Positions 1 to 64,000 of a stretch of 64,000 bases of DNA are shown here, in pieces (position 1 is the stretch's first letter; every line of letters starts with the position of its first letter). The DNA comes from a phage. The notes under the pieces are model-generated. The model was not told where the DNA came from and made no database searches. It saw nothing but the letters and a program-made list of their open reading frames with translations. The stretch lies in the sequence record PX441839.1, one strand, 5' to 3'. The position numbers were made by a program, and so were the translations under genes.

Positions 1-1
1 T

Positions 2-178
2 GTAAACCTGGCGGCAACTGCTACCCTTCCGGCTTATCGTACCCGTGAAGAAGCTCGCGCCGTTGCCAGTAAACTCCGCGCCGCTGGAGTTACCCCAACA
101 ACGCCAGCTAAAACAGTAGAAGGGTGGCGAGTAATGGCTAAACATTCCGGCGGTACGCTCTCAATCAATCGCCATTAA
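2..178 (+). CDS. 3' end of a hypothetical protein truncated by the window start
   Basis: Open frame runs from the window edge to TAA at 176-178. Confidence 0.3.
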   Translation, partial: VNLAATATLPAYRTREEARAVASKLRAAGVTPTTPAKTVEGWRVMAKHSGGTLSINRH

Positions 179-202
179 TACACCTTAGGCCCCAGGCGGG
201 GC

Positions 203-316
203 CTGTTATGTTATCCTGTCCGGCGATCCTTACTTGCTATCCGGTTCAAGTCCGGTTGATTTTCCAGGCGGGGCGGTATGTGAGCGGGTTCAATCCCCGC
301 CAGGATAACATAACAG
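203..316 (+). ncRNA. tRNA-like structured element closed by a perfect 16-bp inverted repeat
   Basis: Arms ctgttatgttatcctg (203-218) and caggataacataacag (301-316) are exact reverse complements. Core has a canonical T-arm (gcggg-ttcaatc-cccgc, 284-300) and an anticodon-like hairpin (ccgg-ttcaagt-ccgg, 241-255). At 97 nt with no clean D-arm it is not a standard tRNA. Confidence 0.35.
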
Positions 317-337
317 AAAACAATCGAGGGTTTACCC

Positions 338-682
338 ATGACCAAACAGATCCACAGTGTACAGATCACGCCGCTTTTCCGTTGCCATATCTTTTATGAC
401 TGCAATGATCTTGCGGGACAATGGATCGGAGATACCGATGATCAATACGATTTTCCCGAATGGGACGAATTAAACAGGCGAGTAAGCAACGCCGCACATA
501 ATGCCGATCCTGATAACCTGGCAGACGTTTCACACTTTCCAGGCGGGGCCGCTTGCTTTCCCTATATCGAAATAACCGCGCCAACGTGGGCGCTATGTAA
601 ATCGATGGGGGACGCCGTGATCCGTTGCATCCTGGATAATGGCGGGATTGTTGAGCCAAAAGATAACGGAATAAATATTTAA
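338..682 (+). CDS. hypothetical early protein (114 aa)
   Basis: Six-frame ORF with a GAGGG RBS before the ATG; no recognisable motif. Confidence 0.4.
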   Translation: MTKQIHSVQITPLFRCHIFYDCNDLAGQWIGDTDDQYDFPEWDELNRRVSNAAHNADPDNLADVSHFPGGAACFPYIEITAPTWALCKSMGDAVIRCILDNGGIVEPKDNGINI

Positions 683-701
683 ATTATTTTCGTTTTAGGT
701 G

Positions 702-730
702 TTGACACCGAGACCGAATAAAAGCATAAT
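702..730 (+). promoter_or_regulatory. sigma70-type early promoter (class I, followed by leader hairpin)
   Basis: TTGACA, 17-bp spacer, CATAAT; the conserved leader cacatagggcgacacaacgtcgccc begins about 5 nt downstream. Confidence 0.6.
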
Positions 731-740
731 GCATCACATA

Positions 741-759
741 GGGCGACACAACGTCGCCC
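741..759 (+). promoter_or_regulatory. conserved 5' leader hairpin (GGGCGAC-acaac-GTCGCCC)
   Basis: 7-bp stem with 5-nt loop right after the -10; near-identical copies at 1118-1136 and 5267-5285, variants at 3515-3537, 7684-7710 and 8830-8860. Confidence 0.55.
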
Positions 760-782
760 ACTAACAAAGAGTGAGACAGTAA

Positions 783-1067
783 ATGATTACATTAAACCGC
801 GATGTTAACGAACAAGTTAAAAACTTTATCCGTCGCCCCCAGGAGTCAGGATACCCGCTAATCCTTGTAATGAAAGATGGTGGTGTGTTGTGTCATGAAT
901 GTGCCAAAAAAGAATTTAAAATGATCATTGCCGATACGCGAGAAGGTTGGAATACAGAATGGACAGCACTTGGAACAGAATTATTTTTAGAGGGTCCTGT
1001 TATTGAGTGTTCTCATTGCTACAAGGATATAGAGAGCGCATACGGCGATCCGAATTCAGAAGAATAA
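783..1067 (+). CDS. small early protein, Cys4 zinc-ribbon-like (94 aa)
   Basis: ORF with promoter, leader hairpin and RBS upstream; Cys pairs C-H-E-C and C-S-H-C. Confidence 0.55.
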   Translation: MITLNRDVNEQVKNFIRRPQESGYPLILVMKDGGVLCHECAKKEFKMIIADTREGWNTEWTALGTELFLEGPVIECSHCYKDIESAYGDPNSEE

Positions 1068-1079
1068 TAAAATAAAGTA

Positions 1080-1108
1080 TTGACAACATAAACAACTTGA
1101 ACGATAAT
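1080..1108 (+). promoter_or_regulatory. sigma70-type early promoter (class I)
   Basis: TTGACA, 17 bp, GATAAT, followed by the conserved leader hairpin at 1118-1136. Confidence 0.55.
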
Positions 1109-1162
1109 GTAACACATAGGGCGACACAACGTCGCCCACTAACAAACTAGTAAGGGTATACA

Positions 1163-1396
1163 ATGAATCTTAATGTTATTGGCGCAAATCAAACGGTTGT
1201 TACTTTTTCAGACAATACTCAATTATTCTATTCTTATAATACCCCAGTGGCTGCTTTTATCCCTGGCGAAGGATACATAGTGACCGCAACAAAGTATAGT
1301 CGTACCACGACACGACACATTAACAACTTTACAGGGGGTTTAGTTGATCGTGTTGAGTCCCAAACATTTTTTGATAATTTAGTAAAAACCGCTTGA
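1163..1396 (+). CDS. hypothetical early protein (77 aa)
   Basis: ORF with own promoter and AGGG RBS. Confidence 0.5.
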   Translation: MNLNVIGANQTVVTFSDNTQLFYSYNTPVAAFIPGEGYIVTATKYSRTTTRHINNFTGGLVDRVESQTFFDNLVKTA

Positions 1397-1430
1397 CGTT
1401 GGTTTATGCCTGGTACATAATACTAGGCAT
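1393..1430 (+). promoter_or_regulatory. sigma70-type early promoter (class II, -10 inside a covarying palindrome)
   Basis: TTGACG, 17 bp, CATAAT; inverted repeat atgcctggta / tactaggcat flanks the -10. Confidence 0.6.
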
Positions 1431-1468
1431 AGGCAAACGAAAGCAGACAACCAAACGAGGGTTACAAA

Positions 1469-1828
1469 ATGACTAACATGATCGCACTGACTGAAAAACG
1501 TAATGCACTGGAAAACATCCTGGCAAAAATCAAAGAGAAGCAAGCAGAAATCGACTCTTTTGAGTACGAGTCCAGCACGTCAGAATATGATGATTATTTG
1601 GACAGTGAAGGGGAAATCACCGTTGCGGGAATGACATTCTGGCCGTCAGATATCCTTAAGAATTGTGATCCTACTGCATACCGTTGCGGGAAAGTGGACT
1701 ATGATTCAAGTAAGGACCTGGATGACGTGGAAGAATACCAGGCGTTACAGGAAGAACTGGAAGAACTGGAAAACGAACGTGACGATCTGGAAAGTGAGAT
1801 CGAAGAACTGGAAGAAGGCGAAGAATAA
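1469..1828 (+). CDS. highly acidic small early protein (119 aa)
   Basis: ORF with class II promoter; C-terminal third is almost entirely Glu/Asp/Leu (EELEELENERDDLESEIEELEEGEE). Confidence 0.55.
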   Translation: MTNMIALTEKRNALENILAKIKEKQAEIDSFEYESSTSEYDDYLDSEGEITVAGMTFWPSDILKNCDPTAYRCGKVDYDSSKDLDDVEEYQALQEELEELENERDDLESEIEELEEGEE

Positions 1829-1833
1829 AAGTA

Positions 1834-1862
1834 TTGACAGGGGCGGTAAAACGCCCCATAAT
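1834..1862 (+). promoter_or_regulatory. sigma70-type early promoter (class III, GGGGCGG/CCGCCCC hairpin in spacer)
   Basis: TTGACA, spacer ggggcggtaaaacgccc, CATAAT; identical copy at 4097-4125. Confidence 0.6.
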
Positions 1863-1892
1863 GACAGGACCAAAACAAAGAGAGTAAAGAAG

Positions 1893-2102
1893 ATGATTAA
1901 CGAAAAACAAATCAATGATATCCGTGACGAAGCCTATCAAGTTGCGATCCGTGACGGTTCCCGCGCCGCCTTTATCTTTGTTACGGATCTTTATCCAGAA
2001 CAGGCAGAAAATATATTGATGCAAGTTTCTGTTTTACTGGAAGCAACAAAGCGCACAAAGTTAAGCAACGGGATCGATAAGTTGGCAAAAACTTTAAAAT
2101 AA
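1893..2102 (+). CDS. hypothetical early protein (69 aa)
   Basis: First ATG downstream of the class III promoter, in frame with listed ORF 1665..2102. Confidence 0.45.
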   Translation: MINEKQINDIRDEAYQVAIRDGSRAAFIFVTDLYPEQAENILMQVSVLLEATKRTKLSNGIDKLAKTLK

Positions 2103-2104
2103 TT

Positions 2105-2143
2105 GTTGACTTTGATTTATGCCGCTGTATAATGGGCGGCATA
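2105..2143 (+). promoter_or_regulatory. sigma70-type early promoter (class II)
   Basis: TTGACT, 17 bp, TATAAT; palindrome atgccgc / gcggcat flanks the -10. Confidence 0.55.
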
Positions 2144-2185
2144 GGTAAGAGAAACAAACACAAACCAAGTAAACAAGGGTGTATC

Positions 2186-2674
2186 ATGAAAATTGAAAAA
2201 TTCAAATCACTGTCTAACTATTCTTCCGACTTGATTGACGGCGTGATCCAAGCTTTTGGGAGTGAAGAATATTTCCTGGAGAGTTTTAGAGATGTTGCTC
2301 GATACGGCGGCGACAAAGGGATCGGTTTCATTTACTACACGGAAACGGACCAATTCTGGAAAGATTTAGGCCCACAAATTAAAGAGATGGTAGAAATAGA
2401 CGCCGAATCTTTCACCGGATCAAATGACTATTACACCGTGTGCGAAATGCTGGCAGGGTTCAAAATCTCAAAACAAAATGATCTTTGTGTTGACAAGTGG
2501 TTAGAGTTCCTATATGGTATCAGCCAGGACGAAGAAAATAGTTTAGATGCCCTTTGTGATGAGTGGGATCAAAATATGGCCCGTTGGGTGCTGGGGGTGT
2601 ATGCCGTTGAACGTGTATCCCAAGATCTGGAAAGTTTAATTGATAACGGGGATATTGACGAGGAAGATGTTTAA
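2186..2674 (+). CDS. hypothetical early protein (162 aa)
   Basis: ATG at 2186 downstream of promoter; the listed start at 2132 lies inside the -10 element. Confidence 0.5.
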   Translation: MKIEKFKSLSNYSSDLIDGVIQAFGSEEYFLESFRDVARYGGDKGIGFIYYTETDQFWKDLGPQIKEMVEIDAESFTGSNDYYTVCEMLAGFKISKQNDLCVDKWLEFLYGISQDEENSLDALCDEWDQNMARWVLGVYAVERVSQDLESLIDNGDIDEEDV

Positions 2675-2985
2675 TGCTAACGTGGATCGTGTTGGCTTTA
2701 TGCGGGGTGGCGGCGATCTTTTGTGTCGCCACACATAAAAAGTACCTTTACAAAAAGGCTGAAAAAGTGTTCGGATACTTTGAGTATGAATATGATGGGG
2801 AGGTTTCCACATCGCGGGACTATGGACCTATGCTTGAAATTGATATGGTGGGCGCTATGCGACACCGCCAGGAGTGTGGCGCACACATAACGTTTAGTCA
2901 TTTTGGAACAGAAGATGAGATTTTCGACATCATAGACAAACGAGAATATTTGCGCCAACAACAAAAAACACGCCGTAAGTTTTAA
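2674..2985 (+). CDS. hypothetical membrane-anchored early protein (103 aa)
   Basis: Start overlaps the upstream stop (TAATG); hydrophobic N-terminal segment. Confidence 0.45.
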   Translation: MLTWIVLALCGVAAIFCVATHKKYLYKKAEKVFGYFEYEYDGEVSTSRDYGPMLEIDMVGAMRHRQECGAHITFSHFGTEDEIFDIIDKREYLRQQQKTRRKF

Positions 2986-3007
2986 TTGAGTAGAGAGAGG
3001 GTTTAAG

Positions 3008-3148
3008 ATGATTGCAACTAATACTAACCGTGACAAAATCAGCCATAAGAACAAATTAAGCTATGGTGAAGCAAAGGAGCGGATCACAGTATCAAAGGCC
3101 AATAAGCAACAACGCCGCAAAACGCGCTATAGCTGGGACAGCTTATAA
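3008..3148 (+). CDS. small basic protein (46 aa), not in the ORF track
   Basis: ATG at 3008 after GAGAGGG RBS; Arg/Lys-rich C-terminus; terminator hairpin follows at 3188-3214. Confidence 0.3.
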   Translation: MIATNTNRDKISHKNKLSYGEAKERITVSKANKQQRRKTRYSWDSL

Positions 3149-3187
3149 AGAGGGGAGGATTGTACCCACACTGATTTAAAACCTTAC

Positions 3188-3214
3188 AGGGGCCTTTATA
3201 GGCCCCTTATTTTT
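3188..3214 (+). terminator. rho-independent terminator
   Basis: aggggcc-tttata-ggcccct followed by a T-run. Confidence 0.5.
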
Positions 3215-3230
3215 GATAAGAGGTATCAAC

Positions 3231-3458
3231 ATGCAGAACATTTTAGGTTTAACTGATTTTATCCGCGCCCTTAAGGGCCGATCGTTGGGTTTTTCTGCCG
3301 TCTATATGGTGCCGGAGGGTAAGACATACAGCCAAGCCGTTAATGGCCTTATAGCAACGGCGGCAAGGGAAAACGTGAAGATCTCCACAGGCCAGATCCT
3401 AGCAGTTGATCCCGCCACATTTGCCACCATAGCGGCGATCAAAGTTACCGTAAAATAA
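3231..3458 (+). CDS. hypothetical early protein (75 aa)
   Basis: ATG at 3231 after AAGAGG RBS. Confidence 0.45.
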   Translation: MQNILGLTDFIRALKGRSLGFSAVYMVPEGKTYSQAVNGLIATAARENVKISTGQILAVDPATFATIAAIKVTVK

Positions 3459-3481
3459 TTTAAAATATTTTGTTTTTGGGT

Positions 3482-3510
3482 GTTGACAGGGGAAAGGGAT
3501 TGCCCCATAA
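3482..3510 (+). promoter_or_regulatory. sigma70-type early promoter (class III + leader hairpin)
   Basis: TTGACA, 17 bp with gggg..cccc, CATAAT; degenerate leader hairpin at 3515-3537. Confidence 0.55.
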
Positions 3511-3574
3511 TACACCACATAGAGCGACACAACGTCGCAAATTAAAACCAACTAACTAAGAGTGAGACAGTAAA

Positions 3575-4093
3575 ATGGGAAGCCCAAACTTTAAAACTTC
3601 AAACGTAAGATTAAACCTTGCATCTTTCCCGTTCAATGATTACAATGATGATGAGGAGATTCAAGAGCAAAACTATGAAGACCACAGTTATTGGGTAGAA
3701 CAGCAATATGAAGCAATGAAAGCGGTTATCGATGAGATTCCTACCCCTGATTTTTGGGATATCCACATCGAAAGCGGCTATCATGAAGGATTCCAGGTAT
3801 ACATTGAAAGTAATTGCGGCGATGATTATCAGGATCAAGTGTTCCAAGATCTTTACCGTTACAATGAGGCTTGCTTGCCGTCAGGTTATCCTTTAAATAT
3901 GCAAGACTTACCTTACGCAAGAAAGGGATCTGTAAACATTACCCCTTTTAATTTGAAATATGCTATTGAAAACGAGTACAAGGCGATCCATAATAAGATT
4001 TTAGCAGCAGCAAAGGAGGCTGGGATCGGTGAAGTGTTCGGATCTTCCTGGTGCTCAAATGTAGGACCTATTGAAAGTAAACTGATTAAATAA
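3575..4093 (+). CDS. hypothetical early protein (172 aa)
   Basis: ORF with promoter and leader upstream; acidic N-terminal region. Confidence 0.55.
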   Translation: MGSPNFKTSNVRLNLASFPFNDYNDDEEIQEQNYEDHSYWVEQQYEAMKAVIDEIPTPDFWDIHIESGYHEGFQVYIESNCGDDYQDQVFQDLYRYNEACLPSGYPLNMQDLPYARKGSVNITPFNLKYAIENEYKAIHNKILAAAKEAGIGEVFGSSWCSNVGPIESKLIK

Positions 4094-4096
4094 ATG

Positions 4097-4125
4097 TTGA
4101 CAGGGGCGGTAAAACGCCCCATAAT
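4097..4125 (+). promoter_or_regulatory. sigma70-type early promoter (class III)
   Basis: Identical to the promoter at 1834-1862. Confidence 0.6.
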
Positions 4126-4156
4126 GACAAGACCAAAACAAAAAGAGAAAGAAACA

Positions 4157-4309
4157 ATGAAACACTATCTAGTTAATATACCTGGTGTTGCGGGACCGCT
4201 CAAAGTTTACGGGTACGACGAAAAGGACGCAAGAAAGCGCCTACGTGATCGGGAAGGGTACAGAAAACGCCTACCCAATGGCACAAAACTTTATTTAAAA
4301 ACAGCTTGA
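4157..4309 (+). CDS. small basic protein (50 aa)
   Basis: First ATG after the promoter; listed ORF 4094..4309 begins inside the promoter. Confidence 0.4.
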   Translation: MKHYLVNIPGVAGPLKVYGYDEKDARKRLRDREGYRKRLPNGTKLYLKTA

Positions 4310-4345
4310 CGTTAGGTTATGCCGCCCCTATAATGGACGGCATAG
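4306..4345 (+). promoter_or_regulatory. sigma70-type early promoter (class II)
   Basis: TTGACG, 17 bp, TATAAT; palindrome atgccgcc / ggacggcat around the -10. Confidence 0.55.
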
Positions 4346-4375
4346 GCAAACGAAAGAAAACTAAGGTGATTCATT

Positions 4376-4648
4376 ATGAAAAGTAAACTGTCAAGAGAAG
4401 AAATTAGTCAAGTGTTATCTTTCAACATGCAAGACTGGAAAGAAAACGCCGACATTTGCGAAGCTCAAGATCTTAACGAAGAATTAACAATTGACGAAAT
4501 AAGCATTGTGTGCTCACCTGATTTTTATGATGAGTTGCACGAAAAAGATGATCTTTTTAACGTCCTGGAGAATAATTTCATGGATACCGATTTATGTGTG
4601 TACAGTATCGATACTTTTATTCTTATCCATAACATATACAACAACTAA
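4376..4648 (+). CDS. hypothetical acidic early protein (90 aa)
   Basis: ORF with promoter and RBS. Confidence 0.5.
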   Translation: MKSKLSREEISQVLSFNMQDWKENADICEAQDLNEELTIDEISIVCSPDFYDELHEKDDLFNVLENNFMDTDLCVYSIDTFILIHNIYNN

Positions 4649-4664
4649 AGGAAAGGGCCGCATT

Positions 4665-4955
4665 ATGTTTGAAGTATTCGCCGGAATGTGTTTTTATGGT
4701 GCTATGGCATTGCGTCAATGTGAAGATTACACCGTTGAAGTGTATCATGATCCCTTATCTTGCGAGATCGTGGCGCAAGATTACCGACAGGATAAACGCT
4801 GGCTTAATCCTCAGTGTATCCCATCGCCGGAGGTTGAACCAATGCCAGAAGGTGAAGCCCTGGAAGGTGAGGAGATCCGCGCCGTTGTTAGCTATATGCT
4901 AGATAACTTAAACGCCGATCAGCTTGTTTCTATGTATGCAGAAACAGAAAAATAA
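4665..4955 (+). CDS. hypothetical early protein (96 aa)
   Basis: ATG at 4665 after AAAGGAAAGGG RBS, in frame with listed ORF 4506..4955. Confidence 0.45.
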   Translation: MFEVFAGMCFYGAMALRQCEDYTVEVYHDPLSCEIVAQDYRQDKRWLNPQCIPSPEVEPMPEGEALEGEEIRAVVSYMLDNLNADQLVSMYAETEK

Positions 4956-4958
4956 TTG

Positions 4959-4999
4959 TTGACGTTGGTTTATGCCGTCGCATATAATAGACGGCATAG
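4959..4999 (+). promoter_or_regulatory. sigma70-type early promoter (class II)
   Basis: TTGACG, 18 bp, TATAAT; palindrome atgccgtcg / cgacggcat around the -10. Confidence 0.55.
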
Positions 5000-5031
5000 G
5001 CAAACGAAACAAACCATAAAAGGGTTACAAA

Positions 5032-5223
5032 ATGAAATCATCTTTACTTTTTTGCACTGTAAACATCATCATTGGTAACGGTTGCGGATCTCATGAATTT
5101 ATTAAGGGCAAGCCTTACAGCCTTTCATCGCTGCAAGCTGATTTTCGTTTATTGCCAGGACAGATCCGCAAATACTTTCGCGCCCCGTATCCAAAAGGAT
5201 ATAAAACAAATTTAGCAAAATAA
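5032..5223 (+). CDS. hypothetical early protein (63 aa)
   Basis: ORF with promoter and RBS. Confidence 0.4.
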   Translation: MKSSLLFCTVNIIIGNGCGSHEFIKGKPYSLSSLQADFRLLPGQIRKYFRAPYPKGYKTNLAK

Positions 5224-5227
5224 AGTA

Positions 5228-5256
5228 TTGACAAGGGGCACAGATTACCCCATAAT
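5228..5256 (+). promoter_or_regulatory. sigma70-type early promoter (class III + leader hairpin)
   Basis: TTGACA, 17 bp with gggg..cccc, CATAAT; leader hairpin at 5267-5285. Confidence 0.55.
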
Positions 5257-5307
5257 GTAACACATAGGGCGACACAACGTCGCCCACTAACAAAAGAGAT
5301 AAACAAA

Positions 5308-5592
5308 ATGATCAAGGCAAACAACTTTTTCTTCCTGGCTAACGTAGCGGATCACATCGTGGCAGAATTTAGAAACGTGGATGCAACAGCATTTATAAAA
5401 ATGCGTCATGAAAAAGACGTTTCAACGGATCGCGTAGAAATGGAAGTTACCCGCCACGGCAAAGAGTTTAAAATCAAATATCTGATTATCGTAAATAATG
5501 CAACATTTAGCGAGGGAACCAGCGAACCGATCCCGGACAATATGATCCAGCAAGTGATCGCCGCCGTTGCTAACGGATCAATTTTACCTTAA
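5308..5592 (+). CDS. hypothetical early protein (94 aa)
   Basis: ORF with promoter and leader. Confidence 0.5.
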   Translation: MIKANNFFFLANVADHIVAEFRNVDATAFIKMRHEKDVSTDRVEMEVTRHGKEFKIKYLIIVNNATFSEGTSEPIPDNMIQQVIAAVANGSILP

Positions 5593-5599
5593 AAAGTTG

Positions 5600-5640
5600 T
5601 TGACGTTGGTTTATGTGGGGCGTATAATTCCCCACATAGA
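5600..5640 (+). promoter_or_regulatory. sigma70-type early promoter (class II)
   Basis: TTGACG, 17 bp, TATAAT; palindrome atgtggggcg / ccccacat around the -10. Confidence 0.55.
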
Positions 5641-5661
5641 CAAACGAAACGAGAGATTAAA

Positions 5662-5868
5662 ATGTACACCATGATCGCACTTGCAGTATACTTCCTTTCA
5701 TCTTGCATTTACATTATGTTGGCGCTTGCCTTCCCTGGTGAGTTGGTTTATAGTTTTATGGGCGTAGATCTTGTTTTATGGGCGGTCGCCACGCCACTGA
5801 TGATCGTTCCCGCCGTGATCATTTATTGGATTGAAGAAAAGATTACTGATTTGCTAAAAGGCTATTGA
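5662..5868 (+). CDS. small integral membrane protein (68 aa)
   Basis: ORF with two predicted hydrophobic helices. Confidence 0.45.
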   Translation: MYTMIALAVYFLSSCIYIMLALAFPGELVYSFMGVDLVLWAVATPLMIVPAVIIYWIEEKITDLLKGY

Positions 5869-5926
5869 CAAGGCAACCACAAACAAAGATAATAGCCTCA
5901 TTGAAAACAACTAGTAAGGATTTACG

Positions 5927-6079
5927 ATGTATAAGCTGTTAACCTGGGAACATGAGACAAGCCAACCGATTAGCCGTGACTTTTTCGATTTGTGCGCCGC
6001 TTACCGACTGGCAAAAGGCGGTTACTATAAAGCCCAAATCATTGATGAAAATAATGTTGTACTTTATGAGTTTAAATGA
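5927..6079 (+). CDS. small protein (50 aa), not in the ORF track
   Basis: ATG at 5927 after AAGGA RBS; followed by hairpin gcgccccgaaaggggcg at 6087-6103. Confidence 0.3.
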   Translation: MYKLLTWEHETSQPISRDFFDLCAAYRLAKGGYYKAQIIDENNVVLYEFK

Positions 6080-6133
6080 TTAACAAGCGCCCCGAAAGGG
6101 GCGATAATTACCACACAAAACAGGAGACAGTAA

Positions 6134-6376
6134 ATGAAAGTTCAAAATGTATTGATTTGTGAAGATTGCGCCTTGTACCTTAATACAGGTGAGCTTCCCG
6201 CTGATACCACACCAGAAGATGATCAGGACATCATCCACGGGGCGGAATATCTAGATATAACTTACAAATTTGGGAGTGTAGGCACTAGTTTAGGCTTTTC
6301 AATAAAACCGTGTGAATGTTGCGGATCTCGCCTGGCCGGAGATCGCTATGAATATGATAATCTTGGCTTAAAATAG
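6134..6376 (+). CDS. small zinc-ribbon protein (80 aa)
   Basis: CEDC ... CECCG Cys pairs; GGAGA RBS. Confidence 0.5.
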   Translation: MKVQNVLICEDCALYLNTGELPADTTPEDDQDIIHGAEYLDITYKFGSVGTSLGFSIKPCECCGSRLAGDRYEYDNLGLK

Positions 6377-6536
6377 TAGTTGACTACAACGAAAGAAAAG
6401 AATACTATGTATCACATGAAAGGCAAACAGCCTAAACCAACAAAGAGAGAAACAAAATGAGCGTAGTATTCTTAATTTCAGTTTTCGTAGCTATCGCCGC
6501 TTCAACCGCAATTTGTGTAAAATTAGGATGGTAAGA

Positions 6537-6932
6537 ATGGAAAGTGTAAAAGATACCCTGTTAAATGCTTTTTTGTCCGGCGCTACTGAGGCGTTATTGT
6601 TCGCAGAATCCGCAGAAGATGCAAACGGGGAGACAATCGAACATTTGAACGGTTACGAATTAAGCAATGCAAGCAAAGCACTGTTAAAACTGGAATCTGT
6701 TAAATTCTTAGATTTAGGAAACAACTTAATAGAAAAAGCTATTGACAGTAGCGGCGATTTATACGATTATACTCAAGCGGGGCGGGATTTTTGGTTTACT
6801 CGTCAAGGTCACGGCGTAGGATTCTGGGATCGGGGTCTTGGGGAAGTTGGGGACCAGCTAACAGAACTTTCAAAATGTTTCGGTGAGCGCTGGATCTCTT
6901 TGAATGAAAATAATTTTGTAGAGGTTGAATGA
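6537..6932 (+). CDS. hypothetical protein (about 131 aa; start uncertain)
   Basis: In frame with listed ORF 6513..6932; ATG at 6537 has an AGGA RBS. Confidence 0.45.
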   Translation: MESVKDTLLNAFLSGATEALLFAESAEDANGETIEHLNGYELSNASKALLKLESVKFLDLGNNLIEKAIDSSGDLYDYTQAGRDFWFTRQGHGVGFWDRGLGEVGDQLTELSKCFGERWISLNENNFVEVE

Positions 6933-7276
6933 TGGCTGAAAAATTCTCAATAACTCAAAAGACAATTTACACCATTAAAAGCAAACACGGCGTTATTGAG
7001 TGTGAAGGGATAGCAGGACTAGAAAAGCACGTAGAGGAAACATTAGGCGCTTTTGTTGACAACATGCACGGCAACCATACAGGACTAAGATCAAAAGATC
7101 GGATCAATGATTATGATTACCTGTTAGAGAATCGCCAGGACTTAGAAACAATTTTCGCCCTTATGGATGCCGTTAAGGATCTGAAAAATCCACCATCGCC
7201 GGATCACGATTGTGATGATTATTATTGTAACCGTTGCGGATCTGGATCGGCCATTGAATACGTAGGAAATAATTAA
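6929..7276 (+). CDS. hypothetical protein with C-terminal Cys cluster (115 aa)
   Basis: Start overlaps the upstream stop; CDDYYCNRCG motif. Confidence 0.5.
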   Translation: MMAEKFSITQKTIYTIKSKHGVIECEGIAGLEKHVEETLGAFVDNMHGNHTGLRSKDRINDYDYLLENRQDLETIFALMDAVKDLKNPPSPDHDCDDYYCNRCGSGSAIEYVGNN

Positions 7277-7278
7277 CA

Positions 7279-7500
7279 ATGCAAACTAAAAACCTGTTAG
7301 GAAAATCTGATTTTTTAAGAGCGCTCGCGCCTGGCGAATCGGCGGTATGGAACGTGCAAGGGAAAGATGTAGAAAAGGAAATGCGCCTGTTTACTGCTAC
7401 CGCTTGCCGCCTGGCAGTGACTATCACACAAAGGGCCGCTTTAATTGTTTTGGCTGATAACTTGCCCTTACATTGTGTAATCGTGACTAAGGTTAAGTGA
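7279..7500 (+). CDS. hypothetical protein (73 aa)
   Basis: Abuts the upstream gene. Confidence 0.45.
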   Translation: MQTKNLLGKSDFLRALAPGESAVWNVQGKDVEKEMRLFTATACRLAVTITQRAALIVLADNLPLHCVIVTKVK

Positions 7501-7511
7501 ATGACAATAAC

Positions 7512-7555
7512 AGGCCCAAATAGTGAACGTATGGCGCTATAAGGGCCTTTTTGGT
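7512..7555 (+). terminator. rho-independent terminator
   Basis: aggccc ... gggcct stem followed by ttttt. Confidence 0.45.
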
Positions 7556-7646
7556 AAGAGGTAAGGCAATCAGGCACTAAAGCCTAAAAATTCAATACAG
7601 ACCCTTACAGGGCCTCACATCAAAAATAAAAATCATCTTAAAAGTG

Positions 7647-7675
7647 TTGACTCTTAAATTACTTTTCGGTATCTT
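7647..7675 (+). promoter_or_regulatory. putative sigma70-type promoter with variant leader hairpin
   Basis: TTGACT, 17 bp, TATCTT; leader variant gggcggcaatggtgccaaggccc at 7684-7710. Confidence 0.4.
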
Positions 7676-7728
7676 TTACCACGTAGGGCGGCAATGGTGC
7701 CAAGGCCCACAACTTAGGAGCCAGTAAG

Positions 7729-7983
7729 ATGACAACTTTCAAACACGTAATTTCTGTAAATACTGCTATCCTTGGCGGCGTGGAACGTGATAAAGCTTTT
7801 TATTCAAAGTATATCGGTGATTCATGTTTTAACTACTGGGGCATGAAGATGTCAGAAGTTCGCCGGATACTGGGATTCGGTAATACTGGCCGTAAAGTTA
7901 TTTCGGGCGATATCGCCAGAACTTTAAACGTAGGCTATGACATCGCCAAGAAAATTCTTTCCGATGTAGAAAAATCACTCTAA
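7729..7983 (+). CDS. hypothetical protein (84 aa)
   Basis: ORF with RBS; hairpin ggccccgaaaggggcc follows at 7991-8006. Confidence 0.5.
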   Translation: MTTFKHVISVNTAILGGVERDKAFYSKYIGDSCFNYWGMKMSEVRRILGFGNTGRKVISGDIARTLNVGYDIAKKILSDVEKSL

Positions 7984-8184
7984 TCATTAAGGCCCCGAAA
8001 GGGGCCAACATGCAAAGGGAATAGTAGTGATTTACTTTAAAAATGTTGAAACGGGCCGATTCTACCGCTTTAAAAATAGCCGTGTTTTGTTCCACATTGC
8101 TGGATTGTGGCGCATCAGCGACACATACAGACCCGCCGATCTTACGGGTTATCCTTTCATAGCTGTAAATATGGGACCATCATT

Positions 8185-8376
8185 ATGACCACAGAAAGCG
8201 ACATCAGACAAGCCCTGGCCGCTATGCGTTATCACCATAGATTAAAGAGCAGTGATCCAGGTTACGCCGGATCAACCTTTGAGAGGGATACCATAGAGGG
8301 GATCGCCACACTTAAGAACCTTATGGACCGTATGAGGGACAGCAACAGATCCGACTTTTTAGGGGAGGAGATTTAA
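8185..8376 (+). CDS. hypothetical protein (about 63 aa; start uncertain)
   Basis: Internal ATG of listed ORF 8107..8376. Confidence 0.35.
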   Translation: MTTESDIRQALAAMRYHHRLKSSDPGYAGSTFERDTIEGIATLKNLMDRMRDSNRSDFLGEEI

Positions 8377-8404
8377 TTTATCGGACCATAACCACTGGAT
8401 GTAA

Positions 8405-8440
8405 AAACAGGTTGATTTGGTCGGCCTGTTTTGTTATCTT
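8405..8440 (+). terminator. rho-independent terminator
   Basis: aacagg ... cctgtt stem followed by ttttgtt. Confidence 0.45.
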
Positions 8441-8795
8441 ATTTAGACGGCGGGCACCTGGGGACAGGGGGAGACAAACACCGGACCTGCCTGTTATTCA
8501 GGTTGACTTACCGGACCTGGGCCACGTTCTGCAAATGAAAATGGTTATCATTCCCAATAAAATCAAATACATACTTTCAAACCGTTGTCAAATTTATTTC
8601 ATACTACTGTATAAATATACATGGCCCTAAAACGCCCTGAATCGCGTTTTAAGCCGTTTTACCCTGAATCCTTACCCTACATCATTAAAAAATAGATCTC
8701 GCGAAATCGGACTTTCGCACTTTTTGCCCTTGCAAACATGAAAATTTTATGCTAGATGAGTTGGTTGGAATTGACAAAACTTTACAATCCCCCTA

Positions 8796-8824
8796 TTGAC
8801 GGCAAGCCCAGAAAAGCCTATTAT
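8796..8824 (+). promoter_or_regulatory. sigma70-type promoter with variant leader hairpin
   Basis: TTGACG, 17 bp, TATTAT, then cacatagggcggcaatggtgcgacggccc. Confidence 0.45.
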
Positions 8825-8876
8825 TTATCACATAGGGCGGCAATGGTGCGACGGCCCACAAAGAGGAGACCGTAAA

Positions 8877-9020
8877 ATGAACCTGACTAACTTTAACCGC
8901 TACTACATCCGCGACGAACAAGCTAACGCTTTCGGTTATGACCGCACCGCTGAAGCCGCTGAAAAGCAACATAAAATTTTCATCCGTTGGATTGCAGACT
9001 ATAAAAAGGCCCGCGCTTAA
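8877..9020 (+). CDS. small protein (47 aa)
   Basis: ATG at 8877 after AAGAGGAG RBS; the listed start at 8796 lies inside the promoter. Confidence 0.4.
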   Translation: MNLTNFNRYYIRDEQANAFGYDRTAEAAEKQHKIFIRWIADYKKARA

Positions 9021-9265
9021 TGTATCGCCTTTTTAAAATCAACCTTCCATTGTGGGCCGCTTTAGCGGTCCCCATTGCCTTTTCTGGTGATGCCTTAAAC
9101 AATTGGATTCTTTCCGCTGTACTTGGACCGGATCAAATAGTCGCAACATGCTTAAATGTTTTAAGTGCTACACTGGCAACTTCCCGCCTTGCCTACCGTG
9201 GCAAATCAATAAACCGTTATGATCTGGCGCTATCATTACCCGCTCTAATAACCTGCCTTAACTAA
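9020..9265 (+). CDS. hypothetical hydrophobic protein (81 aa)
   Basis: Start overlaps the upstream stop; last gene of the plus-strand early block. Confidence 0.4.
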   Translation: MYRLFKINLPLWAALAVPIAFSGDALNNWILSAVLGPDQIVATCLNVLSATLATSRLAYRGKSINRYDLALSLPALITCLN

Positions 9266-9272
9266 AAGACAC

Positions 9273-9299
9273 CCGCCCCACCCGGCGGGCTTTTCTTTT
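9273..9299 (+). terminator. rho-independent terminator ending the plus-strand early block
   Basis: cccgcc-ccaccc-ggcggg stem followed by cttttctttt. Confidence 0.55.
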
Positions 9300-9597
9300 G
9301 TCCCAAACGTGGCAAGCCAGAACATCCCGATCCGGTATCGGTCCTACTCCCCCAGCACATCCCCTTATCACCTCACCTGTTAAAATCAACTCATAATTTT
9401 ATTCACTTTAAGATGCATAATTGAATAAACGGCCCCAGGGTATAACGGCAAGGGTAAACAATTGCGACCAGTGTGGAGCGTTACAGCGAGTTTTAGACCC
9501 TATTGACTTCTATTTGCAAACGTGTATCAAGCCATAACTAACTAAAATCACCTTTTATTTACATAACTTGACACTACCTATTCACTTATCTGCATAT

Positions 9598-9616
9598 GAG
9601 AATGATTATCATTAAC
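9598..9616. repeat. near-palindromic AT-rich box gagAATGATTATCATTaac (copy 1 of 3-5)
   Basis: Further copies at 10005-10018 and 10201-10214, degenerate copies at 8540-8552 and 9927-9939; resembles the Fur-box consensus GATAATGATAATCATTATC. Confidence 0.45.
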
Positions 9617-9675
9617 TAAATCATACACTTACCACATACAAGTAAACAAATCAATAATAAATAAAAATTGCCTTT

Positions 9676-9860
9676 CACGTTCCCACGGATCAAGGGAGGG
9701 CGCGCCGGAGGCGCGACCTATAGAAAACAGGTAACGAATCAACCCCCGTTGCTAACTCGCAACGGTTTTTGCTTACGTTCCCACGGTCAAGGGATGACCG
9801 CTTATTAGCTACGCTAACCGCTAACATCCTTTAACCGCTTTAACCTGTTTTCTATAGGTC
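9676..9860 (+). repeat. composite structured element: direct repeats, 16-bp inverted repeat and internal terminator
   Basis: Direct repeats (c/t)acgttcccacgg(a)tcaaggga at 9676-9697 and 9774-9794; inverted repeat cctatagaaaacaggt (9717-9732) / acctgttttctatagg (9843-9858); internal hairpin ccgttgc-taactc-gcaacgg + ttttt at 9745-9770. Confidence 0.45.
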
Positions 9861-10512
9861 TTTTTTATGTGTAAATTCCATAAAGTCAAGGGCTTTTATC
9901 AAGTAATTTTCATAATTTTACTGAATGAGAATGCTTATCTTTTGCATATGTAGGCGTAAATTAGCGTAAACAGGCGGACCTGTAAGGACCTGTTAGGGCC
10001 TATAGGATGATTATCATTGCGTATAAAGTAATCAATTAGGGGGTAGTAATGCCTACTTTTGCCTTATTTTGCCTGACCAGAAACGGTCTTCTCTGTCAAC
10101 CAAAAGATAAATTTTTAGCACAAAATGTAAGTGGCCCAAATGAGAACTATTCTCAAAGTAGAGTAATTCCCAAATGTTAATGAGTCTCACCTCAATTGTG
10201 GAATGATTATCATTAAGTCCAGTGTTGGCGGGACCTGGAGCAGGACGGGTAAGCCAGTGCGTATAAGGTATTTTATGTTAAATGGTCAAAAAGTGGGCGT
10301 AGGCACAGTCTCACCGATGAGTCAAGTAATAAACTGTAAATGTGGGACAAAAGCCCGTAATTGTTGGGGAAAGAATCAAACATTTTCGAAGGTAGGGGCG
10401 GCTACCGCCAGCGACAACGGGCAAGCGGGGAAAGGGTAAGTTATTGTTTTTACTGGATATTTGGGAAAGATCGGCCCCATATGTGAGGGGTAACTCAGGG
10501 GTGCCTGGCACC

Positions 10513-11030
10513 TATATCCAAACTCTGGTGAAATATATCCAAACTCTGACCAAAAATACAAGGCTCTCTTAGCCGAAGACAAAGGAAAGATAAATGGGTA
10601 TCTCCAGCTAAACAGGGGAGACTCTTTAGGCACTAACCTTGTGGGATATTTTGGGGAGAAATGCTCTGGAGACCCTACCGTACTTGACGATCTAAAATTT
10701 TGGGGGGAGGGCACTACAGGATATTTTCTGGTCTGACTCCATAAGACCCCCTACCCACTTTTGGACATCTAAAAATTTGGCAGGGAGGTATTTCTGATAT
10801 TTATGACTGAGTGATATTTGAACAGAGGGGACTCTTTAGACACCCACTTGTTTTGGGGAGAAGGTATAATATTATTTGGGAGGGGGTATAACAGAATTGA
10901 TAACAGATTTGGAAACAGGAAGGGACAGGGTTGACTCTTTAGGTATAGAAGGCAAAACTGATGGGTTGACAGATTGACCAACTGACGGGACTCTTTAGGC
11001 AAGAAAGCAGGAGAGCCTCTTTAGGCCCTC
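10513..11030. repeat. iteron-like cluster of degenerate short repeats
   Basis: tatatccaaactctg twice (10513-10527, 10534-10548); gactctttagg five times (10620, 10830, 10933, 10989, 11015 variant); ttttggggaga-type G-runs at least five times. Confidence 0.45.
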
Positions 11031-11052
11031 CTTTTTTGGGATCACTGGAACA

Positions 11053-11334
11053 TTAGAGGTAATCCTCTAATAGCTCCAGCCAGAAGCCACTTTGGTCCTT
11101 TCTGGTGTGACTCTGTGGCCCATTATCGTGGATGAGATAGATGTTTCCATCAACCCCTTCGAAGATTCTCATTTTGGCATCCACGTACAAATACCTCAGT
11201 TCTTTCTGGCTGTACCCATATGTGGGATAATTCTGGGATGTCATGCGACCTCCCACAAAAGGGTGAGGGATATGGTTATGGCTATGACAGCAAGCAGCAC
11301 AAGCCATTTGGTTATGTACTCCTTGTGGGTCCAC
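11053..11334 (-). CDS. hypothetical protein (93 aa), last gene of the minus-strand block
   Basis: Six-frame ORF; Cys/His-rich N-terminus. Confidence 0.45.
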   Translation of the reverse strand: MDPQGVHNQMACAACCHSHNHIPHPFVGGRMTSQNYPTYGYSQKELRYLYVDAKMRIFEGVDGNIYLIHDNGPQSHTRKDQSGFWLELLEDYL

Positions 11335-11434
11335 AGCAGGTATTCAAAGTCATCTTCGTGATTGTGGAACATAACTACACCCCCTGTTTATAGAAGTAAT
11401 TGTTTTCATTATCCCTACCTTCCCAACTATGGCC

Positions 11435-11650
11435 TTACAGTCCACTACCTGCCTCATTAAAGGCATCCTCAATTGCCTGTTCCAGAGAAAGTCCGTAGCC
11501 AAACACCCCGTGGGTACGGGAGTGTACCTGAACAAGGTCTTTGTCACCACAATCTAAGCGATCAAAGATAAACTCTTGATTATTAACAGTTACTTTGTAG
11601 GTTGATAGTACCTTAAACATTCTTTTCCTCCGTCTCAGACAGTATTTCAA
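11435..11650 (-). CDS. hypothetical protein (71 aa)
   Basis: Six-frame ORF. Confidence 0.4.
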   Translation of the reverse strand: MKYCLRRRKRMFKVLSTYKVTVNNQEFIFDRLDCGDKDLVQVHSRTHGVFGYGLSLEQAIEDAFNEAGSGL

Positions 11651-11837
11651 ACTTAGCTACACCCAGGACAACAACATGACCCAGTGACAATACGCCTGTC
11701 CAGTCTGTCCCGTTGCGTTTCTTACGGGTTCCTTCCAGATCGCAGAACCCGTTCTTAAATTCCGTTGCTTCAAAAATCTCCCCCTTAGGGAATACAGACT
11801 TGAAGTCGGAGATTACATTGACACATTTCAGTTTCAT
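11613..11837 (-). CDS. hypothetical protein (74 aa)
   Basis: Six-frame ORF. Confidence 0.4.
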   Translation of the reverse strand: MKLKCVNVISDFKSVFPKGEIFEATEFKNGFCDLEGTRKKRNGTDWTGVLSLGHVVVLGVAKFEILSETEEKNV

Positions 11838-11845
11838 AGGGTGCC

Positions 11846-12166
11846 TTATCGGAATGCGTTGTCTGTAAGGGTATGGAATATCTCAGGATGCCGCATACGT
11901 GGGTGATATTTAACGTTCTTCCTGCTAAATCCACCAACAACCATACTTATCCAGGACTTCTTTACCCGCTCATCTAGGCCAAGGGCCTCCCTTATTTCTT
12001 CGTATGTCCATCCAGCTTTGACGTAGAGGGCCTTGACGAGGAATACCTCCAGATCTGTTACCTTTTTCCGAGTATCGGTCCCGATCTCGTTAGAGTACCA
12101 CTCAGAAAAAGCCATTCTTCGAAGAATTCCAGTTCGTAGTGCGGGGAATTTATGTTCCGTTATCAT
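11846..12166 (-). CDS. hypothetical protein (106 aa)
   Basis: Six-frame ORF in a compact gene array. Confidence 0.5.
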   Translation of the reverse strand: MITEHKFPALRTGILRRMAFSEWYSNEIGTDTRKKVTDLEVFLVKALYVKAGWTYEEIREALGLDERVKKSWISMVVGGFSRKNVKYHPRMRHPEIFHTLTDNAFR

Positions 12167-12180
12167 AATAACTCCTTGAA

Positions 12181-12432
12181 TTATAGGAATACATTTCCAA
12201 AACTGATCATCTTGTGACCGTGGAAATCAACCCTTACTTCCACAGATGCTTCAAGTGATGTTCCATATTCACGGTAAGCGTGGACAACAATCTCGGTAGG
12301 GTTGTCCGTGTCTGCGTTTAAGAAAACTCCCCAATGGGTGCTCTTAATTCTGTTGGTAATCAGTTCAGAAATTCCGCCAACATCTGCCAGAGGCTTACGC
12401 CAAGCGGTCTTTGGTGTATCAGAATCTATCAT
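12181..12432 (-). CDS. hypothetical protein (83 aa)
   Basis: Six-frame ORF. Confidence 0.5.
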   Translation of the reverse strand: MIDSDTPKTAWRKPLADVGGISELITNRIKSTHWGVFLNADTDNPTEIVVHAYREYGTSLEASVEVRVDFHGHKMISFGNVFL

Positions 12433-12745
12433 CTGGATAGTCCTTCTTTTCTTTTTCTAGGGCGTTAAGGGCAATAGATGCCTTTTCAAGGAGCATTGTC
12501 ACCTTCTTGCTAACATAGGGGTCAATGCACAGATCTCCAGTTGCGTTTCCCTCGCTGTCAAAAGATTGTACCTGAACACGAATTCTCTCAGACAGGCTCC
12601 GAATCAATTCAAGCAGTGCCTTGCTATCCTTAGCCTTCTTTGCCAAGTCAATGTACTTATTACGTACATCAAACCATTCCCTGTTCGACTCCCCGACACC
12701 ACTTTGCTTTACACCGCAGGACATGCAACGTTTCATTTCTGCCAT
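12419..12745 (-). CDS. hypothetical protein (108 aa)
   Basis: Six-frame ORF. Confidence 0.5.
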   Translation of the reverse strand: MAEMKRCMSCGVKQSGVGESNREWFDVRNKYIDLAKKAKDSKALLELIRSLSERIRVQVQSFDSEGNATGDLCIDPYVSKKVTMLLEKASIALNALEKEKKDYPDDRF

Positions 12746-12751
12746 AGGATA

Positions 12752-13084
12752 TCACCCCTGTACCTTAACAACACCCTGGATCTTACGAATCTCTTTCGCA
12801 ATTTCTTTGGCGTTTTCTTTCTTTACAGTCACGACAATACCAACTTCCGTTTGTGTTTTCAACCACTTACGGTAAAACTTAACCAGATCGACACTTTCTC
12901 TTTTTGAATAGGCATCTTCAAAAACAGACCCGCACTCAATGGTTATGATTGAGGATTCTTTGACAGTGTCGTACTCTTCAATCTCAACACCGTCCTGTAG
13001 AATCAGTGTGTCATCGTGGTAGTAACCTGCCCAGTAACCCTCGTCATTGTAAAACTTGTTCCACATCTCGCCCGTAACTTTCAT
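12752..13084 (-). CDS. hypothetical protein (110 aa)
   Basis: Six-frame ORF. Confidence 0.5.
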   Translation of the reverse strand: MKVTGEMWNKFYNDEGYWAGYYHDDTLILQDGVEIEEYDTVKESSIITIECGSVFEDAYSKRESVDLVKFYRKWLKTQTEVGIVVTVKKENAKEIAKEIRKIQGVVKVQG

Positions 13085-13317
13085 TTCTTTCTCCTCTTTT
13101 TAAGATCTTCCTCAGAAGCCATTAGCCAACACGGGTCAAAACTACCGTATGCCCAGTAGTCTAGCACCTCTCCGCACTTCTTACAATACGTTTCGGATTC
13201 GCAGACTGTCCATTCAATGGAGGATATTACCCTCGTTCCCAAGTCGGGAGATATGCACACATAGCACCTTTTCGCCGCCCCGTCTCGGTCGAAGAACTTG
13301 TCGTGAAATTTCGCCAT
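13081..13317 (-). CDS. small zinc-ribbon protein (78 aa)
   Basis: CYVC ... CKKCG; AAGAGGA RBS. Confidence 0.5.
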   Translation of the reverse strand: MAKFHDKFFDRDGAAKRCYVCISPDLGTRVISSIEWTVCESETYCKKCGEVLDYWAYGSFDPCWLMASEEDLKKRRKK

Positions 13318-13558
13318 TTGTTAAATCCTCTTTGTAAACAACCTTTTGGATACGTTTTACTATATGAACGTCACCACGTTTGGAGACAGACACTGATTTG
13401 TCCCACTTGGGGAACTTACTCAACAGATCTCCACGGGCTTCTCTTGTTAAACCGTAGTAGGAGGTTCTTCGATAGCTTAAGAACATTGTGGTCAAAACCT
13501 TACGTGTTCGTGAGGTATGTACCCTTGTCCAGTATGTTCTTCGTGTTTTCATTGACAA
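13214..13558 (-). CDS. possible basic Arg-rich protein (114 aa), overlaps neighbour by about 100 nt
   Basis: Only long ORF covering the 13.3-13.6 kb interval; the overlap lowers confidence. Confidence 0.25.
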   Translation of the reverse strand: MSMKTRRTYWTRVHTSRTRKVLTTMFLSYRRTSYYGLTREARGDLLSKFPKWDKSVSVSKRGDVHIVKRIQKVVYKEDLTNGEISRQVLRPRRGGEKVLCVHISRLGNEGNILH

Positions 13559-13780
13559 ACTCCCGACATTTACTCGACGAAAAGGACCACAAGGTCCTTT
13601 TTCTTGAACACTACATGATCTTGATGCTGCTTGCCAAGATGAACACGGACGCGAAGTTTATGATTCCCGTGATAACTTGAAACACCTTGTCAAACTTTCG
13701 AGGTAAGTTCTTCACATTGTTGAAGCTCCATGCTGTAAAGAACATAGCTCCAATTAAAAGGACAACTTTAATGATATCAA

Positions 13781-13969
13781 TCACTTCTCAAGCTCCTTAA
13801 CATAGTCCAGAAACATTTCCCAATTACCCTGGCAGAACTGGTACTTGTACCTGTTCACCGGAGTACCCATAATCTCCTCAACATACGCTACAGAGGAATC
13901 TGGGTTGTGGGCCATATATACCTTCTCAAATATTTCCCGAAGTTTAGCCTTATCTTTCATGGTCGTCAA
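13781..13969 (-). CDS. hypothetical protein (62 aa)
   Basis: Six-frame ORF. Confidence 0.4.
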   Translation of the reverse strand: MTTMKDKAKLREIFEKVYMAHNPDSSVAYVEEIMGTPVNRYKYQFCQGNWEMFLDYVKELEK

Positions 13970-13972
13970 CCC

Positions 13973-14137
13973 TTAATCATCAAAAACAATGTCAACAACT
14001 ATTCCACTACCATCCGCAGCTTCGTTAACTGTGTATCCTTCAACATCGTGCCAGTATAAGCCTTTGTGGGAGTTCTCGTAGATGTATGTCTGAATCAGTT
14101 CTTCAAGTGTAACGCGATGGACGTAATCTTTACTCAT
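13973..14137 (-). CDS. hypothetical protein (about 54 aa)
   Basis: Internal ATG at 14137 with GGAG RBS, chosen to remove a 149-nt overlap with the upstream gene. Confidence 0.35.
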   Translation of the reverse strand: MSKDYVHRVTLEELIQTYIYENSHKGLYWHDVEGYTVNEAADGSGIVVDIVFDD

Positions 14138-14432
14138 CCTCGTAAGCTCCTTCAATGTGTGAAACGTAGCCGTAAGCATCTCGCCCCGTTTGGAGGATAG
14201 TTCCAAATCCGCATAGATCGGCGTCAAACCCAGAACAGGCCATTTCCCAGTCGTAATACTCTTCCAGCGTAGATCCATTACTCAGAGACTTCATGAACTC
14301 CTTGTAACTGTACTCAAGCTCTGCCATTTGGGACCTTGCATACTCCATCCCTTTCTCTGTAACCTTAGGTCCAGGATCTTTTACCCATTTGGCATCTAAA
14401 TCTGCGTAGAAATCAATGTTTTCTTCCCTCAT
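14130..14432 (-). CDS. hypothetical acidic protein (100 aa)
   Basis: Six-frame ORF. Confidence 0.45.
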   Translation of the reverse strand: MREENIDFYADLDAKWVKDPGPKVTEKGMEYARSQMAELEYSYKEFMKSLSNGSTLEEYYDWEMACSGFDADLCGFGTILQTGRDAYGYVSHIEGAYEDE

Positions 14433-14556
14433 GACAAACCCCTTTAAGTTTAAGCCTGTAATTGGCCCTCAGGCTTCCTGAGCGGCCCCCTGCGGCCTTT
14501 TGTTGATTAAGATGATAAATCACCTTGCCTTTGTATAAAACTCCTCTACGGGCCTC

Positions 14557-14871
14557 TTAGGAGGTTTTACAGGCAAGATACTCTTTGTACTCTTTTTCCA
14601 AGCCTTCGTAAGTGGAGTTCGCAAGGAGCGGTTCCCCTTCCACGGGGTCAATGACGAACAGTGTTCCAGTTACATTATCAACATCTTTCATCATCTTGAC
14701 CACGAGCGGGTCCTCGAAAGTGGAAAACGGTAGACCTGGGTATGTCAGTCTCAAGAGACTTCTACAATTCTCTGCCCACCCTGTGTGCCAAGCATCACCG
14801 TTATGATCAACAATCAGTAACTGAACAGTAGCAAATTTTGCATTACACATCCCAACGCTCCATAATTTCAA
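14557..14871 (-). CDS. hypothetical protein (104 aa)
   Basis: Six-frame ORF. Confidence 0.5.
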   Translation of the reverse strand: MKLWSVGMCNAKFATVQLLIVDHNGDAWHTGWAENCRSLLRLTYPGLPFSTFEDPLVVKMMKDVDNVTGTLFVIDPVEGEPLLANSTYEGLEKEYKEYLACKTS

Positions 14872-15121
14872 GGACTTGAGGGCGAGTTAGGTGGAAGTCT
14901 GCCACAAGTCGTGTTTTCAATTTTCCGCAATCCACACACTGGAGAAGAACAGAGGTGTATTTCCTAGGCAATGCTATCGATCTTGAAGTGTCGTACTCAT
15001 GACTGGTCGTTACCAGCTTCCACTTGTGGCTGCATTTAGGTGTTACTTCTTTTTTCTTTCCAGTCAGGAAATTAATGAATTTTTTCAACACGTTCAAGTT
15101 CTCCACTTTCAACAACTTCAA
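14843..15121 (-). CDS. hypothetical protein with Cys pairs (92 aa)
   Basis: Six-frame ORF; CSH ... CVDCG. Confidence 0.45.
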   Translation of the reverse strand: MKLLKVENLNVLKKFINFLTGKKKEVTPKCSHKWKLVTTSHEYDTSRSIALPRKYTSVLLQCVDCGKLKTRLVADFHLTRPQVLEIMERWDV

Positions 15122-15344
15122 GGGTCATTGGGTCCAAAATGTGATACCAACCACCATATACATTAACTCCTTTCAGGATGTCGTGTGCCATCTCGATACT
15201 CAAGGCAACCCCCTTAAAGTCCCCAAACCCTCCGCAGGGGTAGTGGTGTGGACCTGCAAATACCCAAAACATCTTTGAATCTTTATTAGGTACTACCTGG
15301 AATGTTGCCTTAACATCTTGAATATTTTCGTGATTAATGTTCAT
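15072..15344 (-). CDS. hypothetical protein (90 aa)
   Basis: Six-frame ORF. Confidence 0.45.
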   Translation of the reverse strand: MNINHENIQDVKATFQVVPNKDSKMFWVFAGPHHYPCGGFGDFKGVALSIEMAHDILKGVNVYGGWYHILDPMTLEVVESGELERVEKIH

Positions 15345-15573
15345 ACTTGATATTCCCCTCCTCTATTTGAATGTTTGCAATGTAGCACTTTTCAAAGATG
15401 AAGTCAATAAGATCCCCGACAGTGAATGATTTTGAGCTTGTGCATGAGCAACTTGGATAAAGGTCGTCATAAACAACACCATCGATCTCCACCAAGTACC
15501 CCTCTGCACTGTTCCAACAGCCCAGGTCACAATCACCACTATCCACTTCGATAAATTCATATTTTACTTTCAT
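15334..15573 (-). CDS. hypothetical protein (79 aa)
   Basis: Six-frame ORF. Confidence 0.45.
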   Translation of the reverse strand: MKVKYEFIEVDSGDCDLGCWNSAEGYLVEIDGVVYDDLYPSCSCTSSKSFTVGDLIDFIFEKCYIANIQIEEGNIKYEH

Positions 15574-15582
15574 TTCAACCCC

Positions 15583-15861
15583 TTACCATTTAATTTTTGA
15601 ACCTCTTTTGAGGACACGTAGCTGATTCTTTCTCTGCTCAGGTGCCTCGTCAATCTTCCTGTCCCACTCCAAATCAACGTAGATATCTTCCTTGATCTTC
15701 TTGTCGATGTAATTGACGATTGGAATTACCACGTCTGGGTGGATCATAAATAGCGTAAATACACCGTCCCTTTCGTAACCATCAGGGAAGAACTCTTCCC
15801 TATACTCCCTTACAAGTCTGGTATATATCAACTCCCCATAGACTGAAATTTTTTCTTCCAT
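15583..15861 (-). CDS. hypothetical protein (92 aa)
   Basis: Six-frame ORF. Confidence 0.5.
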   Translation of the reverse strand: MEEKISVYGELIYTRLVREYREEFFPDGYERDGVFTLFMIHPDVVIPIVNYIDKKIKEDIYVDLEWDRKIDEAPEQRKNQLRVLKRGSKIKW

Positions 15862-16022
15862 TTGTTCACCAATTTCGGATATGTATATATTGAGATCATC
15901 GAGGGGACTACTGCCAACAACCCAACCAATACTGCACCGTAGTAATTATCATGGTCCAGTAAGTTATGGCTACATACCCCTGCAATTGTGGCAAAGAACA
16001 AGATTATCACTGCACGATACAT
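15828..16022 (-). CDS. small membrane protein (about 64 aa)
   Basis: Two hydrophobic helices; internal ATG chosen to abut the upstream stop. Confidence 0.4.
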   Translation of the reverse strand: MYRAVIILFFATIAGVCSHNLLDHDNYYGAVLVGLLAVVPSMISIYTYPKLVNKWKKKFQSMGS

Positions 16023-16023
16023 T

Positions 16024-16302
16024 TTATTCTCCTCTCCATGAAACTTCCACCCACGATTCGTCATCGTCTTCGATCACCTTGATCTTGTACCCCATATCCA
16101 TCAACGCTTCTTTTACCGAAGGGTAGTGAACATATCCAACCCACCATTGTTGACTTTCCCCAATCGCGTCCTCAATATTCCGCATCATCTCAAGGAGTTC
16201 CATCTTCTCGTGGTGATACATCGCACATTGCACATCATCTTCCATTTGCAACCTACGTGCTTCATCTGCCGTAATTAGGCGTAACTTACCGTGAACACTC
16301 AT
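16024..16302 (-). CDS. hypothetical protein (92 aa)
   Basis: ATG at 16302 preceded by AAGGAGG RBS and a promoter. Confidence 0.5.
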   Translation of the reverse strand: MSVHGKLRLITADEARRLQMEDDVQCAMYHHEKMELLEMMRNIEDAIGESQQWWVGYVHYPSVKEALMDMGYKIKVIEDDDESWVEVSWRGE

Positions 16303-16332
16303 AAATACCTCCTTTGTGTTTTTGATGTTGTG

Positions 16333-16361
16333 AGTATAGGCTCTTGCCACACCTCTGTCAA
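16333..16361 (-). promoter_or_regulatory. sigma70-type promoter on the minus strand
   Basis: Reverse complement reads TTGACA, 17 bp, TATACT, immediately downstream of a terminator. Confidence 0.5.
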
Positions 16362-16370
16362 CAACATTAA

Positions 16371-16406
16371 TAAAATAAAAAAGGCCAACTGATTTCCCAG
16401 TTGGCC
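16371..16406 (-). terminator. rho-independent terminator (minus strand)
   Basis: ggccaactgggaaatcagttggcc followed by a T-run on the minus strand. Confidence 0.55.
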
Positions 16407-16414
16407 TGTAAGAG

Positions 16415-16867
16415 TTAACCATAAAACAACACCAGTGCGGTAGCTGTCCCATAGGCAAGTGCTGCAATTATCAAATACCTGTTTAGGTGGTCATTCCACA
16501 ACCGAATCACCTTGCAGAGTAAGGATTTTCTTCTTCTGAATGCATCCGACATGTACCTTATCGTCCTGACAAAGTTATTCACCTCTGCTTGTATGTGGTC
16601 TTCCGTGAAGGGAATATGAAGAACCTCTCGGTTTGGTATAAAAATATCCACATAGTTCTGAGATTTCCCGTACTGTATGTGAAGCCCTCTTTTTGTAGCT
16701 CGGTACACAACGTCCCGACCGGAGTCAAAGATGACAAATGACCTGTTACCAAAGTCATCTGCCTTTCCCTTGTAGATCCTACCTCCCTTACACTCAAAGG
16801 ATTCTCGGTTTGACCTAAAGAGTTCGTCATTTACCATTGGAAGCTGATTAACGTATGCATAGAACAT
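16415..16867 (-). CDS. hypothetical protein with C-terminal hydrophobic segment (150 aa)
   Basis: Six-frame ORF. Confidence 0.5.
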   Translation of the reverse strand: MFYAYVNQLPMVNDELFRSNRESFECKGGRIYKGKADDFGNRSFVIFDSGRDVVYRATKRGLHIQYGKSQNYVDIFIPNREVLHIPFTEDHIQAEVNNFVRTIRYMSDAFRRRKSLLCKVIRLWNDHLNRYLIIAALAYGTATALVLFYG

Positions 16868-17068
16868 CGTCTTCTCCCTTTTTAGTGTCGTGACTATTTT
16901 ATCATATTATGGTCCGATATAACACAAAGGGATTGACAAAAAGGTAATGTTATGAAAACTCCTAACAGATTTTTACAAAAACTGTTTAAAAGGTTAAAAT
17001 GCAGTTTATTACATAGAAAATGCCTATTAACAGGATCTGGTCAATAGGCATAACCGTTGAGTGAAATT

Positions 17069-17659
17069 TTATGCAAGTTCGAAATAGCGATCACGAGCCA
17101 TTGAGTATCTCGGTTCTGCGATCCCAGTTCCGTAGACGTACCACCTTCCAGTGGTGGAGATTCTCCCACCATACGAACCGAGTTCAAGGTCTCCATACAT
17201 CAAGTCAAAACCGATGTCAGTGTCAATAACCTTTAATCGACCATCATTCAGTCCCAGTTGGTTGTAAAACAAATCTTTAGCCATGAAAGCCCACTCACAG
17301 GCTTCCATCTCTGCACTATCCTTGTCGTTTGTTCTTGCATAGGCAAATAGCTCCAACTTCAAGAAAATACTGTAATGAGTGTTGTCGCTCTCGCTTCGGA
17401 AGCAAGGCGTCAAAGCCATCAGCATCTCACCTGGGAATACCTCTCCGTCAATGTCCATCTGTAAGAAAGATTGTTCCGCAGATGCGACAAAGTAAGTTTC
17501 GTCGTGGTGTTTGTACCTAAAGTCAACACCTTCGACGGGTGCGGTATGTGACATCGCCTTATCACTCACACACATTGGGACTCGACAAGGGTCAAATCCC
17601 TTTTTCTTCCAATACTCTGTTGCCCATAAGATTGAATTCATACTTATTGAATGTTTCAT
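17069..17659 (-). CDS. hypothetical enzyme with class-II aaRS-like motifs (196 aa)
   Basis: CFRSE...F resembles class II motif 2 (fRxE) and YGTGIAEPR resembles motif 3 (GxGxGxxR); first gene of a translationally coupled three-gene unit. Confidence 0.5.
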   Translation of the reverse strand: MKHSISMNSILWATEYWKKKGFDPCRVPMCVSDKAMSHTAPVEGVDFRYKHHDETYFVASAEQSFLQMDIDGEVFPGEMLMALTPCFRSESDNTHYSIFLKLELFAYARTNDKDSAEMEACEWAFMAKDLFYNQLGLNDGRLKVIDTDIGFDLMYGDLELGSYGGRISTTGRWYVYGTGIAEPRYSMARDRYFELA

Positions 17660-18201
17660 TATTTCCTAGCTCCGCTCTCAAATGCCCTTTTTGTTACCTT
17701 TGCCATAGCTTCGAGGTCTTCCATTGTCACTGTTGGGTGATTTTTCTCAAGGTATCCCTTTATTGCCCCAATAATGTCACTAAGTTCTTGCAGGGCCATC
17801 AGTTTGACACCTTGTTTCTCAGCATCCATGAATTCCTGCACCTCTTCCATCACTTTCCCTGAGGTCCCGTATGCATGTTTTTCTATATCTACAAGGTGGT
17901 AGCCTGGTGACTTTTTACTTGGACTTACCTTATCTCTTACTTTTACCCAAAACACCCCATTTCGAGTGTCGGTGCTAACAACTGTTCGGATGTAGATCCA
18001 TTCCCCAAGCTCCTCCTTCACTTTGAATCTGTGCCCTGGTTCAATGGTATCCATATCGATAATCTCATCGTGACTAATTTCATCAATGACCGACACAAGT
18101 ACGTTGGGAAGCAGTTTGCATTCATTTTCCATCAGCGATGCTGAAAGCATCACCTCCAGGGCACTCATTTCCATACCTATCTCCTCTTTTAATTTTTCCA
18201 A
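17659..18201 (-). CDS. MazG-like all-alpha NTP pyrophosphohydrolase domain protein (180 aa)
   Basis: C-terminal EEVQEFMDAEKQG ... LQELSDIIGAI matches the MazG acidic helical pattern; start overlaps the downstream gene. Confidence 0.45.
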   Translation of the reverse strand: MEKLKEEIGMEMSALEVMLSASLMENECKLLPNVLVSVIDEISHDEIIDMDTIEPGHRFKVKEELGEWIYIRTVVSTDTRNGVFWVKVRDKVSPSKKSPGYHLVDIEKHAYGTSGKVMEEVQEFMDAEKQGVKLMALQELSDIIGAIKGYLEKNHPTVTMEDLEAMAKVTKRAFESGARK

Positions 18202-19304
18202 GCCATATCTTGAACCTTAAGAATAACTTCTTCTGCTAACTTCTTGTCTGAATTATACGGCAACGAAGTAGACTTGTAAAGGACATTTCGAACGTACTCG
18301 TCCTTTCCCTCTGCCCACTCAAGAATCTCATCGAGAGTCTTCGATCCATTTCGGATTGCCAATAATTCATCAGCATCTTCACGGAACACATTGACTTCCC
18401 CTGTTGTGAGGATCTCTTCCGCCATTCGCATCAGGCGAACAAGGTGCATAGCGTGTTTTGTGTCGTAACCGAATTTAACCTCCAATTCATGGCGTGTGGC
18501 ATTACGGTTTTTCTTCCAATTCCAATAGTTCTTGTGCTTTTCTTTTGCCTGTTTGTGTTCTTCCCGCATGTACTTAACAAAGAACAGCGGAGGCTGGCGC
18601 TTAATACTGTCTGGGATCTCTTCATACACAACCTTCCTGATAGAACCATCTGGATTGAACATAGGTGGAACATTGTCCCGATGGTCAGGAACAACAGCAA
18701 AATGATCTGCACCAAGTGGAATCATTGAACAAACCCCAACCATGTTATTCAGTTTCCTCATGAAGTCCTCGTGCTTGAGCACAGGAACAGACAAATAACT
18801 TTGCACAAGTCTGAAAAACTCCAACTGACTTGGTGCTTTTTCTGGTTGCGGGTTGTTAATCCACTTATCGTGACCTCGGATACGCTTAAGTTGGCTCATT
18901 GCATACCCGCTAAATCTGTGCGCCACGTTGGAATTCAAAAAGGTATGAGCATTGTCCCGAAGAATATCAAATTCCGGCGTTCTGTACAGGATCTCTTGGT
19001 CCCTAGTGAATAGGGTCTCAATGATGTTTGGGTTCATATCCAGAAACAAACTCATGAACGTATTCAATTCATAAACTTTACCATCCTCTGCTCCAGGGAT
19101 GTTTAGTTCAGTTACCTTCTTGAAGGGTGTCCGCACAACACCCGGTTTTGCAACAAAGATACCTCGGATATCTGTATCACTCGTCGGAAGAGATGTACCG
19201 TAAGCCTTCGATCCTGACAAGTTTAGCATGACCACTTTTGAAACGTCTGGATGCTTTTCCAGACTTGCTACCATACTTAATACCTCTCCATTCGGAACAC
19301 ACAT
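18189..19304 (-). CDS. Pol-beta-superfamily nucleotidyltransferase (about 371 aa)
   Basis: hG[GS] ... [DE]h[DE]h signature LSGSKAYGTSLPTSDTDIRGIF; ATG at 19304 preceded by GGAGGAGG RBS. Confidence 0.6.
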   Translation of the reverse strand: MCVPNGEVLSMVASLEKHPDVSKVVMLNLSGSKAYGTSLPTSDTDIRGIFVAKPGVVRTPFKKVTELNIPGAEDGKVYELNTFMSLFLDMNPNIIETLFTRDQEILYRTPEFDILRDNAHTFLNSNVAHRFSGYAMSQLKRIRGHDKWINNPQPEKAPSQLEFFRLVQSYLSVPVLKHEDFMRKLNNMVGVCSMIPLGADHFAVVPDHRDNVPPMFNPDGSIRKVVYEEIPDSIKRQPPLFFVKYMREEHKQAKEKHKNYWNWKKNRNATRHELEVKFGYDTKHAMHLVRLMRMAEEILTTGEVNVFREDADELLAIRNGSKTLDEILEWAEGKDEYVRNVLYKSTSLPYNSDKKLAEEVILKVQDMAWKN

Positions 19305-19400
19305 GTTTACCTCCTCCAATTCGACCATCGTATAAATCACAGAGGCCACACCCTCTGCTTTTTAATTTTTTATAGTTAGAACAGTTCTCGCAACTACGTG

Positions 19401-19766
19401 TCACCATAGGAAGTTGACACCATAAGAAATCAAGAGGATCAACATTGTAAAGCTGTATGCCAGGCTGTACAGAACTGTACCTACAGTTGAGTCTGGACTA
19501 CGTTGAGTAGCCATCACCTTAATCCAATGGTACACTGCACTTGACCAGTGGAGTACAACGATTGATGTCCCCAGTACAAAAGGTGCGGCACTATACAAAC
19601 TGTAGCTTAACCACATACCAAAAGCGCAGAACAGCGTCAGGATGAAAATTGCACCCGGTTTCATGTGTTTCCCAAACCCAGGTCCTGACTTACCTCCTAA
19701 CAGACAGGTTATGACACCAAGAAAAGACAGAGAGTTTAGAACCAAGAGTACATAAAATTGCCACAT
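19401..19766 (-). CDS. integral membrane protein (121 aa)
   Basis: Three to four hydrophobic helices. Confidence 0.5.
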   Translation of the reverse strand: MWQFYVLLVLNSLSFLGVITCLLGGKSGPGFGKHMKPGAIFILTLFCAFGMWLSYSLYSAAPFVLGTSIVVLHWSSAVYHWIKVMATQRSPDSTVGTVLYSLAYSFTMLILLISYGVNFLW

Positions 19767-20164
19767 TATAATTTCTCCTCATAAATATCAGTGATGAGGT
19801 CAGAGACCTCGAAAGACTCTAACTCTTCGACGTTGATCAGGCGCTTCAAGCGCTCAATAACGAAGTCCTTCTTCACAAACACATCGGACAAGTGAGCTAT
19901 GTCCTGCTTTCCACGAAGTCCACTCACCAACTGCTTGTACCGAATGTGTTCACTATACTCTTCCCTGTTCATGGTTGTCAACCGTTTATTGTCGGAAACT
20001 TTCAAAAATACCTTTCCACTGTCCCAGTCGAACCCATTGCTAATTCCGTCAACGCCTATGGTTGGTAATGCCCCGATTGTAATGTGTCCAACCTCAACAG
20101 GGATCACCACGTCGGCATCTGGATCACATTGCCACAGTAAATCTATAAGTTCACTTACCTTCAT
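19766..20164 (-). CDS. hypothetical protein (132 aa)
   Basis: Six-frame ORF abutting neighbours. Confidence 0.5.
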   Translation of the reverse strand: MKVSELIDLLWQCDPDADVVIPVEVGHITIGALPTIGVDGISNGFDWDSGKVFLKVSDNKRLTTMNREEYSEHIRYKQLVSGLRGKQDIAHLSDVFVKKDFVIERLKRLINVEELESFEVSDLITDIYEEKL

Positions 20165-20468
20165 TCAATTTCTCCAAAACAAAACCAACCAGTAGGTCAA
20201 TGATGGCGATAAATGCTGCTACAGTTCCCACTGCAATCAGGAACGGCAGTAGTGTAAGTATGGGTCCTGACATGAACCCTGCAAATGCCCCGATAAAAGA
20301 TCCAACTATCGCCATTTCGTATTTTCGAGACTTAGCTATCCCTTTTGTTACTCGGTGCAGAACAAATATCCAAATAACGATACCCATTGTTAACCACACA
20401 GGTGGGTACATTGCGTAGCTCTCTGCCCAAACACTGGCGACTTTTAAAAATTCCATCATATCACTCAC
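20151..20468 (-). CDS. integral membrane protein (105 aa)
   Basis: Multiple hydrophobic helices. Confidence 0.5.
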   Translation of the reverse strand: MSDMMEFLKVASVWAESYAMYPPVWLTMGIVIWIFVLHRVTKGIAKSRKYEMAIVGSFIGAFAGFMSGPILTLLPFLIAVGTVAAFIAIIDLLVGFVLEKLNEGK

Positions 20469-20937
20469 CCTTTAAGCGAAGCTTTTTAATATTCACCAAA
20501 AGCTCTCGCTCACCCTCTGTAAAGTAACGGGTATCCCCATCTTCCGTGAGGTATGTAAATGGGGCATTACCCTCCTCGTCAAGTTTAGAGGAATACATAT
20601 ACTCTGGCAGTACAATACAGGCCGCAGTTAATGCACCATTCAAAGCATCCTCTGTTTCCTGGAAAAAGGAAGATGGCAGGTGCTTGTTCTTGTCGAAGAT
20701 GTCGATAAGGTCGAATATCTTCTGCTGATAACCACCATTAAGTACGATGATTGTCTTATCTGTGGATGCCCACTGTTTTGCCATCCTCACAGCAGCATGG
20801 CCTTGGTTTACCGCAGAGTTGTACTTATGCATAAGTTCAACAATGGCGTGAGCAGACTGAATACCTGCATGGATACCTGCGATATACTGATTAACAACAC
20901 AATACATACGGGTTGACATATTTCTCTCCTTAATCAT
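20461..20937 (-). CDS. putative peptidyl-tRNA hydrolase, PTH2-like (158 aa)
   Basis: MYCVVNQYIAGIHAGIQSAHAIVEL and QW...KTIIVL follow the PTH2 pattern (M.LVVR...G.AAQ.SHA / W...K.VV); sits directly before the CCA enzyme. Confidence 0.45.
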   Translation of the reverse strand: MIKERNMSTRMYCVVNQYIAGIHAGIQSAHAIVELMHKYNSAVNQGHAAVRMAKQWASTDKTIIVLNGGYQQKIFDLIDIFDKNKHLPSSFFQETEDALNGALTAACIVLPEYMYSSKLDEEGNAPFTYLTEDGDTRYFTEGERELLVNIKKLRLKGE

Positions 20938-22243
20938 TTAACCATTTTGGTGTATATGCGTATTGCAAATTACGAATATTCTTTTCTGTAATATCTGACT
21001 TAGCTTTTAGGATACCTCTTGCAACATAGCCTACTTTCAGACTCTTTACCTTTTGCTGGATAACCTCTGGTCGTCCTTTGAACTCCTCTGCGATCTCTCT
21101 GCTCTTTTTAGATATCTCTGACCTGTTTCTTACCAACTCCGCAACAGCACCGAGCAAGATATAAGGTTGATCATAGGCATCGTGAATTTTTGTAGGCCCT
21201 CGTCCACGAGCATCGCAAATACACGCCTCTACAAATTTCATTATAAACTCTTGGTCTTTCTCACCTCTCAACCGAGAAATTAAATCATATACCTTTTTCG
21301 GCCTCATGTCCAACACCCTGTGAAGTCGGGTATGATCGTCACATACCCTCCAAGCAAGGTCCATCCATTTGTTTGGAACTCCGAACCTGTCTCCCAACGA
21401 TTTTACGTAACCAAGTCCCTCAAACTCATGACCTCGTAGATGACCATGATCCCAGTACATAACCTTTCCAAGATCGTGGCACAATACTGCCCATTTCACC
21501 TCCGGTGCTGACTTAAGCCCTTGTGCGTAGTCCAAGCAAAGAAGGGTGTGTACATAGGCATCTCCTTCTGGGTGGTGAGCCTCAGGTTGCTTAACCCCTT
21601 TAAGATTATTTACCTCTGGCATTTCTCCAAGTTCGCACAAGGTGTCTATCATTATTGACGGTTTGTTCAAAGAAGATTGGTCTTCAAAACACTTACGGAT
21701 CTCCGCCATTTTTCTTTCTTTTGGGAGAGCCGCAAGGTTTTCCTTTGCTCGGTGTGCCAAAAGAACAGTGCTTGCTGCAACTTGGAAAGTTCCACCGTAC
21801 CTGGCGAACAATCTTGCCAGTCGGTAAATTCGCAAAGGGTCATCTCGTAATGTGTCACGGGAGACATGTCTAAGGACTTTCCTTTCTATGTCCTTTGCCC
21901 CATTAAAAGGATCAACATATTCTCCGGTTTCCAAATCTTTTGCAATCGCATTTATAGTAAGATCTCGTCTCTTTAAGTCTTCTTCGATTGTTACATCTGG
22001 GCTGAAAACTACCTCAAAATCATGGTATCCTGCTCCAGTTGATCGTTCGGTACGTGCCAAGGCGTACTCTTCCTTGGTTTCTGGGTGAAGATAAACAGGG
22101 AATGCAGCACCAACTTGCTCAAACCCCATTTCAATCATGTCCTCGTGGGTATATCCAACACAAACATAATCCTTATCTTTTGGCTCCAGACCCATCAGTT
22201 CGTCACGGACGGCACCTCCAACCAAGTAGATCTTCTTATTCAC
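20930..22243 (-). CDS. cca: tRNA nucleotidyltransferase (CCA-adding enzyme) with HD domain
   Basis: N-terminal LVGGAVRDELMG ... DKDYV head-domain motifs and a C-terminal HD-type region; 437 aa. Confidence 0.8.
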   Translation of the reverse strand: MNKKIYLVGGAVRDELMGLEPKDKDYVCVGYTHEDMIEMGFEQVGAAFPVYLHPETKEEYALARTERSTGAGYHDFEVVFSPDVTIEEDLKRRDLTINAIAKDLETGEYVDPFNGAKDIERKVLRHVSRDTLRDDPLRIYRLARLFARYGGTFQVAASTVLLAHRAKENLAALPKERKMAEIRKCFEDQSSLNKPSIMIDTLCELGEMPEVNNLKGVKQPEAHHPEGDAYVHTLLCLDYAQGLKSAPEVKWAVLCHDLGKVMYWDHGHLRGHEFEGLGYVKSLGDRFGVPNKWMDLAWRVCDDHTRLHRVLDMRPKKVYDLISRLRGEKDQEFIMKFVEACICDARGRGPTKIHDAYDQPYILLGAVAELVRNRSEISKKSREIAEEFKGRPEVIQQKVKSLKVGYVARGILKAKSDITEKNIRNLQYAYTPKWLND

Positions 22244-22451
22244 TTTTGCCCCCTAACTCTATCTTGATAATTTCATTTCCGAAACGATTCTGAATCTCCC
22301 TGTCAGACCTAAACTCAAGGTGGTCTGGTTTGAACCTGACCTTTTTTGGACTGAACCCAACAATAGTGGCTTTCTTAAACTCTTTGTATCCTGCTTGCAT
22401 GTAGACTATCCGATCACCAACCTCTAATTCCTTCCCAAGGAAATCTTTCAT
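22236..22451 (-). CDS. hypothetical protein (71 aa)
   Basis: Six-frame ORF. Confidence 0.45.
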   Translation of the reverse strand: MKDFLGKELEVGDRIVYMQAGYKEFKKATIVGFSPKKVRFKPDHLEFRSDREIQNRFGNEIIKIELGGKSE

Positions 22452-22452
22452 A

Positions 22453-22674
22453 CTACTTCACCTCTCTCCAATTGGTCCATTCACCAAGGGACCAGTCCAA
22501 TGTCTCGCTGCTGTCAGCAGATACCCGAACAGCGATAGATTCTCCGTAATCTGCTTGGTCTGTCCCTTGGAATCGCATATTTCTCGCATCCCATGATGGA
22601 CTGTAAACTGCATTCATGAATTTCTGTGGGATCTGGCATCCTTCAAATAAGTAATCTCTAACCACATGACTCAT
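22453..22674 (-). CDS. hypothetical protein (73 aa)
   Basis: Six-frame ORF. Confidence 0.45.
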   Translation of the reverse strand: MSHVVRDYLFEGCQIPQKFMNAVYSPSWDARNMRFQGTDQADYGESIAVRVSADSSETLDWSLGEWTNWREVK

Positions 22675-23009
22675 ACTCTTTCTCCTCGTAAATTTACTGA
22701 CCAGCGGTCAATATCCTTTTCCCACTCCATTGTCAGCAGCGGCATCACCTTTTTCTTGTTACGGATGTAGTTTAGTATGTCTACCGGATGCTTGTCAACA
22801 AAAGAAACTTCATCTTCTTTGTCATAAGTGTAGGAAAGCATATTGGAGATCCTTGCATGTTCTTCACTACCTTTGTCACTGTCTATGGTAAGTATTTCAA
22901 AGCCGTCCCACTTACCTGGTAACACATGTGTCCTGACAGCCATCTCGTAACCCTGTAACTCTTTTGATCTTTTGCTAAAGACAGCCTTATAAATGATATA
23001 GTATTTCAT
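22671..23009 (-). CDS. hypothetical protein (112 aa)
   Basis: ATG at 23009 preceded by AGGAGG RBS and an extended -10 promoter. Confidence 0.5.
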   Translation of the reverse strand: MKYYIIYKAVFSKRSKELQGYEMAVRTHVLPGKWDGFEILTIDSDKGSEEHARISNMLSYTYDKEDEVSFVDKHPVDILNYIRNKKKVMPLLTMEWEKDIDRWSVNLRGERV

Positions 23010-23031
23010 GGAACCTCCTAGATGTGTTTCC

Positions 23032-23059
23032 ATTATACACAGTATCATTTTGTTTGCAA
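23032..23059 (-). promoter_or_regulatory. sigma70-type promoter with extended -10 (minus strand)
   Basis: Reverse complement reads TTGCAA, 16 bp, TG-TATAAT. Confidence 0.5.
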
Positions 23060-23065
23060 CAACAA

Positions 23066-23088
23066 AAAGGCCACCCGAAGGTGGCCTA
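23066..23088 (-). terminator. rho-independent terminator after the methyltransferase gene
   Basis: ggccaccttcgggtggcc followed by a T-run on the minus strand. Confidence 0.55.
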
Positions 23089-23091
23089 ATG

Positions 23092-23607
23092 TTAACTTTT
23101 TGGTTTTGCCCAGTAAAACGGCGATTCAAGCTCCAGTCTTCCTTTTGGGTCCCAGATAAAGTAGCAATACTCAGCACCATCTGTTTTTCCATCATCTGTA
23201 AAAGATGGACGCTTAGAGAGGGTGATTAAGTGGTCAACTGGGTATTCTCCCCAGAAGTCGAACCGCTTCATGCTTCCAAGAAACCCTGCTCGAAGGAGCA
23301 TTATAACAACATCTGCATCTTTGTGGGCCTTCTCTACAAACTCCTGAGCCAAAGAATACGGAGGGTTTGTTATGATACAATCCACACGATTATACTCTGT
23401 GGTGAGATAATCCACACCTTCCCTGATCTCTCCCCACGCAGATCCTATCGGCATGTGGTTATAAAAACGCCCAGAGGCACGACACGGTTCCATGTATGTC
23501 CAATCTTTTCTGATAGGTACGATACTCAAGAGTGCATCAACTGCCCACTCAGGGGTCTCATACAAATCAAAAGCTTTTCGTTCCCCTTTTGGCTTCAATG
23601 CGGCCAT
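23092..23607 (-). CDS. DNA methyltransferase, probably N6-adenine (NPPY motif)
   Basis: DCIITNPPYS motif IV; 171 aa. Confidence 0.7.
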   Translation of the reverse strand: MAALKPKGERKAFDLYETPEWAVDALLSIVPIRKDWTYMEPCRASGRFYNHMPIGSAWGEIREGVDYLTTEYNRVDCIITNPPYSLAQEFVEKAHKDADVVIMLLRAGFLGSMKRFDFWGEYPVDHLITLSKRPSFTDDGKTDGAEYCYFIWDPKGRLELESPFYWAKPKS

Positions 23608-24467
23608 TACACCTTCTCCTTCAAACGCCGCACAATTTCTTGACGGATATACTCAGGACTATCATGGATAGACAGATAATTTATATCAAAAGCTTTTGCA
23701 ATCTCAATAAGCTCACTGGGCGTATACTCATCAAAATCTTTTGTGCTTAGTTTACCAAGAGAAAAGGTCTTCTTCTTTCCGTTATCCAAAGTTATGTCGA
23801 ACTCATCTCCTTTGTCAATCTCTTGAGTTGGGAATGGGAAAATTATGCTATCCGAAGCTTTAACTTCCTTTTTGCCATCCCCTAGTCGCGATCTGGCATC
23901 CTCTGCATTGAGATATACCTCACCCGCATGATCAAACAGTCGGCTCAACTCCTCGTCTGTCAGAATTTCAGAGTACAAATCATGAAATTGATTCTTGAAC
24001 TCCCGTGCATAAAAATCAACACGGGTTTTGATATTCGCAGAATCACCGCCCAGAGATAGTTGTGCATTGTGGAACATCAGATAGCAACCATCCTCAATCA
24101 CCCGCTCATGACCACTAAGGAAAATATTCACCGCTGCACTGGCAACCTCACCCACAGCAACAGTTTTCACCTTGGCCTTGCTTGCCTTGATCGCAGAGGT
24201 GTACATACTTGCGATAGAAAGGTATCCACCAGGGGAGGTGATATAAATTGTAATTGTGTCATGCTCACCTGCGTTACGGATCAGGTCCACAGGTTCAATA
24301 TGATTGGCTGGGTGGTCCCCAAGCTCTGTTAAGTGAATGCGCCAATCGTGGCGCTCCTTGGAACGAGACCAAATCATCTTTACATTTTCCGGCAGTAACT
24401 GATCACCCATTATCAAACCCCCTTCTCTAAGTCTTCCCGAATCCGCTGTGCGTTTTGAAGAATCCAC
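23607..24467 (-). CDS. ClpP-like serine protease (S14 family) with N- and C-terminal extensions
   Basis: ITSPGG ... GEVASAA ... MFHNAQ resembles the ClpP INSPGG / GxAAS / MIHQP core; 286 aa. Confidence 0.5.
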   Translation of the reverse strand: MDSSKRTADSGRLREGGLIMGDQLLPENVKMIWSRSKERHDWRIHLTELGDHPANHIEPVDLIRNAGEHDTITIYITSPGGYLSIASMYTSAIKASKAKVKTVAVGEVASAAVNIFLSGHERVIEDGCYLMFHNAQLSLGGDSANIKTRVDFYAREFKNQFHDLYSEILTDEELSRLFDHAGEVYLNAEDARSRLGDGKKEVKASDSIIFPFPTQEIDKGDEFDITLDNGKKKTFSLGKLSTKDFDEYTPSELIEIAKAFDINYLSIHDSPEYIRQEIVRRLKEKV

Positions 24468-24997
24468 TCAATAACCATTGAACGATCAGAATCCACAATC
24501 ACTTCATGATGTCTTTTAAACATATCTAATACTCGACGGGCCTCAGCAGCGTAACGTGCGGCGCGGTCGAAGAACAAGAATTCCTCTTTGTCCGTATCTG
24601 TAATAGGGCAAAGGTCACTGGGTACATCAATAGCCACCAAGTGATCAACAAGTTCTTGCCGAGTAGTAAACATAAGATCAACCTCTTGGTCAATCGGCAG
24701 AGAAAGATCCATCAATTTGAAAAACCAACCCTTGTCTTCCTTTTGTTGTCTGCGGATACTTTTAATTTCAGACTTAATATGGCAGAACTTTATGTTTGCA
24801 AGGAGTTCAAGCTGGTCAGAATCAACTACCCCAGAGTTCTTCAATTCCATTAGCTTACGATGCTCAACTGTTGCATAAATACCTTGATCCACAAACTCCC
24901 CCTTAGAATCCGACAACGTAGTGAAACTTTCCATCAATCTCTTTGCTTTCATAGATAACGTAGTACCACCCATCTTTTCCCCCTGATACCCGATCAC
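24413..24997 (-). CDS. hypothetical protein (194 aa; start uncertain)
   Basis: Six-frame ORF. Confidence 0.45.
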   Translation of the reverse strand: MIGYQGEKMGGTTLSMKAKRLMESFTTLSDSKGEFVDQGIYATVEHRKLMELKNSGVVDSDQLELLANIKFCHIKSEIKSIRRQQKEDKGWFFKLMDLSLPIDQEVDLMFTTRQELVDHLVAIDVPSDLCPITDTDKEEFLFFDRAARYAAEARRVLDMFKRHHEVIVDSDRSMVIEWILQNAQRIREDLEKGV

Positions 24998-25202
24998 CCT
25001 GTTTCAATTCAACATCCGAAACATACTCAGTGGCTTCTCTGAAATATCGCCACTTAGTCATATCTTTGAACGATGCCAGTCTTTTGTTTGACCCATCCAC
25101 CGCAAATAGGCTCTGATTGGCCCACATGCCTACTTGAAACTTCCCATCCTTCCCTTTTGCCAAGGCATACACCGAGTTTAGTTGTTTACTGTCTACTGAC
25201 AT
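24903..25202 (-). CDS. hypothetical protein (99 aa)
   Basis: Six-frame ORF. Confidence 0.45.
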   Translation of the reverse strand: MSVDSKQLNSVYALAKGKDGKFQVGMWANQSLFAVDGSNKRLASFKDMTKWRYFREATEYVSDVELKQGDRVSGGKDGWYYVIYESKEIDGKFHYVVGF

Positions 25203-25809
25203 TTCTTCTTTCCTCCATACTTACCAAAAACTTTTCCAAGATAACCCTATTCTCTTTATGAAGGAGATTCAAAGTCCTAATTCCCTGCTTCTTTGCCAGA
25301 TTAACAGCAGTTGCAGTTCCACCTTTCGGATTTCCACCTTTTGTTTCTGGGGTGCAATATAACACAAATTTGCTCTGATTCAAGTAGGCGTTTCCCAAAT
25401 CCTTTCCGAACAGTTGGTGTACATTCCTCTCATGTAGTTTCCTAGCGCCTTGAGATAATCGCTCCCAACCACCATGCACCTCTTTCACCCAGTCCCATCT
25501 CATATCTGCATGACCTGGGTAAGCTCTGTCTAAGGTTTCTAAGGTTATGTCATAGATGTCTCGAAGTCCTTCCCCACCTTTGAACCCTTTCCAAGGGATG
25601 TATATTTCCGCCATAGTGCAACTCTGTTGCTTAAGGTGGCACTCTACATGATATTTCTGCATACCCCTTTGGAATGCCGCATCTGCACCTGCTGCTTTTC
25701 CTGATCGTAGAATAAAACCCATTCTTGCCAATCGATAACCAGCGTCCTCCATGACGCTGATAACCTCTGGCGGCGTTTCTCGACTTCCTATCCCGGTATA
25801 CGCAACCAT
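25186..25809 (-). CDS. DprA/Smf-like Rossmann-fold (SLOG-type) protein
   Basis: YTGIGSRETP ... RLARMGFILRSGKAAGADAAFQRG ... GGTATAV resembles the DprA/LOG-family pattern; 207 aa. Confidence 0.4.
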   Translation of the reverse strand: MVAYTGIGSRETPPEVISVMEDAGYRLARMGFILRSGKAAGADAAFQRGMQKYHVECHLKQQSCTMAEIYIPWKGFKGGEGLRDIYDITLETLDRAYPGHADMRWDWVKEVHGGWERLSQGARKLHERNVHQLFGKDLGNAYLNQSKFVLYCTPETKGGNPKGGTATAVNLAKKQGIRTLNLLHKENRVILEKFLVSMEERRNVSRQ

Positions 25810-25819
25810 TTAAACCCCC

Positions 25820-26230
25820 TTAAGGATATTCTTTTCTTCGAAGCTCGAAGTGGGGACCGTCATAGAACCGTTCATCTTTCCAGTCCCCGTTTTCATTCCA
25901 GTCTCCACCCCACCGAATCGCCACACCAAGCTCATCTGCACACTTGAACATTGTCTCAGATAATTCGTTGAACTTTCCCTTATCATCCCAAGGAATTTTT
26001 CCACCAATCAGAGGTGCAATGTCCACAGCATGACCTGTCAGGTGGCGACTGTTCATGGTCTTGCTTACACCCTTCCGAACGTTCTCTGCCTGTTTCTCTC
26101 GTGAACGGACACCTTCAATGACCGTGAAGTCAAACTTGGTTTTGGTAATAGCAAGTTTTACCACCTTCACAAGATCAGGGTGTACGCCATTCAAACGGTC
26201 AAGACTTCGTTTTCCTAATACAAATGCCAT
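25820..26230 (-). CDS. endolysin, L-alanyl-D-glutamate peptidase (peptidase M15 family)
   Basis: 136 aa; SRHLTGHAVDIAP ... WGGDWNENGDW matches the T5-type endolysin fold. Confidence 0.7.
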   Translation of the reverse strand: MAFVLGKRSLDRLNGVHPDLVKVVKLAITKTKFDFTVIEGVRSREKQAENVRKGVSKTMNSRHLTGHAVDIAPLIGGKIPWDDKGKFNELSETMFKCADELGVAIRWGGDWNENGDWKDERFYDGPHFELRRKEYP

Positions 26231-26232
26231 TT

Positions 26233-26691
26233 TTACTCCTTTGGTCCAAAGAAAGACTCATTTAATTGAGTCAGTGCCGGAGACAAGGTCAAAGATGCTT
26301 CTGCAATCCGAGCCTCGTACTCCAAATCTTTTAAATAACGATCAAGATCGTCAGCACTTAACTTACCGTAGTGTTCCTTAAAGGTGTTCTTGATCGCATC
26401 CTTGAACTCTTCCCCCGCCAGGACTTGAAGACCATCTTCCAGTTTTTCCAAGTCCTTCTTGTTCTGTTTTGTAGGTCGATGAATTCCCTTCAAGAAGTCA
26501 ATTGTTTCAATTGCCGCCCGAATCTGTGCATCGATATTAATTTTAGCCAGCAGATCCCCAATACGGTCAAGAGTTTCTTCTTTCAGGTTGGTAGTATTAC
26601 AGTTCGAAGTCATCAATCTCAATCTCCTCTGGTTTATTAAAAGTATCACAAAGCTCAGTATACCCGCCAATATATTCCCTGTCACCATCAA
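26233..26691 (-). CDS. possible holin-like membrane protein (152 aa)
   Basis: N-terminal transmembrane segment then charged coiled region; adjacent to endolysin. Start overlaps the upstream gene, so uncertain. Confidence 0.35.
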   Translation of the reverse strand: MMVTGNILAGILSFVILLINQRRLRLMTSNCNTTNLKEETLDRIGDLLAKINIDAQIRAAIETIDFLKGIHRPTKQNKKDLEKLEDGLQVLAGEEFKDAIKNTFKEHYGKLSADDLDRYLKDLEYEARIAEASLTLSPALTQLNESFFGPKE

Positions 26692-26875
26692 ATTTGAAGA
26701 TTTGAGGAACTGTACGAGGGAATTTGCCAGTGTCGTTCTCTACCCAGTTGTTCATTTCATTGAAATCATCACCGCTTGATACATCACGATACTGATACCC
26801 TAAGCCCTTTGATTCGAGAAGGTCTTTAGCACGTACACAATACGGACAATTCTCTTTTCCAAAAATAACGTACAT
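26597..26875 (-). CDS. glutaredoxin (Grx1/NrdC-like)
   Basis: CPYC active site and TVPQIF ... GGY motif. Confidence 0.8.
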   Translation of the reverse strand: MYVIFGKENCPYCVRAKDLLESKGLGYQYRDVSSGDDFNEMNNWVENDTGKFPRTVPQIFKFDGDREYIGGYTELCDTFNKPEEIEIDDFEL

Positions 26876-26887
26876 AGTAACCTCCCG

Positions 26888-27274
26888 TCAATACACATCT
26901 GTACAAAGGATAATCTTTGTCTTGATTCCGAAATTTTCCATCATCTTGTCGTAGGCTTCCTCTGATCGCCCTTTTAACTCTTCGATGTCGATATCTGTCC
27001 CATAATCACCCTTGAAGAGGATCTTACCGAAGATCTTATACTCAACATCACAATCGTAATCTGGGGATGAACTGTCCAAACCCATACCATAAAGAAGATC
27101 CTGTAACTCCCCGTCATCATCAAGGTCCACATCAGAATATTCCTCACCGACCTCCTTGAGGGCTTTCCGCCAGGTGTCGATATCTTCACCCTGCATGAGG
27201 TGGCTGTAAATACTAATCCCCATTTTTATACTCCACAAAGGTTGCATACACCAGCGAATCTTCATCACTGGCAC
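26888..27274 (-). CDS. hypothetical acidic protein (128 aa)
   Basis: Six-frame ORF. Confidence 0.5.
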   Translation of the reverse strand: MPVMKIRWCMQPLWSIKMGISIYSHLMQGEDIDTWRKALKEVGEEYSDVDLDDDGELQDLLYGMGLDSSSPDYDCDVEYKIFGKILFKGDYGTDIDIEELKGRSEEAYDKMMENFGIKTKIILCTDVY

Positions 27275-27419
27275 TCTCTTTTACGACGCCTTCTTTTGAA
27301 ATTAACCAATAGGCACCATTCCAATCTACAACATGCGAATCAAAGTCTCCGTTGTAGACCCGTCCTTCGGAGAACGGATTAAAAGGCGTCTTCGAAGAAT
27401 AAACACACAGAAGACGCAT
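27213..27419 (-). CDS. hypothetical protein (68 aa)
   Basis: Six-frame ORF immediately after nrdB. Confidence 0.4.
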   Translation of the reverse strand: MRLLCVYSSKTPFNPFSEGRVYNGDFDSHVVDWNGAYWLISKEGVVKESASDEDSLVYATFVEYKNGD

Positions 27420-27429
27420 ATTACCTCAC

Positions 27430-28527
27430 TTACAGATCAAAATCCAGAGAATCATTATCAATGCTGGAATCAATCTGCCCAGACAGGTATTGGGTGTTCT
27501 CAACTTCTTGAGGTGTGGCTTGAACACCCGCCGTATTTAGGTGAGAACTGATCCAAGGGATCGGGTTTTTTGTCGGTGAGGGCAGGATGCTCCCCAGGCC
27601 AACTGCTCGCATACGCTGGTCAGTAATGTGATCGATATACTCACAAACAATGTTTTTGTTCAGTCCAATCATTGCACCGTCTTTAAACAAGTAATCAGCC
27701 CACTCTTTTTCCTGTGCTGCTGCATCAGCAAACAGTTGGAAAGCCTCTTCTTGGCAATCCTCAGCAACTCGTGCCATCAGATCACCTTCCCCTCCATTCT
27801 GCATCTCTTTCAGGATGTACTGTGTTCCAGAAAGGTGCAGTGCCTCATCTCGTGCAATAAGCTCAATAATGGAAGTATTGCCAATCATTAACCCACGCTC
27901 ACCAAAAGCAAAGGAACATGCGAAACTTACATAGAACCGAATAGCTTCCAGAGCATTGATGCTGTGCATACACAGGTACAGTAAACGACTGTGTTCATAA
28001 GGGTCCACTTTTAGGCCCATGTCTCGACGAATGTTCATCTGATACAGTTCATCATAGAGCTTAGTGACAGACTCCGCTCGCTTCATGATCTCTGGTGTCG
28101 TCATAATCTGGTCCAGGATCTCAGAGGGATTTGCAAACACGTTCCGCATAATATGGGTATACGAGCGTGAGTGAATGGTCTCACTAAACGCCCAAGTTTC
28201 AATCCAAGTCTCCAGTGCAGGATCAGAGCAAATTGGAAGTAAAACTGCGTTTGGACTACGTCCTTGAACAGAGTCCAGCAATGTTTGGTATTTCAGGTTA
28301 CTGATGAAAATATGTTTTTCGTGCTCAGGTAACTCTCGGAAATCTCGTGCATCACGAGTAACATCAATTTCCTCTGGACGCCAGAAGAATGCCAACTGTT
28401 TTTCAATCAGCTTTTCAAACTTTGGGTGTTTTTGTTGGTCGTATCGTGAAACGTTAACAGATTCTCCGAAAAACATCGGCTGTTCCATGAAATTGAACTG
28501 GTTCTTGTTGAAAGTTGTAAATGCCAT
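27430..28527 (-). CDS. nrdB: ribonucleotide reductase class Ia small subunit
   Basis: PMFFG ... RYDQQK ... [16 protein letters not shown] ... [24 protein letters not shown], closely resembling enterobacterial NrdB. Confidence 0.9.
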
Positions 28528-28617
28528 TACTTTACTTCTCCTCTTCTCTCGTCAACTGGAATTAATTGTACTCAAAGGTCTGATTACTGTCAACACAATA
28601 TTCATACATTTGAGAAT

Positions 28618-28641
28618 TAAAAACCGCCCCGAAGGGCGGCT
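28618..28641 (-). terminator. hairpin / terminator between nrdA and nrdB
   Basis: accgcccttcggggcggt followed by a T-run on the minus strand. Confidence 0.5.
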
Positions 28642-28648
28642 TGTTACA

Positions 28649-30913
28649 TTAGAGCTTACAAGCCCCACTTTCACAAGATGCGTCACCAGACTCATCTTGG
28701 TTGTTACCATCATAAGTCTCTTGGTAGTACAGAGTCTTAACCCCACGCTTGTATGCGTACATGATGTCTTTCAGAACCTGGGCCAGCGGTAACTTTCCGC
28801 CAGGAAAATCCCAAGGTTTGTAGAACGTGTTTGCCGAGATAGATTGGTCAATGAACTTCTGGATAATTGCAACCAGATCCATATAACCCTTCATTCCCTC
28901 AATGTCCCACTTATACTCATACTTAACATCTGGGTTTCCAACCTCAGGGACCAGCACGGGCAGAAGCCCAACAGGTGCCTTTTTGTAAGACAGTGCCTTA
29001 CGTGGAGGTTCAATACCGTTTGTAGAGTTGGTAATCTGACTGGAGGTCTCACAAGGCATCATTGTGGAAAGCGTAGAGTTACGCAGACCATGCTTGCGAA
29101 TTTCCTCCCGCAGACCTTCCCAATCTTGCAGTAAGGTGGCGGTGTGAAGCTCATCAACTTCTTTCTTGTATCGGTCAATCGGCAGAATACCTTTAGAATA
29201 GGTCGTCTGATCGAAATACTCACAAGAACCACGCTCTTTTGCCAACTCAACAGATGCTTTCAGCAAATAATACTGGAATGCCTCTGCTAAACGGTGGACT
29301 TCGTTGTTTGCAGACCCATCGGAATACTTTAACCCACGCTTCGCAAGGTAGTACGCCAAGTTGGTCCAACCAACACCCAATGTACGTCGCTTAAGTGTTT
29401 TCAATGCCGCCAGAACAGGGTAATTCTGGTAATCAAGCAAGTTGTCCAGTGTACGGACAGCGCTTCGGCAAGGAATCTCCAAATCTTCCAGCTTTTCAAT
29501 CTTGCCCAAGTTAACAGCGGAAAGTGTACACAATGCAACCTCTCCGTCATCATTCGGATCAAGATCGTCATTGATCGGCGCTGTAGGTAATGCAATCTCC
29601 ATGCACAGGTTTGACTGCTTAACTGGAGCAACCTCCGAAATAAACGGACTGTTGGTGTTGCAATGATCAACGTTCTGGATGTAAATTCGTCCAGTTTGAC
29701 TACGCTCGCTACCAAGCAGTGTAAACACAGCATTTGCGGTCATCGTCTTCTTCTCTACAGAAGGATCATTCTCCAGTTGCTCATACAGCTTCTCAAATGC
29801 ATTGATGTCCTTGAAGAACAGTTCATACAGTTTACCACCTGCAACGTTGGGATGGAAGAATGTAATATTACCTTTCTTCTGTAAACGTGCATAAAACATC
29901 TTAGACAATTGAACACCGTAGTCAACATGACGGGCACGAGTGCTCTCAGTACCACGATTGTTCTTCATGACGATCAGTTGTTCAAAGTCCCAGTGCCAGA
30001 TCGGGTAGAAGTAGTTGGCAGATGCCTTACGTACACCACCTTGTGATGTCCACCCCAGAGATTCTTGATACATACGGACAATAGGTACAGTGCCAGCATG
30101 TTTAACCTCCCCACCTCGAATCTCTGACCCTTGTCCACGAATCATTCCAAAGTTCAGTCCGATACCTGCACGTTGAGCCGCATACTTACCTTGTGCAGTG
30201 TTGGCATTAAAGATTTGGTTAATCTCATCGCCAGCTTCAATCAGAACACAAGAACTGAACTGACGTGTCGGGGTTCGAACACCTGCCATAATCGGGGTAG
30301 GCAGAGAAAGAACCATTGTTGACACACTCTCATACAGTTCAACAATCTTTTCCAGTCGGACTTCACGATCCTCTTTGGCATTCAGGCACATTGCAATAAG
30401 CATCAGTGCCATTTGAGGGGATTCGTAAATCTCTCCTGTTTTTCTGTTCTGGACCAAATATTTGTCTTCGTATTGAACCATCGCTGCATAGGTGTAATCA
30501 AAGTCACGATCATGTTTAATTCGTGCATTGAGGTAGTCCATTTCATCTGCATTGAAATCTTCAATGAGGTGCTTGTCATACTTACCCATCTCAACCAACT
30601 TCTGAACATGCACCGCCAAGTGAGGTGGTGTAAATGTTCCGTAAGCCATCTTCCGCAGTTTAAAAAGTAGCAGTCGAGACGCAGCATACTGATAATCAGG
30701 GTTTTCAACAGAGATCAGGTCTGCGGCAGACTTGACCAGAGTATCGTGGATATCTGATGTTGAAATACCATCAAACACCTGCAACTGTGCCTTCATAAGG
30801 ATCTCCGAAGGACTCACATCAAGACCTTCGCTCGCCCAAACTGCAACACGGTTTGCCTTCTCTGCGTCAAATGCTTCACGAGTACCATTTGCTTTAACTA
30901 CTGAAATGCTCAA
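28649..30913 (-). CDS. nrdA: ribonucleotide reductase class Ia large subunit
   Basis: 754 aa; N-terminal ATP-cone, PTPIMAGVRTPTRQFSSCVLIE, NLCMEIALPT, C-terminal CESGACKL. Confidence 0.9.
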   Translation of the reverse strand: MSISVVKANGTREAFDAEKANRVAVWASEGLDVSPSEILMKAQLQVFDGISTSDIHDTLVKSAADLISVENPDYQYAASRLLLFKLRKMAYGTFTPPHLAVHVQKLVEMGKYDKHLIEDFNADEMDYLNARIKHDRDFDYTYAAMVQYEDKYLVQNRKTGEIYESPQMALMLIAMCLNAKEDREVRLEKIVELYESVSTMVLSLPTPIMAGVRTPTRQFSSCVLIEAGDEINQIFNANTAQGKYAAQRAGIGLNFGMIRGQGSEIRGGEVKHAGTVPIVRMYQESLGWTSQGGVRKASANYFYPIWHWDFEQLIVMKNNRGTESTRARHVDYGVQLSKMFYARLQKKGNITFFHPNVAGGKLYELFFKDINAFEKLYEQLENDPSVEKKTMTANAVFTLLGSERSQTGRIYIQNVDHCNTNSPFISEVAPVKQSNLCMEIALPTAPINDDLDPNDDGEVALCTLSAVNLGKIEKLEDLEIPCRSAVRTLDNLLDYQNYPVLAALKTLKRRTLGVGWTNLAYYLAKRGLKYSDGSANNEVHRLAEAFQYYLLKASVELAKERGSCEYFDQTTYSKGILPIDRYKKEVDELHTATLLQDWEGLREEIRKHGLRNSTLSTMMPCETSSQITNSTNGIEPPRKALSYKKAPVGLLPVLVPEVGNPDVKYEYKWDIEGMKGYMDLVAIIQKFIDQSISANTFYKPWDFPGGKLPLAQVLKDIMYAYKRGVKTLYYQETYDGNNQDESGDASCESGACKL

Positions 30914-30939
30914 ATTGATCTCCTTAACTGAACTATTAA

Positions 30940-31161
30940 TTACTTATCTTTAACTTCTGTGTACTTTTCGACATTTTCCTGCTCGGAAGCTCCAATGCGA
31001 ATTGTACGGCCTGAATACGGATCGTGATATGTATCATCATAACCCACAGACTCATCAACTAGATCGTTAAACTGTAACCATCCAATATACTCGTTCTTGC
31101 TTGCAAAGCCTCGTTGGAACCATTTGGTGTGCTCAACAGGTACAGTTGCTGATTTTGCCAT
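30940..31161 (-). CDS. hypothetical protein (73 aa)
   Basis: Six-frame ORF. Confidence 0.5.
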   Translation of the reverse strand: MAKSATVPVEHTKWFQRGFASKNEYIGWLQFNDLVDESVGYDDTYHDPYSGRTIRIGASEQENVEKYTEVKDK

Positions 31162-31175
31162 TTATAAAACTCCTC

Positions 31176-31667
31176 TTATTTCAGGTTAGGGTTAAGGAAA
31201 TGTTCCAGGCTCTCTACCTGAGGTAGATCCATTACCAGCACTTCGTTTCGGTCTTCTTTTTTGGTGTATTTGCGAGTATTAACCTTGTCGTTTGTTGGCT
31301 GTTCGAATGCCAGGGAGTTAACAAAGTCTGTTGCCGCTGCTCCAGATACATCCAAAATATCCACCTTGTCATAAATACCCACGTAGGGGAATTCACGTTT
31401 GTTTCGTAGACGACCAGAAAACACAGTTGTTTGTCGGAACATATATGGTTTGTCAATACAACGCACATTGACATTATTCATCTGGTCAATACGGCAAGGG
31501 ATATATTTCTGTTCTTCCTCATTCCACGTAGAAACCTCAAAGCCAATAAGGTGCAAAACTTGGCGCAGTGTTTCTTTTTTCTTGGGGTCCTTGTTGAGGA
31601 TTTTGGCACATTCAAGGATGAAATCCAAGGTTACAGAGCCGTACTTAACTTCTTCTTTAAACGCCAT
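31176..31667 (-). CDS. hypothetical protein (163 aa)
   Basis: Six-frame ORF. Confidence 0.5.
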   Translation of the reverse strand: MAFKEEVKYGSVTLDFILECAKILNKDPKKKETLRQVLHLIGFEVSTWNEEEQKYIPCRIDQMNNVNVRCIDKPYMFRQTTVFSGRLRNKREFPYVGIYDKVDILDVSGAAATDFVNSLAFEQPTNDKVNTRKYTKKEDRNEVLVMDLPQVESLEHFLNPNLK

Positions 31668-31751
31668 TAAAATTCTCCTTCGTACCTTAATTAACTGGGG
31701 CTTTTGCCCCAGATGTGTATAGTATCAAACCTTGAGTTTGTTTGTCAAACT

Positions 31752-32768
31752 TTATTTTGCAACATGACCAGGAATAAGTTGTCGGTGCTGAATCCAACCT
31801 TTAAAGTTACCACTCCAGAAGTTTCCTTCACGGTCAACGTGCGTGATTCCCTCCTCCCAAGTATCTGCCGCCCAGAATACGTTCTGGAACAGCAAACCGT
31901 CCTCAACATCTTCGATTGTTTCTTCAATCTCTTTTGCCTGATGCTCGAAAGGAGATGCATGTACCTTTTTACCAGCAACCAATCGAGTATAGATGTCCAG
32001 CGCTTTGTCCTTTGTGCTGTTCAAACGTCGATAGCTCACCTGACCGCAACAAGAGGCAGAGATCCGCAGAGCTTCTTCCTCCGTCAGCATCACAGGGGTG
32101 TCATTCTCATCAAGTACACAGTACCCTTCAAAGATGTGTTCATCCTCTCCCTCTCCGTCACCAAATCCGTAAACGTGGTCAACGTAAGGTGTGTGCCAAG
32201 TACCCGTTTGTAGTAATTCAGGTTCGGAATTTTCCAGAGCCTCTTTCATGAGGCTAGCTAGGACCTCAATAGTTGGATCTGCATCTGCATCCACACGCAG
32301 CCACAGGAAGTTATCCATTTCTGTTGTGGTCATCACAGTCTTCATCATCTGGAATGGCTCAATCAGTCGATTAGCGATCTGCTTGTGATACCCAGCATCA
32401 TCAAAAGCTTGAGCAAAGTCACATGCTCGATATGCCGCCGCCGCCCATGCCTCTCGACCAGTTACCTTATTGCATCGATCGATTGTTACAAGAGAGTCGT
32501 GCTCAACACCCTTGTCCTGCATACCTGGCTGGTTAGAACCAAAACGGACAGGCATTGCCATATTTTCTTTGATTAGCTTAATCATCGTTTTGATCGGCAC
32601 AGCGCGGGATGACATAGCGTTACGACTGAATAAACGGTGCGTCATAAACTCACTGTGGATAATTCGAGGGTACGTTAACTCAAAAGTTGTAATTCGACCA
32701 CCACGCTCTCCAATTGAATCAGCAATGATCTGAACTTTAATGTTTTCACGACTAAATACCTGACCCAT
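31752..32768 (-). CDS. thyX: flavin-dependent thymidylate synthase (ThyX-like)
   Basis: HRLFSRNAMSSR fits the ThyX signature RHR-x2-S-x4-S-x-R; 338 aa, longer than typical ThyX. Confidence 0.55.
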   Translation of the reverse strand: MGQVFSRENIKVQIIADSIGERGGRITTFELTYPRIIHSEFMTHRLFSRNAMSSRAVPIKTMIKLIKENMAMPVRFGSNQPGMQDKGVEHDSLVTIDRCNKVTGREAWAAAAYRACDFAQAFDDAGYHKQIANRLIEPFQMMKTVMTTTEMDNFLWLRVDADADPTIEVLASLMKEALENSEPELLQTGTWHTPYVDHVYGFGDGEGEDEHIFEGYCVLDENDTPVMLTEEEALRISASCCGQVSYRRLNSTKDKALDIYTRLVAGKKVHASPFEHQAKEIEETIEDVEDGLLFQNVFWAADTWEEGITHVDREGNFWSGNFKGWIQHRQLIPGHVAK

Positions 32769-33004
32769 TATAACCCCTCTTCATTATATTTTAACATTTC
32801 TGCCACAGTCGTTGGCAAACCACCGAGTTCAACTAACCAGTTTCCTCGTTCACCTACGCTTTTAACACTTTCAATACCTGTGTTACCTTGATCCTTAATT
32901 TCCATAAGGACAGATAACACATCGAGTGAGTCACCTTCCATCCGTAACCAGCCATCGATGTATAAACCTTCCCACTCATCACCTTGGAAATATACGATCT
33001 TCAT
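32768..33004 (-). CDS. hypothetical protein (78 aa)
   Basis: Six-frame ORF. Confidence 0.45.
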   Translation of the reverse strand: MKIVYFQGDEWEGLYIDGWLRMEGDSLDVLSVLMEIKDQGNTGIESVKSVGERGNWLVELGGLPTTVAEMLKYNEEGL

Positions 33005-33186
33005 CTCATCTTCCTCATTCTGTAAGGAACCGCAACATTATGCCTTACTGCTAGGTATGTGTCAAACATTTCCTTACACATATCCCTTGTTACCTTAAAA
33101 GAGGCGAGGAGATCGCCACTCTCCTCACTATAAACCTCTACGTGTTCACCATACCTTACAACCCACCTTCCCTTTCCACACCTCAC
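33001..33186 (-). CDS. hypothetical protein (61 aa)
   Basis: Six-frame ORF. Confidence 0.4.
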   Translation of the reverse strand: MRCGKGRWVVRYGEHVEVYSEESGDLLASFKVTRDMCKEMFDTYLAVRHNVAVPYRMRKMR

Positions 33187-33791
33187 AGTGTTTCCTCAAG
33201 GAATTTTCCAATGTCTTCCCACTTGTAGCTTTCAAAATCGTACTTTACACGAGGGGCCACTTCCTGACTATACGGGGTCAAGAATTTAACTTTAATAACA
33301 TCATCACTAAACTGATTGAGGAAGTTATTACGGTCATCAATAATTACCCCTCCAGCAACACCAGCCTTAACCTTTGTGGCATAAAAACCAGACCCATCTG
33401 ATCCTTTGTCCAAGTCAAGGAACGGGAAGTGATATTTCAAGAATCTCACTTTACTGCTGAAATGGCCCTTTTTGCAGTAAGATACAAAACGGATCGGGTG
33501 CCCAGCGTCATGAAGGCGTTTTATTACCTCAACACAATTAGTGTACGGCTTTAACTTATCGTACAGGTACGGGTCTTCCCAAAACTCGTATGGCCCAATC
33601 TGCTTTTTACATGCCGATGGGAAGTATCGGGAAAGATTATAATCAAAGAACCCTTTTGTATCTCGGTCCTCTATCATCAATCCATAATCCGCCGGAGTCT
33701 TATACACATCTTCCATCCAATCCAGCCATGCATTACCAGAGTCAACTACCGTCAGATCCACGTCAACAAGAATGGCTACTTTATTTTGCAT
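33183..33791 (-). CDS. HAD-superfamily hydrolase, probable 5'(3')-deoxyribonucleotidase
   Basis: N-terminal ILVDVDLTVVDS (DxDxT motif I). Confidence 0.5.
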   Translation of the reverse strand: MQNKVAILVDVDLTVVDSGNAWLDWMEDVYKTPADYGLMIEDRDTKGFFDYNLSRYFPSACKKQIGPYEFWEDPYLYDKLKPYTNCVEVIKRLHDAGHPIRFVSYCKKGHFSSKVRFLKYHFPFLDLDKGSDGSGFYATKVKAGVAGGVIIDDRNNFLNQFSDDVIKVKFLTPYSQEVAPRVKYDFESYKWEDIGKFLEETL

Positions 33792-34428
33792 TTAGGGTGT
33801 CCTCCATGAAATTGATAATTTCTTGTGCCGTCTCTGACACTTGGCCTTCACAGTTAGTAATGTCTGTTTCGTAAGGCTGACATTTCCGAGGAAACTCGCT
33901 GGAATAGATATATCTCCGAGAGTCTCCAGAAAAATCATACTCAGTCCCATCCTCTTTGAAACGGTGGATTCGTACCAGGAGATAGTTATCGGCACCTACC
34001 TGATTTACAACTGGAACAGATTCTTCCACGAACCCACCATCAGATACTACAACTACAATCTTCCTCGTTTCTCCGTATAACTCTTTTGCTAAGTTTTCAA
34101 GTTTTTTGGCAAAAGCTTTACCAAAAACATCGTTTCCGAACATAGGCTTCATTACGTTCTCTGAACAGTGGATCATCCATTGCCGTGGGGAAACATTCTT
34201 TCCATTTATCTGCAAGAATGGAACAGGCGTCTCTTTGTATTCTCTCTCATATAAAGCATCCCACAGTTTTCGGGTGATACCAGAAATTCTAACAGCCGCC
34301 TCAAACAGAAGCTCTTTAAACTCCATGTGTACAACATGGTACTCATTTGGATCAAGAAGTTTTTCAATTTCCTGACAAATGGTGTCTTTACCTGCCTTAG
34401 GTGGTGCATTCAGGTTTACGATAATCAT
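33781..34428 (-). CDS. deoxynucleoside monophosphate kinase
   Basis: P-loop NAPPKAGKDT resembles T4 gp1 (SGVKRSGKDT). Confidence 0.6.
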   Translation of the reverse strand: MIIVNLNAPPKAGKDTICQEIEKLLDPNEYHVVHMEFKELLFEAAVRISGITRKLWDALYEREYKETPVPFLQINGKNVSPRQWMIHCSENVMKPMFGNDVFGKAFAKKLENLAKELYGETRKIVVVVSDGGFVEESVPVVNQVGADNYLLVRIHRFKEDGTEYDFSGDSRRYIYSSEFPRKCQPYETDITNCEGQVSETAQEIINFMEDTLNAK

Positions 34429-34487
34429 CTCTTTCTCCTCTCCAGAATGTGTTGACTATTATACGCAACTGTTGACATATGTCAATA

Positions 34488-34511
34488 AAAAACCGCCCCG
34501 AAGGGCGGTTA
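34488..34511 (-). terminator. rho-independent terminator
   Basis: accgcccttcggggcggt followed by a T-run on the minus strand. Confidence 0.55.
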
Positions 34512-34514
34512 AAA

Positions 34515-35561
34515 TTAGAGAATGTTCGCCAGCGTCTTTTTCATCGCTGCCTTCTCGCGAACGTTCTTACGATCACGGGCACAAGAACCGCAACCTTGAC
34601 AACGGTAAACCTTAAACTTAGACAGATAGGTCGTTGCAAATTTACCCTTCTCCTCAACCATCTGATCCGACCCACAACGAACACACCGCATTACTGACTG
34701 GTCAGGATGGAACAGAGAGATGTTCGGGTGCTTTTTCATCCAAGGACGAACAGTTAAATACAGTTCTTCCAGCGTTGGGATGTCACCAATGTTATATGTT
34801 TCCATCTCTTCAAATGCAGAAGGATCTCCCTCTACGCAACGTCGCCACAGGTTGAAACCCTCATGGGACAGTTTACGGCTATCCAGTTCAAAATAGTTAC
34901 AGGCGGCTTCCAGCGCATTAGAGGGTAATGAAAATGCCTCTTTAAGTGCTTTCAAAGTGTCAATAACAACATAAGGACTCGGTGGCTTCATGCCGTAAAA
35001 TGCGAAACGTTGGTTTGCCCAGCCTTGGTCAAATCGTGCATTATGGGCAATAAAGATATCACATTCGTCGAGAATCTTCCACAGGTCTTCAACAAGCTTA
35101 CGATCTGATCGATGATCTCGGCTAAACTCTTCTGGGTAATCTGTCAGCTTCCGGCTGAAAATTGAAGGGTTGTGCAACCATTTCCCCGCAAAGGTGAGCA
35201 TGTACGGTTCCATAATTACCTGCTTCGGCGCAATAAATTGCTTAAATCGTCCAAACGAGTAAGCGATAGATGGTGATGTTTCAACATCTCCCAAGAACAC
35301 TTTTGCACCTGCTGCCTTCTGCTTTACACTCTCGATAAACTCAAGATCCTCCGGCGCAAAAGAACTCTCCGCCGATCCCTCACTTACCTTTAAGAGATCT
35401 ACTACGTTGTCAACTTCATAACGGGCCATTTCCCGACGAAGCATGTTACGAACAGTTGATTCTTGGGATTCTTTACCCAAGGTACGGGCAACCTCACGCT
35501 GGGACAGGCCAGCCTTCATAAGTTCCAGGACCTGCTCAATAGTGAATGTTACATTTGCCAT
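34515..35561 (-). CDS. DEDDh 3'-5' exonuclease with N-terminal HTH and C-terminal zinc ribbon
   Basis: FLGDVETSP (Exo I) and IAHNARFDQGW (Exo II-like); CVRCG ... CQGCG at the C-terminus. Confidence 0.55.
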   Translation of the reverse strand: MANVTFTIEQVLELMKAGLSQREVARTLGKESQESTVRNMLRREMARYEVDNVVDLLKVSEGSAESSFAPEDLEFIESVKQKAAGAKVFLGDVETSPSIAYSFGRFKQFIAPKQVIMEPYMLTFAGKWLHNPSIFSRKLTDYPEEFSRDHRSDRKLVEDLWKILDECDIFIAHNARFDQGWANQRFAFYGMKPPSPYVVIDTLKALKEAFSLPSNALEAACNYFELDSRKLSHEGFNLWRRCVEGDPSAFEEMETYNIGDIPTLEELYLTVRPWMKKHPNISLFHPDQSVMRCVRCGSDQMVEEKGKFATTYLSKFKVYRCQGCGSCARDRKNVREKAAMKKTLANIL

Positions 35562-35580
35562 GCTTTAAATCTCCTCGGTG

Positions 35581-35850
35581 TTATACAAACTCAATAATGT
35601 CCTTTACAGCATAATCACGCAGGTCTTGCTTATCTACGTCAAAAGCTTTTATGAACCACTGACTGCCTTTATGATACGGACTCTCTCCGTACCAAAACAT
35701 AGGAACTCCCTCAATTGTGCGGTATCCGCACTCCCCTTTCCAATTCCGATAAAAGAACCGAATGTTTGGGCTGTCCATACCTGAGTACAAACTTCGATCA
35801 ATGTTGCTCATATAGATAGTTGTCCTCCAATTGTCTGATGAACTCAGCAA
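35581..35850 (-). CDS. hypothetical protein (89 aa)
   Basis: Six-frame ORF. Confidence 0.45.
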   Translation of the reverse strand: MLSSSDNWRTTIYMSNIDRSLYSGMDSPNIRFFYRNWKGECGYRTIEGVPMFWYGESPYHKGSQWFIKAFDVDKQDLRDYAVKDIIEFV

Positions 35851-36370
35851 GGTATTGCTGGATCATTTCCACCTTTTCAAGATCTTCACTTATGCTAATC
35901 CCGAGATTATTCATGGCGTTTCTGGATATTGTTTCCTTGGTTCTTGACCGAAGGGCCTTTTTCAAATCCTTGAGTATATCGTCATGGAAAGGTTTGTCGG
36001 AATTGTCCTGCTCAAGATAGTCTGCCAGTCTACGAAGGGCTTCACTCATCGTGATTTCCGTTTTCCCCTCTAGATGTTTAGACCACAGCTTTTGAACACT
36101 TCCTTCAAACATGTTTAATTCGGAACCAATAACTCCTCTACACTTGCCATCGAAGTGGTCATGGTCCAAACAAGGCTTATCCATTGGCTCTTTTAGTATA
36201 GCACAAACACCGCCTTGTTCGTCAAGAAGTTTTTTACGGTATGCCGTAAGTTTTGCACCAGCAACCCAATTACTTCTGTCGTAATCAACCTTGATCGGCT
36301 TAGTTACCTTTTCCTTCGATGTAAACCTTCGCGTCGTTGATCGCCCTGATTTCCTCATTCGTCTTGCCAC
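35798..36370 (-). CDS. recombination endonuclease VII-like (HNH-type junction resolvase)
   Basis: CAIL ... PCLDHDHFDGKCRGVIGSELNMFEG matches the T4 EndoVII zinc/His motif. Confidence 0.6.
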   Translation of the reverse strand: MARRMRKSGRSTTRRFTSKEKVTKPIKVDYDRSNWVAGAKLTAYRKKLLDEQGGVCAILKEPMDKPCLDHDHFDGKCRGVIGSELNMFEGSVQKLWSKHLEGKTEITMSEALRRLADYLEQDNSDKPFHDDILKDLKKALRSRTKETISRNAMNNLGISISEDLEKVEMIQQYLAEFIRQLEDNYLYEQH

Positions 36371-36953
36371 CGATACCCTCCATCATGACAGCAAAAAGAA
36401 ATTCTTCCCTTGTTGGATTAAAGGGATCTTCAAAATACTCAACCATCCCCCTTCTGAAAAGGCTTATGGGGAAATTGAAAGAGTCTGTCAATGATCTGCT
36501 GTCGGGACTCACTTCCTCCAGAAAACGTGACCTGCCTCGTAGTGTAAAACTCAGGAGGTTCTTCTCAAAAACATCACAACCTTCTGCCCTGATCCTTCCA
36601 CGAAGTATATCTATCTCCTCGGTATCATTAAGATCCTTTAAAGATCTTGTTGTTGCCAACACCTCCGAGATTTCCAATCCTCTTAAACGAGAATACCAAC
36701 AATGAGATATTGTGCTTATTGTTTGTATTTCATACGCCTTGTTGAACAGTGTATCATGTACCCTAACAGAGTAGCTCGGTCCATTCATCCTGAACTTTAT
36801 TCCAATCTCCTTGTCAAATACACTGCTCAACTCCCAGAGAATACTTTTCCTCTCTGTTGAGTCACGACAGACGATGTACTTTAGGGATGCTTGATCTTTA
36901 ATGCTTTCCCAATTCAGTTCTGAATCCCATTCGCTCAATGAAACACCTCCCAA
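36300..36953 (-). CDS. hypothetical protein (217 aa)
   Basis: Six-frame ORF. Confidence 0.45.
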   Translation of the reverse strand: MGGVSLSEWDSELNWESIKDQASLKYIVCRDSTERKSILWELSSVFDKEIGIKFRMNGPSYSVRVHDTLFNKAYEIQTISTISHCWYSRLRGLEISEVLATTRSLKDLNDTEEIDILRGRIRAEGCDVFEKNLLSFTLRGRSRFLEEVSPDSRSLTDSFNFPISLFRRGMVEYFEDPFNPTREEFLFAVMMEGIGGKTNEEIRAINDAKVYIEGKGN

Positions 36954-37494
36954 TCAAATAGGCATCTGCCAGATCTGTTGAACCACCGTTTTTACCGCTC
37001 TTGGTGTATCCGTCCAAAAAGCCAGGATTCAACATCTCGCAAACCTTCATCATCTCATCCTTACCCATTTTAATCTTTACCATCTTACCTTTTTCATTGA
37101 GGTATTCTTGGTCTTGACCGGGCAATTGGTTACGTGCCCAAGACTTAACAGATGTCGGGGCAACCGTGTGGATCTTGTCCATAGTAAAGCCACTGTTCAG
37201 CAATGTCAACTGAATAATGAAAAACAAACCTGCCAGATCGCGGGTAGCATTACCTGCTGAACCAAAGCTGAGAGATTCAAGGACGACATACTCAGCATTG
37301 AATGATTTAGCCACTCCTGCAATTTTATCTGCGATATACTGCATTTGTTGAACTGGGTGGTCAAACTTAATCTGCCACGGCTTCGGTGTTCCTGAACCTG
37401 TTGTGTGGAGAACCTCCTTGAAGATTGGGACACCGTCTTCAAGAATTGTATATGCACAGGATGCCATACTCTGATCTATTGATAATACTCTCAT
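36898..37494 (-). CDS. RuvC-like Holliday junction resolvase
   Basis: MRVLSIDQS ... SCAYTIL and TDLADAYLIGRC follow the RuvC pattern; ATG at 37494 with AGGAGA RBS. Confidence 0.5.
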   Translation of the reverse strand: MRVLSIDQSMASCAYTILEDGVPIFKEVLHTTGSGTPKPWQIKFDHPVQQMQYIADKIAGVAKSFNAEYVVLESLSFGSAGNATRDLAGLFFIIQLTLLNSGFTMDKIHTVAPTSVKSWARNQLPGQDQEYLNEKGKMVKIKMGKDEMMKVCEMLNPGFLDGYTKSGKNGGSTDLADAYLIGRCFIERMGFRTELGKH

Positions 37495-37495
37495 T

Positions 37496-37795
37496 TTATT
37501 CTCCTGTGGAGTGATATTTTTCCAAAATAAACACGTACTGTACGTACCGTTTATCGATCTCGTCATAAATACCAAACATAGCATACTTATCCCCCTTTAC
37601 AGGGGGTTCCATCAAGTATATGGCGCACTCATTACCTTGTTCATTATTCCACACAACAACCCAAGGATCTTCTTTCATTGTCCAAGGCTTATCAATAATG
37701 TAGATCATCTTACGTTCCCCTGGAACAAGACTTGCTCGTACATCATCTGCACGAAGCATACTCTCAACTTGCTCGTCAAAACTCGGTAAGGCCAT
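37496..37795 (-). CDS. hypothetical protein (99 aa)
   Basis: Six-frame ORF. Confidence 0.45.
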   Translation of the reverse strand: MALPSFDEQVESMLRADDVRASLVPGERKMIYIIDKPWTMKEDPWVVVWNNEQGNECAIYLMEPPVKGDKYAMFGIYDEIDKRYVQYVFILEKYHSTGE

Positions 37796-38904
37796 TATAT
37801 TGCTCCCACTCTCTTAAGTACACTTGAAAGGGTTGTTGGGTCATTATATTCCCTCTTCATGTATACCGATTGAAAAATAACAGATGCCCACTGACCTGCT
37901 GTAAACTTCCGATCAATACCCATGTGGTCTGTGAAATGAACACCATCAGGGAACCACATCTTATACTGATTGATTATTGTTGTCCACATTTCTTTTTCCG
38001 TTTTACACCCAGCAAGGAGCTTAAATGCGGACACTTCCCCAAATTTAATATCGAAGTTCTGATACGGCTTGACGTTATCTGCACTATCCCCAAACAACAT
38101 CTGATAGCCAAAGAACAGTTGGCCCCATCCTTTAACCTTGTTGTTGTCCATCCAAATCTCACCCATAGATTCATCGATCAACCAACACTCAGGGTGTTTC
38201 CAGGTTCTCTCGTTTGAGTCTCGCATGGAGTTGAACAGAAGAGACGGAACTTGAACTTGGTCTTTATCGAAGGATGCTACAATGTGACTGAACTTTCCAG
38301 TCTTTTTGTAATTCATATACCCCTTGTACCCAAGTATGGACAGGTAATCGTCTGCCTCGATACCGTCAATAACTACCGCCCCGTACTTACGAACAACATA
38401 ATCCCGAGTCTCTTGCAGTAGGAGTGGTCGAATAGAATCTTCTCGGTTCCCCTTATAGATCTCAGGTGTAGGCAATGCCAATCTGAAATTACCACTTCCG
38501 CCCAAAACCCCGTGACCATTTGGACATTCAAGATGTTCAAGAATTGCGTTAATCTTTATCTTCAAAAGGTGTAGGCAGTTTTCAACTGGTTCTGGTGTTT
38601 GCTTATCAAGGATTTCGAAATCATCCCTTGTCCAAGGTACAAATTTACGACCGGAAGCTAAACACTGAGCCTCTCGGTTAATATTCTGATCCTTTAACCA
38701 CCCACCAACAACATTCTTCTGACGACCCCAGAACTCGGTTTTATTTTTAAATTCCTTCTCAGCACCAGACTTCTTGTGTCGGGCAATGATAGTTCTTTTT
38801 TCTGCACCTGCCGCCGCAACATAACATGTTTGGTCAAGATCAAGTGCAACAACCACATCGTCTGTTACAATACTTTTAAGATCCTTCACTACGGGATAAC
38901 CCAT
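37795..38904 (-). CDS. 5'-3' exonuclease / flap endonuclease (T4 RNase H / T5 D15 family)
   Basis: VIDGIEADDYLS and FGDSADNVKPY match the FEN EADD and GDxSDN motifs. Confidence 0.6.
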   Translation of the reverse strand: MGYPVVKDLKSIVTDDVVVALDLDQTCYVAAAGAEKRTIIARHKKSGAEKEFKNKTEFWGRQKNVVGGWLKDQNINREAQCLASGRKFVPWTRDDFEILDKQTPEPVENCLHLLKIKINAILEHLECPNGHGVLGGSGNFRLALPTPEIYKGNREDSIRPLLLQETRDYVVRKYGAVVIDGIEADDYLSILGYKGYMNYKKTGKFSHIVASFDKDQVQVPSLLFNSMRDSNERTWKHPECWLIDESMGEIWMDNNKVKGWGQLFFGYQMLFGDSADNVKPYQNFDIKFGEVSAFKLLAGCKTEKEMWTTIINQYKMWFPDGVHFTDHMGIDRKFTAGQWASVIFQSVYMKREYNDPTTLSSVLKRVGAI

Positions 38905-39074
38905 TACTGACTCCCCCTCTGTTTCTTGATAAAATGTTCCAGCACAGAAATAACCTTGTTGGCGTCCTCTATGCTTTTTATGTATACAACGTCAACCTGA
39001 TCCTCATCTCTCTCCACAATCGAAACGTAATCCTTTCCTACCCCATTCTTCCGTATTTCTGCCTTAATGATCAC
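38904..39074 (-). CDS. small protein (about 56 aa, GTG start), not in the ORF track
   Basis: GTG at 39074 preceded by AGGGGG RBS; stop overlaps the FEN start (TAATG). Confidence 0.3.
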   Translation of the reverse strand: MIIKAEIRKNGVGKDYVSIVERDEDQVDVVYIKSIEDANKVISVLEHFIKKQRGSQ

Positions 39075-39255
39075 TTCTCAACCCCCTTGCAACCTCTATA
39101 AACTCACTCGCTTTTCGGATGATCTCCTCAGCTTCCACAATGCAACTTATAAACACCGTGTCAGGGTTATCACCATAGTCTTGGGATATGCAAAGATAAA
39201 CATCATCCTTTCCGCAAACCTTTGTCTTAACCAACTCTACCTCTGTATAACTCAA
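39064..39255 (-). CDS. hypothetical protein (63 aa)
   Basis: Six-frame ORF. Confidence 0.4.
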   Translation of the reverse strand: MSYTEVELVKTKVCGKDDVYLCISQDYGDNPDTVFISCIVEAEEIIRKASEFIEVARGLRSDH

Positions 39256-39755
39256 AATGCATCCCCCATCTCATCTTCTGGTGCGGTAGGACGCTTGAAC
39301 TTAAAGTCAGGCCCCATGTACTCTGATAGATAGTCGATGTTCAGTGACCACTCCTGCTGGCTACGCCTACGCCACAATTCAAACTCACCTTTCATGTAGG
39401 AGATGGCCTGATCTCTAGTGATCCCGTTAACCTTCATGAACTGGCGCAGCATACGTTCAACTTTCCCGTTTCTTTCTGCCAAACCTGGGTGGTGAAATTC
39501 ATGACATGGTGGACAAAGACTCATTATCCCAACAAGTCTTACTTCACCATTTGCAAACTCCCAATCCTCGTGTGCTTCCACTGGGTGTTTTCTGCCGTTA
39601 CCGCCTTGTCCACCACAAATCTGACATTTGTAATTATTTTCTTGATAGCACTTTCTTCTGACCTTGTCCCACTGGGATGACGTAAGATAAGACCTAAGGT
39701 TGTTTCCCCACGCAGTCCGTGGGATAAGGCAAATTTTATGCTTTATGTTCACCAC
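39252..39755 (-). CDS. putative HNH endonuclease / zinc-binding protein
   Basis: CQICGG ... HPVEAHEDWEF ... LCPPCHEFHH is HNH-like. Confidence 0.45.
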   Translation of the reverse strand: MVNIKHKICLIPRTAWGNNLRSYLTSSQWDKVRRKCYQENNYKCQICGGQGGNGRKHPVEAHEDWEFANGEVRLVGIMSLCPPCHEFHHPGLAERNGKVERMLRQFMKVNGITRDQAISYMKGEFELWRRRSQQEWSLNIDYLSEYMGPDFKFKRPTAPEDEMGDAF

Positions 39756-40023
39756 TTCCCCCTTTTACTTTATCAACTTCATCCAACAATTCAAGCATTC
39801 TCTTTTTCAAGGCTGCTTGTCCGTGCTTGTAGCAATTGGCGTCTATCTGGATCAGCTTGTTTTCTTTCTCCAAATGATCTATGTAATCTGCGGCAATAGC
39901 CAAACACTGCCTGTACACCAGATTTGCCCCTATCCCAGATGACAAGTCCCTAAGTACATCCTGTAATTTGTGAAACCCTTCTTTCATGGGGTGTCTGCAT
40001 ACGCAATTTGAACGAATATCCAT
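39736..40023 (-). CDS. hypothetical protein (95 aa)
   Basis: Six-frame ORF. Confidence 0.45.
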   Translation of the reverse strand: MDIRSNCVCRHPMKEGFHKLQDVLRDLSSGIGANLVYRQCLAIAADYIDHLEKENKLIQIDANCYKHGQAALKKRMLELLDEVDKVKGGSGEHKA

Positions 40024-40424
40024 CAGATCTTCCTAATAAGGTGGAAAGGAATATTAACTCGGCAATCTTTTGCCACCTTAAAGTCCAGAAAATGATCCAC
40101 CAAATAAATCAAGGACAGCCCGCTAAATTTATCGTCAAACACGGTAACATAATCGAACTCCGGCCCGAGAATATCTACCTTTTCGAAAATCTTATCCAGT
40201 GTGTCAATATTGTTGACTAATTCGCAAGACTCTGTTGGTAGATTTAGAGTCCATCGATTATTGATCGGCCCCTTCTCAAACTGAAAGAAGCCAGTTGCTT
40301 TTGCCATATCCACTGCACGAACCTCAAGAACATTTTTCATTAGTTTCTCCAATAGATGTTTTGTCGTTTTATTTTTCTCTTCACCTCTTCGAGAGGCATT
40401 GCATAGAGTGTCCAAGATAACCAT
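40023..40424 (-). CDS. hypothetical protein (133 aa)
   Basis: Six-frame ORF. Confidence 0.45.
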   Translation of the reverse strand: MVILDTLCNASRRGEEKNKTTKHLLEKLMKNVLEVRAVDMAKATGFFQFEKGPINNRWTLNLPTESCELVNNIDTLDKIFEKVDILGPEFDYVTVFDDKFSGLSLIYLVDHFLDFKVAKDCRVNIPFHLIRKI

Positions 40425-40552
40425 CTGTACTCTCCGCAGTTTACGTATGCGATAGTACCATCCTTACGCGGTTGAGAGTAGTATATGTTACCCTTTCTTA
40501 TCTCTTGTTGCAACCACTTATCATCTGCATTTCTAAGTTTGTAATATGCCAC
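40340..40552 (-). CDS. hypothetical protein (70 aa)
   Basis: Six-frame ORF; overlaps neighbour. Confidence 0.35.
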   Translation of the reverse strand: MAYYKLRNADDKWLQQEIRKGNIYYSQPRKDGTIAYVNCGEYRWLSWTLYAMPLEEVKRKIKRQNIYWRN

Positions 40553-40926
40553 TAGTAGAGATCCTCACTATAAAGCTCATCCTTTGGACCACCCTTCTTA
40601 CGCCAGTGGTTCAACTGCCCAGAGTGCTCGGCGATGATAACAGCCTCTTCCCGAGTAAAGTAATTCCCCCATTGGTCGATGAAACCTTGGTCTTCTCCGT
40701 GAACATGATCCTTCACCAACTTGTCTCTGACTTGGTCAATAACCGCAGCCATATCCCTAGAGTAGTGACGAGCACCTGGGATGACTAGAGTACCACCCTC
40801 TTTAAGTTCAAACCTGTTTGCTGCACAAACGATCCGGCGCTGGAGTTTACGTCCGTCCCACCAGTGGGCTACCTGATAACAAATCTCTGGTAAGTCATCT
40901 CTAAGTTTTTCTTCGATAAAACTCAT
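40552..40926 (-). CDS. hypothetical protein (124 aa)
   Basis: Six-frame ORF. Confidence 0.5.
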
Positions 40927-40935
40927 ATCCTCACC

Positions 40936-41154
40936 TCACTCAAAGTATTTTTTAGATGGGCAAGAACCACCATATGATTTTTCAACAAATTCGGTATGGC
41001 GTCCGTTACTGTACACACAGACTTTGTGGTTTCCATCACGGTATTCGTCTTCCAGTGGAAGAGTGTTACCAGCATGAGCATCAGAAGATACAAACAGGAT
41101 GCACATAACGACGATTCCCGTAGCAACACCAAACAAGTAATTACGAATTTTCAT
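40936..41154 (-). CDS. small secreted protein with signal peptide (72 aa)
   Basis: N-terminal hydrophobic signal ending in AHA. Confidence 0.45.
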   Translation of the reverse strand: MKIRNYLFGVATGIVVMCILFVSSDAHAGNTLPLEDEYRDGNHKVCVYSNGRHTEFVEKSYGGSCPSKKYFE

Positions 41155-41227
41155 TTTTTATTTCCCCTTTGTTATCTTGTTGTAGATATTATACATATTT
41201 GTTGGAAGGAGTCAACTATTTTCACAA

Positions 41228-41255
41228 AAAGAAAACCGCCCCGAAGGGCGGTATA
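41228..41255 (-). terminator. rho-independent terminator
   Basis: accgcccttcggggcggt followed by ttttcttttt on the minus strand. Confidence 0.55.
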
Positions 41256-41259
41256 AGAT

Positions 41260-41556
41260 TTAATATTTCTCAGAGTATGCTTTACTTAGAGTTTCAATCA
41301 TCACTTCTTGGCGAGTCCGAGGGATAATCTCAACACCTTCTGGAACAGTGTTCATAGTAAATGACACGTTTACCATCTGGCCTGTGTATTCATCCATCAG
41401 TTGTGCAACATATGCCGCAACAGATTTGCCTTCACTGGTAGCGAGGAATTTCAGTTTTTCGTAAGTAACTTCATTGAAATTAATGTTCATATTATCTCCA
41501 TTTATTAGGCAAATTATTTTTCCAGATAGCCGCCCTTCTGGGCGGCAAAACAACAT
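41260..41556 (-). CDS. hypothetical protein (98 aa)
   Basis: Six-frame ORF. Confidence 0.5.
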   Translation of the reverse strand: MLFCRPEGRLSGKIICLINGDNMNINFNEVTYEKLKFLATSEGKSVAAYVAQLMDEYTGQMVNVSFTMNTVPEGVEIIPRTRQEVMIETLSKAYSEKY

Positions 41557-41574
41557 TACTCAGCAGATAAGGGA

Positions 41575-41928
41575 TTACCAATCCACGTTACGGCCCATCA
41601 GGATATCCAGTTCGTTCAGTTGCTCAATCTGGTCTTCCAGAGCGGCGCGTTTCTTTTCTGCGGCATCTTGCTTATCGTATTCACCATTGATCAGTGTACG
41701 CAGGAATTTAGGGTCAATGTTAAGGTCTTCTTTGGTGATTGCCAAGATATCTTTCAGATCCCGTGCTGCATCTTTCTGGCGACGAATCGCATCAACACCC
41801 TCCTGAACAATGTTAGCCAGGCGCTTGCGAGTTTCGATGTCGGAAGGCAGGGTGTTGAGTAATTCCACTTTTAATTTAGCCATTGTAGTATCTCCTTTCT
41901 CAGTTAATGTGCGAGTATTATTACTCAA
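41575..41928 (-). CDS. hypothetical coiled-coil protein (117 aa)
   Basis: Six-frame ORF. Confidence 0.5.
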   Translation of the reverse strand: MSNNTRTLTEKGDTTMAKLKVELLNTLPSDIETRKRLANIVQEGVDAIRRQKDAARDLKDILAITKEDLNIDPKFLRTLINGEYDKQDAAEKKRAALEDQIEQLNELDILMGRNVDW

Positions 41929-41959
41929 TATGGAACTTCTGTCAACTACTTTTTAAAAC

Positions 41960-42136
41960 TTATCGGACAAACATTCTACCTTGCTCATAGTATCCGTTAC
42001 GAATACCCCTCGGAGCAGAAATAGACTTTACAGCAGTAGCACCGCAATTGCAAGGTGCATTTTCTCTCTCAGAGATCTTTCGGTTCTTATCAAACTCTGC
42101 CCCACATTTTGGACATTTGTAAGAGTATGTTGGCAC
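41960..42136 (-). CDS. FmdB-family zinc-ribbon protein (58 aa, GTG start), not in the ORF track
   Basis: Translation (V/M)PTYSYKCPKCGAEFDKNRKISERENAPCNCGAT matches the FmdB pattern MPxYEYxCxxCG...E...CxxCG. Confidence 0.45.
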   Translation of the reverse strand: MPTYSYKCPKCGAEFDKNRKISERENAPCNCGATAVKSISAPRGIRNGYYEQGRMFVR

Positions 42137-42952
42137 TTAATATTTCTCCAGATTCGGTTCAAAGAAGGTGCAAGGCTTCATGATCTTACCTTTATCATCC
42201 TTAAACACAACACGGTTTCCGAACACCTCTCCACGGATACCTTTGTATCTACCTGCATGGTGCTTATTAAGAGATTCTGCCTCGATACTGATCATGTCAT
42301 CAACAGAAAGACCTCCCTTAACAACCCCATATCGAGAAGAAATGAATCCCTCTTTGAATTGTTCAATAGTTGGAATCTTTGACTCATTGGATGACAGAAC
42401 TTCCTCCAATACCGCCTCAATATCCAAATCCATATTGTGGAGAATTGTGCATATCGCACGGAAAGCGAAATGACTCTCCCCGAAACTAATGATCGATGAG
42501 GACAAAATACGAACAAGATCAACCAGAGAGTCGTGTGCCCACGTACCTGGGTCAAGGGCGATCTCTGAGTAATCAACGGCAGCATCAATTGCATCTTCAA
42601 TATTATCAAGAATCTCTGCGTCAACCTTAAGCTTCTTAAGGAAATCCCAGTAAGATACCACAACAAAAAGATCTGCGAGCGCGTCGATGGTTTCTTTCCG
42701 ATCTTTATTCAAAAGAGCATCTTTAAGCTCGTTAAGTTCCTCAACACAGAACGATTTTTGACGATCGATCATCTCTTCACTGTAGTCGTGGTTTTTTCGA
42801 GCGGTTAAGTTAAACTCGCGGACTCGTGAAAAAGCACTTTTTAAAATGTCTCGTTTTTCTTTTTTGGCAAAAGATTCAATAAAAGAATATTCTTGTGTCA
42901 CTTGATTCTCCTCTTCTTTGAAAGTAGGGCCATTATACATGACCAATTCCAT
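42137..42952 (-). CDS. hypothetical protein, possible MazG-like helical domain (271 aa)
   Basis: ELNELKDAL ... ETIDALADLFVVV resembles the MazG EExxE / ELGD pattern, weakly. Confidence 0.4.
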   Translation of the reverse strand: MELVMYNGPTFKEEENQVTQEYSFIESFAKKEKRDILKSAFSRVREFNLTARKNHDYSEEMIDRQKSFCVEELNELKDALLNKDRKETIDALADLFVVVSYWDFLKKLKVDAEILDNIEDAIDAAVDYSEIALDPGTWAHDSLVDLVRILSSSIISFGESHFAFRAICTILHNMDLDIEAVLEEVLSSNESKIPTIEQFKEGFISSRYGVVKGGLSVDDMISIEAESLNKHHAGRYKGIRGEVFGNRVVFKDDKGKIMKPCTFFEPNLEKY

Positions 42953-42955
42953 ATG

Positions 42956-43429
42956 TCAACGATCTTCGTAAACTTTCTTAGCTTCATCTCTCCGCAAGCT
43001 GTTACGGGAATCCCTCAATGCCTCCTTTTTCTTCTGCTCATCCTTCATACGGGCACTCACTATACTTCGAACGGTGTAACCGACAAGCTTTTCCTCTGTC
43101 CCATTCATCCAGTCGAGATCACCAACAAATATGAAGCTATCATCCCACCAATGTTGAATCCAAGTGTATTTCCCAGTTACAGGGTCGTACAAGGTGAAGT
43201 CGGTATAGCAACGACTATCTTCTTCAATCTTAACCTGGTCTTCATCACCCTGTTTGCAGTAAAAACCATCATGGATCTCGATACTACCACTCTTCACCAA
43301 TTTCACAATCTTTTTTGTAGGCTCCTTTATCTGTAACCAATCGTGGAACCATGCCATCCCACAAAACAAGCTGAACAATACAAAAACGAAAACCAGAAAC
43401 GGATCAGACATTATCATTCTCCTCTGCAA
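42956..43429 (-). CDS. membrane-anchored protein (157 aa)
   Basis: N-terminal transmembrane helix. Confidence 0.5.
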   Translation of the reverse strand: MQRRMIMSDPFLVFVFVLFSLFCGMAWFHDWLQIKEPTKKIVKLVKSGSIEIHDGFYCKQGDEDQVKIEEDSRCYTDFTLYDPVTGKYTWIQHWWDDSFIFVGDLDWMNGTEEKLVGYTVRSIVSARMKDEQKKKEALRDSRNSLRRDEAKKVYEDR

Positions 43430-44822
43430 TAGTCATTAACAGGTCGAGTAAAGAGTCAGAGGCTGCGATAATCTCAGGAAGAGAGTTTGCCTGGCTCTTG
43501 TCTCTACGGATCTCTACAAACTTATAGTTCAGTCGAGGAAGGAACAGTGATGCAAGCTCCTTGGTCTCAGACTTCGTAATGTCGTTAGCCTTTCCTGTTA
43601 CAATCTGCCCAATAAAATATTCCCGAGGTTTCTTACGCAGCGCGTCTGTCAAACCGGAGCCAATACCAACCTCTAAAAGTCCATCACGGGATCGGCAAAT
43701 AAGAGCACCGACCAAGTTGGGGTTCTTCTTGTGTGGAATAACATCAACAACTTCGACCTCAAAATCAAACTCATTCTTAAGTTTGATCCCTTTCTTTGTC
43801 TTATTGTCTCCCCAAGGCATAGCTGCCTCTTTGATAACAGTACCTTCTTTCTTCTGCTTACGCATCTCCACAAAGTGTTCGATGGCTTCCCGCATATTGC
43901 TAATGCGACGTCCAGTGATCATCCTGAAATTATCAGGATTGCCAACACTGTTCACAACAATATGGGCAACCAGTCGGCGGTCTTCATAACGAGCTTTGCT
44001 CTTTCTGGCGACATACTCGTCCATGTCTACGCAATCCCAAACCACCAGGCGAACAAGTGCAGGATCGATACTCTCAGGATCTTGGTTAAGGTATCCATTT
44101 CCGATCTCCCGTGGTTGTACTCCGTTAGGATATGAATTGTCGATAACCAAGGCTTCTCCATGAAGAACATAAGGTCCATTCTCACGGGCCTTAAACTTAA
44201 GGCCATTCTCCACGTCAGGTACGCACCGGAAATTTAATTCCTTGCCAGATCGTGATCGATAAATCACCTGTTCAGGCCACACCATAATGTCCGCATACAA
44301 CCCATCCATTTTCTCATCTGAAAATGCACCATCGTAGTTAAACTTACGAAGCAGATCTGGTTTGAATAGCGTGTAGCTTTGATAAGGTGGCTCAGTAATA
44401 AGGTCCTTCCAAACCTTGTTTGTAAGCGTTGTCTGGATACCACACTCAAGATCACGGTTAATAACCTTTACCAGGGTCTCAGGTTCTTCGCATAAACCAA
44501 CCAACTGATCCATGTATGCCTTAGCATCATCTCCGGTATACCGACGACACGCAATGTTGTCAATTAAGTCCTTAATCGAGTCGATCAATGGTCGATTACC
44601 ACAAACCCCGTTTGATGAACAGACACTCTTGAAATTCCGAACAAAAAAGTTCAACTCTTTCGAGTAGGCTACACGAAAAACTTCACGAAGTACATCGTTG
44701 TCTTCATTCTCACGAAGAATGGCCTCTTTCTCTTTTGTAGATCGGGTGTTGGACAGCTTGTTTAAAATTTCAGTTACAGTCATTCGTATCTCCTTTTGGT
44801 GGAATATTGCCGCTGTTGTCAA
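43404..44822 (-). CDS. ATP-dependent DNA ligase (an RNA ligase is not excluded)
   Basis: 472 aa; KMDGLY (motif I KxDG), EGTVIK (motif IV) and a lysine-rich motif V region. Confidence 0.55.
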   Translation of the reverse strand: MTTAAIFHQKEIRMTVTEILNKLSNTRSTKEKEAILRENEDNDVLREVFRVAYSKELNFFVRNFKSVCSSNGVCGNRPLIDSIKDLIDNIACRRYTGDDAKAYMDQLVGLCEEPETLVKVINRDLECGIQTTLTNKVWKDLITEPPYQSYTLFKPDLLRKFNYDGAFSDEKMDGLYADIMVWPEQVIYRSRSGKELNFRCVPDVENGLKFKARENGPYVLHGEALVIDNSYPNGVQPREIGNGYLNQDPESIDPALVRLVVWDCVDMDEYVARKSKARYEDRRLVAHIVVNSVGNPDNFRMITGRRISNMREAIEHFVEMRKQKKEGTVIKEAAMPWGDNKTKKGIKLKNEFDFEVEVVDVIPHKKNPNLVGALICRSRDGLLEVGIGSGLTDALRKKPREYFIGQIVTGKANDITKSETKELASLFLPRLNYKFVEIRRDKSQANSLPEIIAASDSLLDLLMTIAEENDNV

Positions 44823-44961
44823 TTGTTACAAAATCTCCCCTTGTTGTCCAGCAAATTTCACAAACCTCCGCACACAAGGTTATACTCCCATACATGCCCA
44901 CACTCTGCTTCGTATAAGTAAAACTCTCTGTATCTTCCTCACAGATATAACAATATGTCAT
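44770..44961 (-). CDS. small Cys-rich protein (63 aa)
   Basis: CYICEE ... CAEVCEIC. Confidence 0.35.
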   Translation of the reverse strand: MTYCYICEEDTESFTYTKQSVGMYGSITLCAEVCEICWTTRGDFVTIDNSGNIPPKGDTNDCN

Positions 44962-45062
44962 TAACCTCTCCTCAGTGCAGTAACTGTAAGTATAGCAACT
45001 ATCGCACCACCTAATGTAAGAAACATTGCCAAAAACTTGACAGCATCAACAACTATTTCCAT
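44961..45062 (-). CDS. small hydrophobic peptide (33 aa), not in the ORF track
   Basis: MEIVVDAVKFLAMFLTLGGAIVAILTVTALRRG; stop overlaps the next start (TAATG). Confidence 0.3.
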   Translation of the reverse strand: MEIVVDAVKFLAMFLTLGGAIVAILTVTALRRG

Positions 45063-45529
45063 TTCTCTTTCAGAACCTCTCTGATCCTTTCAAATTCCTC
45101 AACGATCCAGTCAAACTGAGGAAGTTCTATAACTTTTGCATTGTCAGGTGAGCCATAGTAGTAATAATGGGTAAATGGAAGTTCAGATTTCCACAACTCC
45201 TCCACTATGTCTCTGTTCTGCCGAAGCTTACATCGTATAGCCTCAAGTATGACTTCCTTGTCTGAATCTGTCAACCCCTCTTTGTCGATTCTTTCGTGTT
45301 TAAGGCGATTGCCATACTTCTTGGCCTCAAAACCTTTCATTGTCCTAAGCTCATAGTGCTTACAACCTGTCAGGTAAAAATACCAAAATCCCTCCATACA
45401 CTTAAATGATCCGTACCCAGGGACGGTAAAATCCCTGTCGTACAAGTTTGTCAGCATCCTTCCAAGTTTTGTTGCTCCCTTGGTGTAGATGTTGATGTGG
45501 TTGTTTCCGTCATCTTCTGGCGAGAACAC
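45053..45529 (-). CDS. possible NADAR (DUF1768, YbiA-like) domain protein
   Basis: INIYTKG ... LTNL ... GYGSF.CMEGFWYF and LEAIRCKLRQNRDIVEEL resemble the NADAR pattern (INFY ... FSNF ... EHYFQ ... RKALRAKF); judged from memory. Confidence 0.35.
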   Translation of the reverse strand: MFSPEDDGNNHINIYTKGATKLGRMLTNLYDRDFTVPGYGSFKCMEGFWYFYLTGCKHYELRTMKGFEAKKYGNRLKHERIDKEGLTDSDKEVILEAIRCKLRQNRDIVEELWKSELPFTHYYYYGSPDNAKVIELPQFDWIVEEFERIREVLKEKWK

Positions 45530-45544
45530 TCATTAACCTCCTCT

Positions 45545-45964
45545 TTAAGATTTTTTCTTTTTGGTGGTTGAAGCAGATTTTTGAACTTTGGGTGATTTAA
45601 CCATTGGTCGATGAACTTGTTTCCCACGTCTTACCCCTTTCTTCGGTTTATAAGGCTCCTCCGGCTTTTCATACAACCCGAGGATTGCATTTTCAACGGC
45701 ACTTGTCGGAACAGTCGCCATTCCCCTTCGCTTGGCATCGGGAAGCTGTACCTCCCACACAGACAGCCAATATTTCAAGTCTTCTATACGGTCCTGTGCC
45801 CAAGGATCAGGTTCCTTGATCCCAATGAGTCGTTCAAGCTCATCATATCTCTCATTGAGGCACTTTTCAAGTTTTTCAATTGGCGTTGAAAATACAAACG
45901 CCTCCTTGTCGAAAGGTTGCGTCTTCTTTTGCATACCTACTCCTCCTCTTTGATCCTTACCCAT
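45545..45964 (-). CDS. hypothetical protein with basic C-terminal tail (139 aa)
   Basis: Six-frame ORF. Confidence 0.5.
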   Translation of the reverse strand: MGKDQRGGVGMQKKTQPFDKEAFVFSTPIEKLEKCLNERYDELERLIGIKEPDPWAQDRIEDLKYWLSVWEVQLPDAKRRGMATVPTSAVENAILGLYEKPEEPYKPKKGVRRGKQVHRPMVKSPKVQKSASTTKKKKS

Positions 45965-46173
45965 CCCATCTTAAGCATGTGCTGTTCAGAGGTGGGCCAT
46001 TTATTATCAACCACAGCTTGTAGCCACTCATGGTCTATACCATCGTGAACATATTCACTGTACAAGGTGTCTAATGTTTCCACATGAGCAACAGATGCCG
46101 CCCCTGTCCTTACCAAATACTCCCTCAGTTCAGTGACACGTCTGCTTAGTTTACAGCTATCACAATTGCACAT
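45937..46173 (-). CDS. hypothetical protein (about 78 aa; start uncertain)
   Basis: Internal ATG at 46173 chosen to limit overlap with the upstream gene. Confidence 0.35.
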   Translation of the reverse strand: MCNCDSCKLSRRVTELREYLVRTGAASVAHVETLDTLYSEYVHDGIDHEWLQAVVDNKWPTSEQHMLKMGWVRIKEEE

Positions 46174-46492
46174 TATCCCACTCCAACACAATGAAATGAC
46201 TAAAACGAGAAGTGTGTGACCAACGCATGATGGTAGCATCTGCCCAAGCGATCTTGTCAGGATCTCCGCTGACTTTGATGTGTATGTTGTCACAGTTTTG
46301 TCTTACATCTACAACTTTGAATGTGTAATCCATCCAATTCAGGCGTTTACAGAGATATATTAATTGCTCATTCATCTCGTAAGAGAATTTGTAGAACCTA
46401 GGCTTCTCTTGGGCCTTGTAGATCTCCTCTAGCTTCTCTATCTGCTCATCTGTCATCTCCAGACGGTGCAGATGGTACAAAGTGTCTTCCAT
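46160..46492 (-). CDS. hypothetical protein (110 aa)
   Basis: Six-frame ORF. Confidence 0.45.
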   Translation of the reverse strand: MEDTLYHLHRLEMTDEQIEKLEEIYKAQEKPRFYKFSYEMNEQLIYLCKRLNWMDYTFKVVDVRQNCDNIHIKVSGDPDKIAWADATIMRWSHTSRFSHFIVLEWDNVQL

Positions 46493-46579
46493 ATTACCTC
46501 CAAATCGTTAGCAGAAAGCCCCACAATCGATTTTATGGGGTTCAGGTATGCGATGGTATTCCAAACACCACAGAAGTCC

Positions 46580-46789
46580 TTACAGAGCTTCCTGTGCAGT
46601 CGTCCCTTCCTTACATTCAGGACAATACCATACCCCAAGACCGGGGTGTTCTGGATCTTCCACAAAATTGTCAGGTTTCTCATGTAAGACGATTGATTGT
46701 CCAATCGCCGCACCTGGTATTTTGTAGAAGCAGATATGAGGACCAACACCGTAATGTGGGTACTCCCCATCTTTGCATGTCTCACACAT
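46580..46789 (-). CDS. small zinc-ribbon protein (69 aa)
   Basis: CETC ... CPEC; ATG at 46789 with GGAGATGA RBS. Confidence 0.45.
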   Translation of the reverse strand: MCETCKDGEYPHYGVGPHICFYKIPGAAIGQSIVLHEKPDNFVEDPEHPGLGVWYCPECKEGTTAQEAL

Positions 46790-47070
46790 CAAATCATCTC
46801 CATCGTTATAAGTACGTTATCCAGATCGTCGGTATTTAACTGTAGATCAGGATTAATACTATCCTCCACACGATGATAAATCAACCCCTTTTCCACATAC
46901 TGATAAACCACATCATGATATTTTCCCAACATGGTTAACCAGTCACATTCGTAAACAGTGACCACACATACCTTTAGTCCCATCTTTGCTGATCTCCAAG
47001 CTTCCCTCACAGCCATGAGGTGAGCTAATTCCAGATCATCCATCTTATTTTTATTCTTATTCAATAACAT
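46789..47070 (-). CDS. hypothetical protein (93 aa), first gene of the minus-strand block
   Basis: Six-frame ORF next to the AT-rich divergent region. Confidence 0.45.
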   Translation of the reverse strand: MLLNKNKNKMDDLELAHLMAVREAWRSAKMGLKVCVVTVYECDWLTMLGKYHDVVYQYVEKGLIYHRVEDSINPDLQLNTDDLDNVLITMEMI

Positions 47071-47099
47071 TATATAAACCTCTTATGATATCTTCGTCT

Positions 47100-47380
47100 A
47101 GTGCTGTGCAGTATACACCCTGTAGATCAGATGTCAAGACTACCAATTCAAAAAATTTTCAGATAATCTATGTATAAGATCTAAAGATCTATTATAAAAA
47201 GTTATAAGATCTTATTGTTTTTATAATTATTATGAATATAATGAATAATAATTATGGTTTTTATAATTTATGAGTGAAACGAATAAATTATAAGATCAAA
47301 TGGGGTTCTTATGAGCGTAGCGAATGGGTATAATCTTAATATAAGTATTGTGTGCCTTTTGAGGCAACGACGTAGGTTGT
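47100..47380. other. AT-rich divergent control region with TATAAGATC repeats (candidate origin / promoter hub)
   Basis: tataagatc at 47174, 47203 and 47288; agatct three times; long A/T runs; lies between divergently transcribed blocks. Confidence 0.4.
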
Positions 47381-47392
47381 GTGGAGGTGAGG

Positions 47393-47809
47393 ATGATTTT
47401 TCAGTTTGGTAACAGTTCAGTGGAGATTTCAGAAGATAGCTTCATGCAGATTCCTACCCACTGGGTAATGAACTTAAGCGGAGATGACTTAAAGAGGGCT
47501 TGCCTTCTTCGGTGGAGGTTCACATTCTTTGCTGATACGGGACTTTTCCCAGATGCATCCCTATGCTTCTATGAGTCTCAGCAGTCATTGTGTGACCTGT
47601 TTGGGATGTCAAAGTCTAGCCGGACAAAGGTGAGTGCTTGTCTAAAGAGGTTGGAGGCTGCTGGGGTAATATTTATACGCAGGGGCAAGTCAAGGGAGAG
47701 TGGGGAGTTGAAGCCACGGCATTACATTGTCCCCAATGACTCACTGCTTATTGAGAAGTACGGTATACGACCAGACTTGTGGGATGATAAGGAAATAATT
47801 GAAAAGTAA
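47393..47809 (+). CDS. putative HTH DNA-binding protein (138 aa)
   Basis: ATG at 47393 after GGAGGTGAGG RBS; helix-turn-helix-like segment GMSKSSRTKVSACLKRLEAAGVI. Confidence 0.45.
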   Translation: MIFQFGNSSVEISEDSFMQIPTHWVMNLSGDDLKRACLLRWRFTFFADTGLFPDASLCFYESQQSLCDLFGMSKSSRTKVSACLKRLEAAGVIFIRRGKSRESGELKPRHYIVPNDSLLIEKYGIRPDLWDDKEIIEK

Positions 47810-47867
47810 GTTGACATCCGGTGTGGTGTTTAGTACAGTTTCGACATTGAAAATGAGAGGAGAGAAG

Positions 47868-48158
47868 ATGAATATTCAAGAACAGGTTAAAATAACTTTC
47901 GAAGACCTTGTGGAACTACATAAGAAACGAAAATATCAAAAGGGCCGAGAAAAGAAGGCAATGGAGGATGTGGTATTCTTTTCTAAAGATGGTCATGGAC
48001 TTTCCAAGAAAGAGGCAAACAGGAAGGTTGATGCAGCGTGGGCTACACAACGGGACGCTGTGAACATTGTGTCAGGTATTGATAAGCAGATTGAATATGA
48101 ACTGAATGCCATAGGGCAGATTATCAACTTTGTTGCGGAAAAGGAGAGTGATAAATGA
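47868..48158 (+). CDS. hypothetical protein (96 aa)
   Basis: ATG at 47868 after GAGAGGAGAGAAG RBS. Confidence 0.5.
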   Translation: MNIQEQVKITFEDLVELHKKRKYQKGREKKAMEDVVFFSKDGHGLSKKEANRKVDAAWATQRDAVNIVSGIDKQIEYELNAIGQIINFVAEKESDK

Positions 48159-49069
48159 TTTCTTTACATCTCGATAACTTTAAAAGGGTTAAGCTTGAGT
48201 TTATGACGTTCAGCGGTGGAGAGCGTAACGTCCGTATAGGTGGACTGGATGTCGAAAAAGATGGTGTTCTTGAGTTTGCTGGATATGGGGAGGTTGACCA
48301 TCTCTCTCAACGTAAGTGGGAAAATTATCGTGTAACAGCACATATTCAAAGCTCAGATGATATCATGGATCTGTTACTTCTAAAGGATGCCATTGATCGT
48401 GTGGGCAATGGATGTTTGCGACGTGTATACTCAATCCTGCATCTTCCGTATCTCCCATATGCTCGACAAGACCGTGCAATGGTAAACGGGGAGGCGATCT
48501 CTGTTGTCGTTATGGCAAACCTGATTAACTCTCTTGAGTTTGATGCCGTGTGGATTGATGACCCGCATTCTGATGTTGGTCCGTCGCATATAAAAAACGC
48601 CGTAATTACCCCTCAGCATGAGCTTTTGCTGGACATGTGTAACAAAGATGATGTTCTTTCCGATGGAACAATCATTGTTGCACCTGATGCAGGTGCCATG
48701 AAAAAGGCAAGCAAGTTGGCTGAACTCGCTGATTTACCTCTCGGGACTGGTGGTAAACACAGGGATGTCAAGACAGGTAAGATTACAGGAACAACTTACA
48801 CAGGGCCAGATGTAAACGGTAAACGATGCCTGTTGGTAGACGATATTGCGGATGGCGCTGCCACATTTGTGTGTCTTGCAGAGAAACTAAAATCCCTGGG
48901 TGCAAAACAGGTTGATCTGTATGTAACGCACGGCATTTTCTCAAAAGGGATTGATGACCTTGAGCATATCGATAAGATTTATTCGGCATACCCCTGGAGA
49001 AAGAACGTTAAGTGGAAAAATGGAAAAGGTAAGCTAAATACGGTTGACATCGTAAGCTGGTTCGAGTAA
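48155..49069 (+). CDS. ribose-phosphate pyrophosphokinase (Prs)-like; candidate ADP-ribose pyrophosphate synthetase (NARP1 Adps)
   Basis: LPYLPYARQDR and LLVDDIADGAATF match the Prs motifs; immediately upstream of the NAMPT-like gene. Confidence 0.8.
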   Translation: MISLHLDNFKRVKLEFMTFSGGERNVRIGGLDVEKDGVLEFAGYGEVDHLSQRKWENYRVTAHIQSSDDIMDLLLLKDAIDRVGNGCLRRVYSILHLPYLPYARQDRAMVNGEAISVVVMANLINSLEFDAVWIDDPHSDVGPSHIKNAVITPQHELLLDMCNKDDVLSDGTIIVAPDAGAMKKASKLAELADLPLGTGGKHRDVKTGKITGTTYTGPDVNGKRCLLVDDIADGAATFVCLAEKLKSLGAKQVDLYVTHGIFSKGIDDLEHIDKIYSAYPWRKNVKWKNGKGKLNTVDIVSWFE

Positions 49070-49125
49070 AGTACATTTTATCGGGAGGCGTGTTGCCTCC
49101 CACATACAACGAAGGAGAGTTACAT

Positions 49126-50916
49126 ATGCTGAGTCAAAATAGCCCTATTCTTTTTGCTGATTGGTACAAGCCATCCCACATCTCCATGTATCATGGTAAA
49201 TCAGAGATCGTCCAAGATAACATGACACCACGTAATCACAAACATTACACTCACTTTTCTGACAATGATAAGCGTGTAATGATGGCTGGCCTTCAAGGAT
49301 TCATCAAATGGTTCCTTATCGAAAAGTTCAACAAGGATTTCTTCTCCCTGTCCAAAGAGGAGGCTCTGGCAGAGTTTAAAGAGATCTGTGACTTATCTAT
49401 TGGACCTGGTAAAGTTGAAACATGGGGATTCGAAAAGCTTCACGACCTTGGCTACCTGCCAATTGAAATTCGTGCTTTACCAGAAGGTACTTTGTGCCCG
49501 GTACAGGTTCCACTGTTCACTATTCAGAACACGCACCCTGACTTCTACTGGTTGCCTAACTATTTGGAATCTGTGGTATCTTCTGAAACATGGAAGACTA
49601 TCACCACGGCAACTACGTTCTGGCAGTATCGTAAACTGTCCGAGAAGTTCGCTGCACTGACCTGTGACGACAACAGTCACGTACCGTTCCAAAACCACTG
49701 CTTCGCCTATCGCGGACAGGCTGGTACGCACGATGCAGCGCAATCTGAGTTTGGTCAACTGATCAACTCTATGGGTACAGACACCATTCCGGCAATCCTG
49801 TATGCAAATAATTATTACTGGATGAAGGGTAAGTTTGTTGCAGGGTCAATTCCAGCATCTGAACATTCTGTTGCCACCACCAACATTGGGTTCATCGTTG
49901 GTCGTTTACGCTCAGAAAATCCAGAAATGTCTCTGGACGATCTCCGTTTCCATGCAGAGGTTGAGTTCCTTAAGCGTTACATTACGGAAATTTTCCCAAC
50001 TGGGCTTGTTTCTTATGTTGGTGACAGCTACGATTGGTATCGTCTAATTCGACATGGGGCCGAGGCTCTGAAAGAGGAAATCTTAGCTCGTGATGGAAAA
50101 CTTGTTTGGCGACCTGACTCTGGTGTTCCAGAGGACATTATTTGTGGGACTGTTGACTGGAGCAAGATTCAGGATTTAACTGATGCAGGTTCCCTTGAAT
50201 ATGCGGGTGAGTGGGCACTAGAAACTGCTGTTGAATCCGTTCAAGAAGATACACCTCACGGTGAGCAGGGTGACTGGGACGTATCGAGCCTGTTCTTGTA
50301 CGAAGGTGCTCTGTACCGTATGCGTGGAGAAATTGAATGGAATCGTTATGACAAGCAGTATTACTATGTCGATGGTTCACGAGTAATCTCTGTGGAGCCA
50401 GTGGAACTGGATGATGTGCAGAAAGGTGCCATTGAAGTGCAATGGGAAATTTTCGGTGGAACTGTGAACAGTAAAGGGTACAAGGTTCTTGACCCACACG
50501 TAGGTCTGATTTACGGTGACTCAATTTCTGTTGAACGTGCTAACACTATCTACAAGCGACTTGAGGCCAAAGGATTTGCATCAAGTAACATTGTTCTCGG
50601 TGTTGGTTCCTACACTGCACAGTTCGTTACACGAGACAGTCTCGGAATGGCAGTCAAGGCAACTGGAGCAATTATTGATGGTGAGCAGATCATGGTTGTT
50701 AAGGAGCCAAAGACAGATATTGGTAAGAAGTCAGCCAAAGGGTTCCTGAAAGTTGTTCGTAATAGTGAAGGTGAGTTAGAGCTTGTCGATAACCTTCAAC
50801 TTGACCAGGTGGATGATGCAGACAATGAATTACGAACTGTATTCAAGGATGGTGTCTTGGTTGTTGACGAGACTCTTGAAGAAATTCGTAACCGCGCCGC
50901 TTCAAACCTTAAGTAA
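49126..50916 (+). CDS. nicotinamide phosphoribosyltransferase (NAMPT/NadV)-like; candidate nicotinamide-ADPR transferase (NARP1 Namat)
   Basis: N-terminal SPILFADWYKPSH matches the NAMPT start (N.IL.TDSYK.TH); about 596 aa; ATG at 49126 after GAAGGAGAG RBS. Confidence 0.8.
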   Translation: MLSQNSPILFADWYKPSHISMYHGKSEIVQDNMTPRNHKHYTHFSDNDKRVMMAGLQGFIKWFLIEKFNKDFFSLSKEEALAEFKEICDLSIGPGKVETWGFEKLHDLGYLPIEIRALPEGTLCPVQVPLFTIQNTHPDFYWLPNYLESVVSSETWKTITTATTFWQYRKLSEKFAALTCDDNSHVPFQNHCFAYRGQAGTHDAAQSEFGQLINSMGTDTIPAILYANNYYWMKGKFVAGSIPASEHSVATTNIGFIVGRLRSENPEMSLDDLRFHAEVEFLKRYITEIFPTGLVSYVGDSYDWYRLIRHGAEALKEEILARDGKLVWRPDSGVPEDIICGTVDWSKIQDLTDAGSLEYAGEWALETAVESVQEDTPHGEQGDWDVSSLFLYEGALYRMRGEIEWNRYDKQYYYVDGSRVISVEPVELDDVQKGAIEVQWEIFGGTVNSKGYKVLDPHVGLIYGDSISVERANTIYKRLEAKGFASSNIVLGVGSYTAQFVTRDSLGMAVKATGAIIDGEQIMVVKEPKTDIGKKSAKGFLKVVRNSEGELELVDNLQLDQVDDADNELRTVFKDGVLVVDETLEEIRNRAASNLK

Positions 50917-50924
50917 ATAAACAT

Positions 50925-50947
50925 ACCGCCCTTTTGGGCGGTTTTTC
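50925..50947 (+). terminator. rho-independent terminator after the NAMPT-like gene
   Basis: accgccc-tttt-gggcggt followed by ttttt. Confidence 0.6.
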
Positions 50948-50963
50948 CACAAATGGAGTAAAT

Positions 50964-51155
50964 ATGAGAAACCTTGTCGCAAAACATAATCATAACCGTT
51001 CAGCAATCCACCTAGATCGCTCCAAGGAGCCTCAAAACACAATAGAGGAGGGTTTGCTAGACTACTTTGCAGAAAACGCTCAGGATGTCGCACAGGAGGA
51101 ATACAAGATGGCATCTGGATTACCAACGTTCTCCTTTGAACCTCACTGGCGTTGA
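50964..51155 (+). CDS. hypothetical protein (63 aa)
   Basis: Internal ATG of listed ORF 50934..51155. Confidence 0.4.
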   Translation: MRNLVAKHNHNRSAIHLDRSKEPQNTIEEGLLDYFAENAQDVAQEEYKMASGLPTFSFEPHWR

Positions 51156-51219
51156 CTATCGAAGAGTCCTACAGTAAAATTAAGTCATGGATTAACTAAC
51201 TGACATCAATGTAGGACTT

Positions 51220-51477
51220 ATGAACAATGAAAATTTCAAGCTATCCCTTAGCTTCGTAACCCCAGATATCAATTCACTCGAACACATCGAATATTTCCAC
51301 TCCTTTGAAGATGCCATTGAAGAAGCAAACGACATTGCATTTACTACGGTAGGATACCCTCTCGAAGATTGGAAAGTCCTTGACTTCGGATTTGAAAGTG
51401 TACTATACTCATTTTGTCCCAACGAAGCGGATTGCAGTTCCCGCTATAAACTTACGATAGTTAAGGAGGAGTTATGA
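51220..51477 (+). CDS. hypothetical protein (85 aa)
   Basis: Six-frame ORF. Confidence 0.5.
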   Translation: MNNENFKLSLSFVTPDINSLEHIEYFHSFEDAIEEANDIAFTTVGYPLEDWKVLDFGFESVLYSFCPNEADCSSRYKLTIVKEEL

Positions 51478-51692
51478 GGAAGTTTCAGTATATTTTGACC
51501 ATTGATCTGGATGATGAGGCTTTGAATGCGCTCGAGGAGTGGAAGCTGTTCCGAACGGCACATGGATTATCAGGCGATGGTATTGAAGAGTTTGCCAAGA
51601 AATTTATTCCCAGTGGAATTGAAGAACGTATTAAGGAAGACCTTCTTGGAAATACAACCCACCGAGTAACTTACGCAGGAGAACTGAAATGA
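51474..51692 (+). CDS. hypothetical protein (72 aa)
   Basis: Start overlaps the upstream stop. Confidence 0.5.
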   Translation: MRKFQYILTIDLDDEALNALEEWKLFRTAHGLSGDGIEEFAKKFIPSGIEERIKEDLLGNTTHRVTYAGELK

Positions 51693-51910
51693 TCCGTAAG
51701 CATAAAGTTTTAGTCACATTGAGTGTTGACTATGGGGACCCTACTATTAAGGCACTTGTGGATGAACGCATCTCTCAAGAGGGGATAACTGTTGAAGACA
51801 TTCACAATGATGCCAAGGAAGTCCTTATTGAAGCTGTTGAAGAAATGATTAAGGACGGTGTTGACGAAAACTGCGACGGACTTAAGTTTGAGTACGAGGT
51901 TGTGGAATGA
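51689..51910 (+). CDS. hypothetical protein (73 aa)
   Basis: Start overlaps the upstream stop. Confidence 0.5.
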   Translation: MIRKHKVLVTLSVDYGDPTIKALVDERISQEGITVEDIHNDAKEVLIEAVEEMIKDGVDENCDGLKFEYEVVE

Positions 51911-51937
51911 AAGACGAATTTGATGGTTTTGTAGGTT

Positions 51938-52138
51938 TTGGTGAAGGAATCAGTTATGCGGAGGATGTGGATATTTTTGATGAGCACCCTGATTTCTGAA
52001 AGAGATCATCCAAATGCGGATGAGGATAGAACTTGCTATTTCTGCGGTCATAGTTTCAAAGGTCCTTTCAGAAGCGTTATGTGCTGGAAGTGCCTAAATA
52101 AAAAGAAACCTATTGACAATGGAAACATAAGCGAGTAA
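51938..52138 (+). CDS. small Cys-containing protein (66 aa)
   Basis: CYFCGH ... CWKC. Confidence 0.4.
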   Translation: MVKESVMRRMWIFLMSTLISERDHPNADEDRTCYFCGHSFKGPFRSVMCWKCLNKKKPIDNGNISE

Positions 52139-52173
52139 TCTTAATACATAGCCCGTAAGGAATTGCGGGATTG

Positions 52174-52249
52174 CCGATTTAGCTCAGTTGGTAGAGCGCT
52201 TCACTTGTAATGATGATGTCGCAGGTTCGAGTCCTGCAATCGGCACCAG
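52174..52249 (+). tRNA. tRNA-Thr (anticodon UGU)
   Basis: Manual cloverleaf: acceptor gccgatt/aatcggc, D-arm gctc-agttggta-gagc, T-arm gcagg-ttcgagt-cctgc, CCA encoded; one U-U mismatch in the anticodon stem. Confidence 0.7.
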
Positions 52250-52254
52250 ATAAG

Positions 52255-52328
52255 GCCCAATAGCTCACTGGTGAGAGCCAACCCCTCATAAGGGTTAGGG
52301 CGGGGATCGTAACCCCGGTGGGCCACCA
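52255..52328 (+). tRNA. tRNA-Met (anticodon CAU; initiator, elongator or Ile-lysidine not distinguished)
   Basis: Acceptor ggcccaa/gtgggcc, anticodon arm aaccc-ctcataa-gggtt, CCA encoded. Confidence 0.75.
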
Positions 52329-52347
52329 ACCAAAGAGAGAATTTAGC

Positions 52348-52426
52348 GCGGGTGTATCTCATCCGTCTTCTAAACGGACGTTAACCGAGTAATTGGAGTA
52401 TGGGGGTTCGAATCCCTCCACCCGCG
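52348..52426 (+). tRNA. atypical tRNA-like gene with anticodon-type hairpin UCU (Arg?)
   Basis: Canonical T-arm ggggg-ttcgaat-ccctc and acceptor gcgggtg/cacccgc, but no D-arm, a 23-nt extra segment, no CCA, and the acceptor extends to a perfect 16-bp stem (52339-52354 / 52419-52434). Confidence 0.4.
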
Positions 52427-52450
52427 CTAAATTCTTTTGAGGTGTAAAAA

Positions 52451-52966
52451 TTGCTAAACTTGAAAAATCAAAATATAGATAAAGGCACGGGATATTTATA
52501 CGTGTACGATCCAAGTCACCCAATGGCAAATAAGTCTGGAAAGGTTTATGTTCACAGGTATGTTGCAGAGACGGGGTTTGGTATAAAACTAACACCTGAC
52601 CTGATAGTTCACCACAAGGATGAGAATAAGCTAAACAACGAGCTAACAAATCTCGAAGTTATGACTTATTCTGAACATGCCCGTCACCACCACGGGGCGG
52701 ATTTTGTAGAATGTGTATGCAAGACCTGTGGCAATGTAACTTTGAGGAGGCCCTCGGAAGTTGTATCATTTTGTTCACACAAGTGCTCAACAACATTCAG
52801 AAGGAAATTTGAAATCTCTCCTCAAGAGTTGCAGGATTTGGTTTGTAACTACCCAGTTAGTGTTATTGCAAAGATGTTTGGGGTTAGTGATACAGCAATA
52901 CACAAGAAATGTAAAACCCTAGGGATTAAAAAGATGCCGAAAGGATTCTTTTTAAGACTCCCTTGA
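52451..52966 (+). CDS. HNH homing endonuclease
   Basis: YVHRYVAE ... IVHHKDENKLNNELTNLEVMTYSEHARHH is a classic HNH motif; C-terminal Cys cluster and HTH-like region. Confidence 0.7.
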   Translation: MLNLKNQNIDKGTGYLYVYDPSHPMANKSGKVYVHRYVAETGFGIKLTPDLIVHHKDENKLNNELTNLEVMTYSEHARHHHGADFVECVCKTCGNVTLRRPSEVVSFCSHKCSTTFRRKFEISPQELQDLVCNYPVSVIAKMFGVSDTAIHKKCKTLGIKKMPKGFFLRLP

Positions 52967-52998
52967 CATAGGTAATTGATCCTGATAAGATAATTACA

Positions 52999-53397
52999 TT
53001 GTTTCATTTCGGGATCGACAATATGGCAAAAGCTGAGATCGTAACCCGTAAGCGTGGACGGCCTTCGAAAGAAGAAAGCACAGCCATTGCTACTGAAAAG
53101 GCAATTCTTGAATATCGCCTTAAAGTGGCGATGTTATTACCTACCGCTGTTGATACCCTTAAAGGTCTGTTAACGTCAGGCTCTGAAAAAGTTAAAGAGG
53201 GTACTGCAAAATTCCTGATCAATGAGGCTAAAGAGGTGTTTAACATCTACGTCGCAGAAGATAATCAGGACAGTGAAGCAGGTGGTACAGTATCTGCAAA
53301 CTCACAGACCCACGCTGGATCGTCTGATGAGATTAAAAACATTATGCCTCTTACTACGGAAATCCGTGAGTACAAGATGGCAGAAGGTGAAGATTAA
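52999..53397 (+). CDS. hypothetical protein with AT-hook-like RKRGRPSK (about 125-132 aa)
   Basis: Six-frame ORF; terminator follows. Confidence 0.45.
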   Translation: MFHFGIDNMAKAEIVTRKRGRPSKEESTAIATEKAILEYRLKVAMLLPTAVDTLKGLLTSGSEKVKEGTAKFLINEAKEVFNIYVAEDNQDSEAGGTVSANSQTHAGSSDEIKNIMPLTTEIREYKMAEGED

Positions 53398-53428
53398 GAC
53401 CCTTCGGGGTCTTTGAGTTTTCTTTTGA
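53398..53428 (+). terminator. rho-independent terminator
   Basis: gaccc-ttcg-gggtc followed by tttgagttttctttt. Confidence 0.5.
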
Positions 53429-53457
53429 CGATTATTTTCGTACAAAAGAGAATTTAA

Positions 53458-53544
53458 GCCAGGTTATACCGTAGGGGTAGCGGAGGAGACTGTAAATCTC
53501 TGGTCATTGCGACTCGGGTGGTTCGACGCCATCACCTGGCACCA
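53458..53544 (+). tRNA. tRNA-Tyr (anticodon GUA), type II
   Basis: Acceptor gccaggt/acctggc, anticodon arm ggaga-ctgtaaa-tctct, long variable arm, CCA encoded. Confidence 0.7.
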
Positions 53545-53549
53545 AATAT

Positions 53550-53639
53550 GGAGAGTTGGCAGAGCGGCTGAATGCACCTGACTTGAAATCAGGCGACCGT
53601 TAACTCGGTCCGTGGGTTCAAATCCTACGCTCTCCGCCA
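53550..53639 (+). tRNA. tRNA-Ser (anticodon UGA), type II
   Basis: Tracks E. coli tRNA-Ser: ggagagt-tg-gcagagcggctgaatgc ... cctga-cttgaaa-tcagg ... gtggg-ttcaaat-cctac ... gctctcc-g-cca. Confidence 0.85.
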
Positions 53640-53720
53640 AATATCGCCCCTTATATAAAAGAACACCTGCGCGGCTGGAAAAACCCACTCAACAGTTCTT
53701 GAAAAGGGGCAACAATTTAC

Positions 53721-53798
53721 GGATCATTAGCTACAATTGGTTAGAGCGGCTCACTGTTAATGAGACGGTTCGTGGTTCAAGTCCACGATGATCCGCCA
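53721..53798 (+). tRNA. tRNA-Asn (anticodon GUU)
   Basis: Acceptor ggatcat/atgatcc, anticodon loop ctgttaa, T-arm cgtgg-ttcaagt-ccacg, CCA encoded. Confidence 0.8.
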
Positions 53799-53805
53799 AA
53801 CAATA

Positions 53806-53950
53806 GAAGGGTAACTTAAAGGCGGGTGTCCTGCCACTGGCCTCCAAAACCAGTCGTAAGGGGTTAGATTCCTCACTCTTCTGCCAAGTCGGGGTGTGCG
53901 CCAAATAAGAGCGGGTTAGCAACTGTGTTGTAGATTAGTCTACCACCCCA
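53806..53950 (+). ncRNA. degenerate tRNA-like sequences / possible small stable RNAs within the tRNA cluster
   Basis: Hairpins actgg-cctccaaaa-ccagt and gtaga-ttag-tctac plus tRNA-like termini (agaaggg ... ctcttct-g-cca), but no canonical cloverleaf. Confidence 0.3.
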
Positions 53951-53960
53951 CACAATAAGA

Positions 53961-54036
53961 AGTCCTATAGTTTCAGCGGTTAAAATACTCGCCTGTCACG
54001 CGAGAGTCACGGGTTCGAATCCCGTTAGGACTGCCA
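53961..54036 (+). tRNA. tRNA-Asp (anticodon GUC)
   Basis: Acceptor agtccta/taggact, anticodon arm ctcgc-ctgtcac-gcgag, T-arm acggg-ttcgaat-cccgt, CCA encoded. Confidence 0.8.
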
Positions 54037-54043
54037 TTTCTGA

Positions 54044-54119
54044 TGGAGATTAGCTCAGTAGGTAGAGCAAGCGACCGATAATCGCTGGGTCACTGGTTCA
54101 AGTCCAGTATCTCCAACCA
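54044..54119 (+). tRNA. tRNA-Ile (anticodon GAU), with unusual C at position 33
   Basis: Acceptor tggagat/atctcca, D-arm gctc-agtaggta-gagc, anticodon arm agcga-ccgataa-tcgct, T-arm actgg-ttcaagt-ccagt, CCA encoded. Confidence 0.65.
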
Positions 54120-54124
54120 AATAC

Positions 54125-54201
54125 CTCCGTGTAGCTCAGTCTGGTAGAGCGATTGCTTTGGGAGCAATAGGTCCAACGTTCGAGTCGTTGTACGGAGACC
54201 A
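54125..54201 (+). tRNA. tRNA-Pro (anticodon UGG)
   Basis: Acceptor ctccgtg/tacggag, anticodon arm attgc-tttggga-gcaat, T-arm caacg-ttcgagt-cgttg, CCA encoded. Confidence 0.85.
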
Positions 54202-54204
54202 AAT

Positions 54205-54279
54205 TGGGGATTAGCCAAGCGGTAAGGCACGAGGCTTTGATCCTTGTATGCGGAGGTTCGAATCCTCCATCCCCAGCCA
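54205..54279 (+). tRNA. tRNA-Gln (anticodon UUG)
   Basis: Acceptor tggggat/atcccca, anticodon loop ctttgat, T-arm ggagg-ttcgaat-cctcc, CCA encoded. Confidence 0.8.
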
Positions 54280-54284
54280 AATAA

Positions 54285-54361
54285 GCGTCCTTAGTGTCAG
54301 TGGTCTAACACTCCATCCTTCCAAGTTGGAACCACGGGTTCGAATCCCGTAGGACGCTCCA
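54285..54361 (+). tRNA. tRNA-Gly (anticodon UCC)
   Basis: Acceptor gcgtcct/aggacgc, anticodon loop cttccaa, T-arm acggg-ttcgaat-cccgt, CCA encoded. Confidence 0.8.
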
Positions 54362-54489
54362 AAATTACACCTCCGGTGGTCAGGGAACTGGCAATCAGGA
54401 GGTTTTTCTTTATGTGTCCGTGGTGGTTCGGACTTTATCCCACCAGAATTCTTATAATAATAAAAAATATCTCCTCTCCTTCGCCTTAG

Positions 54490-54516
54490 GCCCTCCATTA
54501 CGGAGGGCTTTTTTAT
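54490..54516 (+). terminator. rho-independent terminator after the tRNA cluster
   Basis: gccctcc-attac-ggagggc followed by ttttttatt. Confidence 0.55.
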
Positions 54517-54560
54517 TGGCAGCTATAGTGGTAAAATATAGAATATTAACAGGAGGTAAT

Positions 54561-55208
54561 ATGCTTGAAATTTTAACATCCTCTGGAACAAGGCCACCAG
54601 AGGACGAGGTTCTTTTCCTTTTTGATGCAGAGATGCAAAATGAAGGAGATACCGTGATGATTGACCAAGTATCCAAGAACACCCTAGCCCAGCGCCTGGC
54701 GACTTACGCTGGACATCCGTCATATCCCAACAGGATAGTAAACCATGCGGATTACGGAATGGTATTCTCACTTGGTGGGAACTTTTACCATTGGACTTCA
54801 AACTGGTTCAAGCCCCCTGAGAATATACCACCAGGAAAGAAACTGGTGTATCAGATTGAGTTTGCCTCCCCTGTCACAGGGTATTGTTTTGGAACAGGTG
54901 GTCACTTAACAGGGAGCACATGGTGGTTAGGCTTAGAAATTAGCAAGTCAACAACATACGGTATGACCCTAATATCCAGCAGAACATCATCTTCTGGAGC
55001 TTCTACAACCATCCCAGGAGATAACCTGATGCAGGATATCCGTGTTGAGTACATAACAAACACAACTATTCTTGCAAGAAGGGAAGGTTTTTCTGGAACG
55101 GGTGGTCCTTACACTCATGATCATAACTTTTTCACGAATATCTATATTTTTGGTGGACCACGGGATGCATCCGGTATGGGACAGCCAGAACTTTATACGG
55201 AAACCTGA
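54561..55208 (+). CDS. hypothetical protein (215 aa)
   Basis: ATG at 54561 after AGGAGG RBS; Gly/Ser/Thr-rich, no recognisable motif. Confidence 0.5.
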   Translation: MLEILTSSGTRPPEDEVLFLFDAEMQNEGDTVMIDQVSKNTLAQRLATYAGHPSYPNRIVNHADYGMVFSLGGNFYHWTSNWFKPPENIPPGKKLVYQIEFASPVTGYCFGTGGHLTGSTWWLGLEISKSTTYGMTLISSRTSSSGASTTIPGDNLMQDIRVEYITNTTILARREGFSGTGGPYTHDHNFFTNIYIFGGPRDASGMGQPELYTET

Positions 55209-55239
55209 AAAGAGTTAAAGTTTCTTTGGAGAAAAGATA

Positions 55240-55608
55240 ATGAATTACCTTTTAAAGTACAAGAAGTATATTTTCGGGGCAACATTGGCTATTTTGATAA
55301 TTCTGTCTGCGAATATGTACATCAGTTCGGTAGATAAGAAGGCCCACGCTAGAGGTTTTGAAGAGGCAAACTCTGCATGGATGGTCAAAGGAAGGCAATA
55401 CGTTGATCTCTTGGACCAGTCGTACAAAGAAAATAGAGAACTGAATTACGAATTGAACAAGGCAACCAGGCAGGATGCTAAGAAGGACCAAGATAGAAGG
55501 TCTAAGACTGCCGCCGCTCAAGTTGACCTTGCAAGAGATCCTTCTGCTAATTCCAAAACCGTCAGTGACAAGTTTGTAGATCTCTATAACGTATCTTTGG
55601 GGGAATAA
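55240..55608 (+). CDS. putative i-spanin (Rz-like inner-membrane spanin)
   Basis: N-terminal transmembrane helix then charged periplasmic domain; immediately upstream of a lipoprotein gene with overlapping start. Confidence 0.5.
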   Translation: MNYLLKYKKYIFGATLAILIILSANMYISSVDKKAHARGFEEANSAWMVKGRQYVDLLDQSYKENRELNYELNKATRQDAKKDQDRRSKTAAAQVDLARDPSANSKTVSDKFVDLYNVSLGE

Positions 55609-55928
55609 TGAAGAAGAGATTCTTAGGGGTTATCCTTGCCTCGGTAATCATAATGGGTTGCTCAAATAATAAAGAGATTCCAGATGTTCAGTTGGCAGAA
55701 ATTACAACCGAGAAATTGATAGACAAGCCCAATCCAGAGTTAATGGAGGATTTACCTCAGAAGACAAAACTGGAAAGAGGTATGAGTGAAGGAGAGGTTG
55801 GGGAAATTATCAGCAACAATAACCTTCGTGCAGGGACCATAGAATGGAAATATGAAGCACTCCAGCAGTATGTCTGCAACATATTTAAAGAACCTGTCGG
55901 AGAGGTTTGTACAAAAGGAGATAATTAA
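55608..55928 (+). CDS. putative o-spanin (Rz1-like outer-membrane lipoprotein)
   Basis: Signal peptide with lipobox IMGC. Confidence 0.5.
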   Translation: MKKRFLGVILASVIIMGCSNNKEIPDVQLAEITTEKLIDKPNPELMEDLPQKTKLERGMSEGEVGEIISNNNLRAGTIEWKYEALQQYVCNIFKEPVGEVCTKGDN

Positions 55929-56452
55929 TGCTTGAGATGATGATTGCAAAAGGGGGTGAAAAATCATCAGGTTCTCCTATGGACTATGCTCAGTTTTTAA
56001 ATTGGTTGCAGAATAACAATATAAGGGCTGTTACAGCAAGAAGATCCTCAGAGGAGAGAGTTCTCCCTATACAGGAAGCCCTTGAATTCACATACTCAGC
56101 AGGTACATTCATAGAGAGCGGAACCATGTGGGGAAGCCCCTACTCCACTAGGGTGACGTATGACTCAATGTGGCAGTATGTGGCGCGACACTGTTTTCCA
56201 AACTTATCTTTATATGAAAGAGAGCGGCAGGTAAACAGGCTGGTTCTTCTTAAGAAAACAGCCACGGTCAATTATCCAGACTATATATCGGTAAACCGGA
56301 ACGGTTTTCAGAGTGCCAGTTATGGCAATTACCTTGGATTTTTCGTTACACATTTTGTTTATTATGATGAATCGTCTAAACTGATGAGGGTAGTAAAACC
56401 ATCTCAAGGTTATATTGGGAGTGGTGCCCTTTTTACAGGCGAGTTCGACTAA
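55928..56452 (+). CDS. hypothetical protein (174 aa)
   Basis: Six-frame ORF; a terminase small subunit by position is possible but unsupported by motifs. Confidence 0.45.
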   Translation: MLEMMIAKGGEKSSGSPMDYAQFLNWLQNNNIRAVTARRSSEERVLPIQEALEFTYSAGTFIESGTMWGSPYSTRVTYDSMWQYVARHCFPNLSLYERERQVNRLVLLKKTATVNYPDYISVNRNGFQSASYGNYLGFFVTHFVYYDESSKLMRVVKPSQGYIGSGALFTGEFD

Positions 56453-56559
56453 CCATGTTCAAAGCCCCTTGCAGAGATGCTTGGGGCTTTATTTTTGTAC
56501 CCGATTGTGGTAATATACCTATTATTAACATCAAGTCAAGTAATTTTTAGGGGAACCCT

Positions 56560-58044
56560 ATGTCAGCTACTTTCGCACCTGCGAGCCGTAAGCAGCAAAT
56601 GGTTCTCGAATCTCAGGCACAGATCATGGTCATTGGTGGCGCAGCAGGTTCAGGTAAATCATACCTGCTCCAGCTTATGCCTCTCTTGATCGTAGACGAC
56701 CCCAGAACAGCATGTATCATGTTCCGTCGAACTGTCCCGCAGATTCGAGGACAAGGTGGTCTATTTGATAAGGCGAAGGATATTTACAATCAACTTCCTC
56801 CGCAAATCAAGCCAAAATTTAAAGAGAATGAGATGACTGCCACATTCCCTAACGGAGCTACCGTTAAGTGGCAATCCATGCAGCACGTTTCCGACAAATT
56901 CAACATTCAGGGTCTTGAATTTACATTTATAGGTGTAGATGAAGGAACCCAATTCGAATGGGAACAGTTGGAATACATGATGTCTCGTTTACGTTCCAAC
57001 TCGAAATACCCTTCTCGTATGGTTATTTCTTGTAACCCCGATCCTGACCACCATCTTCGTCAGATGGTTGATTGGTATCTTGATGAAGATGGCTATCCTA
57101 TTCCAGAACGAGATGGTGTTCTACGGTATTTTGTCCGTGTAGAAGATAACTACATGTGGGGTGATTCGGTCGAAGAACTGAAAGCCAGATTTGGAAGAAG
57201 ATGTAGACCTGTATCATTTACATTTATATCTTCCACGATCAAAGACAACCCACCGATGATGATCAACAACCCTGAGTATTTGGCACAGTTGGAAGGTCTT
57301 AATGACGTTGACCGTGCTAGACTTCTTCACGGCAACTGGGATGCTCGTCCAGAAGGTGCAAACTACTTTAAGAGATCTTATCTGACAGAGGTTGATGTTC
57401 TACCTATAGGATGTACAAAGGTTAGGTCTTACGATAAGGCGGGTACTGAAAGATCTACGGGTAATAAAACACCTGACTTTACAGCAGGTATTGGTGTAGC
57501 TCGTGATCAGGATGGTTTTTACTACCTTTACGGTAACTACCATGATGAGTTTATAGATGATGGTGAGTGGTCAACGATGACTATGGGCCGATTCTGTAAA
57601 AAGGTTGGAAAAAGAGACACTATCATTAAGAAACAGGCTCATATGGATGGAGATGACACGATCATTATCTTCTCCGTTGACCCTGGACAAGCAGGTTTGT
57701 CAGAATTCATGACTTCTTCAAGAGATCTTATCTCTGAGGGATTCATTGTAGAGAAAGACCCTACACCGGGCAACAAGTCAAAATTGACTCGTTTCTCACC
57801 ATTCGCCCAGCTTGCAGAGAACGGATTTGTAAGGATCGTCAAGAAGTCTTTTCCTATTGACACTTACAATGCCCTAATGAAAGAGTTGGAGCAATTTGAC
57901 GGACAGCGTTCATCCGGTACAAAAAAGGATGACTGGGCAGATGCCGTAGCCTCTGGGATAAACTACCTAGAAAAGCACGACATTGTCAGAGCCGTTGCAA
58001 TCCCCCGTCCTAATGCACCAACCATGTATTCGAGACGAAGATAA
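56560..58044 (+). CDS. terminase large subunit
   Basis: 494 aa; Walker A VIGGAAGSGKS near the N-terminus; position ahead of portal and capsid genes. Confidence 0.75.
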   Translation: MSATFAPASRKQQMVLESQAQIMVIGGAAGSGKSYLLQLMPLLIVDDPRTACIMFRRTVPQIRGQGGLFDKAKDIYNQLPPQIKPKFKENEMTATFPNGATVKWQSMQHVSDKFNIQGLEFTFIGVDEGTQFEWEQLEYMMSRLRSNSKYPSRMVISCNPDPDHHLRQMVDWYLDEDGYPIPERDGVLRYFVRVEDNYMWGDSVEELKARFGRRCRPVSFTFISSTIKDNPPMMINNPEYLAQLEGLNDVDRARLLHGNWDARPEGANYFKRSYLTEVDVLPIGCTKVRSYDKAGTERSTGNKTPDFTAGIGVARDQDGFYYLYGNYHDEFIDDGEWSTMTMGRFCKKVGKRDTIIKKQAHMDGDDTIIIFSVDPGQAGLSEFMTSSRDLISEGFIVEKDPTPGNKSKLTRFSPFAQLAENGFVRIVKKSFPIDTYNALMKELEQFDGQRSSGTKKDDWADAVASGINYLEKHDIVRAVAIPRPNAPTMYSRRR

Positions 58045-58059
58045 CACTTAGGAGAGGCT

Positions 58060-59571
58060 GTGTCAAGACGCAACAAAGCAAATGTAGTTAAGGCTACAAG
58101 TGAGCAAATGGCAGTTTCACGCATGAGAATGAGTGAAATGGGTACAATTGCCATGTCAAAAATTCAGATTGACTCTGAACGAATGAAAGCCGAAGAGGTG
58201 CGTTGGCCCCAGCTTATCGGTACTGTAGAATCTATGAAACAAGATGCTACTGTGGCGACGGGTCTTGACGCCCTCTACATGTTCGTAGAAAAAGCTTTTA
58301 AGGAACACAAGGTAATTCCTGGCGAGTCCGAAGAAGCAAAAGAGGCCGCGAAGTTTATTGATTACCTCCTTAAAAACATGGACGGTCAAACACTTCGTCA
58401 GTTTGCAAGGGATGCAGCCACATTCAGCGAATATGGGTTCTCTGTTTTTGAAAAGGTGTATACCCCAGTAAAAACTGGAAAGTATGCAGGAAGATTTAAA
58501 ATCAAGAAACTCGCTTTCCGACCACAAGCTTCTCTTAACAAGAGCAACCCGTTTGTTTATGGGGAGGATGGTCAGGAAGTTATTGGGGTTAAACAATCCC
58601 TAAGTGCATTCCAAAACTATACCAAAGCAGATTTCGGTATTGCCACTGAAATTAGTCGTGCAGGTGACGTAACCATTCCAGCAAACAAGCTAATGATTAT
58701 GACCACCGGAGGTACGGCCTCAGCAGCTATGGGTGTTTCACCACTGGTAGGCTGTTATCGAGCATGGCGAGAGAAGATTCTTATTGAGAACCTTGAAGTT
58801 GTAGGGGCCACTAAGGACATGGGTGGGGTAATAGAGTTAAAGATTCCTTCCCAAATCCTCAACAAGGCAGCTATAGACCCAACATCAGCAGAAGCTGAAA
58901 TGGTTAAGGGTTTGATGGAAGACGCAGCCAATGCCCACTCTGGGGAGCAATCTTTCTTCATGTTACCATCAGACATGAAGGACAACGCCCCTCAGTATAG
59001 CATGACCCTAAAGGGGATTGATGGTGTTGGTAAGCAGTATAGCACCCAAGACCTGATCAATGCACGTAAGAAATCCATACTGGATAGATTGGGTGCAGGG
59101 TTCCTTAACGTAGGTAATGATGAACAAGGTTCTTATAACCTGTCTGAATCAAAGCAGACTATTCATACTCAATATGTTCAACGAGTAAATGACATCATCC
59201 TTGAATGTATCAATGAAAACCTTATCCCTCAGGTACTGGCACTTAACGGAATAAGACTTTCCGAAGAAGATATGCCTAAAGTCAAGGCTGGCCTAATTGT
59301 AGATATCGATATGGAAGGCTTTTCAAAAGCTATCCAACGTATTGGCGCTGTAGGTTATTTGCCTAAGACACCTGAGGTAATTAACAAGGTTCTTGAGGTT
59401 CTGGGGATCGATATGGAAATTGACCAAAACATCTCGCAGGAAGAATTGATGAGTATGTTGGGTCAAGATATTAGCAGATCTGGTGACGGAATGACTCCAG
59501 GTTCTTCTGGTAACGGGACATCAAAAGTTTCGGGAGTGAGAGACAATTCTACAGCTAACTTGGATAATTAA
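58060..59571 (+). CDS. putative portal protein
   Basis: 503 aa ORF directly after the terminase; called by size and position only. Confidence 0.5.
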   Translation: MSRRNKANVVKATSEQMAVSRMRMSEMGTIAMSKIQIDSERMKAEEVRWPQLIGTVESMKQDATVATGLDALYMFVEKAFKEHKVIPGESEEAKEAAKFIDYLLKNMDGQTLRQFARDAATFSEYGFSVFEKVYTPVKTGKYAGRFKIKKLAFRPQASLNKSNPFVYGEDGQEVIGVKQSLSAFQNYTKADFGIATEISRAGDVTIPANKLMIMTTGGTASAAMGVSPLVGCYRAWREKILIENLEVVGATKDMGGVIELKIPSQILNKAAIDPTSAEAEMVKGLMEDAANAHSGEQSFFMLPSDMKDNAPQYSMTLKGIDGVGKQYSTQDLINARKKSILDRLGAGFLNVGNDEQGSYNLSESKQTIHTQYVQRVNDIILECINENLIPQVLALNGIRLSEEDMPKVKAGLIVDIDMEGFSKAIQRIGAVGYLPKTPEVINKVLEVLGIDMEIDQNISQEELMSMLGQDISRSGDGMTPGSSGNGTSKVSGVRDNSTANLDN

Positions 59572-59593
59572 TCCATAAGCTGAAATTGACTAC

Positions 59594-60217
59594 TTGCAAA
59601 ACGAAATGAAGGGTGTTAAAATAAATATCACGGAGCAATTGATGGAAACCATTTATTTTTCTGACCTGCCTAAACAGTCATCTCTGACTCTTATTCAAAA
59701 GAGTCGGGCTGTTAAGAAGGCCAACGAGCTTTTAGCAAAAGGATCTTCTAAAGAGGATGCAATTGCTGGAGCCGTTGGCTCCATCCAAATTCATAAATCT
59801 GCTGAACCAGTAGAGCAAATGATTTCTTACGATATCATTTATGAACCGGATGTAAGGGATGCCCACAATCAGTGGATGTCCAAAGAAACGCTTGTTAAAG
59901 CACAAGCTGATTTTAAAAAGGCACAGGAGATAGGGGCAGTTACCGAAAACCTGTATCACCTTTTTGACACAGATTCTTTCAAGATCGTTGATCACTGGAT
60001 TCAACCAGAGTTCGATGTCACAGTTTCCGAGACAGGCGAAGTAATTAAGGCTGGCTCTTGGGTAGCGAAGGTCCAGTATTCTCCAGAAGTATGGGAATTG
60101 AAGAAAGCCGGAATCGTAGGCGGTCTGTCGTTACAGTGCGGCGGTATGTTGAACGAAGAAACTGGTGAACTTTACGACCTTGATTTCAGCATTTCACTGG
60201 AGGATGAAGAGGAATGA
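59594..60217 (+). CDS. putative head morphogenesis protein (207 aa)
   Basis: Position between portal and scaffold-like genes; acidic C-terminus. Confidence 0.4.
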   Translation: MQNEMKGVKINITEQLMETIYFSDLPKQSSLTLIQKSRAVKKANELLAKGSSKEDAIAGAVGSIQIHKSAEPVEQMISYDIIYEPDVRDAHNQWMSKETLVKAQADFKKAQEIGAVTENLYHLFDTDSFKIVDHWIQPEFDVTVSETGEVIKAGSWVAKVQYSPEVWELKKAGIVGGLSLQCGGMLNEETGELYDLDFSISLEDEEE

Positions 60218-61281
60218 TCGAAGTCCAAAAAGGCCGCACAGTAAAGAGTCGCGGTATTGCACTTACTCATAAAGATCAGGGCTACAGCGCCAACCAGCGA
60301 CCAGTTAGCCTCCTGATGAAGTCAGATATTGATCCTGAAAATCTGACAGTGGATATTATTAAGAACCTAGAGCAGGTTCAGTTGAAGATCAGTATGCAGG
60401 AATTTCTGCGTAAATTCTTCGATATGTGGTCAAGTGACGCAGAGATGCTCACTAAGCTGCTAGGATTCCAGACAGAACTGGAATATGAGGCGGAAACCAA
60501 CCCCACCGACGAGTGGTTGCAGCAATGGAACGAGGAACGTCAGGAGTACCTCGAAAGCAAGCTTACCTCCATGACCATTATCAAGAAAGCTCGGGATGGT
60601 GAAGAATTAACTCTCCAAGAGCAATTTGAACTGATCAAAACTCGCAAAGCATTTGAAGATGGTTGTATTGAGCACGGTATTCAACTGAGTGAAGAAAAAC
60701 CATCCGTACAGAAAGCCGTAGAGAAATCTTCTGAGAAGCCAGCAACTACAGTAGCTACTCCTCCAGTAGAAGTTTCTACACCTGCCGAAAGCTCCGTTGG
60801 AGCACAACCCACACCAAGCGAGGAACCTCCCGTGGAGAAAGAAGTAGACGTAACCAAGTCTGCTGCGTTTATTGAAATGCAGAAGCAACTTGAAGCAATG
60901 AAAGCCGATGTAGCTGCCGCACAAGAGATCATTAAAGCTAAGAAAGCTGCTGATCGTCAGGTTGCTGTAACAAAAGCTGCTGGAATGACCTTCGTTGCTG
61001 ATGAACAACGTGAAGCTGTTGCTGACGTTATCTTGAATCCTGAAATGGCTACCCTGGTTGCTGTTCTGGAAAAAGCTGCCGAAGTAATTAAAGCTAAAGA
61101 TGAAGCTCTGGCTGCTAAAGATGCCGAAGTTGAAGAAATTAAAAAGTCTTTCGCTGATGGCAAAGAAGTTGGTGCTCAGGGCGACCTGACCCCAGAAGCA
61201 AAAGGTGAAGAAGATGCTCAGGCCGCTCTGGACCGCATCATCAAAGCTCGCGCTGCTGCACTCGCAAACCCTACTGCCTAA
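60214..61281 (+). CDS. putative scaffolding protein
   Basis: 355 aa, Ala/Glu/Lys-rich helical C-terminal half; sits before the capsid genes. Confidence 0.45.
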   Translation: MIEVQKGRTVKSRGIALTHKDQGYSANQRPVSLLMKSDIDPENLTVDIIKNLEQVQLKISMQEFLRKFFDMWSSDAEMLTKLLGFQTELEYEAETNPTDEWLQQWNEERQEYLESKLTSMTIIKKARDGEELTLQEQFELIKTRKAFEDGCIEHGIQLSEEKPSVQKAVEKSSEKPATTVATPPVEVSTPAESSVGAQPTPSEEPPVEKEVDVTKSAAFIEMQKQLEAMKADVAAAQEIIKAKKAADRQVAVTKAAGMTFVADEQREAVADVILNPEMATLVAVLEKAAEVIKAKDEALAAKDAEVEEIKKSFADGKEVGAQGDLTPEAKGEEDAQAALDRIIKARAAALANPTA

Positions 61282-61297
61282 TTGAGGACTAAACAAA

Positions 61298-61732
61298 ATG
61301 GCTAAAGCATACGTTGCCACCCTTGAGGGTGATTACTCTGATATCGTTCTGGGCCGTGTTGTTGCCTTTGGTGACACTGGTTGGAACTTCAAAGAAGTTG
61401 AGATGGCTTGGAGCGACACCCTGGTAGCAGGTCTGGTTGTTAAAGCTGATGGTACACCTCTGGCTACTGCCGCTGACGCTGCTGACGCTTACGGCGTTCT
61501 GGTTGACCGTAAAGTTCTGCCTGGTGTTGAGCAGTTCAGCAACGGCGCACTGGCTGATGGTGAGAAAGTTCCTATGGTACTGGCTGTACGTGGCCTGACC
61601 CTGAACTTCCACAAGCTGGTAACAGCAGATGGTGTTGCTATTAATGATGCAGTTGCAGCGCAACTGGAAAAGAATGGCAACCAAGTAACCAAATATGTAG
61701 TCGGCACTGACTTCCTGCCGTCAATTCTGTAA
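61298..61732 (+). CDS. putative head decoration / capsid accessory protein (144 aa)
   Basis: Strong AGGA RBS, host-optimal codon usage, directly upstream of the major capsid gene. Confidence 0.4.
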   Translation: MAKAYVATLEGDYSDIVLGRVVAFGDTGWNFKEVEMAWSDTLVAGLVVKADGTPLATAADAADAYGVLVDRKVLPGVEQFSNGALADGEKVPMVLAVRGLTLNFHKLVTADGVAINDAVAAQLEKNGNQVTKYVVGTDFLPSIL

Positions 61733-61755
61733 TTTTTAGTAGGAGATATTTTAAC

Positions 61756-62748
61756 ATGCGTAACGGCGATTTTCAGATCCTTGACTACTCTGGCCTGATC
61801 ACCACGATTCCTCGTCAGGACCGTCTGATCACTAACATGAACCTGTTTACCGAGAAATTCGGTCGTACCACCATTGCTCAGATTGAGCGTGTTGATGATG
61901 GTGCAGGTCGCATCGAAGCCCGTCAGCGTGGCGGTCAGCGTAACCACCTGGCAAGCGAACGTGCTAAACTGATCAACCTGAACATTCCATTCTTCCCTCT
62001 GGACCGTTCAATTGATCGTGCAGATATCCAGAACTTCCGTGAGTACGGTAGCGAAAATGCACCGAAATCTGTACAGGAAGAAGTTAACCGTCACATGCTG
62101 CGTATCCGCAGATCTCACGCCAACCTGAAAGAGAAGGCGATGTTTGAAGCGGTCAAGGGTCAGTCCTGGGCACCGGGTGATGCAACATCTCAGTATGACT
62201 ACTACGATGTTTGGGGTGTTACCCAGCAGCGAGCAGATATTGACTTTACCGCACTGGCAATCGACCCGATTGAAGTTCTGGAAGCAGAAGCTCGTGCCCA
62301 CATCATCGATTGGGCTGGAGATGACGGTGATAACTACGAGATCGTTGTTCTGGCTTCTCGTCAGTGGTTCTCTGCTCTGACCTCTCACCCGCAGGTAACT
62401 GGTGCATACTCTCAGTATCCATCAACTCAGGAAATGCTGCGTCGTCGTCTGGGTGGTAACTCAAACAACCGTATCTTTGAACACAAAAACATCCTGTTCA
62501 TCGAAGACATTTCTGGTAACATTCCAGCAGGTGAAGCATATATCTTCCCTCGTGGTATTACCCGTATGTTCGAACTGTACTACGCTCCGTCAGATACTCT
62601 GGCAGGTGCTAACCAGGTAGCTCAGGAAATCTACGTGTGGTTCAAAGAATCTGCTTACCTGCGTGAAGCTAAGATTGAATCTGAAACTTCCTTCCTGGCA
62701 GTTAACAACCGTCCAGAACTGGTAGTTAAGTCAGTCGGAACTTTCTAA
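61756..62748 (+). CDS. putative major capsid protein
   Basis: 330 aa, strong AGGAG RBS, highly biased codon usage, followed by a strong terminator. Confidence 0.55.
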   Translation: MRNGDFQILDYSGLITTIPRQDRLITNMNLFTEKFGRTTIAQIERVDDGAGRIEARQRGGQRNHLASERAKLINLNIPFFPLDRSIDRADIQNFREYGSENAPKSVQEEVNRHMLRIRRSHANLKEKAMFEAVKGQSWAPGDATSQYDYYDVWGVTQQRADIDFTALAIDPIEVLEAEARAHIIDWAGDDGDNYEIVVLASRQWFSALTSHPQVTGAYSQYPSTQEMLRRRLGGNSNNRIFEHKNILFIEDISGNIPAGEAYIFPRGITRMFELYYAPSDTLAGANQVAQEIYVWFKESAYLREAKIESETSFLAVNNRPELVVKSVGTF

Positions 62749-62754
62749 TAAACA

Positions 62755-62778
62755 GGCCACCTTCGGGTGGCCTTTTTT
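62755..62778 (+). terminator. strong rho-independent terminator after the capsid gene
   Basis: ggccaccttcgggtggcc followed by tttttt. Confidence 0.65.
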
Positions 62779-62868
62779 ATGCCTTAAATACAATACTGTA
62801 CAATCAAAGCGAAATAGTGTACCATTATAAGATAACCTTTCTAAAAACCCCCGAAGGAGTATTCTATA

Positions 62869-63441
62869 ATGGCTAAACCACACTTGGAAGTATTTGCAAG
62901 TGAATTCCACATGCTACAGTTCTTCGGCAAGTACCTGCCAAAGCTAGATGTTCATACCTCTGGCAGACTGGCACCGTTCTTGTACGTATATGACAACAAA
63001 CAGGTCCTTGCTCGAAACTTCTTTGAATTTTTAACTCATATGGAAGAATTAACTGCTCTGAATATTGACACACGAGCATCAGTACAGAAAAATAGAGCAT
63101 TTATGGTTTTCTTCAATGAACAGTTAAAAGACCCTGCTAAATTTGTAGCTAACGTTTCTGCAAAAGTTCGTGCAGCAGAGGTAACTGGTGAAGAAGTTCA
63201 GAAACATGAACCTATCGTTTCCTCTGAGGTTGTTGAAACTGTAACTGAAACCAAGGAAGAAGTCAAGGAGTCGTCTAAAGATAAAGAGGAAATCTTAGCC
63301 AAGGCTGAATCTTTACGTGATGACTCCAAGAAGGCCGCTGCCAAGGCTGCACTGGAAGCGTTTGCAATGGAGCACGGCGTGTCTCTGAGCAAGGCTAAGA
63401 CTTTCGACGCAATGTTGGAAGATCTGAAAGCTGCACTGTAA
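62869..63441 (+). CDS. hypothetical structural-module protein (190 aa)
   Basis: Six-frame ORF with GGAG RBS; terminator hairpin at 63448-63471. Confidence 0.5.
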   Translation: MAKPHLEVFASEFHMLQFFGKYLPKLDVHTSGRLAPFLYVYDNKQVLARNFFEFLTHMEELTALNIDTRASVQKNRAFMVFFNEQLKDPAKFVANVSAKVRAAEVTGEEVQKHEPIVSSEVVETVTETKEEVKESSKDKEEILAKAESLRDDSKKAAAKAALEAFAMEHGVSLSKAKTFDAMLEDLKAAL

Positions 63442-63481
63442 TCCATTAGCCCCGAAAGGGGCTTATTATTTGGAGATCTAA

Positions 63482-64000
63482 ATGGAATATCAAGATAAGG
63501 TCGTTGAGGTTCTGGTAACGGCTCCTGTAGCTGACGCAGGTCAGACTGCTGGTTCCGGTGGCGGAAACTTCACTGGCATTGAAACCCTCAACACGCCTTC
63601 CACATCCCTTGTTGGTAAAGGCACCCCTTCTTCACCCCTTCAATCAAACGTCAATATCTCTCGTCGTACAGGTAACAGATTAACTGTAGTTAACGATCAG
63701 AATGAGACGGGTCTTTTCGTAGGCTCTGCTGAAACAAAGATTTCAAGCAAAGCTGGAAATACGATCAAGGAAATCACCCGTACAGAAGCAGAAAACGCAG
63801 GGGACCCTTCCTTAGAGGGAATTTACTCTGCCCCGGTTAGTGAGTCTGTATCTTCCCCTAACAAGACTGTCAAGATTGCACAAGTTGCATCTGACAATTC
63901 AAAGTCTACCATTGAAGTTGCTGTTTCTGCAGCAGATAACAATGCCCTCGTTGTTGGTGAAGACGGTCTGAGTGTACCAGTGTCTAAGTCTCTTGACAAC
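63482..64000 (+). CDS. 5' part of a putative structural protein (tail/fibre-like), truncated by the window end
   Basis: ORF begins at ATG 63482 after GGAGA RBS and runs off the window; Ser/Thr/Gly/Val-rich. Confidence 0.4.
   Translation, partial: MEYQDKVVEVLVTAPVADAGQTAGSGGGNFTGIETLNTPSTSLVGKGTPSSPLQSNVNISRRTGNRLTVVNDQNETGLFVGSAETKISSKAGNTIKEITRTEAENAGDPSLEGIYSAPVSESVSSPNKTVKIAQVASDNSKSTIEVAVSAADNNALVVGEDGLSVPVSKSLDN

Follow-up and report, generated by a model that had tools for sequence, protein, structure and literature searches.

A stretch of 64,000 nucleotides from a Vequintavirinae-type phage (PX441839.1; hereafter the window) carries, side by side on the minus strand, a gene for a CCA-adding/repair enzyme and a gene for a small protein whose predicted structure has the PTH2 (peptidyl-tRNA hydrolase) fold. 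It is probable that the gene block containing this pair keeps tRNA usable during infection, with the PTH2-like protein hydrolysing the ester of blocked tRNA. In bacteria, tRNA is frequently put out of action by defences and toxins, to which phages respond with spare tRNAs and repair enzymes. The concept of a phage tRNA-repair kit is already known, and PTH2, the CCA-adding enzyme and RlaP have been discussed together as phage RNA repair (PMC7824862); since the idea is in the literature, the gain is incremental, and the CCA/PTH2-like pairing itself is real and conserved.

The longest open reading frames at the locus run from 20930 to 22243 (437 aa) and from 20461 to 20937 (158 aa), both on the minus strand and adjoining, so that the two neighbouring genes claimed by the initial annotation for positions 20461-22243 are indeed present. 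The smaller gene probably starts at ATG 20919, judging from the sequence, and thus occupies 20461 to 20919 and encodes 152 aa; this start is preferred because a Shine-Dalgarno AAGGAG (20926..20931, minus strand, read from the sequence), which overlaps the TAA stop of the CCA gene, lies upstream of it with a 6-nt spacer, and because the N-termini of homologues (MKTRMY...) and the 152-aa annotation in phage SSBI34 favour it. Consequently, the two genes are separated by 10 nt, and the alternative, an overlap of 8 nt, was rejected since the start at 20919 has the Shine-Dalgarno sequence before it. The CCA and PTH2-like genes are not chance reading frames, because the small protein is homologous across 209 phage records and a family of about 2,500 clusters (50% identity). 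In a pattern-limited scan of 185,579 species genomes, this family turned up at only 3 MAG loci, and it appears to be virus-restricted.

The 437-aa protein (20930..22243, minus strand) combines a class II nucleotidyltransferase head with a C-terminal HD phosphohydrolase domain. Pfam recognises the PolyA_pol head at 1.5e-19 and the HD domain at 1.6e-5 (25.6 bits against a gathering score of 22), and the protein matches PHROG 2244 at 6e-132. The NCBIfam model PRK10885, 'multifunctional CCA addition/repair protein', is matched at 8e-109 with 364 bits, which falls short of the equivalog cutoff of 451 bits and makes the protein a clear homologue, not an equivalog by that rule. Together with 41% identity to E. 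coli Cca (b3056) over 403 aa (E 1e-85), these matches bear out the earlier reading of the upstream gene as an HD-domain CCA-adding enzyme. The head was searched for the motif set GGxVRD, the catalytic DxD, RTE and the EDxxR / RRD nucleotide-selection motif, and the Pol-beta head motifs GGAVRD, KDKD, ARTER and EEDLKRRDLTINA align with those of solved CCA enzymes and E. coli Cca. The motifs kept relative to the E. coli enzyme are GGAVRD, KDxD, RTER, EDLKRRDLTINA, HPExD..HTL and LCHDLGK; in the HD domain, where the motifs are intact, HPEGD..HTL and LCHDLGK of the phage protein align with HPEID..HTL and LCHDLGK of E. coli. E. coli Cca, a fused CCA tRNA nucleotidyltransferase/phosphohydrolase, thus shares EDLKRRD, DxD, HPExD and LCHDLGK with the phage enzyme, whereas a C-terminal tail of about 40 residues differs between the two, and the phage gene lies within a block of repair genes. 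Since its similarity is closest to Cca and not to PcnB or A-adding enzymes, the phage enzyme would be expected to add the complete CCA. We found no counter-defence role for a phage CCA enzyme in the literature.

The assignment of the small protein to PTH2 rests on its fold, a sub-threshold Pfam match and hhalign, because searches of PDB sequences by phmmer or with the family profile retrieved no solved PTH2 but chance matches only. The predicted monomer matches PTH2 strongly, with a four-stranded sheet and flanking helices, although its identity to PTH2 structures is only 13-24% and an insertion of about 28 residues (residues ~112-140) precedes the last helix and strand. The second-best structural match is Atu0240, a PTH2-like protein whose function is not known. 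The 158-aa ORF matches Pfam PTH2 (PF01981) weakly, at E 4.3e-4 and 20.9 bits against a gathering score of 23, and reaches 15.3 bits against the NCBIfam Pth2 equivalog, whose cutoff is 126. At the level of the family, Pfam PTH2 is matched individually by 39 of 69 members at E<=0.1 (best 2.3e-5), no family other than PTH2 recurs in the profile matches of these 69, and hhalign places the family with solved PTH2 sequences at E 5e-4. No Pth1 match was obtained in Pfam and NCBIfam profile searches. The PTH2-like character initially proposed for this protein is therefore retained, with a strong fold match and a Pfam match that is only weak.

Comparison with known hydrolases places the protein at some distance from each of them. 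It has the fold in common with archaeal and eukaryotic PTH2 (PF01981; 1XTY, 1Q7S, 1WN2, 2ZV3), from which it differs by the insertion of ~28 residues, by extra invariant residues and by the apparently virus-restricted distribution of its family. The reaction proposed for it, hydrolysis of the peptidyl-tRNA ester, is identical to that of bacterial Pth1, the host enzyme, whose fold and sequence are unrelated (PMC3488237, PMC11994314). The PTH2 proteins of jumbo phages (RaK2 ORF188; Muenster gp174; Iyer et al. 2021, PMC7824862) belong to the same sequence family: gp174 of Klebsiella phage Muenster (RaK2 group), annotated as 'putative peptidyl-tRNA hydrolase, HHpred 2ZV3_G 97%', matches our protein at E 6e-9. 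On the other hand, the jumbo-phage matches span only residues ~3-115, and the corresponding genes usually do not adjoin a CCA enzyme, the neighbour in Muenster being a Ser/Thr phosphatase. For these jumbo-phage proteins the literature proposes the role considered here, together with the CCA-adding enzyme and RlaP; no experimentally characterised phage PTH2 was found in it. The genome of the source phage is about 140-150 kb, so that, unlike RaK2 and Muenster, it is not a jumbo phage.

In Pth2 of S. solfataricus, K18, D86 and T90 are the residues implicated by mutagenesis, and K18 is reportedly catalytic (Fromant et al. 2005). Residue conservation was computed across 252 sequences of the phage family, in which Q27, H30, E94 and T104 are conserved in 100%, and W56 and K61 show little or no variation. 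By hhalign and HMMER, Q27 and H30 correspond to the Gln and His of PTH2 helix 1 (AQxxHA; Q22 and H25 in S. solfataricus), and E94 aligns with D86, the acidic residue after strand 3, as a conservative change from Asp to Glu. The N-terminal region, including the GKGK loop, does not align to PTH2; position 23, taken as the K18 equivalent by its spacing from Q27 and by the helix start, is occupied by His in 164 (65%) and by Gln in 85 (34%) of the 252 sequences, and Lys is not among its four commonest residues. Residue 97, the equivalent of T90, varies among Asp, Glu, Ala and Lys within the family, and its loop is two residues shorter. Thus the GKGK loop of PTH2, with its catalytic Lys18, gives way to G-I-(H/Q)-A-G, and DAGxT to E-x-x-x-A-L-N-G, with Asp changed to Glu and Thr90 gone; only the acidic one of the three mutagenesis-implicated residues is kept, as Glu. 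Moreover, R10, Y12, N16 and Y18 are invariant in the phage family and absent from PTH2. With His or Gln as the Lys18 equivalent and a variable residue for Thr90, the active site has been remodelled and may act on a different substrate; peptidyl-tRNA hydrolase activity of the phage protein is putative.

These differences could also mean that the PTH2 fold has been kept for another substrate or for a non-catalytic role, for example on another ester or in binding tRNA or the ribosome, and that adjacency to the CCA gene reflects shared early/middle expression and not a common chemistry. The non-conservation of the Lys18 and Thr90 equivalents, the four family-specific invariants, the sub-threshold Pfam score and the high structural rank of Atu0240 would fit such a role. 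However, we regard it as rather improbable, because Q27, H30, E94 and T104, which the family shares with PTH2 near the active-site helix and loop, are completely conserved and so speak for catalysis having been kept there, and because unrelated phages repeatedly show the gene in one order with two enzymes of tRNA/RNA 3' ends.

The pair belongs to a block of ~6 kb on the minus strand, from about 23.0 to 17.0 kb, whose genes are co-oriented and abut or overlap, and which may be co-transcribed. Terminator-like hairpins, recognised by consensus match only, are found at the two block ends only, one upstream of the block (23068..23087, minus strand) and one just past its last gene (17020..17051, minus strand; a 12-pair stem followed by a T run). 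A promoter-like site after the upstream hairpin (23059..23032, minus strand; consensus scan only) is a hint at most, because such sites occur at chance level (20 found against 19.2 expected from shuffles). Downstream of the PTH2-like gene, whose 3' end it overlaps by 8 nt, lies the gene for a small predicted membrane protein of 105 aa (20151..20468, minus strand; PHROG 11979 membrane protein, 3.3e-11), and the annotation pair 'hydrolase | membrane protein' is found in many Vequintavirinae. It is followed on the same strand by genes for a 132-aa protein of unknown function (19766..20164; PHROG 12566 at 5.9e-61), conserved in SSBI34 and CR3-like loci, and for a 121-aa predicted membrane protein (19401..19766; PHROG 12739 membrane protein, 2e-10).

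The next gene (18189..19349, minus strand) encodes a 386-aa Pol-beta nucleotidyltransferase of the RlaP family (PF10127), matched by Pfam RlaP at 5.4e-18 with 66 bits, above the gathering score of 23, and by PHROG 388 at 1.1e-81. The phage protein thereby joins a family that includes T4 NrdC.11 and Pseudomonas RlaP, and bacterial RlaP extends damaged 3' ends of RNA by 1-2 nucleotides (PMC12776372). Bacterial RlaP adjoins RNA ligases such as RtcB, whereas the conserved neighbours of the phage protein are the CCA enzyme and the PTH2-like protein. Among the window's ORFs of at least 150 aa there is no RNA ligase, polynucleotide kinase or RtcB, and the only ligase is a DNA ligase (43404..44822); a complete break-repair pathway is therefore not visible within the window. 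Beyond RlaP lies a 180-aa protein (17659..18201, minus strand; PHROG 6408 at 1.8e-34), whose C-terminal ~80 residues are weakly MazG/PRA-PH-like (Pfam PRA-PH, E 0.011, below threshold) and which accompanies RlaP and the last protein of the block, p196, in CR3-like phage as well as at a locus of a 368-kb jumbo phage. The latter protein (196 aa; 17069..17659, minus strand; PHROG 4806 at 2.9e-51) is a minimal class II aminoacyl-tRNA-synthetase catalytic core with homologues in 276 phage records. The core occupies the whole AF2 model (pLDDT 94.7), which Foldseek matches to the catalytic domains of PylRS and SerRS (E ~1e-10), and the 196 residues include no anticodon-binding or N-terminal tRNA-recognition domain. 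Motif 2 (P85 C86 R88) and motif 3 (G177 T178 G179 ... R184) are invariant or nearly so, with R88 and R184 invariant.

It is by gene order that the PTH2-like protein is linked to the tRNA 3' end. Gene neighbourhoods were compared at 83 PTH2-like loci. At 26 of them a CCA-type enzyme is encoded no more than 8 kb away, in every case on the same strand, and in 17 it lies within 1.3 kb upstream. RlaP is also present at 15, and the order CCA > PTH2-like > RlaP is found in 14 of the 15; Rheinheimera phage Barba31A has the three genes immediately next to one another (gp063, gp062 and gp061). This order recurs in unrelated phage lineages. The remaining 57 of the 83 have no CCA enzyme within that distance of 8 kb, which implies that the linkage is specific to certain lineages.

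In several lineages the gene lies tightly beside those of the CCA/HD enzyme and RlaP, which would also suit a dedicated 3'-end deblocker acting in counter-defence, as opposed to a general peptidyl-tRNA recycler. Such an enzyme would remove aminoacyl or N-acetyl-aminoacyl groups left by host toxins directed at charged tRNA or at the acceptor end (e.g. GNAT toxins of the TacT/AtaT type), after which Cca-HD and RlaP would rebuild the end. An active site remodelled relative to housekeeping PTH2 and a family that appears virus-restricted (the 3 MAG loci of the pattern-limited scan) point in the same direction, as does the precedent that host Pth detoxifies the acetylated aminoacyl-tRNA produced by TacT (PMC9241777). 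Nevertheless, we consider this specialised role unlikely: nothing connects the gene with a host toxin, a defence system or a phenotype, and most family members do not adjoin a CCA enzyme. Its chemistry, moreover, overlaps that of the reading we prefer, the physiological substrate being the only difference.

The tRNA genes of the phage bear on what the CCA enzyme is for. Ten canonical tRNA genes (Thr, Met, Tyr, Ser, Asn, Asp, Ile, Pro, Gln, Gly) were found by ARAGORN and Rfam at 52173..54361 on the plus strand, and reading of their 3' ends showed an encoded CCA in all ten. An atypical tRNA-like gene (52348..52426, plus strand) was missed by ARAGORN at default settings and scores 38.4 bits against Rfam tRNA; its anticodon loop carries UCU, a D arm is lacking, the variable region is long, and the 3' tail G-CUA stands in place of an encoded CCA. 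The initial count of 10-12 tRNA genes, one without CCA, agrees with these ten and the one tRNA-like gene. A relaxed ARAGORN model of the latter was rejected for its implausible acceptor stem, and the gene was therefore judged by Rfam, fold and covariation; its relatives occur in 251 phage records, with compensatory changes in three stems. It is also present in 68-77 kb coliphages (Kuravirus TH42, Bas93), and the KB57 copy has an encoded CCA, so that the gene does not track the CCA enzyme. The tRNA-like RNA is a possible substrate of the enzyme.

T4 Pro and Ser tRNA precursors require CCA addition by the host. This precedent and the CCA-less tRNA-like gene would suit an enzyme that mainly matures phage tRNAs, next to a functionally unrelated PTH2-like gene. 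We judge this very improbable, and maturation of the phage tRNAs was rejected as the enzyme's purpose, because all ten canonical tRNAs already encode CCA; in addition, the tRNA-like gene, present also in TH42, Bas93 and, with its CCA, in KB57, does not track the enzyme, the host already has Cca, and the intact HD domain and conserved RlaP neighbour point to repair. The enzyme is thus more consistent with 3'-end repair than with maturation.

A mechanism for maintenance of the tRNA acceptor end may be outlined. Cca is a copy of the gammaproteobacterial bifunctional enzyme; its head would rebuild a missing or truncated 3' CCA, and its HD domain could beforehand strip 2',3'-cyclic or terminal phosphates. 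The most likely job of the divergent PTH2-like protein would be to cleave the ester between a peptide or N-blocked amino acid and the tRNA 3' adenosine, which would free tRNA trapped as peptidyl- or N-acyl-aminoacyl-tRNA and leave a 3' end that can be reused or repaired. RlaP may restore lost nucleotides on broken RNA ends, and the minimal class II core may form an aminoacyl-adenylate. The tRNA maintenance kit suggested at the outset is upheld in part by the recurring order CCA > PTH2-like > RlaP and by the presence of RlaP and the synthetase core in the block; the 3'-end function is shifted to repair in place of maturation, and the hydrolase activity stays putative. The evasion of host toxins or ribosome-stalling defences that was suggested with it is hypothetical.

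We know of no dedicated phage countermeasure against toxins that target the acceptor end. A more far-reaching and doubtful possibility is that the block forms a self-contained viral pathway of acceptor-end rescue that counters such toxins. Here the remodelled PTH2-like enzyme, with His or Gln for Lys, would be a specialised deacylase on toxin-modified or stalled 3' ends, the HD domain would clear terminal phosphates, nucleotides would be restored by the Cca head and RlaP, and the synthetase core would re-activate an amino acid. The widespread tRNA-like RNA without D arm and CCA might be a further client of this pathway.

In general, a PTH2-fold protein combined with RlaP and a CCA/HD enzyme suggests that unblocking and rebuilding of the tRNA 3' end is also within the reach of some phages; this process has received little experimental study so far. 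With about 2,500 clusters the PTH2-like family is large, it seems to be confined to viruses, and its biochemistry is unexplored, so that a single assay would supply an annotation for thousands of genes that at present bear the label 'hydrolase' or 'hypothetical'. Activity in this family would show whether the PTH2 active site works without its canonical lysine.

The window belongs to a Vequintavirinae-type myophage, and the region shares 83-93% nucleotide identity with Salmonella phage SSBI34 and more weakly matches Cronobacter CR3-like and related phages. The two adjoining minus-strand ORFs of the initial annotation are present, encoding the CCA enzyme (20930..22243, 437 aa) and the PTH2-like protein (20461..20937 in its longest form, 158 aa), with one small correction, to the start codon of the latter. 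The longest-ORF start gives an 8-nt overlap with the CCA gene. The real product is most likely 152 aa (20461..20919), since a perfect Shine-Dalgarno sequence, AAGGAG (20931..20926, minus strand), is separated by 6 nt from another ATG, at 20919, the N-termini of the homologues, MK(T/L)R(M/A)Y, coincide with that ATG, and the SSBI34 counterpart is annotated at 152 aa. The ribosome-binding site thus most likely overlaps the stop codon of the CCA gene.

The upstream protein was correctly read as an HD-domain CCA-adding enzyme. Its head domain matches Pfam PolyA_pol (1.5e-19), its HD domain matches Pfam HD over threshold (1.6e-5), and the top NCBIfam model is "multifunctional CCA addition/repair protein" (8e-109, residues 4-377; under the equivalog cutoff). 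It is 41% identical to E. coli K-12 Cca across 403 residues (E 1e-85); the head motifs GGAVRD, the DxD carboxylates and RTER are kept, the nucleotide-selection motif EDLKRRDLTINA is conserved, and both proteins have HPExD..HTL and LCHDLGK in the HD domain. It is a phage version of the host-type bifunctional enzyme, and it is already labelled tRNA nucleotidyltransferase in related phages. As for its clients, the expected 10-12 tRNA genes resolve into 10 tRNAs found by ARAGORN (52173..54361), all of which encode CCA, and one atypical tRNA-like gene (52348..52426, plus strand; Rfam 38.4 bits) that ARAGORN missed and whose 3' tail is G-CUA in place of G-CCA. This gene has a long acceptor stem (a 9-bp helix), a connector of approximately 7 nt in place of a D arm, an anticodon stem whose loop, CUUCUAA, holds the anticodon UCU, a variable region that is long and almost invariant, and a normal T arm. 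It is present, almost never annotated, in 251 records of phages that include Vequintavirinae, Felixounavirus and Kuravirus, with compensatory changes in the acceptor, anticodon and T stems among five phages compared, and the copy in phage KB57 has G-CCA. The tRNA-like RNA is a plausible client of the CCA enzyme; however, the gene is also present in smaller coliphages of 68-77 kb and therefore does not explain why the phage carries this enzyme. Repair is the better reading of its role, because all canonical tRNAs encode CCA and the HD domain is intact.

The assignment of the small protein to PTH2, the archaeal/eukaryotic peptidyl-tRNA hydrolase fold family, is weak by sequence searches: the Pfam PTH2 match is sub-threshold (E 4.3e-4, 20.9 bits; gathering score 23), the NCBIfam Pth2 model gives E 0.016, and neither the single sequence nor a 69-sequence family profile found PTH2 among PDB sequences. 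On the other hand, 39 of the 69 family members individually match Pfam PTH2 and no second family recurs, the family scores E 5e-4 when compared by hhalign with five solved PTH2 sequences, and the order of secondary structures agrees with PTH2. The PTH2 fold that had been proposed is established. An apparent C-terminal "extension" is better taken as an insertion of about 28 residues (~112-140), after which come the usual last helix and a C-terminal strand, RLKG, resembling the LKL end of PTH2.

In an alignment of 252 diverse family members, G25, Q27, H30, E94 and T104 are 100% conserved, and conservation is 97% or higher at R10, Y12, N16, Y18, W56, K61, T62 and P111. Alignments made with hhalign and HMMER place Q27, H30, E94, G101 and T104 on Q22, H25, D86, G95 and T98 of S. 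solfataricus Pth2, respectively. Mutagenesis of that enzyme by Fromant et al. in 2005 reportedly points to K18, D86 and T90, of which the phage family retains only the acidic residue, as Glu. At the K18 position, located from where helix 1 begins and from the distance to the Gln, 65% of sequences have His and 34% have Gln; PTH2's GKGK loop does not align to the phage family at all; and the T90 position is variable, in a loop two residues shorter. The phage family is thus a true but divergent PTH2 homologue whose active site is partly remodelled, differing from the canonical one at two of three mutationally defined positions. The same pocket probably still hydrolyses an ester, with tRNA as the putative substrate.

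The family comprises ~2,495 clusters (50% identity, E<=1e-3) and has members in 209 GenBank phage records, where the gene is usually annotated "hydrolase" (PHROG 3668) or "hypothetical protein". A pattern-limited scan of prokaryotes (one genome per species, 185,579 species) gave three loci, each in a MAG, and the family thus appears to be essentially viral.

The genes from ~23.0 kb to 17.07 kb are all on the minus strand, abutting or overlapping, and terminator-like hairpins are confined to the two ends of this block (23087..23068 and 17051..17020, minus strand). Since a promoter scan gave chance-level results, we infer, rather than observe, its co-transcription. Three small function-unassigned proteins are followed by the CCA/HD enzyme, the PTH2-like protein, a predicted small membrane protein (20151..20468), a 132-aa protein, a second predicted small membrane protein (19401..19766), the nucleotidyltransferase RlaP (PF10127, 66 bits), p180 and p196. 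The side-by-side annotation "hydrolase | membrane protein" is found in many Vequintavirinae genomes, e.g., PVP-SE1 161/162, KpS8 and KB57. Bacterial RlaP adds 1 or 2 nucleotides at damaged RNA 3' ends and aids the recovery of aminoacylation in over-damaged tRNA (PMC12776372). The window's larger ORFs include no detected RNA ligase, PNK or RtcB. The p180 gene (17659..18201, 180 aa; PHROG 6408), whose product has a weak resemblance to MazG/PRA-PH pyrophosphohydrolases in its C-terminal ~80 residues (Pfam E 0.011), shares 13 nt with the RlaP gene and adjoins the p196 gene (17069..17659, 196 aa). The AF2 model of p196 (pLDDT 94.7), its Foldseek similarity to the catalytic domains of PylRS and SerRS (E ~1e-10) and the invariant arginines of motifs 2 and 3 identify it as a minimal class II aminoacyl-tRNA synthetase core, with the tRNA-binding domain absent. 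The 276 phage records that contain p196 disagree on its label ("seryl-" or "histidyl-tRNA synthetase"), and it accompanies RlaP and p180 even in L081, a 368-kb jumbo phage locus. The block is bordered immediately upstream by a ClpP-like protease (23607..24467, minus strand; Pfam CLP_protease 3e-11) and a small protein resembling adenine DNA methyltransferases (23092..23607, minus strand; PHROG 799), whose order with the CCA gene is kept in all Vequintavirinae loci examined.

By searching 83 loci carrying the PTH2-like gene (flanks of <=8 kb on each side) with iterated profiles, a CCA-type enzyme was found within 8 kb in 26, always on the same strand, and within 1.3 kb upstream in 17, where in six cases it overlaps the PTH2-like gene or abuts it (within 13 nt). 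RlaP is present in 21 of the 83 loci; both partners occur in 15, which with a single exception are ordered CCA > PTH2-like > RlaP. Vequintavirinae loci share common ancestry and were counted as one event. Linkage is tighter than in Vequintavirinae in two metagenomic lineages (L021 and L022) and in Barbavirus, a group of Rheinheimera phages of 84.6 kb in which gp063, gp062 and gp061 follow one another directly. In Barba31A (MK719750, 2766..5416), unrelated to Vequintavirinae, the tRNA nucleotidyltransferase gp063 overlaps the PTH2-like gp062 by 4 nt, and the RlaP gene gp061 lies 9 nt downstream. In most jumbo-phage loci, the PTH2-like gene is not close to a CCA enzyme, so the linkage is recurrent, yet not universal; a functional tie at the 3' end of tRNA fits this pattern better than chance. 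In RaK2-like and related jumbo phages (Klebsiella phage Muenster, L082, 2239..3435, and jumbo phages of Yersinia, Erwinia and Pectobacterium), a NinI-like Ser/Thr phosphatase, in place of a CCA enzyme, immediately precedes the PTH2-like gene.

The Muenster (RaK2 group) homologue is annotated "putative peptidyl-tRNA hydrolase, HHpred 2ZV3_G 97%", the RaK2 genome paper noted both Pth2 and a CCA-adding enzyme (PMC3622015), and Iyer et al. 2021 treated PTH2, the CCA-adding enzyme and RlaP jointly, under RNA repair and ribosome rescue in jumbo phages (PMC7824862); the joint description and such annotation are thus already published. A literature search found no experimental work on any phage PTH2. 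The additions made here are incremental: the three-gene cassette that recurs, the lack of conservation of the catalytic lysine, the associated minimal aminoacyl-tRNA synthetase core and the tRNA-like RNA.

Based on the observed domain identities, fold, conservation patterns and synteny, a tRNA maintenance block is the best-supported account; we infer its chemistry, substrate and benefit to the phage. The kit proposed initially, said to fit evasion of host tRNA-targeting toxins or ribosome-stalling defences, is supported as to protein identities and module logic, while its activity and anti-toxin role are putative. In such a block, the PTH2-like enzyme would free tRNA from peptidyl- or N-acyl-aminoacyl esters, the HD domain and head of Cca would heal and then rebuild the CCA end, and RlaP would put back nucleotides wherever else an end is broken. 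Two benefits, which sequence does not separate, are possible. The block may provide additional capacity for recycling peptidyl-tRNA; when host Pth is limiting, bar minigenes of lambda are toxic. Alternatively, it may serve as a counter-defence against toxins that target the acceptor end or charged tRNA.

Follow-up and report, generated by a model that had tools for sequence, protein, structure and literature searches.

The closest described lysis systems are those of Certrevirus, rV5 and PVP-SE1, in which overlapping Rz/Rz1 genes lie beside the large terminase gene, no classic cassette is present and the holin is hard to identify (PMC7344957, Buttimer et al. 2020). The T5-like peptidase was described there as CB7_190 and phiTE_147 (PMC7344957). 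In a PVP-SE1-like Salmonella phage, the genes upstream of the endolysin have no membrane segment and the spanin is located far away (PMC11358711). The dispersed layout is already known from these published phages, and its classic precedent is T4, whose genes e, t and pseT.3/pseT.2 lie apart from one another (Kongari et al. 2018, PMC6139136).

The stretch of DNA analysed here (the window) covers 64 kb of the roughly 141-kb genome of a Vequintavirinae myophage. It aligns collinearly with Salmonella phage SSBI34 (MZ520832.1, 141 kb, Vequintavirinae), at 96–98% identity over most of its length, and the remainder of the genome was inferred from this relative. Between about 12 kb and 47 kb, coding is on the minus strand, with genes for nucleotide metabolism and replication and numerous small ORFs. 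From 47.4 kb on, coding is on the plus strand and includes NAD/PRPP salvage genes, a ten-tRNA cluster, the spanins, the terminase and the head genes. In our reading, the phage probably has a dispersed, T4-style lysis system, with the endolysin in one block, the spanins distant from it and the holin elsewhere.

Several features are shared with Pectobacterium phage CB7. The glutaredoxin gene, a small gene designated here as X (homologue CB7_191) and the endolysin gene CB7_190 are collinear with the window, the endolysins being 60% identical. In both phages, the Rz/Rz1 genes overlap stop to start by the large terminase gene, and there is no classic cassette or identified holin. CB7 differs in having PhoH after the endolysin, where a DprA-like gene is found in the window, and the window contains an extra 174-aa ORF between the o-spanin and the large terminase gene. 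The likeness to T4 consists of unlinked endolysin, holin and spanin genes (PMC6139136), whereas the T4 endolysin gpe is a lysozyme and the window enzyme an M15 peptidase; T4 has a known holin (T) and known antiholins (RI and RIII), while the window has no recognised holin. As in the lambda S-R-Rz/Rz1 system, a holin, an endolysin and a two-component spanin are all expected, but the genes of the window are non-contiguous, the spanins have a separated and not an embedded architecture, and the gene before the endolysin encodes a predicted soluble protein.

The endolysin and spanin loci

The endolysin locus comprises the following features:

25820–26230, minus strand: endolysin of 136 aa, a predicted soluble zinc L-Ala-D-Glu peptidase of the M15 (VanY/T5-type) family, from Pfam, PHROG and PDB matches
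26233–26613, minus strand: gene X, 126 aa, predicted acidic, soluble and four-helix, phrog_12288, defined by its start, its homologues and an AlphaFold2 model
26614–26691, minus strand: spurious 5' extension of the longest-ORF call, an alternative frame of the 3' end of the glutaredoxin gene
26597–26875, minus strand: glutaredoxin gene (Pfam PF00462, 3.7e-13), the conserved upstream neighbour of X by synteny

The 25820–26230 product matched Peptidase_M15_4 in Pfam (PF13539, 40.4 bits against a cut-off of 25) and the endolysin family phrog_465 in PHROGs (E=2e-61). It aligned end to end with the solved L-Ala-D-Glu peptidases 23RI, ChiX of Serratia (5OPZ), T5 (2MXZ) and 8Q2G, with E-values of about 1e-27 to 1e-28 (1e-27 for the T5 endolysin 2MXZ). 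The motifs SRHLTGHAVD and DGPHF were preserved in the PDB alignments, and H63-x6-D70 and D124-G-P-H127 aligned with the equivalent motifs in 23RI and ChiX, reproducing the H-x6-D ... D-x2-H pattern. From what is known of the family, H63, D70, D124 and H127 presumably act as zinc ligands and catalytic residues. No hydrophobic segment was detected in a Kyte-Doolittle scan of the protein (GRAVY -0.64), and neither a signal peptide nor a signal-anchor-release domain was found in it. Given the family matches and the absence of a hydrophobic segment, the enzyme is predicted to be a canonical cytoplasmic endolysin, which would need a membrane lesion to reach the wall.

The nearest relatives of the enzyme are found in Edwardsiella siphophage eiAU (67% identity) and not in Certrevirus (60%), and in being closer to eiAU than to CB7 (60%) it departs again from the CB7 pattern. 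With the T5 endolysin and ChiX it shares the M15 fold family, a size of 136–137 aa and the same metal-binding motifs. The T5 endolysin gene adjoins its holin gene, and ChiX, a bacterial enzyme associated with secretion, acts together with the holin-like ChiW, whereas no adjacent membrane partner is present in the window. The ribosome-binding site of the endolysin gene (AAGGAG) sits in the 3' end of gene X.

In every genomic context read, the gene order was nrdA and nrdB, then small ORFs, the glutaredoxin gene, X and a muralytic enzyme, usually followed by PhoH, and both the order and the adjacency of X to the endolysin persisted down to 26% identity in X. The enzyme that follows X spans four unrelated families among the relatives:

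M15 / phrog_465: the window, CB7 and E. coli phage A7_1
GH108 with PG_binding_3 / phrog_315: CR3, CR8 and two metagenomic contigs
GH19 / phrog_181: three contigs
phrog_90: another contig

Because the position after X holds M15, GH108, GH19 or phrog_90 endolysins, the slot can be regarded as the endolysin locus of the phage, and the gene contexts support its assignment as the predicted endolysin locus of the lineage. The distribution of families across these contexts shows repeated non-orthologous replacement at the slot. The presence of a fixed X before a swappable endolysin slot is a minor new point.

The spanin locus lies on the opposite strand and comprises the following features:

55240–55608, plus strand: i-spanin, 122 aa, with an N-terminal membrane segment at about residues 11–29 (phrog_4297 Rz-like, 5.6e-18; hydrophobicity scan)
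55608–55928, plus strand: o-spanin, a 106-aa lipoprotein (phrog_1267 Rz-like, 2.5e-21; lipobox)
55928–56452, plus strand: 174-aa ORF, phrog_6409, between the spanins and the large terminase gene, with no function assigned by its family
56560–58044, plus strand: large terminase subunit, heading the packaging/structural module (from the ORF list and the annotation of the collinear SSBI34 gene)

Beyond its single N-terminal membrane segment, the i-spanin is charged, with a presumably helical periplasmic domain, and contains no cysteine, and its gene is preceded by a GGAG ribosome-binding site. The o-spanin begins with the signal MKKRFLGVILASVIIMG followed by C18-S19, in which the lipobox is I-M-G-C18 and the +2 residue is Ser (non-Asp); two periplasmic cysteines, C90 and C101, are placed 11 residues apart. 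The i-spanin stop and the o-spanin start overlap as TAATG at 55606–55610, with the i-spanin gene first and the o-spanin gene not embedded in it, which defines a separated architecture. Homologues of the o-spanin carry Rz-like spanin or o-spanin labels in phiTE, GEC_vB_MG and other Vequintavirinae records. The membrane topology, lipoprotein signal, gene order and periplasmic cysteines thus predicted are those of a two-component spanin, with a type II inner-membrane i-spanin and an outer-membrane o-spanin lipoprotein whose cysteines would permit homotypic disulfides. A 0+2 cysteine pattern is the commonest in the spanin census (PMC6139136), and T4 PseT.3/PseT.2, compared here by architecture and not by homology, likewise are separated spanins with 0+2 cysteines and an 11-residue spacing (PMC6139136).

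About 630 bp separate the end of the pair from the large terminase gene downstream (56560). The intervening 174-aa ORF is coupled to the o-spanin gene through a further TAATG overlap, is missing from SSBI34 and showed no membrane segment in the scan. Its closest relatives are in jumbo Erwinia phages, at no more than 37% identity, and as far as can be told it falls outside the lysis set.

These results bear out part of an earlier note on the window, which had placed the endolysin in the minus-strand block at 25.8–26.7 kb and a spanin pair about 29 kb away on the plus strand, beside the structural module. The endolysin assignment is confirmed by the Pfam, phrog_465 and PDB matches. The spanin assignment, for which the note had proposed a topology prediction, is confirmed by the PHROG matches together with the N-terminal membrane segment of the i-spanin and the lipoprotein signal of the o-spanin, and the position just upstream of the large terminase gene agrees with the stated neighbourhood.

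Putative transcription signals at the two loci

The endolysin gene is located within a tight run of genes, nrdB-grx-X-endolysin-DprA-like-ClpP-like, in which glutaredoxin and X overlap by 17 nt, X and the endolysin are separated by 2 nt, and the endolysin and the DprA-like gene by 10 nt. A consensus scan returned the following sites:

28565–28642, minus strand: terminator-like hairpin (28642–28621) followed by a sigma-70-like promoter (28593–28565, 11/12), between nrdA and nrdB
23068–23087, minus strand: strong terminator-like hairpin with a T run, the putative end of the nrdB-to-ClpP-like unit
54488–54544, plus strand: terminator-like hairpin (54488–54510) followed by a promoter-like site (54516–54544), after the tRNA cluster and ahead of the spanin/terminase unit

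The first of these would be the putative start of a transcription unit containing the endolysin gene. Promoter and terminator matches at the endolysin and spanin loci are at background frequency, with site counts in the endolysin region equal to or below the shuffled-sequence expectation.

A difference in timing or regulation between the endolysin and the spanins, as suggested in the earlier note, is plausible from their layout, and the placement of these consensus matches would fit it. A soluble endolysin and spanins are both inert until the holin triggers, and it is the holin that sets lysis timing. Because both are inert until then, separate expression of the endolysin and the spanins would by itself be without consequence for lysis timing. 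A search of the literature for Vequintavirinae transcriptomics that time the lysis genes returned nothing usable.

The search for a holin and the alternatives to a dispersed system

All coding-strand ORFs of the window and of the rest of SSBI34 were scanned for hydrophobic segments, and the candidates were compared with Pfam and PHROGs. The small membrane ORFs profiled in the window were 20151–20468, 19401–19766, 15828–16064, 13611–13784, 5662–5868, 2674–2985, 42956–43429 and 40936–41154. Across the window and the rest of SSBI34, none of the small membrane proteins matched a described holin family in Pfam or PHROGs, the matches being to generic "membrane protein" families or families of unknown function. 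SSBI34 carries no holin annotation. In the window scan, no small membrane protein was found beside the endolysin or the spanins, which are 29 kb apart and on opposite strands, and a contiguous holin-endolysin-spanin cassette is absent from the window and from the rest of SSBI34.

In the window, some candidates stand out by topology alone: three membrane segments were found in the products of 20151–20468 and 19401–19766 and two in that of 15828–16064; a tblastn search with the 105-aa protein with three membrane segments returned 5 records, none labelled as holin. In SSBI34, three membrane proteins are encoded between tail-fibre genes at 72978–74066, and two of the three gave tblastn matches in 222 and 374 Vequintavirinae records, with no holin label among the rows sampled. 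In T4, gene t adjoins gene 38, and the position of this trio recalls that arrangement.

A further candidate pair lies at 107116–107864 in SSBI34. Here, 107343–107864 encodes a SleB-like Hydrolase_2 protein of 173 aa (9.5e-23; phrog_938 endolysin) with a typical Sec signal (MKKRITAILLACTLSLSTAPALA), and the stop of this gene overlaps a 76-aa ORF that is not annotated and whose product has two membrane segments. The two genes are the positional equivalent of CB7_83/CB7_82. The authors of the CB7 study proposed CB7_83 and CB7_82 as a hydrolase and a class II holin (CB7_82), respectively, with the CR3_087 homologue implicated in lysis and CB7_83 toxic in E. coli; CR9 is an exception and has no CB7_82-type protein (PMC7344957).

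This pair could be the primary lysis pair of the phage, which counts against the dispersed scheme. The corresponding explanation, in which the SleB-like hydrolase and the overlapping two-segment, pinholin-like protein effect lysis and the M15 enzyme is auxiliary or redundant, draws on the Sec signal, the overlapping genes and the CB7 precedent. Against it, the two-segment protein matched itself alone in tblastn and gave a weak PHROG match to a "membrane protein" family, CR9 does without such a protein, and the locus, which lies outside the window, was observed in SSBI34. In addition, four bona fide endolysin families behind X would be hard to explain unless an important muralytic function resided there. 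We therefore regard this explanation as unlikely and retain the T4-style dispersed system, with the M15 enzyme as endolysin, as the preferred reading.

The product of gene X was considered in two further explanations. Its predicted pI is 5.0, and the AlphaFold2 model consists of four helices (pLDDT 93). A word-indexed homologue search returned SSBI34 only; the family emerged when 1.84 billion representative proteins were searched exhaustively, which gave 15 members of 117–139 aa. A fold search with the model gave nothing at E <= 0.001 in the PDB and, among viral models, members of its own family only. X is predicted to belong to a family of soluble, all-helical proteins and is not a holin.

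One explanation takes X to be a lysis accessory factor, such as a cytoplasmic partner or regulator of the endolysin, whose position reflects function and not backbone synteny; in phages without a recognisable holin, it would be a new cytoplasmic lysis factor, for example a component of endolysin release or timing. The adjacency to the endolysin in every context read, even at 26% identity in X, the 2-nt gap and the endolysin ribosome-binding site inside X are consistent with such a role. The pairing of X with four structurally unrelated endolysins, however, argues against a specific protein-protein partnership, and no fold or family match points to a function. The upstream glutaredoxin gene and, mostly, the downstream PhoH gene are equally conserved, so X may belong to a backbone that flanks a recombination-prone slot. 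Both the accessory role and the new lysis factor are accordingly held to be quite improbable. Alternatively, X may do no more than flank a recombination hotspot for endolysin exchange.

The other explanation concerns the longest-ORF call at this position, 26233–26691, which the earlier note had named as a possible holin. This call gives a protein of 152 aa from a TTG start and ends with a stop 2 nt before the endolysin start. Its sole hydrophobic stretch (residues 1–19, Kyte-Doolittle 2.33) lies inside the first 26 codons, and through this 5' extension the call overlaps the glutaredoxin gene by 95 nt. No Shine-Dalgarno motif was found before TTG 26691 or ATG 26688, whereas GAGGAG is present 9 nt upstream of ATG 26613, the start that is also used in the SSBI34 annotation. 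The true product is probably the 126-aa protein from ATG 26613, without a membrane segment.

Comparison with relatives likewise speaks against the extension. The X homologues in CR3, CR8, CB7 and E. coli phage A7_1 are 137 aa long, start just past the glutaredoxin stop and open with polar residues (MTALAENIVVSPEE, for example). The frame matching the extension carries a stop codon in CR3 and CB7, and its translation there is a similar pseudo-hydrophobic string (WLILSLKKRSLKL), because the conserved glutaredoxin tail is being read out of frame. The single substitution relative to SSBI34 within the extension is at 26675, a third codon position in the glutaredoxin frame and a second position in that of the extension. 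The phrog_12288 profile alignment begins at residue 40 of the 152-aa call, and in the 14 aligned relatives of X, neither an N-terminal extension nor a hydrophobic segment was found.

With regard to holin properties, 26233–26691 has the size (126–152 aa) and the endolysin adjacency (2 nt) of a holin, and its product has no transmembrane domain. Endolysin adjacency and small size are necessary for a holin in many phages and insufficient alone. No Pfam match above the cut-off was obtained, and PHROGs gave only phrog_12288, a family with no assigned function. The candidate was rejected as a holin because its hydrophobic extension is non-conserved, lacks a ribosome-binding site and meets a stop codon in CR3 and CB7. 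A class III-like holin with a single membrane segment at its N-terminus, paired with the M15 enzyme so that only the spanins would be displaced, is therefore highly improbable: the strongly hydrophobic first 19 residues of the longest ORF, its usual holin position directly upstream of the endolysin and a frame that is also open in SSBI34 (uninformative, since SSBI34 is 98% identical at the locus) are set against the 95-nt glutaredoxin overlap without a Shine-Dalgarno motif, the closed frame and later starts in the homologues, the 14 non-hydrophobic relatives and the absence of a holin family match.

The holin call of the earlier note is consequently withdrawn, the membrane segment being confined to the unsupported extension; the topology check it had called for gave no membrane segment in the 126-aa product or in the 14 relatives. 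The note would have been overturned by a non-holin at this position and a canonical cassette elsewhere. The former was found, and a cassette was found neither in the window nor in SSBI34.

Dispersed lysis genes and their significance

The reading that we favour, the T4-style dispersed lysis system, can be outlined as follows. The soluble M15 endopeptidase produced from the minus-strand nucleotide-metabolism block presumably accumulates harmlessly in the cytoplasm, and the separated spanin pair from the plus-strand terminase/structural block presumably assembles in the envelope, where intact peptidoglycan would hold it in check. The holin that would set lysis timing is not 26233–26691, would be adjacent to neither locus and would not be recognisable by homology; it is most likely one of the small membrane proteins encoded at other places in the genome. 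No holin has been positively identified, and to that extent the scheme is incomplete.

The split of the lysis genes described in the earlier note stands as far as the endolysin and the spanins are concerned, which occupy distant, oppositely oriented blocks, and fails in its holin assignment. Because no recognisable holin or cassette was found, the lysis genes are even more scattered than that note had described.

The weight of these findings for basic biology is small, since dispersal in T4 is textbook knowledge and the exact layout has been published for Certrevirus, rV5 and PVP-SE1. The locus illustrates how a longest-ORF rule gave a false membrane segment from an alternative frame of the glutaredoxin gene, and such artefacts can seed wrong holin annotations. 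For a widely used group of biocontrol phages, the analysis provides leads in the search for the holin, namely X and the endolysin slot, the SleB-like gene with its two-segment ORF, and the trio of membrane proteins in the tail-fibre region.

Small membrane proteins as holin leads

Three sets of small membrane proteins were considered as holin leads, one within the window and two in Salmonella phage SSBI34 (MZ520832.1), in the stretch beyond it (L003).

20151–20468, minus strand: phrog_11979 ("membrane protein"), 105 aa, three membrane segments
SSBI34 107116–107346 (L003 35116–35346), beyond the window, minus strand: 76-aa ORF that lacks an annotation and encodes two membrane segments
SSBI34 72978–74066 (L003 978–2066), beyond the window, plus strand: run of three adjacent small membrane proteins, 112, 153 and 90 aa in length (phrog_5345, phrog_7451 and phrog_1322)

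The 105-aa protein exhibits 77% identity to its SSBI34 counterpart, with the neighbouring DNA at ~96%, and its relatives were found in only 5 phage records. It could be the product of a rapidly evolving gene with an envelope-related role, whether as a holin, in exclusion or otherwise. The 76-aa ORF shares 4 nt with the stop of a gene encoding a SleB-like cell-wall hydrolase with a signal peptide, and it occupies the same position as CB7_82, the class II holin candidate of Pectobacterium phage CB7 (PMC7344957). The membrane-protein trio is flanked by tail-fibre genes. Of its members, the first and third were queried by tblastn, which placed the 112-aa protein in 222 Vequintavirinae records and the 90-aa protein in 374. 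On the analogy of T4, where gene t adjoins gene 38, the three proteins are late-module holin/antiholin candidates.

Spanin block and neighbouring regions

The spanin block (window 54577–56460) represents a mosaic patch relative to SSBI34, with ~75% nucleotide identity where alignable, compared with 96–98% on either flank. Its first part, 54577–55361, showed no alignment to SSBI34 at all, and the o-spanin shares just 79% protein identity with its counterpart. A tRNA cluster and a further ORF were identified around the spanin genes:

52173–54361, plus strand: ten tRNA genes (Thr, Met, Tyr, Ser, Asn, Asp, Ile, Pro, Gln, Gly)
52451–52966: HNH-endonuclease-like ORF interrupting the tRNA cluster
52999–53397: 132-aa ORF, also interrupting the cluster
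54488–54510: strong terminator-like hairpin closing the cluster
55928–56452, plus strand: 174-aa ORF, phrog_6409 (function unknown), separating the spanin pair from the large terminase gene

The 174-aa ORF is joined to the o-spanin gene through a TAATG overlap and lacks a counterpart in SSBI34; its closest relatives (≤37% identity) belong to jumbo phages of Erwinia and Serratia rather than to Vequintavirinae. Another divergent stretch, 4951–10842, located around the switch from plus- to minus-strand coding, exhibits 81–87% identity to SSBI34 with unaligned gaps, markedly below the remainder of the window.

ClpP-like ORFs

ORF calling yielded two minus-strand ORFs:

23607–24467, minus strand: 286-aa ClpP-like ORF
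24413–24997, minus strand: 194-aa ORF

A one-base difference from SSBI34 at 24417 separates them, and the SSBI34 annotation has a single 448-aa "ClpP" CDS in their place. The same annotation notes a length of 278 aa for phiTE ClpP; therefore, the SSBI34 fusion may reflect an indel or a sequencing error.

The endolysin slot

The order glutaredoxin, 126-aa soluble protein (phrog_12288; window 26233–26613, minus strand), muralytic enzyme is constant in the window and in loci L004–L007, L010–L014 and L016, which encode relatives of the soluble protein. Since four unrelated endolysin families (M15, GH108+PG_binding_3, GH19 and phrog_90) occupy the slot after this protein in different relatives, the arrangement indicates that the endolysin has repeatedly been swapped in place.

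Follow-up and report, generated by a model that had tools for sequence, protein, structure and literature searches.

Five short genes in a Vequintavirinae phage, including a zinc ribbon homologous to T4 gp39.2

Five short genes and their setting

The window analysed here, a stretch of 64,000 nucleotides (record PX441839.1), belongs to a myophage of the Vequintavirinae. Its 38-46 kb stretch is 96.7% identical over the full length to Salmonella phage SSBI34 (MZ520832, Vequintavirinae, 141 kb), and after SSBI34 the nearest relatives are Certrevirus phages of Cronobacter, Pectobacterium and Enterobacter. A sequence-only reading of the window had picked out five short open reading frames (ORFs), among them an FmdB-type zinc ribbon, and an ORF check found every one of them exactly where it had been placed. 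Three of these ORFs lie on the minus strand, as do all their neighbours (41960-42136, 38904-39074 and 44961-45062), and two lie on the plus strand (3008-3148 and 5927-6079). They are given below together with a paralogue of one of them (p63) and the genes and promoter-like sites around the zinc-ribbon gene.

3008-3148, plus strand: b46, a very basic protein of 46 aa (pI 10.5); GAGAGGG before the start; last gene before a terminator at 3188-3207
5927-6079, plus strand: d50, a DUF7170 protein of 50 aa (pI 5.6); AAGGA before the start
38904-39074, minus strand: p56, a clade-restricted protein of 56 aa; GTG start, with GGGGG 7 nt before the GTG
39064-39255, minus strand: p63, a tandem paralogue of p56, 63 aa; TTG start overlapping the stop of the HNH gene (TTGA), with GGGGG before the TTG
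41575-41928, minus strand: DsbA-like regulator ORF, listed as 117 aa with a TTG start; over-extended, the true start being ATG 41883
41917-41945, minus strand: promoter-like site TTGACA-17-AATAAT (11/12), directly beyond the Zn58 stop
41960-42136, minus strand: Zn58, an FmdB-family zinc ribbon of 58 aa with a GTG start, identified from ORF, HMM and conservation
42137-42952, minus strand: MazG-like protein (all-alpha NTP pyrophosphohydrolase), 271 aa, directly upstream of Zn58; start at 42952 or 42940
42932-42959, minus strand: promoter-like site TTGACA-16-TATAAT, a 12/12 match to the sigma-70 consensus, heading the MazG-like/Zn58 pair
44961-45062, minus strand: tm33, a single-helix membrane micro-protein of 33 aa ending RR(G); GRAVY 1.48; found in 25 records

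Short ORFs are abundant by chance, and a listing of 4 kb returned 53 of them with at least 25 aa, so the existence of an ORF proves nothing by itself and other evidence is needed. Such evidence is available from comparison with other phages. In-frame tblastn matches were found in 1091 phage records for Zn58, 452 for d50, 26 for b46 and 25 for tm33, and for these four ORFs the substitutions are biased toward the third codon position, with dN/dS between 0.05 and 0.43. In addition, the short ORFs carry translation signals, in the form of Shine-Dalgarno motifs lying 7-9 nt ahead of the start or of overlaps between stop and start (TAAGTG, TAATG), and promoter-like sites and terminators fit their positions sensibly. 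Conservation of frame and start in relatives, proposed earlier as a check, was seen for all five. The description of the two plus-strand products as small basic proteins suits 3008-3148, whose product has a pI of 10.5, whereas that of 5927-6079 is acidic (pI 5.6). The five short ORFs are real, conserved and ordinary small early phage genes.

The value of these observations lies in annotation. The annotation of SSBI34 is sparse (229 features) and has no feature where Zn58, p56 and tm33, the three minus-strand ORFs of the five, are situated, while both plus-strand ORFs are called there as hypothetical proteins; thus three of the five genes, the zinc ribbon included, are missing from the closest published genome. 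The tm33 gene is missing as well from the RefSeq records of PBES 02, CR9 and phiTE and from the GenBank record of F1M1E. None of the five genes is new, and zinc-ribbon orthologues are already named in RefSeq for CR3, CR9, PBES 02, phiTE and T4. The outcome is the correction of an annotation gap rather than a discovery, with the zinc ribbon as a further member of a known and already annotated family, and the findings, although real, are ordinary and will not surprise a phage specialist.

The zinc ribbon, its neighbours and its relatives

Zn58 (MPTYSYKCPKCGAEFDKNRKISERENAPCNCGATAVKSISAPRGIRNGYYEQGRMFVR) begins MPTYSYKCPKC and continues to CNCG. In its layout, residues 1-40 make up a four-cysteine ribbon, to which a flexible tail (APRGIxNGYYEQGRMFVR) is joined; the predicted zinc ligands are C8, C11, C29 and C31, and the predicted flexible C-terminal tail is APRGIRNGYYEQGRMFVR. 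We infer zinc binding from the four conserved cysteines and the ribbon-like core of the AlphaFold2 (AF2) model. The assignment to the FmdB type in the sequence-only reading was correct, as the protein scores above the curated thresholds of both relevant models: 44.5 bits against Pfam PF09723 (Zn_ribbon_8; cut-off 34.4, E 1.5e-11), aligned from profile position 1, and 51.3 bits against NCBIfam TIGR02605 (CxxC_CxxC_SSSS; 'FmdB family zinc ribbon protein'; cut-off 31.3, E 8.9e-14).

Conservation of the gene extends well beyond its immediate relatives. Among the 1091 phage records in which tblastn matches Zn58 in frame, 1085 cover at least 80% of the query. Nucleotide differences from SSBI34, F1M1E, CR9, phiTE and A7_1 fall mostly at the third codon position (for example 8/4/25 over the three positions), and dN/dS across five Vequintavirinae genomes is 0.05-0.2 at pS 0.6-0.7 (Nei-Gojobori), which shows purifying selection; no frameshifted copy was seen in the relatives' genomes that were examined. 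The start codon is GTG in the window and in SSBI34. More distant relatives carry ATG at exactly that codon, and the alignment to the family profile begins at residue 1, so the GTG start that had been proposed for this gene is right; a GGAG ribosome-binding site (RBS) lies 9 nt upstream of it. Zn58 is almost certainly a real gene and a member of the FmdB/gp39.2 family.

Directly upstream of Zn58 lies the MazG-like gene, which matches PF01503 with 26.6 bits (cut-off 21.3) and phrog_671 ('nucleotide pyrophosphohydrolase') with E 4e-24. At the junction (TAAGTG) the TAA of the MazG-like gene abuts the GTG of Zn58, which suggests translational coupling. The 12/12 promoter-like site at the head of the pair overlaps both candidate ATGs of the MazG-like ORF (42952 and 42940); transcription from it would begin inside that ORF, so either the start call or the promoter call must be wrong. 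The 11/12 site just after the Zn58 stop indicates that Zn58 is the last gene of its unit and that the next gene starts at ATG 41883. The MazG-like gene and Zn58 are a two-gene unit, with Zn58 last, bounded by sigma-70 consensus promoter-like sites.

The gene that follows encodes, from ATG 41883, a DsbA-like product of about 102 aa with weak similarity to T4 DsbA. The TTG start of the listed 117-aa ORF was rejected, because the promoter-like site, the GGAG RBS, which fits ATG 41883, and the phrog_639 alignment, which begins at residue 16 of the 117-aa ORF, all favour the ATG.

Most of the 1091 records matched by Zn58 are T4-like phages, and the matching gene there is 39.2, so labelled in JS98 and present in T4 itself. 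Aligned over 54 of its 58 residues, Zn58 shares 43% identity with intact T4 gp39.2 (E 4e-15); with the gp39.2 homologue of Krischvirus GEC-3S it shares 51% (E 3e-16). Since the T4 and Krischvirus proteins are themselves only 44% identical to each other, Zn58 falls within the family's own spread. In the reciprocal search, T4 gp39.2 matches the window only at 42136-41984. Zn58 is homologous over its full length, and reciprocally, to gp39.2 of T4 and of Krischvirus, and the genome record of phiTE already notes the similarity of its own zinc ribbon to RB49 gp39.2.

The T4 reference record itself (NC_000866; L003 2703-2840) carries a 39.2 gene frameshifted by one extra T, with a truncated product of 45 aa; alignment with a second T4 record (MZ375356; L016 301-477) shows an intact 39.2 of 58 aa there, which is also the product length stated in a published account (PMC5153855).

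Zn58 and T4 gp39.2 have in common a length of 58 aa, an N-terminal MPxYxYxC, a KISER motif, the second cysteine knuckle and a tail of the form AP..G(Y/F)Y(D/E), and both genes lie in early regions. C8, C29 and C31 are invariant in the alignment. The proteins differ in cysteine spacing, the first knuckle being Cx4C in T4 and CxxC in Zn58 and the second CxxC in T4 and CxC in Zn58. They also differ in phage family (Straboviridae for T4, Vequintavirinae for the window) and in gene neighbourhood. In T4 the gene has goF and gene 39 as neighbours, whereas Zn58 has the MazG-like and DsbA-like genes. T4-like phages carry the gene beside gene 39, which encodes the large subunit of topoisomerase II. Zn58 does not share this position; the synteny belongs to Straboviridae genomes and does not characterise the family of proteins.

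When 1.84 billion representative proteins were searched exhaustively with Zn58, 140 clusters matched at E of 1e-3 or below. Among 144 related proteins, the phage-type tail AP..GYY(D/E) was found in 18, with a median length of 59.5 aa, and the cellular-type tail KGSGFY in 9, with a median of 106 aa. Zn58, with its compact size (about 58 aa) and its AP..G(Y/F)Y(D/E) tail in place of KGSGFY, has the features of the gp39.2 subgroup. It shares the zinc-ribbon core with the cellular FmdB family (PF09723/TIGR02605) and passes both models; the cellular members typical of the representative search exceed the phage subgroup of about 58 aa in length and have a KGSGFY..TDY tail followed by a low-complexity extension. 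The CxC second knuckle was considered as an unusual trait and rejected, as the CxCG variant occurs in 73 of the 144 related proteins.

The closest named relatives are the Certrevirus proteins of CR3, CR9, PBES 02 and phiTE, which RefSeq calls 'FmdB-like transcriptional regulator'. These are orthologues of Zn58, with 78-88% identity and the same length, and their genes occupy the same place, behind a MazG-like gene and close to the one for DNA ligase. They differ from the window in starting with ATG instead of GTG, in having a MazG-like neighbour of 120 aa that is unrelated by BLAST to the 271-aa one of the window and, in PBES 02 and phiTE, in having an HNH homing endonuclease gene inserted downstream of the ribbon gene.

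Structure prediction adds little beyond a zinc ribbon with a floppy tail. A first AF2 model of Zn58, built with 6 close sequences, was poor (mean pLDDT 58), and Foldseek with this low-confidence model found nothing in the PDB better than E 0.4. With 28 sequences the mean pLDDT rose to 72, the predicted four-stranded ribbon core (residues 1-40) reaching about 80 and the tail about 55. A comparison with predicted viral structures ranked phage FmdB proteins first, and the predicted model of T4 Q01434, the truncated 39.2 product, superposes on the Zn58 model with 2.0 A over 45 residues. Neither a PDB sequence search nor Foldseek with the low-confidence model found a solved structure for the family, and the PDB sequence matches to Zn58 were discarded as spurious, being repeats of the C2H2 motif 'YKCPECGKSF'.

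Proposed role of the zinc ribbon and the alternatives

T4 gp39.2 is the sole experimentally studied member of the FmdB zinc-ribbon family. Homologues of the protein from RB49 and RB43 are reportedly active, in work by Ang and Georgopoulos from 2012 (Genetics). Published accounts portray gp39.2, also named NwgI, as a modulator with a subtle effect, moving GroEL into an open, co-chaperonin-binding form, and report that a T4 39.2 deletion mutant is blocked on specific groEL mutant hosts (PMC5153855; PMC4396842). The current name, 'FmdB-like transcriptional regulator', hides this sole piece of experimental knowledge.

The homology to gp39.2 suggests that the most likely role of Zn58 is early tuning of a host chaperone and not control of transcription. 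Soon after infection, Zn58 would act on the host GroEL/GroES machine and would shift GroEL toward the open state that accepts a co-chaperonin; GroEL-dependent phage proteins might then fold efficiently in those hosts or conditions in which the chaperonin is limiting. Taken as a whole, we think it probable that Zn58 is a genuine early gene encoding a compact FmdB ribbon of the gp39.2 type that acts on host GroEL/GroES. The narrower statement that Zn58 modulates GroEL, which is drawn from homology, is in our judgement evenly poised between true and false. What counts against it is that the argument runs through homology to a 58-residue protein at 43-51% identity, that the structure model reaches no more than moderate confidence, and that the synteny seen in T4 is not kept. 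A tblastn search with approximate GroES and T4 gp31 queries detected no phage co-chaperonin (gp31/GroES-like) in the 64-kb window, which is less than half of the genome; a weak match at 47666-47800 was set aside, since the 142-aa ORF around it does not resemble GroES. Should Zn58 share the GroEL role, the tuning of a chaperonin by a protein of 58 residues would no longer be confined to T4-like phages and would reach the rV5-like Vequintavirinae, a group employed in phage therapy and biocontrol.

No evidence was found for the earlier suggestion that small proteins of this kind serve as anti-defence factors, and the one experimental precedent for the zinc ribbon, GroEL modulation by T4 gp39.2, is a case of host manipulation.

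The name in the databases states a different role, namely that of a nucleic-acid-binding transcriptional regulator; early in infection Zn58 would then redirect transcription of the host or of the phage. The RefSeq name and the PHROG labels (phrog_1076, phrog_385) both say so, the protein is basic (pI 9.5), and the next gene downstream encodes a DsbA-like regulator. Zinc ribbons also occur in RNA polymerase subunits and in TFIIS-type factors, and Zn58 has weak, sub-threshold matches to RNA polymerase subunit P. These matches, however, are far below the cut-offs, as are those to TFIIS and Brz; no DNA- or RNA-polymerase-binding family in Pfam or NCBIfam reaches threshold for Zn58, and no fold match from Foldseek in the PDB was significant with the first low-confidence model. 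Moreover, the label itself goes back to the genomic context of fmdB in Methylophilus and is not known to rest on a DNA-binding assay. The only family member to have been studied acts on GroEL (PMC5153855; PMC4396842). A regulator of transcription is, in our view, an unlikely identity for Zn58.

A second alternative starts from the gene next door. A MazG-like gene lies directly upstream of the ribbon gene, abutting or overlapping it, in three lineages: Certrevirus, the lineage of the window and Escherichia phage A7_1, and Karamvirus (42137-42952 in the window; L005 3639-4001, L004 2679-3014 and L009 3848-4585 in the loci compared). The Certrevirus protein has 120 aa and matches PF03819 with 33.8 bits, and those of the window and A7_1 have 271 and 245 aa and belong to PF01503, the window protein being 37% identical to A7_1 gp80; that of the T4-like Karamvirus Pet-CM3-4 has 111 aa and scores 14.1 bits, below the Pfam cut-off of 22. 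BLASTP among the MazG-like proteins of the three lineages found no match from one lineage to another.

This recurrence can be read as a two-gene module, in which the ribbon would be a subunit, regulator or substrate-specificity factor of the MazG-like enzyme and the GroEL effect would be secondary or specific to the T4 type. The arrangement recurs in three lineages whose enzymes are mutually undetectable by BLASTP, and consensus promoter-like sites flank the pair in the window. If such a module were real, the true job of the ribbon would be tied to nucleotide or alarmone hydrolysis, for example in countering nucleotide-based host signalling, and the GroEL effect of T4 would be only part of the story. 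Against it, the ribbon occurs with no MazG neighbour beside it in T4, in Krischvirus, in the T4-like Klebsiella phage vB_KpnM_Tauntaun_ER47, in a Pseudotevenvirus and in a Streptomyces phage, and T4 gp39.2 works when expressed alone, according to PMC5153855. In addition, the MazG assignment in Pet-CM3-4 is below the cut-off, and adjacency in compact early regions of phages can be simply inherited. We consider the module reading improbable. The same holds for its wider form, in which ribbon and MazG-like gene would be a recurrent, translationally coupled module whose enzyme was replaced by another or became unrecognisable through divergence in Certrevirus, SSBI34/A7_1 and Karamvirus, and in which, separately, tm33 and b46 could be host-takeover effectors. 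The MazG pairing stands as an unexplained lead, with a low probability of being functional, and it offers a testable approach to the role of FmdB-type ribbons.

The other small genes

The p56 gene, the weakest case among the five, had been read as coupled to the flap endonuclease gene, and its TAA indeed overlaps the ATG of that gene (TAATG). By tblastn it matched only SSBI34. A homologue is nevertheless annotated in Escherichia phage A7_1, where gp64 (59 aa), between the flap exonuclease and HNH endonuclease genes, is syntenic with p56 and 38% identical to it (pairwise E 3e-10); PBES 02 has no gene at this site. The adjacent p63 is 36% identical to p56 (E 3e-6), and its three substitutions relative to SSBI34 are all synonymous. 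In a search of 5.8 billion proteins, a two-sequence query found no homologue of p56 and p63, and a three-sequence query showed the family as one cluster, of the A7_1 type.

These observations bear on the last alternative, in which the short ORFs, or some of them, would be chance frames in intergenic DNA from which no protein is made. In its favour, short ORFs are plentiful at random, as the count over 4 kb illustrates, the annotators of SSBI34 passed over three of the five, and p56 and p63 have no homologues beyond a small clade and only 4 informative substitutions. Against it, Zn58 and d50 match curated HMMs, third-position bias and low dN/dS mark Zn58, tm33, b46 and d50 across genomes at pS 0.5-0.9, starts and stops are conserved, RBS or coupling signals are present, and p56 retains 38% identity to the product of a gene annotated at the syntenic place in A7_1. 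The idea is already refuted for four of the ORFs and very improbable overall.

HNH homing endonuclease genes occupy differing sites in this neighbourhood: in the window one lies beside p63 (39252-39755, minus strand), and in PBES 02 and phiTE one follows the ribbon gene (compare L005 4174-4677), which suggests active homing around these small genes.

The tm33 gene overlaps the gene upstream of it by 10 nt and the ORF downstream by TAATG. Its differences from homologues are distributed 14/5/23 over the three codon positions, and the fewest changes at the second position are what would be expected if hydrophobicity is preserved. In PBES 02, CR9, phiTE and F1M1E a homologue sits in an unannotated gap before the ligase gene (L005 1680-1772, L006 6062-6154, L007 6190-6279 and L008 6036-6128) and continues for 27 codons across the DNA ligase start in an alternative frame. 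A possible likeness between this tail of the Certrevirus homologues and the C-terminus of a 63-aa cysteine-rich ORF of the window was dropped, as the stretch is an alternative frame over the ligase start. The cysteine-rich ORF itself (44770-44961, minus strand; CYIC...CEIC) lies between tm33 and the ligase gene and overlaps both; it has no Pfam or PHROG match and is a hypothetical protein in SSBI34.

On the plus strand, b46 is conserved in about 26 Vequintavirinae records; its KANKQQRRKTRY motif is invariant, its dN/dS is 0.2-0.4, and the terminator that follows the gene is strong. Searches of Pfam, PHROG and NCBIfam placed it in no known family. The d50 protein, on the other hand, is a full-length member of a described family with no notable difference from it: residues 1-50 align to positions 1-51 of the 52 in PF23776 (DUF7170; 65.9 bits, cut-off 27, E 3.5e-18), and phrog_4653 is matched with E 4.9e-24. 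It is found in 452 phage records from several families, with dN/dS of about 0.13. With its own promoter-like site (5865-5893) and a hairpin (6088-6103) at its flanks, d50 looks like a monocistronic unit.

The surrounding region (2000-7000) contains 12 sigma-70 promoter-like sites on the plus strand with at least 10 of 12 matches, and 23 such sites in all, where 11.9 are expected. Promoter-like sites and hairpin terminators frame many small genes there, and the region looks like a typical early host-takeover region.
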